33,656 nucleotides of DNA from a virus (lineage: Duplodnaviria > Caudoviricetes). Positions within the stretch are counted from its first letter, which is position 1; the number at the start of each line of letters is the position of its first letter. The notes under the pieces are model-generated. The model had not been told where the DNA came from, did no database searches, and was given only the letters and a program-made list of their open reading frames with translations. Shown here piece after piece: positions 1-33,656 of this stretch. The stretch lies in the IMG/VR virus record IMGVR_UViG_3300040971_000209, positions 1-33,656 of that record. One strand, written 5' to 3'. A program made the translations under genes and the position numbers.

Positions 1-964
1 GATAATCGCCCATAGCGGATTCGGCGGAGAGCATGATGCAATCGGTGCCATCAAGGATGGCATTGGCCACATCGGTGGCCTCGGCTCGGGTCGGCCTGCG
101 ATTGGTGGTCATGGATTCGAGCATCTGGGTGGCGGTGATCACCGGTTTTCCCGCCCTTTGGGCCTGGGCCATGATTTTTTTCTGGGTGATGGCCATCTCT
201 TCAATAGGGATCTCGACCCCTAAGTCGCCACGGGCGATCATCAGACCGTCAGCCGCGTGCAGGATGGTATCCAGATGCTCGAGGGCCTCAGAGCGTTCGA
301 TCTTGGCAATAATAAAGGGGGAGTAACCCAATTGTCTTGCCGTTTCTCTAACATCTATGAGGTCGGCCGCAGTCGCGACAAAGGATTGGCTGACGGCGTC
401 CACGCCATGTCTGAGGGCAAATTTCAGGCACTTGCGATCATGGGTGGTAAAGGCCGAAACGCCCAGGTCAATGCCCGGCAGATTAAGTCCTTTGCGAGAG
501 CGTAATTTGCCGCCAACCTGGACAACGCATTTTATCTCCTGGCCCTGCACCGAATCAACAATAAGTTGAATAAAACCATCATCGAGGTAGAGGATATTAC
601 CGGCCTTGACTGCCTTTGGGAGATCTTGGCAGGTGACCGAGGCCCGGTGGATATCTCCGATTATCTCTTCAGTGGTCAGGGTGAAAGCCTCTCCAGCCTT
701 GAGCAGGACGGGTTCATCGGCAATGGTGCCGATACGCATCTTGGGGCCGGGGAGGTCTGCCATAATGGCAATGCGGCAACCGCAATACTGGGCCGCCTCT
801 CGTATTCGGGTAATGGTCTTGCGGTGTGAGGAAAATTTGCCGTGGGAGAAGTTCAGTCGGGCGATATTCATCCCGGCCTGGATCAATTGGATCAGGGTCT
901 CTACATTGTCAGAGGCCGGCCCGATGGTGGCGATGATTTTTGTTTTGTTGGCGGGGAGTTTCAT
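1..964 (-). CDS. pyk: Pyruvate kinase (host gene; 3' end outside window)
   Basis: Hand translation from ATG at 964: [42 protein letters not shown]... and near position 1 ...[33 protein letters not shown], both pyruvate kinase signatures. Not listed in the ORF track because it has no stop in the window. Confidence 0.97.
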
Positions 965-1136
965 TTTTCACCGTTACAAGGTTGTGGATTGAAGGTTGTG
1001 GTTTGACCGGCGGCGTATCTTGAGAAGAAAGGCATGTGGGGGAAGAGGAGAGATCAGGTGCCGCCTTATTTCACCTCTCTCTCTCTTGTTTACTCTTTGT
1101 GAACTTTCTTGTCATATAAAAAAACGTGTAAAAGTG

Positions 1137-1166
1137 TTGACGAAGTTCCAGTGAATGTGCTATAAG
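1137..1166 (+). promoter_or_regulatory. Sigma70-type promoter of the tRNA gene
   Basis: TTGACG (1137-1142), 18-nt spacer ending in TGn, TATAAG (1161-1166), 12 nt upstream of the tRNA 5' end. Confidence 0.7.
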
Positions 1167-1178
1167 TGGCCCCAATAT

Positions 1179-1210
1179 TCCTCGGTAGCTCAGTTGGTAG
1201 AGCGTCCGAC
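1179..1210 (+). pseudogene. 5' half of a tRNA (probably tRNA-Asn), interrupted at the anticodon loop; prophage attL
   Basis: TCCTCGG TA GCTC AGTTGGTA GAGC G TCCGA C gives the acceptor 5' strand, a complete D arm and the anticodon-stem 5' strand. No anticodon, T arm or acceptor 3' strand follows. A TCCTC 5' end is typical of bacterial tRNA-Asn (inference). Confidence 0.8.
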
Positions 1211-1224
1211 CATGAAAAAACGAT

Positions 1225-1261
1225 AAAAGGCGGTATGTCTTCGGACTTACCGCCTTTTTTT
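1225..1261. terminator. Bidirectional intrinsic terminator
   Basis: AAAAGGCGGTA-T-GTC-TTCG-GAC-T-TACCGCCTTTTTTT: GC stem, UUCG loop, A run before and T run after; lies between the tRNA fragment and the convergent integrase. Confidence 0.85.
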
Positions 1262-1326
1262 ATTGTTTTGGCGTACAGTAGCTATTTTTTCAGGTGCTAA
1301 AATTACGTTGTAACTATTTGGTTTTA

Positions 1327-2811
1327 TTAAGAAATATTGTCATGTTCGCCTATGAGCTTTTTGAGCGGTACGGTGCCCCTGATGAGGTTGATTCTGGCCT
1401 CGGTGCTTCCTGATTTTGTCCGTGGAAACATATAGTTAATGACTGCATACGAGCTAAACAGGGTAACCCGGCTAATAACCGCCGAGATGACCGCTCGTTG
1501 GTTGCTCTCGTCAAGGACTTCCCACTCTGCCCGGGTCAGAATGATGGTCTCCCAATCCGGTTCTTTGGTGGTATTTTCGGCGGATATTTGATTTTGTATG
1601 TCGCTGATCCGCCTCTTGATCCACTCCATTTCGATTTTGGCATCACCGAAATCAAGCACCCCGGTTGCGATCGCCTTTATCAAATTTGATTTCTTTTGCT
1701 CTTCTTGGAGGAGGTCGGCCATTAAATCCGTTCCCTGCCCCTTGTTCTGTCTCGCCGTCTCATAGGCCTGCCAGTATCCTCGTAATTGATCGGCTGAGGC
1801 CAGGGTAGAGAGGAGATTGCCAACCACCTTATCGTTGATGACCTGGTGCGAGATCATCCTTGATTTTGGGCAGGCCCCGGCCTTATTTTTGGTGACACAG
1901 GCGTAATAATCAAGCCTGCTTCCGTCTGTCCTGGTCTTGCTATTCCACCATGATTTAGCGGTGCGGCCGCAGTACCCACAATACATGATCCCCAGGGCAG
2001 AGAGCAGCCCAGCGGAATCTCGGCGGATGCCGTTTGTTCTCCTGGAGCGGCGTTTTTCCCTGATCCGCTCTGCCCGTGCGGCGTTCATCACCGGTAACCA
2101 GTCGCAGGTAATAGCCTCACCGGTGCCTGGATCGATGCGGAGGGCCTGATAAAAGTTCAGGCGGTCGTCAGATATTGCCCGCCTGACTGCAATCTCCGGC
2201 AACTCCAGCCGTTCAGCGATTGCCTTGGCGCTCATGGACTCGGCCATTGTCCAGAGGATCTCCATCGCTGCCAGCTGCTCGGCATCAACTACCGGCCTTG
2301 CGAGGGCCTTGTCATAGAGGTACGGCTTGGGTGGTATGCCGCCCAGGAATTTACCAGCGGCAAAGGCCTGATCCCGGCCCTCCTTCATCCGCTGGCTAAG
2401 CACCTTCATCTCGACCGACGAAAATCCGCCCTCCATCAACAGCAGCATCCAGTCCGAGTTTTGGCTCGGGTCGAGGATCCGCGACAGGGTGGCCAGCTTG
2501 GTCTTATGATCGGCGCACATGGTCAACCATCCGACATAGTCCTGCATGGTGTCATCACGTGATAAACGGGACAGCTCGATGACCAGGATGATGTCCACCC
2601 GTCCGGCCCTGACATCGGCCTCCAGACGTGCCCGTTCCGGCAACTGTTCGACCTTGCCCCGAGCGGCGCTGGCATGACCGTCATCGTAGATCGTTACCGC
2701 CCACCCCTGGGCCTGGGCATAGGCCGGAAGCTGCTCACGTTGGACGGTCAGGCGGTGGCCTTGCTTGTCGCCGTCTTCACGGGACTTGCGGATATAGACG
2801 GCGGTATTCAT
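1327..2811 (-). CDS. Large serine recombinase (phage integrase)
   Basis: N-terminal YIRKS catalytic motif, ELSRLSR motif, recombinase domain (GKFLGG.PP.PY), zinc ribbon CGYCG...YYAC...C and coiled coil; 494 aa. Confidence 0.95.
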   Translation of the reverse strand: MNTAVYIRKSREDGDKQGHRLTVQREQLPAYAQAQGWAVTIYDDGHASAARGKVEQLPERARLEADVRAGRVDIILVIELSRLSRDDTMQDYVGWLTMCADHKTKLATLSRILDPSQNSDWMLLLMEGGFSSVEMKVLSQRMKEGRDQAFAAGKFLGGIPPKPYLYDKALARPVVDAEQLAAMEILWTMAESMSAKAIAERLELPEIAVRRAISDDRLNFYQALRIDPGTGEAITCDWLPVMNAARAERIREKRRSRRTNGIRRDSAGLLSALGIMYCGYCGRTAKSWWNSKTRTDGSRLDYYACVTKNKAGACPKSRMISHQVINDKVVGNLLSTLASADQLRGYWQAYETARQNKGQGTDLMADLLQEEQKKSNLIKAIATGVLDFGDAKIEMEWIKRRISDIQNQISAENTTKEPDWETIILTRAEWEVLDESNQRAVISAVISRVTLFSSYAVINYMFPRTKSGSTEARINLIRGTVPLKKLIGEHDNIS

Positions 2812-2843
2812 TGTTTCAAAATGGGGTGTTTGTGGGTGCTCAT

Positions 2844-3719
2844 TTATCTCCCATAAATTTTTCCATACCCTTCTTGTTCATTATCCATGCAGACGGCCTG
2901 CATCTGGAAATCAGCAAATACTTCAGAGCATCTTTCCTTTGCTTTTCTGGCCTCGCTTTCAGAAAATCCGAAATTCCCCTGCATTTTCCCATGTCCTTCT
3001 TTTTCGTTTTGGAGACATACCGCCTGCATTTGGTAGTCTGCAAAGACTTTTGCACACCTTGCCGCCGCGTCGGCTCTTTCCGATTCCCATGGGTTTTGAT
3101 AGGCCATAACTGCCACACTCTTGACAATATTGTCAGTAATTGCCGCCTGGAGCTGGCCGGATGGGTTGTTGAGTTTCTGTGCTATCTGCTGCGCTCGCTG
3201 ATTGTATGCCTGATGTTGAGGTGTAAACACCCCAAAAAACACACCGAGGGCCAATGGGACAAGAATAAGGCAAGCTCCTACGACTGACCACCTTTTCTGA
3301 ATTTTATTAAAGTGCTCAAGGCTATCCCAATGTTTGTTTTTCCAGGCCCATTCCCGGCCTTTGTATCCCAAAACAACCGCCATAATAAAGCCGACCCCTG
3401 GGATAAGGGAAAGCAACCCTATCCAGGTATTGTTGCCGATAGCCCAGATCCAGTTTAAGAGACACGCGCCCCACGACCACCCTTTTACCCCTTCAGGCAA
3501 AATGTTTTGCGGCTCTCCACAATTTGGGCAGCTTGTGGCGTTTAGGGATATTTTATTTCCACATGCCTTGCACCCGCTTATCAATCTGTTCGTTGCCTTT
3601 ATCGGCGGCGGTTCGGCCTGCCTTGCTTGCCGTTGATAATATTTTTCAAATATTATTCCGCACTTTTTACACTCGATGTCACCTTGTTCGTATTCTGTCT
3701 GGCATTTTGGGCATTCCAT
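2844..3719 (-). CDS. Membrane protein with N-terminal zinc ribbons and duplicated C-terminal Cys-pair repeat
   Basis: CPKC..CKKC and CKAC..CPNC; hydrophobic segment GWSWGACLLNWIWAIGNNTWIGLLSLIPGVGFIMAVVLG; a further TM segment; two ~26-aa repeats RC.xVFAD(Y/F)QMQAVC..NE.EG.GK. Confidence 0.85.
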   Translation of the reverse strand: MECPKCQTEYEQGDIECKKCGIIFEKYYQRQARQAEPPPIKATNRLISGCKACGNKISLNATSCPNCGEPQNILPEGVKGWSWGACLLNWIWAIGNNTWIGLLSLIPGVGFIMAVVLGYKGREWAWKNKHWDSLEHFNKIQKRWSVVGACLILVPLALGVFFGVFTPQHQAYNQRAQQIAQKLNNPSGQLQAAITDNIVKSVAVMAYQNPWESERADAAARCAKVFADYQMQAVCLQNEKEGHGKMQGNFGFSESEARKAKERCSEVFADFQMQAVCMDNEQEGYGKIYGR

Positions 3720-3870
3720 AATTTCCCGCTGGTTTTTGTGTTTGATGTTGTTCTATATTAAGATGTTTTGTTCTTTTGCCGATAATATTTCCACCTGTTA
3801 TAAGCCTAAGAGTTGGCCTGTTCGTCTCTTTTTTTGGCGTTTGCTCCAAGTGATAAAAGAAGTTCTTCAA
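3679..3870 (-). CDS. Possible small hypothetical protein
   Basis: 63-aa ORF bridging the repressor and the membrane-protein gene, overlapping both; no recognisable motif. Confidence 0.3.
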   Translation of the reverse strand: MKNFFYHLEQTPKKETNRPTLRLITGGNIIGKRTKHLNIEQHQTQKPAGNYGMPKMPDRIRTR

Positions 3871-4945
3871 TTCTTAAGTTCTGGATCTTCATTTCCTGCC
3901 TGTCTGTATCCATTGCCTTTTGCATCTGATTTATTCTCTCATTTATTCCCACCATTTCTTCCTCACGCTTAACTCCTTGATAAAAAGCCCTGACGTTTGA
4001 CAGCAGGGCAGACTTGTAAATTGTCTTTGACCGGATCACTGCAAGTGTCTGGTTGACGATCTCTTCTTCTGAGACTTCACCGTCAGGGTTTTCCGTTTCG
4101 GGTTGATATGCTATCCCAACCGACTTTATGACCGAGTTTTTCCCGTAGGTGCGGACCAGTTTTTCTTCCAGTGTTTCTTTGTTTCCCAGCTCGATATGGG
4201 CGGCTATCTTGCTGGGTATGATTTTATTTTGTTTTGTTTTTATCGATCCAGTATCAGTTATTATTGCCCCTCCATCTTCTAAATATATTTTTTCTATTTC
4301 TGGATAATCTGAGTCCCTTTCTTTATTTATGTATCCACAGATGCAACCATTAAACGCCGCAGAATAATAACTATGGCATTCTGGGCACATAAGCGCATGT
4401 TCATCTTTCTTGTTGTTCTTTTTCTTATCATATTTCCCCACAACATCGAGAATAACCCCGGTTTCCTTAAATGGTGAGTTTTTCGTTATACAATGCGCTG
4501 ATCTATCTCCAGCAAATTCTCCTCGCCCTAAAGTATATGGTGTCCCTTCAGGACCACGACCGTGATAATGCCACTGCCGGCAGTGAATACAATAGAATTG
4601 AAGCTGACTGTCACAGTCGTCATATGTTTTAACAACAGGCGTACCGCTTTCTTTATCAATTTCAATTACTTCCGGGTCTTTTTCAAAAATATCATTTAAT
4701 AACTTCCGATCTTTATTTTTATCAAATGGGGATCGGGTCCCGCTTATCAGCCAACCAGGGACAGCATCGCAAGATTTTGCAATTTTATCTAAAATACCAA
4801 CGGTTGGCTGGCCCTTTCCCTTTATAAATCCTGTCATCGTTGAGTTTGGAATAGAGCACTTAGCGGAGAATGCAGATACAGATTCTCCCTTCATCAAGTG
4901 GCGCAATCTTGCAATAATATTATATTCTACTTTCATTTTATACAC
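3806..4945 (-). CDS. CI-like XRE-family repressor with internal Cys/His-rich domain and C-terminal coiled coil
   Basis: N-terminal HTH (SVSAFSAKCSIPNSTMTGFIKGKGQPTVGILDKIAKSCDAVPGWLISG); divergent from a Cro-like gene; no LexA/S24 peptidase motifs recognised. Confidence 0.85.
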   Translation of the reverse strand: MYKMKVEYNIIARLRHLMKGESVSAFSAKCSIPNSTMTGFIKGKGQPTVGILDKIAKSCDAVPGWLISGTRSPFDKNKDRKLLNDIFEKDPEVIEIDKESGTPVVKTYDDCDSQLQFYCIHCRQWHYHGRGPEGTPYTLGRGEFAGDRSAHCITKNSPFKETGVILDVVGKYDKKKNNKKDEHALMCPECHSYYSAAFNGCICGYINKERDSDYPEIEKIYLEDGGAIITDTGSIKTKQNKIIPSKIAAHIELGNKETLEEKLVRTYGKNSVIKSVGIAYQPETENPDGEVSEEEIVNQTLAVIRSKTIYKSALLSNVRAFYQGVKREEEMVGINERINQMQKAMDTDRQEMKIQNLRIEELLLSLGANAKKRDEQANS

Positions 4946-4960
4946 TTACAGAATTGAGTG

Positions 4961-5021
4961 AAACTTATTTGCGGAATTCAATAAGTATCTATTGACGGAA
5001 TTCCGCAAATAAGTTTATAAG
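4961..5021. promoter_or_regulatory. cI/cro operator-promoter region
   Basis: Perfect 19-bp inverted repeat AAACTTATTTGCGGAATTC (4961-4979 / 4998-5016); palindrome CGGAATTCCG (4996-5005); rightward TTGACG (4992-4997) N18 TATAAG (5016-5021); leftward TTGAAT (4981-4976). Confidence 0.8.
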
Positions 5022-5022
5022 G

Positions 5023-5229
5023 ATGATCATGGATACTAACTTAATAAAACAACAACTCAAAGAAAGAAACCTGAGAATGGCAGATATCGCCCGCGCTCTT
5101 CAGGTGACTCCTGTAGCTGTCTGGTTAACCATTAAAGGTACGAGCAAGTCTGCCCGTATCACCAAGGCTATAGAAGAAGCCATAAATAAACCGATTCCTA
5201 AACAATCAACCGAGGAGCAAGCAGTATGA
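5023..5229 (+). CDS. Cro/Ner-like HTH protein
   Basis: 68 aa, IKQQLKERNLRMADIARALQVTPVAVWLTIKG..KSARI; divergent from the repressor. Confidence 0.88.
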   Translation: MIMDTNLIKQQLKERNLRMADIARALQVTPVAVWLTIKGTSKSARITKAIEEAINKPIPKQSTEEQAV

Positions 5230-5384
5230 AAAAATCAGCATGGGAATCATTCATGATAGACATTTCAGGTTCAGAATCCGCAGCCAAAGAATTACAGGTT
5301 GAGTTTTGCCGGTCAATGGGTGGTTCTGCTCTCAAGCCTTGCAACCTCCTGGGAGCCCTCGGTAAGCCAGAATCAGAAATATAG
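5226..5384 (+). CDS. Small hypothetical protein (52 aa)
   Basis: GAGGAG SD at ~5211; ATGA overlap with cro stop; MKKSAWESFMIDISG...KPESEI. Confidence 0.6.
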   Translation: MKKSAWESFMIDISGSESAAKELQVEFCRSMGGSALKPCNLLGALGKPESEI

Positions 5385-5413
5385 CCTGAACCATCAACCA
5401 AGGAGCAAATATC

Positions 5414-5554
5414 ATGAACACAGTCCTGACAGTCGATCAAAAGATAGAGCTCATGTCATTAGCGTTAGGTGATGTTGACCGTTACAAACAGATGGTAGAT
5501 GTCGTCTGTAACTATTCTCCTCAAGAAGATCCAGGCGATAAAGGTGATCAGTGA
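5414..5554 (+). CDS. Small hypothetical protein (46 aa)
   Basis: AAGGAG SD followed by CAAATATC ATG; MNTVLTVDQKIELMSLALGDVDRYKQMVDVVC... Confidence 0.6.
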   Translation: MNTVLTVDQKIELMSLALGDVDRYKQMVDVVCNYSPQEDPGDKGDQ

Positions 5555-5721
5555 TCTGTTTTATTCTCACTCTCGATTTGGTCCATGAGCCTAATAAGAG
5601 TTCCGTAAACCTCTTCAAGCACATACCCGGGAGATAGCTTATCTGCTCCTCCTTGCGAAAAAGCCTTTGCAATGTCTGTGGCTGTGTTGAGGGCTGTATA
5701 TTTTTGTTCTTTTGTCGCCAT
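5548..5721 (-). CDS. Small hypothetical protein (57 aa), antisense to the early operon
   Basis: AAGGAG SD on minus strand; hand translation MATKEQKYTALNTATDIAKAFSQGGADKLSPGYVLEEVYGTLIRLMDQIESENKTDH; converges with the 5414 ORF. Confidence 0.7.
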   Translation of the reverse strand: MATKEQKYTALNTATDIAKAFSQGGADKLSPGYVLEEVYGTLIRLMDQIESENKTDH

Positions 5722-5917
5722 GATAAATGCTCCTTGTTTAATTTTTTATTGTCGTACCCCGTAAAAACAAAACACCTCTGGCCCTGCCGTCGGAATAGTC
5801 CGGCGTAAAAGTGATGACAACAGGTTGGCGCCCGTTTTCATCGTAGCAGGTGCCGGGGGCTTTTTCAAAGGATCTTTTTCCATAATCTTAATATGCCGGA
5901 AGGCGCGAGGTAAATAA

Positions 5918-6385
5918 ATGCCGAAAAATCAAGGGAAAATGCGGTCATGGCAGGTGTTTCACTTCGCTCGCAAGCATCTGGGTCGGTCTTCCCTTTATGC
6001 CATATTCGGCAAGAAAAACGCCCGCGCCGTGGATCACTGGTGCCAAGATCCAATGTACACCGACAAGGTAGATGGCGCGTATGATCCAGTCCAGGGAGTG
6101 AAGAACATGCTCTCTATGCTCGACGATAACGGTCATATCGGGGCAGTTCGGGCCTGTATCGACTTCCTGTGCTCGGGTACATCTCTCGATTGCGGCGGTG
6201 AACCTGAGATGGCCGAGCCCCTGCCCACGCTCTCGGAAGAGATCCTTGCCGATTATAAGGCCGTGTCCCTCCTGCAATCAGCGATCGAGGATCGCATGGA
6301 CATAAAGGTCATCAACTCCCTGAAGAACGAAGCCTTGGCCGAGATCGAGCGCACATGCGCCAAATACCAGGAGGATTGCCGATGA
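5918..6385 (+). CDS. Putative CII-like regulatory protein
   Basis: GAGGT SD; 155 aa; position after cro; N-terminal HTH-like segment with helical C-terminus. Function inferred mainly from position. Confidence 0.6.
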   Translation: MPKNQGKMRSWQVFHFARKHLGRSSLYAIFGKKNARAVDHWCQDPMYTDKVDGAYDPVQGVKNMLSMLDDNGHIGAVRACIDFLCSGTSLDCGGEPEMAEPLPTLSEEILADYKAVSLLQSAIEDRMDIKVINSLKNEALAEIERTCAKYQEDCR

Positions 6386-6543
6386 AGTCTCGTGTGTCTC
6401 ATCCAACCACCCCTGACCAGGTGTGGCGACATTGCCGGGATGTCCTGTTTCCCGTCCTGATCGCCGCCCGGAAGCAGGTAGATGCCATCAAGGCCGCTAA
6501 GGCCGCAACCACGAAGGAGCGCAACCATGTTGTCATGTCATAG
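6382..6543 (+). CDS. Small hypothetical protein (53 aa)
   Basis: GGAGG SD; ATGA overlap with the previous stop; MKSRVSHPTTPDQVWRHCRDVLFPVLIAARK... Confidence 0.6.
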   Translation: MKSRVSHPTTPDQVWRHCRDVLFPVLIAARKQVDAIKAAKAATTKERNHVVMS

Positions 6544-6883
6544 ACCTGCAACCGGCCCATACTTCCAGGAACCAAGGCCCGTCGGTTCGATTATCAAGGC
6601 CTGGCTGATATCGACACTTATCCCCAATATTATATCAGCGGCAATAGTAGCGACCATGATAGTTTTGACCATGATCACCCTCGGAGAGATCCCGTTAGGC
6701 CCTGCTGCTGGTCTCTCTGCCCACCACCCAGACCGTGACAGGTCTCCCCTCCTCTCCTCTATCAGCACCACCGGCCATGATCCCTGCACGATAGCAAACA
6801 GGGCGGATCATGGCCACCTGGCTGGCTCCGACCGCATCCCCACACGTCATCCGCTACGACCTGCTGCTGAAGATCTGCGCTGA
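6527..6883 (+). CDS. Hypothetical protein with one hydrophobic segment (118 aa)
   Basis: AAGGAG SD before ATG 6527; ..PRPVGSIIKAWL.. followed by a TM-like stretch. Confidence 0.55.
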   Translation: MLSCHRPATGPYFQEPRPVGSIIKAWLISTLIPNIISAAIVATMIVLTMITLGEIPLGPAAGLSAHHPDRDRSPLLSSISTTGHDPCTIANRADHGHLAGSDRIPTRHPLRPAAEDLR

Positions 6884-7123
6884 TCTGACATCAAATAATA
6901 TCCATAGCTGATTATAATGATATCACTGACTATCCCCTTGACTGCTGCCGGTCGCAGCGAGATGCCTTACCTCGCCCTCGCTTCCTCGCTTCTGTCTGTT
7001 CCCTTTGTTTCCCCTGCCTTGCAAGCCCCGAGGGGCACCGGCGGTTATCGCCCTTCCCCCTCTCCCCCTACCGGAGGATACCTCCAACAGGCTACCAAGC
7101 CCTACCAGACCCCCAAAAGTAGC

Positions 7124-7223
7124 GGGTCCTCTCCAGCACCCAGCCCCCTAACGGGTCTGCCGAGCTCGAGGCTTGGCTCGCTATATATTTTTAATTTTGG
7201 TGGCAAGTTGGCAACTTTGGCAA
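7124..7223 (+). other. Lambda-like cos site (cosQ, cosN and possible terS-binding repeats)
   Basis: GGGTCCT (7124-7130, identical to lambda cosQ), 23 nt ending in ACG, then GGTCTGCCGAGCT-CG (lambda GGGCGGCGACCT-CG), then TCGCTATATAT (lambda TCGCTATTTAT) and an AT tract; TGGCAA three times at 7201, 7209 and 7218. Confidence 0.75.
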
Positions 7224-7319
7224 TTTGCGGATTTGTGGTGTTGGCTGGGGCGGACTGGTGGCTGGGGTTGCGGCTTGTTTATCTGGTTGTTTTCATATCA
7301 AAAACTTTGATGGTTTGAG

Positions 7320-8984
7320 ATGACTGAAGAAACTGGGGTCACCAAAACCACCGAGCAGGTCCTGCTGCGGGTTGCCGCCGAGAAGGAAAATCTCGCCAAG
7401 AGAGAGGCTGCTCGCGGTGAGAAGCCGGAGGAGATCACCTCCAAGTTTGTGATGCAGTGCCTGGAGTCCGAGCAGCTGGGTGACGGCATCCTCTATGCCG
7501 CGCTCCATAAAAACCGGTTCGTCTACGCCAAGAACAGCATGCAGTGGTATGTCTGGAACGAGCACACCTGGCGGCGGGATGACATGGATGAGGCTATCTC
7601 GGCCGTCGAGAATGTGGCCATCCGCTACGGCCAGGAGATCATGCTCCTGGAGCAGAACATCGAGAAGGCCAAACAGGGCGGCGACGAGGACGAGCTGAAG
7701 TGGGTCAAGCTGCGGGAAGGAAAAAAAATCGGCAAGATCCACACCCGGATCAGGGCGCTACGCCAGGACAAAGGCCGCAACGCCTGCCTCAAATTCTCCC
7801 ACACCAATCCAGTCAACCAGCTGGCCATCGCCGGCGGCGAGTTCGACCTCAACCCCTATCTCATGGGCGTCCAGAACGGGGTGGTCAACCTCCGCACCGG
7901 CGAGCTGGAGAAGGGCTACCCCTCCGACTTCATCCTCAAGCGCTGCGCCGTGCCCTACCTCGGAACCGATATCGATATGTCACTGCCGATCAGCACCATG
8001 CACTCGATCTATGACGGCGACGAGGAGAAGATCTCCTTCCTGCAGCGGCTGCTCGGTTCGGCGCTCCTGGGCAAGGTCATCGACCATGTTTTCCCGGTCT
8101 TCATCGGCCGGGGCCGCAACGGCAAGTCGCTGATCATCGAGAACCTGCGCTATGTCATGGGCGACTACGCCGGGATCGTGCCGGCTGAGATCATGCTCGA
8201 CTCCAACCGTCCAGCCGGACACGCCCAGTCGGATCCGGTCCTGATGTCGCTCAAGGGGTTGCGCCTGGCGATTGCATCTGAGACCGGGGAGGGCCGCAAG
8301 TTCTCGGCAGAGCGGGTCAAGTGGCTTACCGGAGGGGACACCCTGTCCGCCCGCGGCCTCTACGACAAACACCCGACCGATTTTGAGCCCTCGCACCTCC
8401 TGATCCTGATCACCAACCACGAGCCGGGGGCACCGGCAGGCGACATGGCCTTCTGGGAGCGCTGCTTCCTGATCAAGCATCCTCTCTCCTTTGTCCGCCG
8501 CAAGCCGGAAAAGGATTACGAGCGGGAGGCCGACGTCACCCTGGCCGACCGCAACCGGGCCGCCGGATCCGCCTGGCTGTCCTGGCTGGTCAGCGGCTGC
8601 ATCGACTGGCTGGACAGGGGCCTGGAGCCGCCAGAGTCGGTGCGGCAATCGACGCAGGAATACCGCGAGGACGAGGACTACATCGGCCAGTTCCTGGAGA
8701 CGTGCACGGTGATCGCCACCGGGTCTCGCTGCGGGGCCACCGAGCTCTATGAGGCCTTCAAGATCTGGTACCTGAAGGCGGTCAACGACAACAAGCGGTT
8801 CACCCCCTCGCAGCGGGCCTTCGGCTCCAAGCTCAAGGCCAGGGAGGAATTCCGGGCCAGCAAGGTCAAAGGTCTTTCTTACTATCACGGCCTGTCGCTC
8901 ACCAGGGAGTACCTGCAGGCGGTGATCAATGCCGCCAATCAGCCGCAGGAAGACCATAGGGAGGATAGCTATGTCCGGAATTAG
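7320..8984 (+). CDS. P4-family/D5-like SF3 helicase (primase-associated)
   Basis: D5_N-like region (FDLNPYLMGVQNGVVNLRTGEL), Walker A GRGRNGKS, LKGLRLAIASE, KWLTGGDTLSARGLY, ITNHEP, C-terminal winged-helix-like domain. Confidence 0.93.
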   Translation: MTEETGVTKTTEQVLLRVAAEKENLAKREAARGEKPEEITSKFVMQCLESEQLGDGILYAALHKNRFVYAKNSMQWYVWNEHTWRRDDMDEAISAVENVAIRYGQEIMLLEQNIEKAKQGGDEDELKWVKLREGKKIGKIHTRIRALRQDKGRNACLKFSHTNPVNQLAIAGGEFDLNPYLMGVQNGVVNLRTGELEKGYPSDFILKRCAVPYLGTDIDMSLPISTMHSIYDGDEEKISFLQRLLGSALLGKVIDHVFPVFIGRGRNGKSLIIENLRYVMGDYAGIVPAEIMLDSNRPAGHAQSDPVLMSLKGLRLAIASETGEGRKFSAERVKWLTGGDTLSARGLYDKHPTDFEPSHLLILITNHEPGAPAGDMAFWERCFLIKHPLSFVRRKPEKDYEREADVTLADRNRAAGSAWLSWLVSGCIDWLDRGLEPPESVRQSTQEYREDEDYIGQFLETCTVIATGSRCGATELYEAFKIWYLKAVNDNKRFTPSQRAFGSKLKAREEFRASKVKGLSYYHGLSLTREYLQAVINAANQPQEDHREDSYVRN

Positions 8985-9120
8985 GGAGGAAGGGGGACGA
9001 AAAAAACCGATTATACCTTTTACTAAAAGAGAGGTGCTTACGCGCGCGCCTACTTTATTGTTTTTTTTATCTTCTATCGTCTACCTAAGAAAAAAAGAGA
9101 AAAAAAGAAAGGGTATTAAA
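8957..9120. other. Candidate replication origin
   Basis: TAGGGAGGATAG (8957) and TAGGGAGGAAG (8982), an inverted related copy (9074-9087), central ACGCGCGCGC and long A/T tracts, between helicase and primase genes. Confidence 0.5.
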
Positions 9121-10518
9121 GTGACTAACTTATTGGAATTGTTACAATTACACGGAATAGAGCCCCGGCGTTCTTCGGTAGCCCATGGGGGGGAGTATTG
9201 CTCTGCATGCCCGGCTTGTGGGGATGGCGGTAAAGGAAAGGGGTCGGACCGTTTTCACATCTGGCCGGATAAACCGACCGGAGGCCTGGCCTCTGGTCGG
9301 TTCTGGTGTCGGCGCTGCGATATCAGCGGCGATACCATTGAGTTCGTCATGCGCTTTGACAATATGAATTTTCCCCAGGCCTGCGCCTCGCTCGGCATCC
9401 TGATCCCGGGCGGTACCCTGTTCCATTATTCCCGTCCGTCCACCCCATCCCTGCCCGCTGCCCAGCAGTCCGTGCCCAGGACCTATCCCGAGCCGTCGGC
9501 GGAATGGTCGCTGCGGGCCGCCGCCTTTCTGGCCGATTGCCAGGCCCGGCTGCTGGAGCGGCCTGAGGCCCTGACCTGGCTGGCCGGTCGCGGCATCGAT
9601 CTGGAGGCGGCAGTCGCCTACGGCCTCGGCTACAACGAGTCCAGCAAGGGAGGCGACCGCTACCGGCCCCGTCCGCTCTGGGGGCTGCAGCCCAAGAAGA
9701 ACGACAAGGGGAAGGATAAGAAGTTGTGGCTGCCGCGGGGCTGGGTCATCCCGATGTTCGTAGCGGACGGTCGGGTCCTGCAACTGCGGATCCGCCGCCT
9801 CGATGGTGATGTGGCCAAGTTCGCCGCCGATACCCGCTACCTGATGGTCGACGGCTCCAGCTCCGCCACCATGGTCCTCCATCCCGAGGCTGAGGCCCAT
9901 GCCGTGGTCGAGTCGGGACTCGACGCCATCCTGATTGCCGCCGCCTGTGGCGGCAAGGTCGGGGCGGTCACCACCTGGAACTGTTCGGCCCGTCCGGACG
10001 CCAGGGCCACCGAGATCCTCAACCGCTCGCAGTGTGTGCTCAACTGTTTTGATTTCGATGCCGCCGGGGAAAAAGAGCAGGCGTGGTGGGAGGAAACCTT
10101 CCGGCGCTACAAGAGATGGCCGGTACCGGTCGGCAAAGACCCAGGCGAGGCTTACGAAAAAGGGGTCGATATCCGCCAGTGGATCGTTGACGGTCTTCCC
10201 CATGGCCTCTCTACCGCAAATATCGTCAGTGAGGTCATGGCACCGGCAAAGAATGACGAAAACTGGCAGATCGTGACGTCGTCACTGGCGGAATCCAAGC
10301 CGTTCAAATTTGTCTTTACCGATGAGCCCGACCGATATCCCGAAATTCCCGCCGCTCCCGACAAGATCCCCGGCCTGAAATGGTGTCCACTCTGCGATGG
10401 AGATCGCTTCTGGGCCGGGGATGCAGGAGGCTTCTTCTGCATCGACTGCTCGCCGATTACCGTCCCTGGCCGGCTGGTCCATGCTACCGTGCCGCGCCGT
10501 GAATACGTGGTTGACTGA
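9121..10518 (+). CDS. DNA primase: N-terminal Zn ribbon, TOPRIM domain and C-terminal Zn ribbon
   Basis: GGEYCSACPACG...DRFHIWP...FWCRRC; VVESGLDA; CFDFDAAG; PVGKDPGE; terminal CPLC..FW..CIDC. Start placed at GTG 9121 because the 8929 extension crosses the A/T-rich intergenic tract. Confidence 0.88.
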   Translation: MTNLLELLQLHGIEPRRSSVAHGGEYCSACPACGDGGKGKGSDRFHIWPDKPTGGLASGRFWCRRCDISGDTIEFVMRFDNMNFPQACASLGILIPGGTLFHYSRPSTPSLPAAQQSVPRTYPEPSAEWSLRAAAFLADCQARLLERPEALTWLAGRGIDLEAAVAYGLGYNESSKGGDRYRPRPLWGLQPKKNDKGKDKKLWLPRGWVIPMFVADGRVLQLRIRRLDGDVAKFAADTRYLMVDGSSSATMVLHPEAEAHAVVESGLDAILIAAACGGKVGAVTTWNCSARPDARATEILNRSQCVLNCFDFDAAGEKEQAWWEETFRRYKRWPVPVGKDPGEAYEKGVDIRQWIVDGLPHGLSTANIVSEVMAPAKNDENWQIVTSSLAESKPFKFVFTDEPDRYPEIPAAPDKIPGLKWCPLCDGDRFWAGDAGGFFCIDCSPITVPGRLVHATVPRREYVVD

Positions 10519-10521
10519 AGC

Positions 10522-10556
10522 AATTAAGAATTACGAATTAAGAATTACAAATTAAA
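10522..10556 (+). repeat. Heptamer tandem repeat (AATTAMG)x5
   Basis: AATTAAG AATTACG AATTAAG AATTACA AATTAAA directly after the primase stop. Confidence 0.9.
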
Positions 10557-10566
10557 GGAAAAAGAA

Positions 10567-10773
10567 ATGGAAAGTAAAGTGATTACGGAGATGGAAAAGG
10601 AGATTGCCGGGAATGTTGAAGAGTATCTGGCAAGTGGTGAGTTCTTCAGTAAGAAGGCTTTTAAGAACACGAAAAACAATTTTCATATCGGGTACAACAA
10701 GGCATGTCTTGACCTGTCCCGCAAGCTGACAGCCATTAAGGCCAGGATCGGGATCTCAGGAGACCAGGCGTAA
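10567..10773 (+). CDS. Hypothetical protein (68 aa)
   Basis: AAAGGA SD; co-oriented with the operon. Confidence 0.65.
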   Translation: MESKVITEMEKEIAGNVEEYLASGEFFSKKAFKNTKNNFHIGYNKACLDLSRKLTAIKARIGISGDQA

Positions 10774-10998
10774 TGCTGTTTTTCTGGAATCAAAGACGCC
10801 TTCGACAAAGACTTCCATTATTTCGCCACGGGTTTCGTTTGTCCAGGTCTCGCTTCCCAAAGACTCGAGGTCTCCGCTGATGATGTCTCCGACCTCTATT
10901 TCACAGCCCCTGGTATCGAATGAGGTGTATTCATCATTCTCGGTAATCAGTGCCGCCATGCCGCGTTTGGGGTTAATCAGTGTAATTTTTCCTGTCAT
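10756..10998 (-). CDS. Small beta-rich (OB-fold-like) hypothetical protein, antisense orientation
   Basis: AAGGAG SD on minus strand; MTGKITLINPKRGMAALITENDEYTSFD...EVGDIISGDLESLG. Confidence 0.75.
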   Translation of the reverse strand: MTGKITLINPKRGMAALITENDEYTSFDTRGCEIEVGDIISGDLESLGSETWTNETRGEIMEVFVEGVFDSRKTALRLVS

Positions 10999-11077
10999 TG
11001 GTCTGCTCCTTGGAGGGTTGAATGGATGGTGTGATGGCCTCCGTAAATCCTACCTGGGGCGGACTTTTTTTTCAATG

Positions 11078-11107
11078 TTGACAAACGCCTCCATGATGGG
11101 CTATGCT
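11078..11107 (+). promoter_or_regulatory. Sigma70 promoter of the C4-Rha locus
   Basis: TTGACA (11078-11083) N18 TATGCT (11102-11107). Confidence 0.7.
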
Positions 11108-11166
11108 TCCCTTGTCGCTGGGATACCAGCGATCGGGTTTTGCAGCCTGATTCAAGGGTGGATATA

Positions 11167-11197
11167 CCGCCACCTATCTTTCGTTGGCGGTTTTTTT
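11167..11197 (+). terminator. Attenuator-type terminator in the C4 leader
   Basis: ACCGCCA...TGGCGGT followed by a T run. Confidence 0.65.
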
Positions 11198-11227
11198 ATG
11201 TCCACAGTATGGCTTTGCTCCTTCTTT

Positions 11228-11300
11228 GGGCGGGCCATGCGGGGAGCCTTCGGGCTCGCTGGGTTCCTTGACCAGTCTGCAAACCCGCATGGTTCCGTCC
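11228..11300 (+). ncRNA. C4-like antisense RNA (P1 C4 / P4 CI family)
   Basis: Long stem GGGCGGGCCATGCGGG / CCCGCATGGTTCCGTCC; GAGCC-TTCG-GGCTC hairpin; CTGCAAA (11277-11283) complementary to TTTGCAG at 11139 and 11309; TCCTTGA complementary to TCAAGG at 11152 and TCAAGGA at 11344 (the rha SD). Confidence 0.85.
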
Positions 11301-11358
11301 TTTTGCGTTTTGCAGCGCAATGGCGGAAAAAAATTTTTTCCACTCAAGGAGCACCGCT

Positions 11359-12192
11359 ATGAACACCGCCACCAGCACGCCCGCCGTATCCCCTAACCTG
11401 GCCATTATCGATGGCCGACCAGTAACCACCTCCCTTAATGTTGCCGAAGTGTTTGGCAAACAACACCAGCATGTTTTAAGGGCTATAGACCGCCTTGAGG
11501 TTCCTGATGATTTTGCCGCGTCCAATTTTGGACGCGGGTCTTATCTCGACGCCCAAAATCAACCTCGTCCCATGTACCAGATCACCCGCGACGGTTTCAC
11601 CCTCCTGGCCATGGGTTTCACCGGCAAGGCAGCCATGCGGTTCAAGCTGGCCTATATCGCCGCCTTCAATGCCATGGAAGCTGAATTGCTGGAGCAGGCC
11701 GCCGGTGGTTCCCGCAAGTCCGTCGATCTCAATTACTACCGGCGCACCCTTTCCCCTTCCGGCCTCGATATCCGCTACACCCTCGACCTGACCAAGATCA
11801 TCCTCCGCCCCACGCTCCAGTCCATGGCCATCATTGAGCGCCTGACCGGGGTGTCAATCCTTGATCTGAAAGAGCTTGCCGTCAGCGGCGGCGGCTTTAA
11901 AGAGGAGGTCGATTATATCGGCCAGTTCCTGGAGGCGTGCACGATCAGCGCCCCCGGCTCCCGGTGCGGGGCCACCAAACTCTATGAGGCCTTCAAGATC
12001 TGGTATCGTCAGGCGGTCAACGACAACAAACGCTTCACCCCCTCGCAGCGCGCCTTCGGCTCCAAGCTCAATGACAGGGGGGAGTTCCGCACCAACAAGG
12101 TCAACGGCCGGACCTATTACCACGGTTTGGCGCTGACCAATGAACACCCGCAGTCCGTGCTCACCCCCACCAATCAGGAGGTGCAAGCATGA
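11359..12192 (+). CDS. Rha-family regulator fused to a copy of the helicase C-terminal domain
   Basis: TTSLNVAEVFGKQHQHVLRAID...PMYQITRDGFTLLAMGFTGKAAMRFKLAYIAAFNAME is the Rha signature; the 76 aa encoded at 11911-12138 are 60/76 identical to the helicase C-terminus. Confidence 0.92.
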   Translation: MNTATSTPAVSPNLAIIDGRPVTTSLNVAEVFGKQHQHVLRAIDRLEVPDDFAASNFGRGSYLDAQNQPRPMYQITRDGFTLLAMGFTGKAAMRFKLAYIAAFNAMEAELLEQAAGGSRKSVDLNYYRRTLSPSGLDIRYTLDLTKIILRPTLQSMAIIERLTGVSILDLKELAVSGGGFKEEVDYIGQFLEACTISAPGSRCGATKLYEAFKIWYRQAVNDNKRFTPSQRAFGSKLNDRGEFRTNKVNGRTYYHGLALTNEHPQSVLTPTNQEVQA

Positions 12193-12497
12193 GTATGAAC
12201 GCGGCAGAGAGAAAAGACAAACTCGCCTGGATGAATGAAAATATGTACTCACTCATTGAGGCCATCGACTATGCGGAGTGGATGCTCATCCACGTGAAAG
12301 ACGAGAGGATTGATCCGTCCCTGAGGATTTCAACGCGCCTAAAGGTCATCAAGCATCATCTCCATGAGTACCGGATGAAGCAGGAAGTGGAGATATGTCT
12401 CTTCCGAAAACAGGAGGAGCGGCCACCGGCGAAGGTGTACCAGATTCGGCTGGTGATAAAAGAGAAGACAAAAAAATCAGCACCTGGCTGTGATTAA
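12189..12497 (+). CDS. Hypothetical protein (102 aa)
   Basis: GGAGGT SD; ATGA overlap with the rha stop. Confidence 0.7.
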   Translation: MSMNAAERKDKLAWMNENMYSLIEAIDYAEWMLIHVKDERIDPSLRISTRLKVIKHHLHEYRMKQEVEICLFRKQEERPPAKVYQIRLVIKEKTKKSAPGCD

Positions 12498-12512
12498 CCA
12501 AAAAGGAACCCC

Positions 12513-12758
12513 ATGAAAAACAAGCTGCTCGACCTCAACAACCATCTCTTTGCCCAGCTCGAAAGATTGTCCGACGAAGAGACGACCGGTGAAAAACTCA
12601 AGGAAGAAATTGAGCGCTCACGGGCAGTCGGTTTTATCGCCCGCAATATCATCGACAATGCCCAACTGGCCCTGGCCGCCCAGAAGGCCCTGGCTAACGA
12701 TGTCTCCACCCTGCCGGCAATGATCGGCATCGAGAGGACCACTTATGAACAATCATAG
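12513..12758 (+). CDS. Conserved phage protein (partner of the downstream HNH gene)
   Basis: MKNKLLDLNNHLFAQLERLSDE...EEIERSRAV, a pattern I recognise from phage genes preceding HNH genes. Confidence 0.8.
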   Translation: MKNKLLDLNNHLFAQLERLSDEETTGEKLKEEIERSRAVGFIARNIIDNAQLALAAQKALANDVSTLPAMIGIERTTYEQS

Positions 12759-13449
12759 CCGCTCCGGCCGCATATTCACTCCGGAGCAGATCCGGTTCCT
12801 GCAGGATAACTACGCCGGCAAGAGCGCCGCGGCCATGACCGAGATGTTCAACCTCGCCTTCCAGACGGCTATAACCTTGCAGCAGATCCGCACCGCCGTT
12901 CATAACCGGGGCATCAACTCCGGTCGGACCGGCCGCTTTGAAAAGGGGTTAACGCCGTGGAACAGGGACAAGAAAGGATACATTGGCGCCAACCCGACCA
13001 GCTTCGTCAAGGGCAACCGGCCGGCCAACTGGCAACCGCTGGGGACGGAGCGCATCGACAGCAAAGACGGATTTATCCTGGTGAAGATCGCCGAACGCAA
13101 TCCCTACACCGGGGCTCCGACCCGGTACAAGCACAAGCATGTGCATGTCTGGGAGACCCTGCACGGCCCGGTGCCGAAGGGGCATGTCGTCGCCTTCCGG
13201 GATGGGATCAAGATCAACTGCGAGCCGGACAACCTGATGCTGCTGACCAGGGCCGAGCTGCTGGTGCTGAACCAGCATGGCTACAAAGACGTTCCGCCGG
13301 AGCTGCAGCCGGCAGTGTTGGCCTTGGTCAAGGTCGAGGCCAAGGCCGGGTTCAGGACCCGCCCGGGCCGGGGTCGGAGAGCGGCAAAACGCCCCTCATG
13401 TCTCCAGCCCGTCCGCTCTGGTTCTGACCGGGAAAAGGTTTGTGGATGA
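12745..13449 (+). CDS. HNH endonuclease-family protein
   Basis: GRFEKG..PWN and SFVKGNRPAN repeats; HVHVWE..HGPVPKGHVVAFRDGIKINCEPDNL. Confidence 0.88.
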   Translation: MNNHSRSGRIFTPEQIRFLQDNYAGKSAAAMTEMFNLAFQTAITLQQIRTAVHNRGINSGRTGRFEKGLTPWNRDKKGYIGANPTSFVKGNRPANWQPLGTERIDSKDGFILVKIAERNPYTGAPTRYKHKHVHVWETLHGPVPKGHVVAFRDGIKINCEPDNLMLLTRAELLVLNQHGYKDVPPELQPAVLALVKVEAKAGFRTRPGRGRRAAKRPSCLQPVRSGSDREKVCG

Positions 13450-14012
13450 AAGAATGGCCTGAATACATCGACACCGCCACCCCTGCTGAAGTCCTGCGCC
13501 AACTGCATGACCTCGGTTACCCGGTGACCCAGCGCACCTTTTACCGCCATTGCGACCAGGGCAAGTGCCACAAGGGCAAGGATGGTCTCTACACCCGGCG
13601 CCTGGTCAAGCAGTATATCGAGACCGAGGGGATCCGGCGGGAGGGTGAGTCCGGCGTCGAGGAGAGCGGGCCGGATATCTCGGAGGCGATCAGGAAGCAG
13701 CGGCTGGAGAATGAGAAGCTGGAGTGGCACAACAAGACCGCCCGGCTCAAATACGAGACGGAGTCCGGGGCGCTGATCGAGCGCGAGGGGGTCTTCCTGG
13801 AGCTGGCCGCCCGCTATGTCACCCTCGACAACGCCTTCCGCCAGCACCTGGACCAGGCCGCCCCGGAGATCATCCTGGCGGTCGGCGGCGACCAGGCCCG
13901 GCTTGTCGAGTTTGCGGAGATGATGCTGGCGATGTGGGACGAGATGCTGAATGGGTTTGTCAATGTCGATGAGTTCGAGGTGTTGTTTGCTGATGAGGAG
14001 GAGAAGGGATGA
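13446..14012 (+). CDS. Terminase small subunit (Nu1-like)
   Basis: N-terminal HTH-like region (GYPVTQRTFYRH), coiled coil RLENEKLE...RLKYETESGALIERE, upstream of the GpA terminase; ATGA overlap with the HNH stop. Confidence 0.75.
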   Translation: MKEWPEYIDTATPAEVLRQLHDLGYPVTQRTFYRHCDQGKCHKGKDGLYTRRLVKQYIETEGIRREGESGVEESGPDISEAIRKQRLENEKLEWHNKTARLKYETESGALIEREGVFLELAARYVTLDNAFRQHLDQAAPEIILAVGGDQARLVEFAEMMLAMWDEMLNGFVNVDEFEVLFADEEEKG

Positions 14013-14492
14013 GTGATGAAGTCAAGGGGGAAAATGCCATGGTGCTGCAAGTAACCCATATAACTGTTTGGAAGATAGATAACGGCAATTCATGCGAAAA
14101 AATTGTTTTAGCAGCCGTATGCCATTTTTGCAAAAACGACGAGCTTATTGCTACAAGCGTTGATGTCCAGGGATGGGACCCTAAAGATTATCCCAATGCC
14201 GTTATCTGTGGAGGATGTGGGATGTCAGGGCCATGGGGAAAGACGGAAGAGGAAGCAGTCGACAAATGGAACGAAATTGCAGGAGTGGAAAAAGAAAACT
14301 CCACTGACTGGGAGTGTCATCCGCTGAGCGAATTTAAAGACGAGGACTGTCCTTTTTAAACAGAATAAGGAGATCTGGCCTTAACCAGATCATTAAATAA
14401 ATCAGGAGATTTGAAATGCTGGCGATGTGGGACGAGATGCTGAACGGGTTTGTCAATGTCGATGAGTTCGAGGTGCTGTTTGCGGATGAGGA
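13923..14492 (+). repeat. 77-bp direct repeat (13923-13999 / 14416-14492) of the terS 3' end
   Basis: 74/77 identical; the three differences are AAT/AAC, TTG/CTG and GCT/GCG. Confidence 0.95.
14009..14359 (+). CDS. Lar-like (restriction alleviation family) zinc-ribbon protein
   Basis: CHFC...AVICGGCGMSGP..TEEEAVDKWN pattern. Confidence 0.75.
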   Translation: MSDEVKGENAMVLQVTHITVWKIDNGNSCEKIVLAAVCHFCKNDELIATSVDVQGWDPKDYPNAVICGGCGMSGPWGKTEEEAVDKWNEIAGVEKENSTDWECHPLSEFKDEDCPF

Positions 14493-14505
14493 TAGCCAGG
14501 GATAA
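14416..14505 (+). CDS. 29-aa ORF reproducing the TerS C-terminus
   Basis: CAGGAG SD 7 nt before ATG; MLAMWDEMLNGFVNVDEFEVLFADEDSQG. Confidence 0.45.
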   Translation: MLAMWDEMLNGFVNVDEFEVLFADEDSQG

Positions 14506-14524
14506 GCCTTGGGAATAATTTGAA

Positions 14525-15460
14525 ATGGAGGAAGGAAGAATGAAAGAGCTACTTGAGCCAACCGATTGTTGGAAGAATGAAGACTTTGAGGACAATGTGG
14601 CTGCTGCAATTATTGCTTGCTACGAATCAAGGATAAAGAAAAATAAAGGGGCTCCACCTTCTGACCGTCTTAATGATGAACGATTGAAGTTATTTCGTGC
14701 TGTTGGACCATACATTCCAAGCGCCTCACGATTTGTTGTTAAATCAGAGCTGAAGAATGGATTTTTTGACACACAAAATGACCAGTTTCCTGAGCGGGGG
14801 TGTTTGAGTTTCCCAATTAAGAGCAGAGTGGCCGCTTGGGATGAATATGATGGTTATTTTTACAATTGCTATTTTTCAAAGGTCCCTGTTCTTGGGAAGT
14901 ATTGGAACCGTCAAGGTCCGGGACAAATTTATATGATGTTAATCTTGGTAATGACCAACGATGGTCGTGTTGACGGAGAAAGACGCTTTTTTACTGTGGA
15001 CAAAAAAAACGGCCTTATGGCCTGTGTGCAGCGCATGAATAATGTCCGGGGCTATATGCCCGGAGTCAAACAAAAGATGATACAAACAGACCAACAGATC
15101 GTGGACGATACAACAGTAAACGCTTCGTATGCCATGCAATACGCTGCTGACAGAAAGTTTTCGTGGGTAATAACCGCCACTGATGGAAGGGAAAAAGCAT
15201 CTCTTGGCTGTATGCGAGAAGAGGTAAAATCCCTTCTGTATGCCCGTGACCTGCCGATGTCTGAGACCGGTCGCAAGCGGCCTATTCTACATCTTGTTGC
15301 TGCCCATAAACGCCGGATAAAAAATGGGACGGACGTTGATGTGTCTCAGTTTCTACGTGGTCAACAAGAGGTTGAGATTAAAGGTACAAAATTTATTGTC
15401 CGCCCCCCTCTCGCAATGAGGGAAAACTTACCGACAAGCGGGCAATATTTCGCGGCATAA
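14525..15460 (+). CDS. Hypothetical phage protein (311 aa, AT-rich) between terS and terL
   Basis: Long ORF; GGAGG SD suggests start at 14540; C-terminal GRKRPILHLVAAHKR motif; function unknown. Confidence 0.85.
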   Translation: MEEGRMKELLEPTDCWKNEDFEDNVAAAIIACYESRIKKNKGAPPSDRLNDERLKLFRAVGPYIPSASRFVVKSELKNGFFDTQNDQFPERGCLSFPIKSRVAAWDEYDGYFYNCYFSKVPVLGKYWNRQGPGQIYMMLILVMTNDGRVDGERRFFTVDKKNGLMACVQRMNNVRGYMPGVKQKMIQTDQQIVDDTTVNASYAMQYAADRKFSWVITATDGREKASLGCMREEVKSLLYARDLPMSETGRKRPILHLVAAHKRRIKNGTDVDVSQFLRGQQEVEIKGTKFIVRPPLAMRENLPTSGQYFAA

Positions 15461-17485
15461 TTGATGATACTCACCGCCCAGACACCCGGCAAGCGCAAAA
15501 GCTATTCCGGCCCGGCCCTCTCCGCCATCCTCGGCGACCATGCCGGCAAGGCCCGCGCCCTGCTCGCCGCCGGCCCGCACCGCTACGCCCATTCCGCCGC
15601 CGAGCGTCAGGTGCTGCGCCGCCGCAAGAAAGAGCTGCCCTCGGTCTGGGCCCCCAAGAACTTCAAGGTACCCTACGGCCCGTTCGAGTCGCGCTATTTC
15701 TCCTTTGAGATCACCCCGCACCTGTTCGGCATGCTCGATGCCTATGCCCAGCCTTATGTCAACAAGGTCACCGTCTGCGCCGCTCCGCAGACTACCAAGA
15801 CCACCTTTGCCCATGTGGCCACCGCCTGGTCGTCGGTCTTCTCTCCGGGCCTGGCCCTCCATATCTATCCGACCGAGACCACCGGCAAGGAGATCATGGA
15901 TGAGCGGATCCAGCGGGTCTATACCGAGTCTCCGCAACTCCGCCGCCTGCTCACCGGTCGGGTAGAGGATGTAACCCAATTAAAGTTGCGCCTGAAATCA
16001 ATGGTGATCAGGATGGCCTGGGCCGGATCGCTCACCCAGTTGGCGCACCGCTCGGCCAAGATCATAGTGCTCGACGAGGTAGACAAATACGGCGAGCGGC
16101 CATCCGAGACCGAAACCACTACCGTGAGCCAGGCCAAGCTTCGCGGCCGCACCTTCGAGCGCAGCGGCGGAAAGATCCTGGTGCTCTCCTCGCCGTCGAT
16201 AGAGAGCGGAAACGTGTGGACGGAGTTGACCAAAGAGACCCAGGCGGTGTTTGTCTACTGGTCACGCTGCCCTTACTGCCAGACCAATCAATTGATGGAC
16301 TTTTCCAAGGACACTTTTATCTGGCCGCACGGGGATGACGGCCACTCCCTGCCCCGGCTGGAGATCGCCGCTAAAAAGCTGGCCCGCTATGTCTGCATCG
16401 AGCCAAGCTGTCGTCGGCAGTGGGATGATGATATTCGGCATAAGGCGCAGGTGCTGGCCATGCGCTCCGGCTGGCGGTTACGCATGGCCGATGGTTCCCA
16501 GGGAGAAGAGATGTCCCGCTACATGCGGCGTGAGCGGCCCCAATCCATCGGATTCATCGTCCCTTCCTGGATCAGCTATTTTGTTTCGCTCAGCCAGGTG
16601 GCCGCTGATTATCTCAAGTGCAAGGATAAAAACCTGTCGCCCGAGGAGCAGTTTGCCGCCTACCAGAATTTCCAGAACGCCCACCGCTCGCTGCCCTGGA
16701 AGATCGAGATGCAGGCCCAGCCGGTGGACAAGATCAAGCTGTTCTGCGACGACCGCCCCGAGGGCCGTCTGCCCGGTGGCGAGCGGGTGGCCTCGCTCCT
16801 GGCCGGGATCGATACCCAGGACGATAACCTCTTCTATCTGTCGCTCTGGGCTATTGGCTATGGATTTGCCAACGAGCAGTGGCTGGTCATGCGCCGTCCG
16901 CTCGATTCCTTTGCGGCCATTGCCCACGCCCTGTGGCAGTCCGACTACTACGACGCCGACGGCCAGCGCTACCACGTCGAGCACGCCCTGATCGATATGC
17001 TCGGACATCGGACCAAGGAGGTGTTGGAGTTCTGCATCCAGTACGAGGGGCTGATCACCCCCTGTTACGGCTCGGCCCGCCAGATGTCCCAGGGATACGT
17101 TTTTTCCACCAAGGAATACCTGCCCGGCACCGATAAGCCGATGCCTAACGGCGGCATCCGGGCGATCAGGATGAATACCAAGTTTTATAAGGATAATATG
17201 GCGATAAAATTGTCGCTGGCCCCAGAGACTCCGGGGTGTATCCATCTCTTCCGCGAGGCCGGGGACGACTACTGCAAGCAGCTGGTCTCCGAGGCCCGCG
17301 ACGCCAAGGGCAACTGGGTGCAGATCGGCAGTCGAGAAAATCACTACTGGGACAACTGGTGCGCGGTCTCCTGTCTGGCCGACTGGCTCGGCATCAAGCA
17401 CCGGGAAAAGCCGGACAGCAAGGCCATACAGGAAGAAGATGACAGCATTATCGAGGGCGTGATGGTTGCCGATATGGGCAGATAA
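15461..17485 (+). CDS. Terminase large subunit, lambda GpA family
   Basis: Walker A-like APQTTKT, Walker B IIVLDEVDKY, SSPS motif, CPYC..C..C zinc motif, nuclease AGIDTQD, C-terminal RENHYWD. Confidence 0.95.
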   Translation: MMILTAQTPGKRKSYSGPALSAILGDHAGKARALLAAGPHRYAHSAAERQVLRRRKKELPSVWAPKNFKVPYGPFESRYFSFEITPHLFGMLDAYAQPYVNKVTVCAAPQTTKTTFAHVATAWSSVFSPGLALHIYPTETTGKEIMDERIQRVYTESPQLRRLLTGRVEDVTQLKLRLKSMVIRMAWAGSLTQLAHRSAKIIVLDEVDKYGERPSETETTTVSQAKLRGRTFERSGGKILVLSSPSIESGNVWTELTKETQAVFVYWSRCPYCQTNQLMDFSKDTFIWPHGDDGHSLPRLEIAAKKLARYVCIEPSCRRQWDDDIRHKAQVLAMRSGWRLRMADGSQGEEMSRYMRRERPQSIGFIVPSWISYFVSLSQVAADYLKCKDKNLSPEEQFAAYQNFQNAHRSLPWKIEMQAQPVDKIKLFCDDRPEGRLPGGERVASLLAGIDTQDDNLFYLSLWAIGYGFANEQWLVMRRPLDSFAAIAHALWQSDYYDADGQRYHVEHALIDMLGHRTKEVLEFCIQYEGLITPCYGSARQMSQGYVFSTKEYLPGTDKPMPNGGIRAIRMNTKFYKDNMAIKLSLAPETPGCIHLFREAGDDYCKQLVSEARDAKGNWVQIGSRENHYWDNWCAVSCLADWLGIKHREKPDSKAIQEEDDSIIEGVMVADMGR

Positions 17486-17543
17486 CGACTAAGGCCACCA
17501 GGAGCGGGCAGTTCCCGCGATCTGGTGTAGCGGATGGTTATAT
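17480..17543 (-). mobile_element. attC-like recombination site 1 (reverse orientation), overlapping the terL stop codon
   Basis: Minus strand: ATATAAC-CATCC-GCT(A)CACC-AG-ATC-GCGGG-AACTG-CCCGC-TC-CT-GGTG-GCC-TTAGTC-GTTATCT; 64 bp with R''/5-nt spacer/L'' with extra base/stem-loop/L'/6-nt spacer/R' geometry. Confidence 0.7.
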
Positions 17544-17563
17544 AAAATCTAAGGAGCAAAGCT

Positions 17564-17848
17564 ATGATGATTGACAGGAAATTTAAGTTTACAGCAGTCA
17601 ACCCTTGTAACGGAAAGCATTACTCAGAAAAAGACGCCATTGTTTTTTGTGCGAAAGACAGGGCTTTAATTCCTACCCTTCAAGCATACTACGTTGAGTG
17701 CGCTTCCCTTGAGTGTGGTCAAGACCATCTGGAGAGCATTGAACTCCTGATAGGTAGGGTGAAGACGTATCAAGTGGCTTATGGAACAAAGGTGCCTGAC
17801 ACTGAAACTGATTGCGAAATAGACAGGTGTATTGGTGGAAACGTATAA
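17564..17848 (+). CDS. Conserved hypothetical phage protein (94 aa); cassette-like ORF
   Basis: AAGGAG SD; IDRKFKF.AVNP...VFCAKDRAL.PTL.AY; flanked by GTTATAT (17537) and GTATAAC (17843). Confidence 0.85.
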   Translation: MMIDRKFKFTAVNPCNGKHYSEKDAIVFCAKDRALIPTLQAYYVECASLECGQDHLESIELLIGRVKTYQVAYGTKVPDTETDCEIDRCIGGNV

Positions 17849-17894
17849 CGGGCCTGAACACCGCTATAAACCTTTACCGTTGGAGTGATTGATT

Positions 17895-18161
17895 ATGCCG
17901 TGCCGACTATGCAATAGACCGATTGAGAAAGTTGATCCACCGTCAACGCTCCACCCATATTGCAGATGTAAATTACCTAATGATGACCGATGCAAGATAT
18001 GCGTCCACCTTATGCGCTACAGTTCAGCGGTGAACCCTGACCACCAAATAAATATATGCACTGGAGACGGATGGGAAAAAGGAGACTGTGAGGGGACATT
18101 TTTTCTGTGCGAGATTACCGAGTTTGATGCAACAGATTGCCTGCTATTTAAAAAAGCATAA
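17895..18161 (+). CDS. Cys-rich hypothetical protein (88 aa)
   Basis: GGAG SD; MPCRLC...CRC...CKIC; ends in GCA-TAA-C. Confidence 0.65.
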   Translation: MPCRLCNRPIEKVDPPSTLHPYCRCKLPNDDRCKICVHLMRYSSAVNPDHQINICTGDGWEKGDCEGTFFLCEITEFDATDCLLFKKA

Positions 18162-18522
18162 CATTGCCGGAACGGAGAAACCAATGGAAAATAACAGCGA
18201 AAAAACAGAAGAACAGGCGGTAAACGTTGAGGCCATTGCTCTGTCATCACCGGCCTTGCAGCACCAGTCAGAGCATTATCCGGCGTCCTGGTATGGAAAG
18301 GTGCCAAAGGTTGTCCGTATGGCTAAAACCGTGACCGATGACTTTCCTTTTGGAAAAAAGTTGATCTGTCAAAAAGGATATGAATATCACGTTATTGTTA
18401 ATAGTCACGGTGCGGTGACTGCTATTTTAGGCGAGAAAGCCAGGCTTGGATTGAAGCCATACGAGTTTGAAATTATAGCTTTTCATTGAGACATAACATT
18501 GCCGGAACGGAGATACCAATGG
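18157..18522 (+). repeat. 31-bp direct repeat (18157-18187 / 18492-18522) including SD and start codon
   Basis: CATAACATTGCCGGAACGGAGA(A/T)ACCAATGG, one mismatch. Confidence 0.95.
18184..18489 (+). CDS. Hypothetical protein (101 aa) flanked by 31-bp direct repeats
   Basis: GGAG SD within the repeat; ..VNSHGAVTAILG...LGLKPYEFEII.FH. Confidence 0.8.
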   Translation: MENNSEKTEEQAVNVEAIALSSPALQHQSEHYPASWYGKVPKVVRMAKTVTDDFPFGKKLICQKGYEYHVIVNSHGAVTAILGEKARLGLKPYEFEIIAFH

Positions 18523-18734
18523 CGAAAAACAGCAAAATACTGGTGAACATGAGTGAGATAGTGGGATATACCGGCCGCCCTGCCAACACCATTAAGTCCT
18601 GGGTTAGAAAACATAATTTCCCGGCGGTCAAGATCGATGGCCGCTGGGAGTCGAACACCGAGCTGATTGATAATTTCCAGCGCCGGCGGATTGAAGACCT
18701 TACCAAGGTTGACGGAGAGGAGGCCTTAGGATGA
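18519..18734 (+). CDS. Small excisionase/AlpA-like HTH protein (possible late activator or recombination directionality factor)
   Basis: LVNMSEIVGYTGRPANTIKSWVRKHNFPAVKIDGRWES; role inferred. Confidence 0.75.
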   Translation: MAKNSKILVNMSEIVGYTGRPANTIKSWVRKHNFPAVKIDGRWESNTELIDNFQRRRIEDLTKVDGEEALG

Positions 18735-19144
18735 TTGATCAAGCAGCGTCGCCGCCACCGTCCCCAACTCGAATTATCAAAAAACCGTATCGGCTGAGTT
18801 GTACCGGCGGGCGAGGAAATCCCAGATGGGTGTATCCTTGCGACGATGGACGGGACTACACCAGAAAAGAGCTGGCCGCTCTGGCGGGAATCACGACCAA
18901 CCAGATATCAGACCGGATTTATGCGTATGGCTGGGACTCCCTCAAGATACTCAAAAACTCGGCCGATTTTATGGCGGCCAAGAAGCGCGAGACCAAGGAG
19001 CGGCAGGCCCTGGCTCAGGCGGAAATAGGGCAGGGCGGTAATGATGAGTGGCATCGTTTGTCGGGGAGTGAGCGACCGCAAAATCTGGCCAGGTTGCGGC
19101 CCCTGGGAATTTTTGAAAGACAGGGGCAGGGTCATGGCCGGTAG
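18731..19144 (+). CDS. Hypothetical DNA-binding protein (137 aa)
   Basis: DGRDYTRKELAALAGITTNQISDRIYAYGW is HTH-like; ATGA overlap. Confidence 0.7.
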   Translation: MIDQAASPPPSPTRIIKKPYRLSCTGGRGNPRWVYPCDDGRDYTRKELAALAGITTNQISDRIYAYGWDSLKILKNSADFMAAKKRETKERQALAQAEIGQGGNDEWHRLSGSERPQNLARLRPLGIFERQGQGHGR

Positions 19145-20648
19145 GTCGCGCCGGGATGTGGGAGGCTGGGGAGGTCTCAAGGGCCGGGTACGGGATGAGA
19201 ACCTGAAGAAGATGCGGCCGCTGGGGAGCTGGGAACGGGAACAGATGTCGCATGAGCGGGGGGTAAAAATGCCGACGGCAACGATGCGGCCTGTTGCAGA
19301 GCCTCCTATCAAGATAAATTCAAAAAGAGAAAAGGGGCTGGAAATAACGATGGGAAATCACGGCAGGGGTGAAGTTCAACCGCAATCAACAACAAAGGAA
19401 ACGACAATGGATTTAATCCAGAAAGACGAAAACTGCTGCCTCTGCGGCAAGAACGGACGCACCAAAAAAATAAAGGGTCGGTTCTACCACGCCACCTGTG
19501 AGGCGATCCGCCGCCACGCCATGATCCGGCCTGAGCTGATGCTGCAACAGATCCGCGAATTTCACCCGGAGTTGGTGGAATCGGCCCCGGTGGTGGCCAA
19601 GGATCGGGTGGAGTTGAATGCAGAGCTGGGGGCCGCCAATATCCGCCTGGTGCAGAAGCTGCGGGAAGTGGATGAGGAAAACACTGAGTTTCGTCGACTT
19701 CTGCGCCATGCCTTAGACATACCGGAAAGTTTCGATATCATGGTTGCCATATCGGCAAAAATGGCTGTAATTGATGAATTGAATTTTACGCTTCAATGTG
19801 TGCGGGAACGGATCAATGTTGTTGATGACAAAGAGATCGAGCCGAAAATCATCAGAATGATATCTGCTGGCTGGGAGCATGGTGAAAAGATCTCCGACCT
19901 GAAAGCCCGACTTGATTATGTGAAGAATACGACCGCCTCCGATGACGACACCTGTACTGAACACCTGGATCTGAAAGGCGAGCTCGAAGGGCTGCAGGAC
20001 GTACTGGCCTCCCTGGAGCAGGAGCGGGCGACCATGCACCAGGAGCGGGTGCGCCTCAGTGACCAGGTACGCTGGCTCCATGAGCAGCTGGCCACGACCG
20101 AAAGGAAGGCGGATGGGCTGGAGAAGGAGGTTGACAGATTGCAGGAATCGCTGGCAGCGGCTAACGCCAGGTCTCAGACTGAGGGAATGTTTCTGCTCAG
20201 ATCTTTATCCCAGCATGATATCCCCTTCCATATCTCTGCCTCCGCCGAGGCACGCGCCGCATTCGCCGACCTGAGAAAATCTGTAGATGGCTATCCTCCT
20301 GCTGATGCCGCTACCGGAAATTCCACAATTGACGCCTTGATACAAGACCTGAAGGGGCTTAATTATTACCCAGCCAGACTCGCCGACGCTGAACGTCTTG
20401 CCGCCGCTGATGACCCGATCAATCAGCCCCGCCACTATACCAGCCACCCCAGCGGCATCGAGTGTATCCAGATCACCGAGCACATGGGCTTTACCCTCGG
20501 CAATGCCGTGAAATATATCTGGCGGGCGGATCTCAAGGCGAACGCCATTGAAGACCTGAAAAAGGCCCAATGGTACATCAACCGAGAGATGAAGAAGCGC
20601 GGGGAAATGGTTGGTAGCTGGCCGGCCTCCCATGAGGTGGCATCATGA
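19134..20648 (+). CDS. Coiled-coil protein with C-terminal DUF3310 (SaV/T7 gp1.7-like) domain
   Basis: DPINQPRHYTSHPSGIECIQITEHMGFTLGNAVKYIWRADLK...EDLKKAQWYINRE; long heptad region; start uncertain (19134 or 19407). Confidence 0.8.
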   Translation: MAGRSRRDVGGWGGLKGRVRDENLKKMRPLGSWEREQMSHERGVKMPTATMRPVAEPPIKINSKREKGLEITMGNHGRGEVQPQSTTKETTMDLIQKDENCCLCGKNGRTKKIKGRFYHATCEAIRRHAMIRPELMLQQIREFHPELVESAPVVAKDRVELNAELGAANIRLVQKLREVDEENTEFRRLLRHALDIPESFDIMVAISAKMAVIDELNFTLQCVRERINVVDDKEIEPKIIRMISAGWEHGEKISDLKARLDYVKNTTASDDDTCTEHLDLKGELEGLQDVLASLEQERATMHQERVRLSDQVRWLHEQLATTERKADGLEKEVDRLQESLAAANARSQTEGMFLLRSLSQHDIPFHISASAEARAAFADLRKSVDGYPPADAATGNSTIDALIQDLKGLNYYPARLADAERLAAADDPINQPRHYTSHPSGIECIQITEHMGFTLGNAVKYIWRADLKANAIEDLKKAQWYINREMKKRGEMVGSWPASHEVAS

Positions 20649-21106
20649 GCGTCAATAAACTGAAGACCAGAAGGTATAAACTGGAGTTGCCCTTAAAGTT
20701 TTTTGCGGGAGCTGCGGCCGCCCTTGCATCCATTTACAAAATTCCTGATCAGAACAAGCCGCCGGCCGCTGATCCCCCTTACTTAGAGGATGAAGGCCGG
20801 AAACCCCTCTTTATCCCCCTGAAGACAGAATATTTCCAGGCGTTCCAGGACGGATCCAAGACCGAGGAGCTGCGGCTTTACGGGCCGGGATGGAATGAAG
20901 GCACCTGCTTTGTCGGCCGGACCGTGGTCCTCTCTAAAGGCTACGGCAAACAGGAGCGGCTGGAGGGCCGGATCAGCGGTTTCAGGAAACAGCCGGCCCG
21001 GTCGCTCAGCACCGCCAATAGAAAGGCCGTCCGGGCTATCTACGAGACCCTGGACATTGATATTGCCTGCATTGCCATCACCGGCCTGGAGCCTGTCCAG
21101 GAATAA
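20645..21106 (+). CDS. ASCH/PUA-like domain protein
   Basis: LFIPLKTEYFQAFQDGSKTEELR...GRTVVLSKGYG. Confidence 0.8.
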   Translation: MSVNKLKTRRYKLELPLKFFAGAAAALASIYKIPDQNKPPAADPPYLEDEGRKPLFIPLKTEYFQAFQDGSKTEELRLYGPGWNEGTCFVGRTVVLSKGYGKQERLEGRISGFRKQPARSLSTANRKAVRAIYETLDIDIACIAITGLEPVQE

Positions 21107-21125
21107 TAAGGAGATACATGAAATT

Positions 21126-21290
21126 ATGTGGCTGCCAAAACTTTTTTATACCTTTATGCCCTTGGCCTGCATGGCCCTGGCTGTTCTTGCCTTTCTGTTT
21201 CTGCCATCCTGCTGGGTGGTGTATGGCTGTTGTGGCTGTCTTTTTTGTTATGGCCTTGGCGTCCTGAGGCAGAGAATGCTCTGGAGTTGA
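21126..21290 (+). CDS. Small two-TM membrane protein (54 aa)
   Basis: MWLPKLFYTFMPLACMALAVLAFLFLPSCWVVYGCCGCLFCYGLGVLRQRMLWS; AAGGAG upstream. An alternative 49-codon frame starts at 21118. Confidence 0.55.
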   Translation: MWLPKLFYTFMPLACMALAVLAFLFLPSCWVVYGCCGCLFCYGLGVLRQRMLWS

Positions 21291-21322
21291 TCCAGTGAAT
21301 AAATAAAAAATAAGGGGGAATA

Positions 21323-21607
21323 ATGGGAACACTACAAGTGCCAGAGGTTTTAAAAGGTAAGCTGGTTTTTGGATGCGAGGAGCAGATCGCCTCTCTGCGG
21401 GCTTACGAGCAGGAGCAGCAACGTTTTTTTGGTGACGGTACACAAAAAAGATACCGGGTTTCTGTCGAAATAGAATTTTGGGAAACAATTACCGTCATGG
21501 CCGGAAGTCAGGCAGAAGCAGAGAAAAAGGCCAGAGACGATTTTTCTCTGTCCTTTAACCGTCACGATTTTTCTTTCCACGCAGAAGAGGATGAGACTGA
21601 TGCGTAA
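21323..21607 (+). CDS. Hypothetical protein (94 aa)
   Basis: AAGGGGG SD; KRYRVSVEIE...TVMAGSQAEAEKKA pattern. Confidence 0.75.
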   Translation: MGTLQVPEVLKGKLVFGCEEQIASLRAYEQEQQRFFGDGTQKRYRVSVEIEFWETITVMAGSQAEAEKKARDDFSLSFNRHDFSFHAEEDETDA

Positions 21608-21634
21608 CGGCCTGGCTAAAGTTATCAAGGGGGA

Positions 21635-22171
21635 ATGATGGACAAAACGGCCCCTGAATCTGTGCGGCAGCTGATCCGGAAAATACACGCCCTCTCTCTG
21701 CGCGGCATCGGCGGCGAGGCTGAATCAGCAAAAATTAAACTCAATAGCCTGCTGGCCAAGCACGGCATAAAACTGGAGGATGTAATCATCGATGTCGTAA
21801 AAACTTACGAATTTCCTTACAAGAACGATCTGGATTCCAGATTGATAATCCAGTGCTTTGTCAGTCTTGGCAACGGCTATAAAACGTATGCCTACCGGAA
21901 GGGCGGGCGCAAGCTGAAAATAATCGGCCTTGATTTGACCCCGGCCCAATATATCGACCTGAGCGGCATGGTGGACTATTACCGGACCGCGTTTAAAAAA
22001 GAAACTGACCGCCTCTTTTCGGCCTTCGTCCAGCAGCATAAACTGTATGCTCCACCCACCGGCGAAGAAGAGGGGGACCAGATGGGCCAGGAGGAACTGG
22101 ACCAGCTGCTGGCCCTGATGCTGGGACTTGGTGAAAAGTCATATTTCAACCCGGCAGGTTTTTTAGAATAA
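21635..22171 (+). CDS. DUF2786-like protein
   Basis: LIRKIHALSLRGIGGEAESAKIKLNSLLAKHGI N-terminal motif. Confidence 0.7.
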   Translation: MMDKTAPESVRQLIRKIHALSLRGIGGEAESAKIKLNSLLAKHGIKLEDVIIDVVKTYEFPYKNDLDSRLIIQCFVSLGNGYKTYAYRKGGRKLKIIGLDLTPAQYIDLSGMVDYYRTAFKKETDRLFSAFVQQHKLYAPPTGEEEGDQMGQEELDQLLALMLGLGEKSYFNPAGFLE

Positions 22172-22228
22172 CGGCAAGCTCACTGGCGCGGGGATGTTTC
22201 CGCGTCAAAGTATAGCGTTTTGTTAGGC
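22166..22228 (-). mobile_element. attC-like recombination site 2 (reverse orientation), overlapping the stop codon at 22171
   Basis: Minus strand: GCCTAAC-AAAAC-GCT(A)TACT-TT-GACGCGG-AAACATCC-CCGCGCC-AGTG-AGC-TTGCC-GTTATTC; 63 bp; R'' matches RYYYAAC exactly; alignable with site 1. Confidence 0.75.
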
Positions 22229-22253
22229 TCTTTTAAAATTTAAGGAGATTGAA

Positions 22254-22592
22254 ATGGCAAAAAAGAAGATTGATAAAATGGTAGATAAATTTCTTGCGTG
22301 GAATCTCCCAAAGGATTTTGCACCTGATGGTGGAATTAGTTTCAAAGGAACGCCAGATGCAAGAGGATATGCTCCAACTTGGCCTACTGGCACTAATTTG
22401 CTAAACGCAGAACAAGCCAAGGACATGATTGAGCAGATGCTGGAGGAATGTGACACGCCTGATATAGTTATTTCGACAGCAAACTTCCTTCGAGGGATGT
22501 GTTTTGACCCTTCACTTCCAACCCACATAAAAAAAGCATTGCAAGGAAGGATAGCCGCTATGGACAATATGGTGGATGAATATTCTGCCTAA
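22254..22592 (+). CDS. Conserved hypothetical phage protein (112 aa); cassette-like ORF
   Basis: AAGGAG SD; MVDKFLAWNLPKDFAPDGGISF...WPTGTNLL.A.QA..M; flanked by GTTAGGC (22222) and its exact complement GCCTAAC (22587). Confidence 0.85.
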   Translation: MAKKKIDKMVDKFLAWNLPKDFAPDGGISFKGTPDARGYAPTWPTGTNLLNAEQAKDMIEQMLEECDTPDIVISTANFLRGMCFDPSLPTHIKKALQGRIAAMDNMVDEYSA

Positions 22593-22624
22593 CAGTGTAA
22601 TAGACAGAAAAAGAGGAATAACCC

Positions 22625-22906
22625 ATGTCCGATGCCTGCCGCCCATTTGCGATTTTCCGCCGCCGCTTGCTTGAAAACGATGGCAATAATTTGGGTAAAT
22701 CTTGCCGGTTCGAGCTGTTTACGGCCAAGACCTGGTCGCTGGTGTGGTCGCCTGGCGACCGGCGCTTCTTCCCGGCGCTGCCCTCGGCCACCCTGGCCCG
22801 CAAGGAGTTCTGGGAGACCAGGATTCGGGTTCGGATCGATGGCCGGTGGTACAAGGACAAGGCCGCGTATCACTTCCTGACCATGGCGGGCCTGCTACTG
22901 GGATAG
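22625..22906 (+). CDS. Hypothetical protein (93 aa)
   Basis: AGAGGA SD; ..FELF.A..W...RVRIDGRW..; GC-rich codon usage like the phage core genes. Confidence 0.65.
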   Translation: MSDACRPFAIFRRRLLENDGNNLGKSCRFELFTAKTWSLVWSPGDRRFFPALPSATLARKEFWETRIRVRIDGRWYKDKAAYHFLTMAGLLLG

Positions 22907-23145
22907 AAATTTTTTCTCAATCGTGTTATTGTTAGTTTGTTTTGGCGGCCCTACGTGAGGGAGAATCCGCCGTATGAGAACTTGTCCGGTGTAGCGATAC
23001 GGTGCGGGCAAGACCAGCCAGATGAGTATGGTAAGCTGGCGGCCAAGATGTAAAACGAGGCGACATCACAAACGCGCCTATCATGCGGACAGCAGGTCAA
23101 TCCTGCCCAAAACATTTTTTTAATTATTACCGTGAAGGAGAAAGC

Positions 23146-23574
23146 ATGTCGCAATGGGGAAAAGAAAAGAATATAAACGGTTCCCGGTTTGTGCCGCTGG
23201 TATCAACGAAACCTTTTGAGCCGGCATCCGACCACCATTTGATTGTCGATATCATCCTGCTGGATGGTGGTAAGGATAATGATCTGGCAGATATTGCATT
23301 AAATGGATTGAAGGAAAAACATATCGGAAAGCCATATTCGGAATGGCAGGCGACTCCATTGGCCAGTGAAACAAAATTATATGCCTGGCAACCTGAAGGC
23401 CATGGCCCTTTATCTTTTTTTGTTGCTGCTGACTCAAAGCAAGAAGCCGAGGAGTCGGTCCGCCGATATTTATTTGAAAATAAAACAGACAATTACGACA
23501 GGGGCGGCTGGCCTTTAAATTTTGAGCTTTCGGTTGTAGAAAAAGGGATTGTCGTAGCCAATGACAATTCGTAA
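23146..23574 (+). CDS. Hypothetical protein (142 aa, AT-rich)
   Basis: AAGGAG SD before ATG 23146; KLYAWQPEGHGPLSFFVAADSKQEA. Confidence 0.75.
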   Translation: MSQWGKEKNINGSRFVPLVSTKPFEPASDHHLIVDIILLDGGKDNDLADIALNGLKEKHIGKPYSEWQATPLASETKLYAWQPEGHGPLSFFVAADSKQEAEESVRRYLFENKTDNYDRGGWPLNFELSVVEKGIVVANDNS

Positions 23575-23600
23575 AAGCATCGGCTGGATGAGGTATTAGC

Positions 23601-23771
23601 ATGAAGATATCTGAACTTATAAAAAAATTAGACGATATGAAAAACGAAGATGGTGATCTTGAGGTATATTATTTTCCGTATGATTGGGCAGAACCATCCC
23701 CCTTGGAAGAGTTAAGCATTTATGACAGTATTGAGATGAACAAAAAAGTTGTGATGATTGGTGATGATTGA
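23601..23771 (+). CDS. Small hypothetical protein (56 aa)
   Basis: GAGGT SD; MKISELIKKLDDMKNEDGDLEVYY... Confidence 0.7.
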   Translation: MKISELIKKLDDMKNEDGDLEVYYFPYDWAEPSPLEELSIYDSIEMNKKVVMIGDD

Positions 23772-23824
23772 TGCCACCTGTGTCGCCCTGAAAAACTCGC
23801 TTTGGGTCAACCAGTCTGTAGTCT

Positions 23825-23914
23825 GTAGGATGGGCAAAGGCCGTCAGGCTGTGTCCATCAACTTCCTTGAGTGGACACCGATATGATGGGCACGCTTCGC
23901 TTTGCCCATCCTAC
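23825..23914. repeat. GTAG-type REP doublet (REPIN-like)
   Basis: GTAGGATGGGCAAAG (23825-23839) / CTTTGCCCATCCTAC (23900-23914) perfect inverted repeat, with inner GTGTCCATCA / TGATGGGCAC. Confidence 0.85.
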
Positions 23915-23927
23915 GACTGAAGGTTTC

Positions 23928-23955
23928 CTTAATTCTTAATTCGTAATTAGTAATC
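23928..23955 (-). repeat. Heptamer tandem repeat, reverse orientation
   Basis: CTTAATT CTTAATT CGTAATT AGTAATC, the reverse complement of AATTAMG units. Confidence 0.85.
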
Positions 23956-23969
23956 AATAACCCCTCCTC

Positions 23970-24007
23970 AAGGCCAGATCACCTCCCGGTGATCTGGCCT
24001 TTTTTTT
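23970..24007 (+). terminator. Intrinsic terminator ending the early/middle operon
   Basis: AAGGCCAGATCACC-TCCC-GGTGATCTGGCCTT followed by a T run. Confidence 0.9.
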
Positions 24008-24012
24008 GCCCT

Positions 24013-24038
24013 TCTCTGCGTCTCTGCGCCTCCGCGCG
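24013..24038 (+). repeat. Octamer tandem repeat
   Basis: TCTCTGCG TCTCTGCG CCTCCGCG CG. Confidence 0.7.
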
Positions 24039-24090
24039 ATCGCCTTTTTTTATCCCTCTTTTTCCCTCCCAAACCACCCCAAACCAAAAA

Positions 24091-24180
24091 CCTGTCAATA
24101 GCGATAACTGTACTTGGGTGATCACCCATCGTCACCCATCGTCATAGAGTAAAAATGCCAAAATCGTCGGGTATGCTTCG
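24091..24180 (+). promoter_or_regulatory. Candidate activator-dependent late promoter
   Basis: Lies after the terminator and before gpW; palindrome TGGGTGATCACCCA (24115-24128), 10-bp direct repeats TCACCCATCG x2 (24122-24141), TATGCT at 24172 without a consensus -35. Confidence 0.5.
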
Positions 24181-24216
24181 CGAAAGATTTCAGGAGTCTC
24201 TTTTCTCGAGGTGGAC

Positions 24217-24447
24217 ATGGCATTTACGACGGCGGATCTGGCAAATGTAGAACAGGCGATTATCTCTCTCGCCACCGGCAAGCGCTCGACCAAGTTTGTG
24301 ATCGACGGCAACGTGGTGGAGTATTCCACCGTCGAGCTGCCCGCCCTGCGGATCCTGCGCGGTGAGATTGCGGGCGAGCTGGCCGCGGTTGATTCCGAGT
24401 CCGGCACCGTTTCCGCCTTCTGCTTCTCCGGGGGCAAGGGCCTATGA
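24217..24447 (+). CDS. Head-to-tail joining protein, gpW-like
   Basis: GAGGT SD; MAFTTADLANVEQAIISLATGKR...DGNVVEYS; directly before the portal. Confidence 0.85.
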   Translation: MAFTTADLANVEQAIISLATGKRSTKFVIDGNVVEYSTVELPALRILRGEIAGELAAVDSESGTVSAFCFSGGKGL

Positions 24448-25964
24448 ACTTCCCTGTCGGCACCATTCTTGATCGCACCGGCTCGCCTCTTGTCATGGCG
24501 GAGGCGTCACCGTCGCCGCTCTTTGAAGGGGCCTCGGTCAGCGCCAGGATGGGCGAGTGGGGCATGTCCTCAGCCGGGCCGACCGCATCTCTTATCGGCG
24601 GTCTGGGTGCGCTGCGCACCAGGGCCCGTGATTTGGAGCGCAACAACCCTTCGGTCAAGGGCGGCATCGATTCGTTTGTCTCCAACCTCGTCGGCACCGA
24701 TATCTCTCCCAACTGGAACCTCGACAACCAGGCCCAGAAAGATGAGTTGCAGCAACTGTGGGATGACTCGCAGGTTGAGGCCGACTTTTACGGGATTTCC
24801 GACTTTTACGGCACCATCGAAATAACCGCCCGCGGCATGATCCGAGACGGCGAGCAGCTGGCCCGCTTCCATGATGTTGATCCTGCCCTGGGCTTACTGG
24901 TACCCCTGCAGGTGCAGCTGCTCGAAGCCGATCACCTCGACGCCGGCTACAACGACATCTCTCCCGACAACAACGAGATCCGTTTCGGCATTGAGTGGCA
25001 GAACGGACGCCGCAAGAGATACTGGCTCTATGGAGACCATCCCGGTGAGAACTTCCTGCGCGGTTCCGACCTGCGCCGCATCCCGGTTGATGCCGCCGAT
25101 ATCGCCCATGTCTTCCGGCCCCTGCGCGCGGGACAGGCCCGCGGCATCACCTGGCTGGCCCCGATCATCACCAAGCTGCGCGAGATCGATATCTATGACG
25201 ATGCTGAGGTGGTGCGCAAAAAGGTGGCCGCCCTCTGGGGTGGCTTCATCTATTCCGACACCCCGGTCAATGACCGCACCACCATGGGCGGCACCAATAA
25301 GGGCACCAGCAACGGCGTCTCCTCCATCGAGCTCAAGCCCGGCACCTTTCCGGTTCTCAAAAACGGCATGAAGATCGCCTTCTCGGATACCGCCGATGTC
25401 GGCAACAACTATCAGGCCTTCATGCGGGTGCAGATGCGCATGATCGCCCGCGGCCTCGGCATCACCTACGAGCAGCTTACCGGCGACCTGGAAGGGGTCA
25501 ACTATACCTCCTTGCGGGCCGGGATGATCGAGTTCCGTCGCTTGTGCGAGACCATCATCGCCCGCACCTTGATTTTCCAATATTGCCGCCCTTGGGTCAA
25601 TCGCTGGATCCGCTGTGCGGTGCTCAACGGTGCCACTCGGACCATCTCCGTTGGGGAATACCTACGTAACCCCCGCACCTTCCACCGGGTTGACTGGAAT
25701 CTTGACGGCTGGGACTTCACCGATCCGGTCAAAGATCGGGTGGCCGAGCAGATGGATATCAGAAACGGCATTGTCACCCGCGGCCAGGTAGTCTCGCGGC
25801 GAGGCAACTATATCGACAAGGTTGACCGGCAGAACGCCGCCGAAAAAGAGCGGGCCGAAGGGCTGGGCCTGGTCTACGACTGCTATCCATCGCAGACCGA
25901 CAAGAGCGGGGCCATGCAGCAGATCCAAGACAAAATCATTACAGACTCGGCCACGGCCGTATAG
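24444..25964 (+). CDS. Portal protein, lambda family
   Basis: LRTRARDLERNN, PLQVQLLEADHL, RAGQARGITWLAP, GITYEQLTGDLEGVNYTSLRAG, DPVKD. Confidence 0.96.
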   Translation: MNFPVGTILDRTGSPLVMAEASPSPLFEGASVSARMGEWGMSSAGPTASLIGGLGALRTRARDLERNNPSVKGGIDSFVSNLVGTDISPNWNLDNQAQKDELQQLWDDSQVEADFYGISDFYGTIEITARGMIRDGEQLARFHDVDPALGLLVPLQVQLLEADHLDAGYNDISPDNNEIRFGIEWQNGRRKRYWLYGDHPGENFLRGSDLRRIPVDAADIAHVFRPLRAGQARGITWLAPIITKLREIDIYDDAEVVRKKVAALWGGFIYSDTPVNDRTTMGGTNKGTSNGVSSIELKPGTFPVLKNGMKIAFSDTADVGNNYQAFMRVQMRMIARGLGITYEQLTGDLEGVNYTSLRAGMIEFRRLCETIIARTLIFQYCRPWVNRWIRCAVLNGATRTISVGEYLRNPRTFHRVDWNLDGWDFTDPVKDRVAEQMDIRNGIVTRGQVVSRRGNYIDKVDRQNAAEKERAEGLGLVYDCYPSQTDKSGAMQQIQDKIITDSATAV

Positions 25965-25971
25965 GTGCATT

Positions 25972-27270
25972 ATGGGCATTGACCATATCCTGACTGAAAT
26001 CCTCAACCAACCGTTGATGGTCACCCCGGCCAAGCTGGAGGTGATTCTCTCCCTCCTCAATAGTCGAGGGAGCAATTCCATCGCCCCTGATTTTTCGGCC
26101 CTGATGCACATGAATTCAGTCTCCGGCCAGGAAATGCTGGCCGTGTCCAGACCGATCAACCAGGTGTCACCGGATGAGGAGCAATTTATCCAGGTGGTGC
26201 CGGTGCTCGGCTCGATGGTGGCCAGGAATCACGGCTGGGGAGAAGGTGACGGCTCAGGCCTGCTCAGCTACCGATCCCTGAGGATGAACATCAACGCCGC
26301 CGCCAAAGATCCATCCATCGGCGGCATCATCTTGGATCTCGACACCTTCGGCGGCATGTCGGCCGGCTGTGAGCGGTTGACCCGCTTTATCGCCGGGGTC
26401 AATGCCATTAAGCCGGTCTATGGCGTGGTTGACCTCAACGCCTACTCTGCCGGGTATTCCATCGCCTCCGCCTGCAGCAAGATCATCCTCACCGATGAGA
26501 CCGCCGGGGTCGGCTCTATCGGCTGCATCGCCATTCATTGCGATATGTCACAGCACAACGAGCAGGAAGGTCTCAACTATACCGTGGTTACCTTCGGGGC
26601 CAAAAAAGACCAATTCTCACCGCTGCGCCCTATGGGCAAAGATGAGGTGTCGGCCCTGCAAAAATCCGTCTCTGCCCACGGTATGCGCTTTGCCGAGACG
26701 GTGGCCGAACTCCGTAACATGAAACTGGATGATGTCCTGGCCACTGAGGCCGGGGCCTATTCCGGAAAACAGGCGGTACAAATTGGCCTCGCTGATGAGA
26801 TCTGCTCATTTGATGAGGCCGTGGCCATGTTGGCCGATGAAATCGAGACGCGAAAGAAGACGTCTTTTACTCAAACCTTTTCTGAAAAAGGAGGCCAAAT
26901 GGCTGAACCAAAGAGCACCAAACAACTTATGGAAGGACTGTTGACGGCGGAGGATGGCCCGGCCTCCTTGGCCGAACTCGGATACACCCCCACCCTTGCG
27001 GCGGCAGATGCCGTGATTGAGGCGGCTGGTAAGACCAGATCCGCCATGATCGATGTAGCCGAACTCTGCCAGCTCGGCGGGCTGACAACCGATCAGACCG
27101 TGACCATGCTCAAATCAGGCAGCGACGCCGCCGCCGCCCGCACCGAGATCCAGCAGTTGCGGGCCGACAAGTCGAAGGAGTCGGTGATCAAGTCCACGAT
27201 CACCCCGCTGGCAGGCGACGGCAAGCACCCGCTGATCTCATCCTGCGAGAAGCTGGGCGAGAAGAAATAA
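25972..27270 (+). CDS. S49-family prohead protease (lambda gpC-like)
   Basis: IILDLDTFGG, AYSAGYSIASAC, GVGSIG, GKQAVQIGLADEI; start placed at ATG 25972 after the portal stop. Confidence 0.93.
   Translation: MGIDHILTEILNQPLMVTPAKLEVILSLLNSRGSNSIAPDFSALMHMNSVSGQEMLAVSRPINQVSPDEEQFIQVVPVLGSMVARNHGWGEGDGSGLLSYRSLRMNINAAAKDPSIGGIILDLDTFGGMSAGCERLTRFIAGVNAIKPVYGVVDLNAYSAGYSIASACSKIILTDETAGVGSIGCIAIHCDMSQHNEQEGLNYTVVTFGAKKDQFSPLRPMGKDEVSALQKSVSAHGMRFAETVAELRNMKLDDVLATEAGAYSGKQAVQIGLADEICSFDEAVAMLADEIETRKKTSFTQTFSEKGGQMAEPKSTKQLMEGLLTAEDGPASLAELGYTPTLAAADAVIEAAGKTRSAMIDVAELCQLGGLTTDQTVTMLKSGSDAAAARTEIQQLRADKSKESVIKSTITPLAGDGKHPLISSCEKLGEKK
26899..27270 (+). CDS. Nested in-frame scaffold protein (Nu3-like)
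   Basis: Perfect AAGGAGG SD before in-frame ATG 26899 (MAEPKST...), matching the lambda C/Nu3 arrangement. Confidence 0.75.
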   Translation: MAEPKSTKQLMEGLLTAEDGPASLAELGYTPTLAAADAVIEAAGKTRSAMIDVAELCQLGGLTTDQTVTMLKSGSDAAAARTEIQQLRADKSKESVIKSTITPLAGDGKHPLISSCEKLGEKK

Positions 27271-27339
27271 CCGTATCCTATCAATCATCACCCGGCGCTC
27301 GTTTGAGTCTGTCCGGGCAACACCACAACGAGGTAAACC

Positions 27340-27714
27340 ATGCCAGTATTAACCGAACCAAATACCCTGGGCGACGGGATCAAATGGGAAGAGTCAAACG
27401 ACTACTCCCGCGAAAAAGTTACCGTCCTCTCCGGCCAGAACCTGGCCCTGCTTCAGGTCGTCGCCAAGATCACCGCCACCGGCAAGGTGGTCATCCACAA
27501 TCCTGCCGGTGTTGACGGCTCCAGTGTCGCCGCCGGTGTCCTGATCGCCGCCGTTGACGCCTCGCTCGCCGACAAGCCCGGCGTCATCATCGTCCGCGAT
27601 GCCATGATCGCCCCCGCCAATCTGGTGTGGCCGGCGGCAATCAGCGCTGAGGACAAGGCCCTGGCCCTGGCCGACCTCAAGGCCCTCGGCATCGTCGCCG
27701 TCGAAACCGCGTAA
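27340..27714 (+). CDS. Head decoration protein (gpD-like)
   Basis: LTEPNTLGDGIKWEESNDYSRE.VTV.SGQNL...DGS.VAAGVL...LKALGI; lies between protease and capsid genes. Confidence 0.9.
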   Translation: MPVLTEPNTLGDGIKWEESNDYSREKVTVLSGQNLALLQVVAKITATGKVVIHNPAGVDGSSVAAGVLIAAVDASLADKPGVIIVRDAMIAPANLVWPAAISAEDKALALADLKALGIVAVETA

Positions 27715-27727
27715 CCGCGGGCAGGGC

Positions 27728-27762
27728 AATTACGAATTACGAATTAAGAATTACGAATTTTA
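27728..27762 (+). repeat. Heptamer tandem repeat before the capsid SD
   Basis: AATTACG AATTACG AATTAAG AATTACG AATTTTA, then AAAGGAG. Confidence 0.9.
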
Positions 27763-27778
27763 AAAGGAGCAACATACC

Positions 27779-28804
27779 ATGCCTGATCAACTGATCATCA
27801 ACCCCTTTGACGCCTCCGGTTACGACCTGGCCACCATGACCAGCGCCGTCAACCTCATCCCCAACCAGTACGGCCGCGTCCGCCAGCTCGGCCTCTTCGC
27901 CGTCGAGCCGGTGCGTACCCGCACCATCATCGTAGAGAACGTCAACGGCGTCCTCACCCTGCTCCAGTCGCAGTCACCAGGTGCGCCGGCCCCGCGTAAG
28001 CTCCAGGGCAAGGGGGCCATGCGCTCGTTTATCATCCCCCACATCCCTTATGACGACCGCATCCTGCCCTCCGACCTCCAGGGCCGCCGCGATCCCGGTA
28101 CCGCCGATCCCAAGACCCTGCAGGTCGAGATGACCAAGCGGTTGACCGAGATGCGGGCCGCTCATGCCATCACCGAGGAGCATTTGATGATGGGCGCGGT
28201 CAAGGGCATTATCCTCGACGCCGACGGTACCGCCCTCTACAACCTCAATACCGAGTTCGGGATCACCGCCAAGACGATTGACTTCGCCCTCGATGTCGAT
28301 GCCACCGATGTGACCGCCAAGTGCCGGGAGACTGTCCGCCACATCGAGGACAATCTCTACGGCGACGTGATGATGGGTGTGCGCTGCCTGTGCGACGAGA
28401 CCTTCTTCGACGCCTTGATCAGCCATCCCAACGTCGAGAAGTTCTATATCAACCATGCCCAGGCCATCGAGCTGACCGGCTCCGGAGCCGATCCGCGCAA
28501 GGGCTTCACCTTTGGCGGCATCACCTTCGAGGAATACCGCGGCAAGGCCACCGATCCGGTCGCCGGGACCATGCGCGCCTTTATCGCCGCCGGCTACGCC
28601 CATTTCTTCCCGGTCGGCACCCAGTCCACCTTCAAAATCCACCACGCCCCAGCCGAGTACATGGAGACGGTCAACACCATGGGCATGCCGATCTATGCCA
28701 AACAGGTGATGGCCGCCTCCGGCAAGTGGGTTGATATCCTCACCGAGTCGAACCCGCTGCCGCTGTGCCGTAGGCCCGGCGCCCTCGTTACCGGCACTAT
28801 CTGA
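27779..28804 (+). CDS. Major capsid protein, lambda gpE family
   Basis: TSAVNLIPNQYGR..QLGLF, IPHIPYDD, TEEHLMMGAVKG.ILDADG, GFTFGGITFEEYRG, ETVNTMG, ESNPLPLC.RP. Confidence 0.96.
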   Translation: MPDQLIINPFDASGYDLATMTSAVNLIPNQYGRVRQLGLFAVEPVRTRTIIVENVNGVLTLLQSQSPGAPAPRKLQGKGAMRSFIIPHIPYDDRILPSDLQGRRDPGTADPKTLQVEMTKRLTEMRAAHAITEEHLMMGAVKGIILDADGTALYNLNTEFGITAKTIDFALDVDATDVTAKCRETVRHIEDNLYGDVMMGVRCLCDETFFDALISHPNVEKFYINHAQAIELTGSGADPRKGFTFGGITFEEYRGKATDPVAGTMRAFIAAGYAHFFPVGTQSTFKIHHAPAEYMETVNTMGMPIYAKQVMAASGKWVDILTESNPLPLCRRPGALVTGTI

Positions 28805-28819
28805 TAAGGGACGCAGGCA

Positions 28820-29131
28820 ATGAGCAGAGCCCAGGCCCTGGCCGATATCCTGGCCGCCGCCTCAGATCCCGAGGTGCTCGGCAGCACCTTGGTGATTGAC
28901 AGCGTCAGCTATCAGGCGGTGAAAGGGGGGGTGACCAGGGAAGAGGCGCAGGCCTTTGCCGCCGCCGGGATGATGGTCGAGGGCATCCGGATCAGTATCG
29001 ATCTGACCGCCCTCGGCTGGCAGCCGTCGGTGGGCTCCTGGCTCAATGTTGACGGCAAGGATTATGAGGTGATCAGGTCGCAGCTCTCCGGCAGCCTGCT
29101 GAAGATGACCCTGACCAGGAATGTGGGGTGA
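28820..29131 (+). CDS. Head-tail connector (FII-like)
   Basis: 103 aa, beta-rich (PSVGSWLNVDGKDYEV); position after capsid. Confidence 0.7.
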   Translation: MSRAQALADILAAASDPEVLGSTLVIDSVSYQAVKGGVTREEAQAFAAAGMMVEGIRISIDLTALGWQPSVGSWLNVDGKDYEVIRSQLSGSLLKMTLTRNVG

Positions 29132-29796
29132 GCATGGATGTGAATATCGACATCAAAGGCATCAAGGAGACCACTGATTACCTGCGCGCCACTGAACGGC
29201 AGATATCCCTGGCCACCACCAGGGCCATCCGTAAGACCCTGAAGTGGGTAAAGACCAGTGTCAAGAAGGATATCGCGGCGAAGCTAAAGGTCACCCAAAA
29301 AAGTATCACCTCCAGGATCAAAACCAGCGATATCAAGAATGGAGAAACCAGTGGAACCCTGTGGGGAGGGATGTGGCGCCTGTCTCCATATGCCCTTGGG
29401 ACTCCCCGCCAGATTGGGGGAAACACGGCGGGGTTCGGATCAAAAAGAAAACGTTCTACCCTTGGAGGTGTATCTGTTGGTTCCTCCCGCTTTTACCGGG
29501 GGGCATTCATTAAAAATATTTATGGGGACGGTTCGGATATCTGGATTAGAAAAAATTCGAAACATTTTAACCCCGAATTATTCCCTGGCAGGCATTGGGG
29601 GCAATATGACGGAGGATATGTATTAAAAAAATTAAGGGGCCGTTTTCCGGTAGTTAGGGCTCAAATCGTTATGGAAGATACCATGCGAGAGGTCTTTGAT
29701 CGCGCCGACTCCGATATCCGCGCCGAGTTTAATAAAAAATTACGGGGTGAGCTCAATTTCGCCGTTAACGTCGAGAGGGTAAAGAAAAACCGATGA
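29128..29796 (+). CDS. Minor tail protein (gpZ-like)
   Basis: ATTRAIRKTLKWVKT...GAFI...R.P...ELNFAVN pattern, basic composition, position. Confidence 0.75.
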   Translation: MSMDVNIDIKGIKETTDYLRATERQISLATTRAIRKTLKWVKTSVKKDIAAKLKVTQKSITSRIKTSDIKNGETSGTLWGGMWRLSPYALGTPRQIGGNTAGFGSKRKRSTLGGVSVGSSRFYRGAFIKNIYGDGSDIWIRKNSKHFNPELFPGRHWGQYDGGYVLKKLRGRFPVVRAQIVMEDTMREVFDRADSDIRAEFNKKLRGELNFAVNVERVKKNR

Positions 29797-30233
29797 TCAC
29801 CCTGCTGAAAAATGTCGTCACCAATGCCCAGGGCCTGACCGCCGGCCAGCTCTTCCCATCGCAGTCCGCCGGCTTGCAAGAGGTAGTGTATCACCTCAAC
29901 GTCATGCCGCCGCGCGACCGGGAAAACAGTGATGACATCATGCCGTTCTGCCTGGCCCGGGCCCAGGGTTTTGCCATGATGCCCAGGAGGTTGCAGAAAA
30001 TAGAGCTGCTCTACTGCCTGCACAATGACGACCGGGAAGAGGCCCTTGAAGATATCGGCCGCCTCCTCGGTCTGCTGGACCCGCTGGCCTCAAAGCTCAC
30101 CTGTTACAAGGGGTGGAAAATGGATTCGGTATCCGGTTGGCTTGGCGACAAGGAAACCGGCCTGCAACCGCACCCTGAATATTATCTCTGGGTGGTGGTT
30201 GAATTTTCCGCCCAGCTTATCAGAAGTTATTAA
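29793..30233 (+). CDS. Tail completion/terminator protein
   Basis: 146 aa before the tail tube gene; PPR..MPFCLAR...QPHPEYY. Confidence 0.65.
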   Translation: MITLLKNVVTNAQGLTAGQLFPSQSAGLQEVVYHLNVMPPRDRENSDDIMPFCLARAQGFAMMPRRLQKIELLYCLHNDDREEALEDIGRLLGLLDPLASKLTCYKGWKMDSVSGWLGDKETGLQPHPEYYLWVVVEFSAQLIRSY

Positions 30234-30257
30234 CCCACACCATAAGGAGCAAATATC

Positions 30258-31007
30258 ATGCCAGCACAATCATTTATCGGGGCCGGAGATGTGTACGTCG
30301 ATCGCCTCACCGCCGCCGGAGTAAAGCAGGGAAGCGTTAAGATCGGTATCGGCAAATTGGAGATCAAACCCAATGTCGAGCTCAAGGAACAGACCAGCAA
30401 GGGCCGGGACAGCTACGGGCAGGTCATCGCCTCAGTGGCCATCAACAAGCCGGCGGAAATGACCATGAGCTTGACCCAGGTGGACCGCAAGGCCTTGGCC
30501 ATCGCCCTGCTCGGTGATGATGTCGCCCACGCAGTCGTCGGCGCATCCGTGACCGCCGAGGCAGTGACCGCCCGCCTGGACAAGGGCGTGTTCATGGCCA
30601 ATCGCATCGTCTCGGCGGTGGTGGTGCAGGATGACGCCGACCTGATCACCTATGTCCTGGGAACCGATTACACCCTGGACGCCCGCCTCGGACTCATCAC
30701 CGCGCTGTCCACCGGCTCCATCGTTGACGGCGATGTCCTGCACGTCGACTACACCTACGGGGCGGAGGCCGGCTACAAGATCAAGGGCGCAACCCAGCCC
30801 CTGGTGAAGATGGCCGTGTTCCTGGATGGCAAGAACATGGTGGACGGCGCGTCCTGCTACGTCACTATCCACGAGGCCACCGTCTCCCCCGAATCCGCCG
30901 TTGACTTCCTGGCCGATGACTTCGCCGAGATCGAGCTGAAAGGGTCGATGGCCACGCCTTCCGGGATGACTGAGCCGTTTACGGTCGTCATGTTGGAAGC
31001 GGTGTAA
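30258..31007 (+). CDS. Major tail tube protein
   Basis: FIGAGDVYVDR N-terminus, inserted GTDYTLD..LGLI beta domain, VDFLADDFAEIELKG; no sheath gene, which suggests a non-contractile tail. Confidence 0.8.
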   Translation: MPAQSFIGAGDVYVDRLTAAGVKQGSVKIGIGKLEIKPNVELKEQTSKGRDSYGQVIASVAINKPAEMTMSLTQVDRKALAIALLGDDVAHAVVGASVTAEAVTARLDKGVFMANRIVSAVVVQDDADLITYVLGTDYTLDARLGLITALSTGSIVDGDVLHVDYTYGAEAGYKIKGATQPLVKMAVFLDGKNMVDGASCYVTIHEATVSPESAVDFLADDFAEIELKGSMATPSGMTEPFTVVMLEAV

Positions 31008-31011
31008 GGAC

Positions 31012-31096
31012 AATTATGAATTACGAATTAGGAATTACGAATGAACTGCGGTTCTTTCTTTAATTCGTAATTCGTGATTCTCAATTCGTCGTAATT
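31012..31096. repeat. Heptamer arrays in both orientations forming a long inverted repeat
   Basis: AATTATG AATTACG AATTAGG AATTACG ... TTTAATT CGTAATT CGTGATT CTCAATT ... CGTAATT. Confidence 0.9.
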
Positions 31097-31107
31097 AAAG
31101 CGACCGT

Positions 31108-31177
31108 GTAGGTCGGGATTCATCCCGACAACCTCCGGCCATTGCAACCCCTGCAGTCGGGTTAAAACCCGACATAC
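31108..31177. repeat. Second GTAG-type REP doublet
   Basis: GTAGGTCGGGATTCATCCCGAC (31108) and inverted GTCGGGTTAAAACCCGACATAC (31156-31177). Confidence 0.85.
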
Positions 31178-31188
31178 AAGAGAGAAAC

Positions 31189-31509
31189 ATGCGTAAAAGC
31201 AAAGCAATTCAATTTGATGGAAAAGAAGTCGAGGTCAACGAGTTGACCGTTACGCAAGTGGAATCATTGCTCGATAGCAGCAATACCAGCGTGACCACTG
31301 TTGAGATGCTGTTGAATCCAAACATCCCGATTGCCGCAGTTGTTGCGGCAACCGGGATATCTTCGGCAGCACTCAACGGTGATGTCGCCCCCAGTGAGTT
31401 GCAAAAACTGTGGGAGGCCGTCGAGGAAATGAACCCTTTTTTGTTGCAGATGTACAACCGGCTGGTCGCAGCGGCAAGCACGGTATTGGCCGCACAAGAG
31501 ACTCAATAA
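31189..31509 (+). CDS. Tail assembly chaperone (gpG-like)
   Basis: 106 aa between tail tube and tape measure genes; EV.ELTV.Q...PSELQKLWEAVEEMNPF. Confidence 0.85.
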   Translation: MRKSKAIQFDGKEVEVNELTVTQVESLLDSSNTSVTTVEMLLNPNIPIAAVVAATGISSAALNGDVAPSELQKLWEAVEEMNPFLLQMYNRLVAAASTVLAAQETQ

Positions 31510-31622
31510 GGCGAGTCCTTTGTGCCCTGATCAGGGCCGGGCATGTAGGCGCGTGGGATTATGGCTGGTCGTTTTTCCTGATCGCCATCGATGAGCTGCC
31601 CAAAGCGCCAAAACGCAGGTAG
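31434..31622 (+). CDS. -1 frameshift extension of the chaperone (gpGT-like)
   Basis: In-frame slippery C CCT TTT (31434-31440); -1 frame open to 31622, encoding LIRAGHVGAWDYGWSFF. Confidence 0.7.
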   Translation, partial: PFFVADVQPAGRSGKHGIGRTRDSIRRVLCALIRAGHVGAWDYGWSFFLIAIDELPKAPKRR

Positions 31623-31865
31623 CTAACCAATCGCGACGGCAATCGCCCAGACAAGGCAGAGCGCCGTCGCGATCACCATGCCGACACGACCCATGAGCAT
31701 CCCGCTGATGGCAGCAAACAGACAGGAGATTGGAATGATAATCGCAAGTCCCAGCGCTTTGTCAAAGGCGATCCGGCCATCGTTCGACAGCAGTACCACT
31801 ACCATAACGGCAAAGATTGCAGCCACCAGCACGTTTTTACTGGACAAGGATTGAGTTGACGCCAT
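31623..31865 (-). CDS. Small three-TM membrane protein (80 aa), antisense moron
   Basis: GGAGGT SD on minus strand (31878-31873) before ATG 31865; MASTQSLSSKNVLVAAIFAVMVVVLL...GLAIIIPISCLFAAISG...MVIATALCLVWAIAVAIG. Confidence 0.7.
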   Translation of the reverse strand: MASTQSLSSKNVLVAAIFAVMVVVLLSNDGRIAFDKALGLAIIIPISCLFAAISGMLMGRVGMVIATALCLVWAIAVAIG

Positions 31866-33656
31866 GAAAAACACCTCCATTGAAATAAAATTAACCGTTG
31901 ATCCGGGAGAAGTCAAGACCGGGCTCGCCAAGGTGCAGGCAGACTTTAAGGCGGCGTCATCCGGAATCACCCAAGCATTGCAGTCCATTAAGGGTTTTGC
32001 CGACCTGAAGAAGCAGACGGCGGAGATTGCCAAGGATTATGGCGAGGCCCAGCGCAAGGTTGTGGAGTTGGCCAGGAAGATGGCGGACGGCGCAGGCGGC
32101 GCCGCATTGGCCAGGGATTTTGATAAGGCCAAGCTGGCGGCGGGAAAGCTGAAAGATTCCCTCGCGGCCCACAATCAGCAGTTGCATTCCGTGCGGGGAA
32201 CCATGGCGGCGGCCGGGGTGTCCACTGCCAATCTGGCCGGGCAGCAGGCGGAATTACGGAAACAGCTTGAGGCCACCAAACAAAAATATCAAACCCTTGC
32301 CAATGTCGCCCAGGCTCGCACCACCTTGGGCGTCACCCCCCACGCCGATATTGCCAAAGAGATCGACCGGGCCAAGGCGGCCTATGCCACCCTGCGGACG
32401 TCCGGCATCGCCACCACAAATGAGCTGGCCCAGGCCAAGGTGCGGTTGCGGGAGCAGATCACCGAGTTGCGCGAGGAGACAAACGGTTGGCGGGCATCCC
32501 TGAGCAACGTAAAAATGGGGATGCTGGAGATTGCCGCCGTCGCTGCCCCGACAGTCCTGGCGATCGGCCAGGCGATCAAGTTTGAGTCCTCCATGGCCAA
32601 TGTCAAAAAGGTGGTGGAGGGAACGCCGCAGGAATTTGCCGCTCTGCGCGGTGAGCTGCTGGAGTTGACCAGAGTGATCCCCATGACCGCTAACGAGCTG
32701 GCCGCAATCGCCGCCGCCGGTGGGCAGTTGGGCATCGCCGGCAAGGATATGACGGCCTTTGTGACCGTCACCGCGAAGATGGCCACCGCTTTCACCATGA
32801 CGGCGGAAGAGGCCGGAGAGGCGATTGGGAAGATTAAGACCTTGTACGGGTTGAGCATTTCCGAGATCGAGGCCTTGGGCGACACCATCAACCGGCTCGG
32901 CAACACCACGGCGGCAAAAGAGAAGGACATTGTCGATGTGATGCTGCGGATCGGCGGCTCAGTCAAGCAGGTGGGGATGGGCAACGACCAGGCCGCTGCC
33001 CTGGCCTCGACCATGTTGTCTCTTGGCATGCAGACCGAGGTGGCGGGGACGGCGATCAATGCCATGATTAACCGGCTGCTGACCGGGACCATGCAGAGTG
33101 GCGAGTTTCAGGACGCCCTGGCCAAGATCGGCCTCAACGCCGAACAGATGGCCGCCATGATCTCCACGTCCCCGCAACAGGCGATAGACACCCTGCTGAC
33201 CTCGCTGGGCCAGTTGAGTGGGCAAAACCAGGCCGAGGTCTTGACCGGCCTTTTCGGCCGGGAGCATCAGGATGAGATTGCCAGGCTGGTAACCGGTGTG
33301 GATGCCTATCGGCAGTCATTGGCCGATCTTGGTAATCAGGAGAATGTCACCGGCGCTATGAATAAGGAATTTGAAGAGCGCCTCAAGACTACCGAGGCCC
33401 AGCTGAAGCTCTTAAAAAACTCGGTGAACGAGGCGGGGATCAACCTGGGGACGGTGTTCTTGCCGGCGATCCGCGACATTATCGCGCCGCTCACGAAAGG
33501 CATCCAACTGCTGGCGGATTTTGCCGAGGAGTTTCCCAATCTATCCGCCGCCATGGTGACGATTGGCACCGGCGCCGTTGCCTTTGGCACGATTGTGAAG
33601 ATGGCAGGCATTGCGAGACTTGCGGTCATCAGCATGAAGACAGACGTGGTGGCGGC
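31864..33656 (+). CDS. Tail tape measure protein, TP901-type (3' end outside window)
   Basis: MKNTSIEIKLTVD..., AIKFESSMANVKKVV, ELAAIAAAGGQLGI, LGDTINRLGN, EVAGTAIN, LFGREH; Ala-rich helical; no stop seen to the window end. Confidence 0.93.
   Translation, partial: MKNTSIEIKLTVDPGEVKTGLAKVQADFKAASSGITQALQSIKGFADLKKQTAEIAKDYGEAQRKVVELARKMADGAGGAALARDFDKAKLAAGKLKDSLAAHNQQLHSVRGTMAAAGVSTANLAGQQAELRKQLEATKQKYQTLANVAQARTTLGVTPHADIAKEIDRAKAAYATLRTSGIATTNELAQAKVRLREQITELREETNGWRASLSNVKMGMLEIAAVAAPTVLAIGQAIKFESSMANVKKVVEGTPQEFAALRGELLELTRVIPMTANELAAIAAAGGQLGIAGKDMTAFVTVTAKMATAFTMTAEEAGEAIGKIKTLYGLSISEIEALGDTINRLGNTTAAKEKDIVDVMLRIGGSVKQVGMGNDQAAALASTMLSLGMQTEVAGTAINAMINRLLTGTMQSGEFQDALAKIGLNAEQMAAMISTSPQQAIDTLLTSLGQLSGQNQAEVLTGLFGREHQDEIARLVTGVDAYRQSLADLGNQENVTGAMNKEFEERLKTTEAQLKLLKNSVNEAGINLGTVFLPAIRDIIAPLTKGIQLLADFAEEFPNLSAAMVTIGTGAVAFGTIVKMAGIARLAVISMKTDVVA

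What the first reader, a model, noticed from the sequence alone, without database searches (positions are those of the whole stretch)
17480..22610. Integron-like gene cassettes with reverse-oriented attC sites inside a prophage operon, with no integron integrase
Seen: two 63-64 bp imperfect palindromes (17480-17543, 22166-22228) that align with each other (TAACG..AAG..CAC..G..GCGGG...TT.CCGCG...GT.TAGCG....GTTA). Each begins in a TAA stop codon, one being terL's. Each is followed by an AT-richer ORF whose own stop lies in the complement of the upstream core (GTTAGGC...GCCTAAC 7/7; GTTATAT...GTATAAC 6/7). On the minus strand they show canonical attC geometry, including the extra base in L''. 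Established: complementary core/inverse-core flanks are the hallmark of integron cassettes, and reverse-type arrays with ORFs opposite to attC polarity are known (e.g. Treponema). To my knowledge integron elements are considered rare or absent in phages. Inference: the phage uses a host IntI in trans to gain or shuffle accessory genes at TAAC stop codons, which inserts genes co-oriented with phage transcription without breaking any ORF. This is my best candidate for an undescribed system.
Basis: partly seen in the sequence, partly recalled or inferred. Interest (0 to 1): 0.85.

Follow-up and report, generated by a model that had tools for sequence, protein, structure and literature searches.

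The report
Backward integron cassettes in a prophage
This prophage carries two small swappable gene units built like bacterial integron cassettes but with the gene facing backwards, a layout common in viral DNA and rare in cell genomes, which likely lets phages slot in accessory, possibly anti-defence, genes right after a stop codon without breaking their own genes.

Summary
Confirmed. The hairpins at 17480-17543 and 22166-22228 are attC-type sites whose recombining (bottom) strand is the phage's coding strand. Each heads a one-gene cassette (17486-17848; 22172-22592) bounded by TAA|C. The contig has no intI.

The layout is a class. One strand-blind attC pattern gave 10 reverse and 3 forward cassettes in viral contigs, against 0 and 32 in cell genomes. 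Relatives of both cargo genes recur as reverse cassettes in unrelated phages. Some phages carry their own intI directly behind such arrays; three loci are identical from AA|C onward yet differ before it. Gene B's N-terminal domain is often fused to known anti-defence sponges.

Against: no precise empty site or excision was seen, site A is decayed, and site B folds weakly.

Corrections: Treponema 'reverse integrons' flip the integrase, not the genes; phage attC sites are published (Qi 2023); the proposed circles omit the hairpin. I found no paper describing reversed polarity, though tested phage H101 sites show it. This scan has noted the layout before on other DNA. New variant of a known kind.

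The parts
15461..17485 (+). terminase large subunit (lambda gpA type); its stop TAA is the left side of cassette A's crossover
   Evidence: PF05876 and PF20454; sequence
17480..17543 (+). attC site A read on its bottom strand: crossover box 17480-86, hairpin, inverse core 17537-43; partly decayed L box
   Evidence: CM 21.9 bits, E 0.002; fold -12.6 kcal/mol, z -2.95
17486..17848 (+). cassette A, 363 bp, from the C after terL's TAA to the TAA of gene A (inferred mobile unit)
   Evidence: core/inverse core 6/7; homologous cassettes in other phages
17564..17848 (+). gene A, 94 aa, viral family with no Pfam or PDB match; predicted homodimer; weak anti-defence lead
21635..22171 (+). 178-aa phage gene (phrog_421, weak) whose stop TAA is the left side of cassette B's crossover; may itself be an older cassette
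22166..22228 (+). attC site B read on its bottom strand: crossover box 22166-72, hairpin, inverse core 22222-28
   Evidence: CM 31.4 bits, E 7e-6; 43 of 49 nt shared with a site on another contig of the same sample
22172..22592 (+). cassette B, 421 bp (inferred mobile unit)
   Evidence: core/inverse core 7/7
22254..22592 (+). gene B, 112 aa; residues 1-65 form a domain that relatives fuse to or insert in Sequestin, Acb4 and Tad2 sponges; residues 74-110 match phrog_13384
17849..17895 (+). right flank of A: not an attC; possibly the stump of a deleted site or a secondary target
   Evidence: no CM hit; sequence; inference
22593..22624 (+). right flank of B: not an attC; only loosely like the putative phage attI sites
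   Evidence: inconclusive
24211..25964 (+). gpW-like adaptor and lambda portal, which close the 6.7-kb accessory interval opened by terL

Best explanation
These are two solitary integron-type gene cassettes whose genes lie on the recombining strand of their attC sites, likely inserted by an integron integrase supplied from outside this prophage. The folded bottom strand would be cut at AA|C and joined to an AAC in the phage, so the upstream gene keeps its TAA, the hairpin and ribosome-binding site come next, and the cargo gene ends on the cassette's own last TAA; it would then be read from the phage's own transcript. The cassettes likely come from a pool circulating among phages, some of which carry complete integrons laid out as array, attI, intI, all on one strand. 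With no second attC on their right they would excise poorly and are likely being fixed and decaying into ordinary phage genes. Their likely use is counter-defence. Shown: anatomy, polarity, class-wide bias, phage-borne intI, swapping at AA|C in relatives. Inferred: integrase activity on these two sites, its source, expression, cargo function.
For: Anatomy and model hits. Polarity by a symmetric test: of 30 viral sites 15 had a 7/7 partner core (10 reverse, 3 forward, 2 unclear); of 80 cellular sites 39 had one (0 reverse, 32 forward, 7 unclear); Fisher p 9e-8; a cruder test gave 12:14 against 8:60. In 80 viral loci of gene B relatives the bottom strand was the gene strand in 46 calls against 7, with 7 calls in shuffles; 21 of 41 extracted cassettes had 7/7 cores of varied sequence and 17 ended on TAA|C. 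Gene A relatives: 5 of 31 loci (two identical) end on TAA|C with a 7/7 core, in different contexts. IntI over the cut-off in 3 of 33 viral records, and one partial. In 12 of 21 viral intI loci attC calls lay upstream of intI and none downstream. L340, L342 and L344 are identical for 1000 of 1000 nt from |C onward and 22-30 of 100 before it. The two phage H101 sites that IntI1 recombined in Qi 2023 have their bottom strand on the strand of all 9 annotated genes there. Secondary-site insertion at GWT is published. 32 of 120 listed gene B relatives carry a sponge Pfam.
Against: No precise empty site: the one relative covering the region (L002, terL 77%) lacks both cassettes but has other genes at both places. 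Site A has L-box mismatches and a 6/7 core where relatives have 7/7; site B folds weakly and was missed by my detector. The L'' extra base is T, not the usual G. Most gene A relatives (26 of 31 loci) show no 7/7 core at the stop. TAA|C also ends four genes outside the interval (12189-12497, 25822-27270, 27340-27714, 29793-30233) that have no hairpin. Viral loci are not independent, and cellular sets may hold prophages. Phages also carry forward cassettes (TJE1, Rctr41k). Neither cargo protein matches a known sponge itself.
Confidence: 0.68

Rival explanations
1. Dead passengers: the units were cassettes in an intI-carrying phage, but reached this prophage inside larger mosaic blocks by homologous or illegitimate recombination, and no integrase has acted here.
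For: No intI in the contig; decayed site A; no attC on the right of either cassette; the whole terL-gpW interval differs from L002's by gene swaps; several neighbouring AT-rich genes also end at TAA|C without intact hairpins.
Against: Cassette A starts exactly at the stop of terL, a core gene with phage-typical GC3 of 0.80, with no leftover donor sequence; B keeps a 7/7 core and a site 43/49 alike to another contig's site.
Confidence: 0.24
2. Ordinary host cassettes that went in backwards, by top-strand recombination or an inversion.
For: Top-strand recombination occurs at low rate (Nivina 2016); a similar attC sits on a high-depth contig of the same sample with flanks that read like a forward cassette.
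Against: Backward insertion turns gene and attC together and cannot change their relative polarity; the complementary core lies at the gene's stop; both cargo families are viral; 0 of 32 classified cellular cassettes were reverse.
Confidence: 0.04
3. Chance hairpins or RNA signals (terminators, processing sites) between phage genes.
For: Site B's energy is within the range of shuffles; TAA|C stops occur elsewhere in the window.
Against: The two sites align beyond chance and are the only strong model hits; no Rfam family matches them; cores co-vary with gene ends across 21 of 41 related cassettes.
Confidence: 0.04

Closest known systems
Phage-borne CALINs and attC sites (Qi, Rajabal, Ghaly, Tetu, Gillings 2023, PMC9892861)
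   Same: attC sites and small cassettes in phage genomes without intI; DNA methyltransferase cargo; IntI1 recombines their bottom strands. H101's two tested sites have the same reversed polarity as here.
   Different: In the parts I read (text parts 1-4 of 7, supplement part 1 of 2) the paper calls the arrays typical and does not note ORFs on the bottom strand; TJE1's sites are forward. Here the two sites are 4.6 kb apart and solitary, inside the packaging operon.
SALINs and attG insertion (Loot et al., bioRxiv 10.1101/2022.09.11.507474; passages read)
   Same: Single attC cassettes away from any integron, explained by IntI insertion at a GWT site; AAC on the bottom strand fits that consensus.
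   Different: Described for bacterial chromosomes; here the target is a phage stop codon and the gene is reversed against attC.
Classical integron cassette (class 1; sedentary chromosomal integrons)
   Same: R/L box anatomy, extra bases on the arm opposite AAC, complementary cores; in the related phage integrons intI keeps its usual side and strand relative to attC.
   Different: The ORF is on the bottom strand, the hairpin precedes it, the crossover falls at its stop, and it could not be expressed from Pc; the newest cassette would lie last in the transcript, not first.
Treponema 'reverse' or inverted-integrase integrons (Cury 2016, PMC4889954; PMC4909258; passages read)
   Same: intI and cassette genes on one strand, as in the related phage integrons.
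   Different: There the integrase is flipped relative to attC; here the genes are. Virus Rctr41k shows the Treponema-like solution in a phage.
Phage anti-defence sponges Sequestin (PF21825), Acb4 (PF13876), Tad2 (PF11195) (Tal et al., bioRxiv 10.1101/2025.07.12.664507; passages read)
   Same: Short phage proteins; gene B's domain is fused to all three families, the criterion by which Sequestin was found; gene A is predicted to form a homodimer.
   Different: Neither window protein matches any of these families or a solved structure.

Membership tests
attC site | 5'-AAC-3' crossover box and complementary GTT box at the two ends | tested here: met
   Both sites
attC site | Paired L boxes, 5-6 nt spacers, length 57-141 nt | tested here: met
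   63-64 nt; spacers 5/5 in B and 6/5 in A; one L-box mismatch in B, two in A (ranges)
attC site | Extra-helical bases on the arm opposite AAC, the outer one a T | tested here: met
   Both on the 3' arm when read on +; outer base T in both
attC site | Extra base in L'' usually G on the bottom strand | tested here: not met
   T in both sites; described as usual, not strict, in Nivina 2016
attC site | Score with the IntegronFinder or HattCI model | not testable with these tools
   Only my own model R1 was available
attC site | Strand-selective recombination by IntI | not testable with these tools
   Needs a conjugation assay; shown for H101 sites of the same polarity in Qi 2023
Classical gene cassette | Cassette end complementary to the inverse core | tested here: met
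   7/7 for B, 6/7 for A
Classical gene cassette | ORF on the top strand, upstream of its attC | tested here: not met
   Both ORFs are on the bottom strand, after the hairpin
CALIN | At least two attC sites less than 4 kb apart on one strand, no intI | tested here: not met
   Same strand and no intI, but 4,622 bp apart (threshold); two SALINs by that rule
SALIN | Single attC with a gene and no integrase nearby | tested here: met
Complete integron | intI gene | tested here: not met
   TIGR02249 has no match in G000, which is about 48% complete
Complete integron | attI site | tested here: inconclusive
   Right flanks do not fit the AA|C-N4-RTT pattern of most putative phage attI sites; B's is loosely alike
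Treponema-type reverse integron | [quoted passage not shown] | tested here: not met
   No intI here; in related phage integrons intI is on the bottom strand, the usual polarity
Anti-defence sponge (Sequestin, Acb4, Tad2, Acb2/Tad1, Lockin) | Family profile or fold match | tested here: inconclusive
   No Pfam, PDB or fold match for either protein; only fusion partners in relatives
Anti-defence sponge (Sequestin, Acb4, Tad2, Acb2/Tad1, Lockin) | Binds an immune nucleotide and cancels defence | not testable with these tools
   Needs expression with Thoeris, CBASS or Pycsar

The most novel reading that the evidence does not exclude
Phages run their own mirror-image integron system: integrases repeatedly taken from bacteria sit behind arrays of reverse-polarity cassettes, package ordinary phage genes (methyltransferases, nucleotide sponges) into cassettes, and seed them at TAA|C stops in phages that lack the enzyme. 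It would be the counter-defence counterpart of bacterial anti-phage integrons and a place where cassette formation from known parent genes can be traced.
Probability: 0.45. Interest if true: 0.85.

Novelty: new variant of a known kind. Interest (0 to 1): 0.66.

Why it matters
Integrons are seen as bacterial tools, lately as stores of anti-phage genes (search listings only). A phage-side cassette pool with reversed polarity would give phages the same site-specific gene swapping, and would explain part of phage mosaicism by a defined enzyme. Such cassettes would be silent in a bacterial array, which would keep the two pools apart. How cassettes are made is an open question (own knowledge): here the same gene families exist as plain phage genes and as cassettes, and gene A relatives carry at least two different core pairs, so capture can be studied by comparison. 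Cassette position plus sponge fusions also points to two untested counter-defence candidates.

Tried and rejected
Empty sites: terL searches gave 2 viral loci and none in genome or metagenome contigs; L002 is too diverged to be an empty allele. Contigs of four runs of one sample, depth about 3, showed no joint across either cassette; contigs drop rare variants, so this says nothing about excision. No RNA holder listed. Rfam: only a C4 antisense RNA at 11222-11302. A second viral pattern returned 13 loci, nearly all contigs already held, and was not analysed. Model R1 found nothing in Rctr41k or H101, so it is narrow. My strict detector missed site B and gave one spurious long hit. Cargo folds: no match at E 0.001 in the PDB by sequence profile or Foldseek; best VIA Z 6.8 over a generic helical hairpin; the single-sequence PPR hits for B vanished with the profile and were set aside. 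My recalled likeness of gene A to Lockin was dropped: Lockin is mostly beta sheet and no match appeared. Gene A tree is unresolved, and L055 is a false cassette call in it; it does not show the direction of capture. No gene A relative among 149 carried the B domain. The Acb2/Tad1 hit in one related cassette is below the Pfam cut-off (20.6 against 27 bits). One phage IntI clade was rejected.
Full report
SETTING. The window is a whole 33,656-nt virus record, estimated 48% complete. It is a lambda-like prophage: a pyruvate kinase gene and serine integrase at the left, then repressor, primase, terS, terL (gpA type, 15461-17485), a 6.7-kb interval of small genes, and gpW, portal, protease, capsid and tail genes. 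No integron integrase is present.

OBSERVATION. They align with each other beyond chance (score 53, shuffled mean 15.5, 0 of 500). I built a covariance model from 28 attC-like sites of other viral contigs. Searched without filters, it ranks site B (31.4 bits) and site A (21.9 bits) first and second; the next hit has 10.6 bits. The seed pattern was written with B's left L box in view, so B's score is partly circular. Read on +, each site runs AAC, spacer, L box, stem-loop, L box with an extra base, spacer, GTT. The extra bases are on the arm opposite AAC, which defines the recombining bottom strand (Nivina 2016, passages). The bottom strand is therefore the coding strand. The crossover falls at TAA|C, so each hairpin belongs to the gene after it: cassette A is 17486-17848 and cassette B is 22172-22592. 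Weak points: B's folding energy is not unusual (z -0.96) and my rule-based detector missed it; A has two L-box mismatches and a 6/7 core; the L'' extra base is T in both.

IS THE POLARITY A CLASS? I ran one strand-blind pattern over viral contigs (33 loci) and cellular genomes (123 loci, of which the 80 with flanks were used). In a symmetric test a cassette was delimited by a 7/7 partner core and given to the strand whose ORF fills it. Of 30 distinct viral sites 15 had a partner: 10 reverse, 3 forward, 2 unclear. Of 80 cellular sites 39 had one: 0 reverse, 32 forward, 7 unclear (Fisher p 9e-8, loci not independent). A cruder longest-ORF test gave 12 reverse, 14 forward, 3 none of 29, against 8, 60, 6 of 74. 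Around 80 viral relatives of gene B, attC calls had the bottom strand on the gene strand 46 times and opposite 7 times; shuffles gave 7 calls in all. Of 41 cassettes extracted from the gene A and gene B loci, 21 had 7/7 cores of varied sequence and 17 ended on TAA|C. Gene A relatives show the same in 5 of 31 loci: L036 and L037 (identical genes), L038 and L043 with one core pair, and L061 with another; the other 26 lack a 7/7 core at the stop. DNA likeness to L036, L038 and L043 stops within 2 nt of TAA|C, but that is also the end of the coding sequence.

WHICH INTEGRASE? Of 33 viral records chosen for reverse cassettes or kinship, 3 had IntI over the TIGR02249 cut-off and one a partial copy. 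A search with three of these proteins gave 21 viral loci (biased to those lineages, three being the queries). In 12 of 21, attC calls lay upstream of intI and none lay downstream; 8 of the other 9 had under 800 nt upstream. All 9 model hits and all but two detector calls had the bottom strand on the intI strand. Pfam-confirmed cargo (methyltransferases, exonuclease) is on that strand too, and in L331, L332, L334 and L339 intI is followed by a gpA terminase, 38% identical to the window's for L334. The order is array, putative attI 30-90 nt before intI, intI. L340, L342 and L344 are identical for 1000 of 1000 nt from the C of AA|C onward and share 22-30 of 100 nt before it: three different first cassettes at one site. 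The 15 phage integrases do not form one clade among 27 cellular ones (4 changes, at least 2 forced; quick tree, one short row dropped), which suggests repeated capture from bacteria. The host could not be searched. In four runs of one sample, possibly the window's source, a 5,308-nt contig at depth 123-156 holds a site 43 of 49 nt like B, matching from the TAA onward; its 30-nt flanks read like a forward cassette. That suggests a cellular integrase in that community could read site B, but it is one sample and short flanks.

EMPTY SITES. Not found. L002 (terL 77% identical) shares the interval's backbone and lacks both cassettes, but has other genes at both places. Low-depth contigs showed no joint, which cannot show absence.

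CARGO. Neither protein has a Pfam or solved-structure match. Of 120 listed gene B relatives, 32 carry PF13876 (20), PF21825 (9) or PF11195 (3). These are Acb4, Sequestin and Tad2, and such fusions were the route to Sequestin's discovery (Tal et al., passages). In 15 that I checked, the B-like domain lies beside the Sequestin or Tad2 domain, and inside or beside the Acb4 match. For gene A, 3 of 88 long relatives carry Sequestin or Acb4. Its homodimer model scored 0.85 against a best control of 0.00, runs agreeing in at least 97% of contacts, pLDDT at least 91; that mark was reached by 20 of 30 solved homodimers and 1 of 23 solved monomers. This supports binding, does not show it, and is not specific to sponges. 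Of the 41 related cassettes, 3 carry DNA methyltransferases, one a Sequestin fusion and one a sub-threshold Acb2/Tad1 match; 31 have no Pfam hit.

MECHANISM. Shown: anatomy, polarity, class bias, phage integrons, swapping at AA|C in relatives. Inferred: a circular cassette's folded bottom strand is joined by IntI to an AAC in the phage. Loot et al. (passages) show insertion at GWT sites outside integrons, which AAC fits. Insertions at a TAA|C stop in the sense direction break nothing and are transcribed, so they would be the ones that survive; no stop-codon targeting is needed. With no attC on the right, excision would be rare, and folded attC sites can be lost by slippage, so the cassettes would turn into plain genes. 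Neighbouring AT-rich genes ending at TAA|C (18161, 21607) may be such remains. Recombination between sites A and B would remove 17486-22171.

KNOWN WORK. Qi 2023 (text parts 1-4 of 7 and supplement part 1 of 2 read) found 17 CALINs and 3 complete integrons in 10,705 phages and showed IntI1 recombines five phage attC sites. Checking their sites, TJE1's are forward, while both H101 sites have the bottom strand on the strand of all 9 annotated genes, though those genes do not stop at TAA|C. So sites of this polarity have been shown to recombine, unremarked in what I read; figures and the Dryad file were not seen. Treponema reverse integrons flip the integrase (Cury 2016 and PMC4909258, passages); virus Rctr41k appears to have that form (read by eye). 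Ghaly 2021 (passages) and PMC12901181 (abstract) added nothing on polarity. Ten searches found no description of reverse-polarity phage cassettes; the library lacks most subscription papers. Earlier AI notes of this scan report the layout in other phages; they are not independent support, and none matched this DNA or gene A.

VERDICT. Real, and a new variant of a known kind: it works like an integron cassette and meets the attC and SALIN tests that could be run, but fails the classical-cassette, CALIN and complete-integron tests. This locus is a modest, ageing example; the interest lies in the class.

Noticed in passing
window 18155-18180 and 18490-18515: A direct repeat of about 25 nt containing TAA|C and a ribosome-binding site flanks the AT-rich gene ending at 18489; the same leader type precedes the HTH gene in L002. 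It may mark a gene gained by recombination between short boundary repeats or a cassette with a lost hairpin.
   Followed up: partly
window 21605-21634: After the TAA|C stop of 21323-21607 lies a 25-nt stretch that looks like a collapsed attC (left arm, then a GTT core 5/7 complementary to the end of gene 21635-22171), so the gene before cassette B may be an older cassette.
   Followed up: partly
window 17486-24210: About 17 small genes, several of early/middle type (HTH, ASCH-like, DUF3310), sit between terL and gpW, which are adjacent in lambda; L002 shares this interval.
   Followed up: partly
window 11222-11302: C4 antisense RNA (RF01695, 54.2 bits) just before a Rha-domain gene.
   Followed up: no
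window 22934-23121: A non-coding stretch of about 190 nt is 84% conserved in L002 while flanking genes differ; possibly a structured RNA; no Rfam match.
   Followed up: no
window 23790-24030: A palindromic repeat near 23824-23915 draws very high depth from many other contigs, like a host REP-type repeat; a second palindrome follows at about 24000.
   Followed up: no
window about 10520, 27735 and 31015: Short tandem AATTACG-type repeats follow three gene ends.
   Followed up: no
L331 2901-5851; L332, L334, L339: A phage intI directly precedes, and in L331 overlaps the start of, a gpA terminase gene, placing the integrase inside the packaging operon.
   Followed up: partly
L352 4680-9155 (virus Rctr41k, KX853513): An IntI-like gene annotated as xerD is followed by forward cassettes on its own strand: a Treponema-like layout in a phage, read by eye.
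   Followed up: partly
L040 and L050 around 2400-2900: Gene A relatives lie beside hairpins whose end boxes read AAT/ATT instead of AAC/GTT, perhaps a variant site family.
   Followed up: no
P0157, P0160, P0164, P0179, P0191: The gene B domain lies at residues 46-95 inside the Acb4 (PF13876) match, as an insertion and not an end-to-end fusion.
   Followed up: partly
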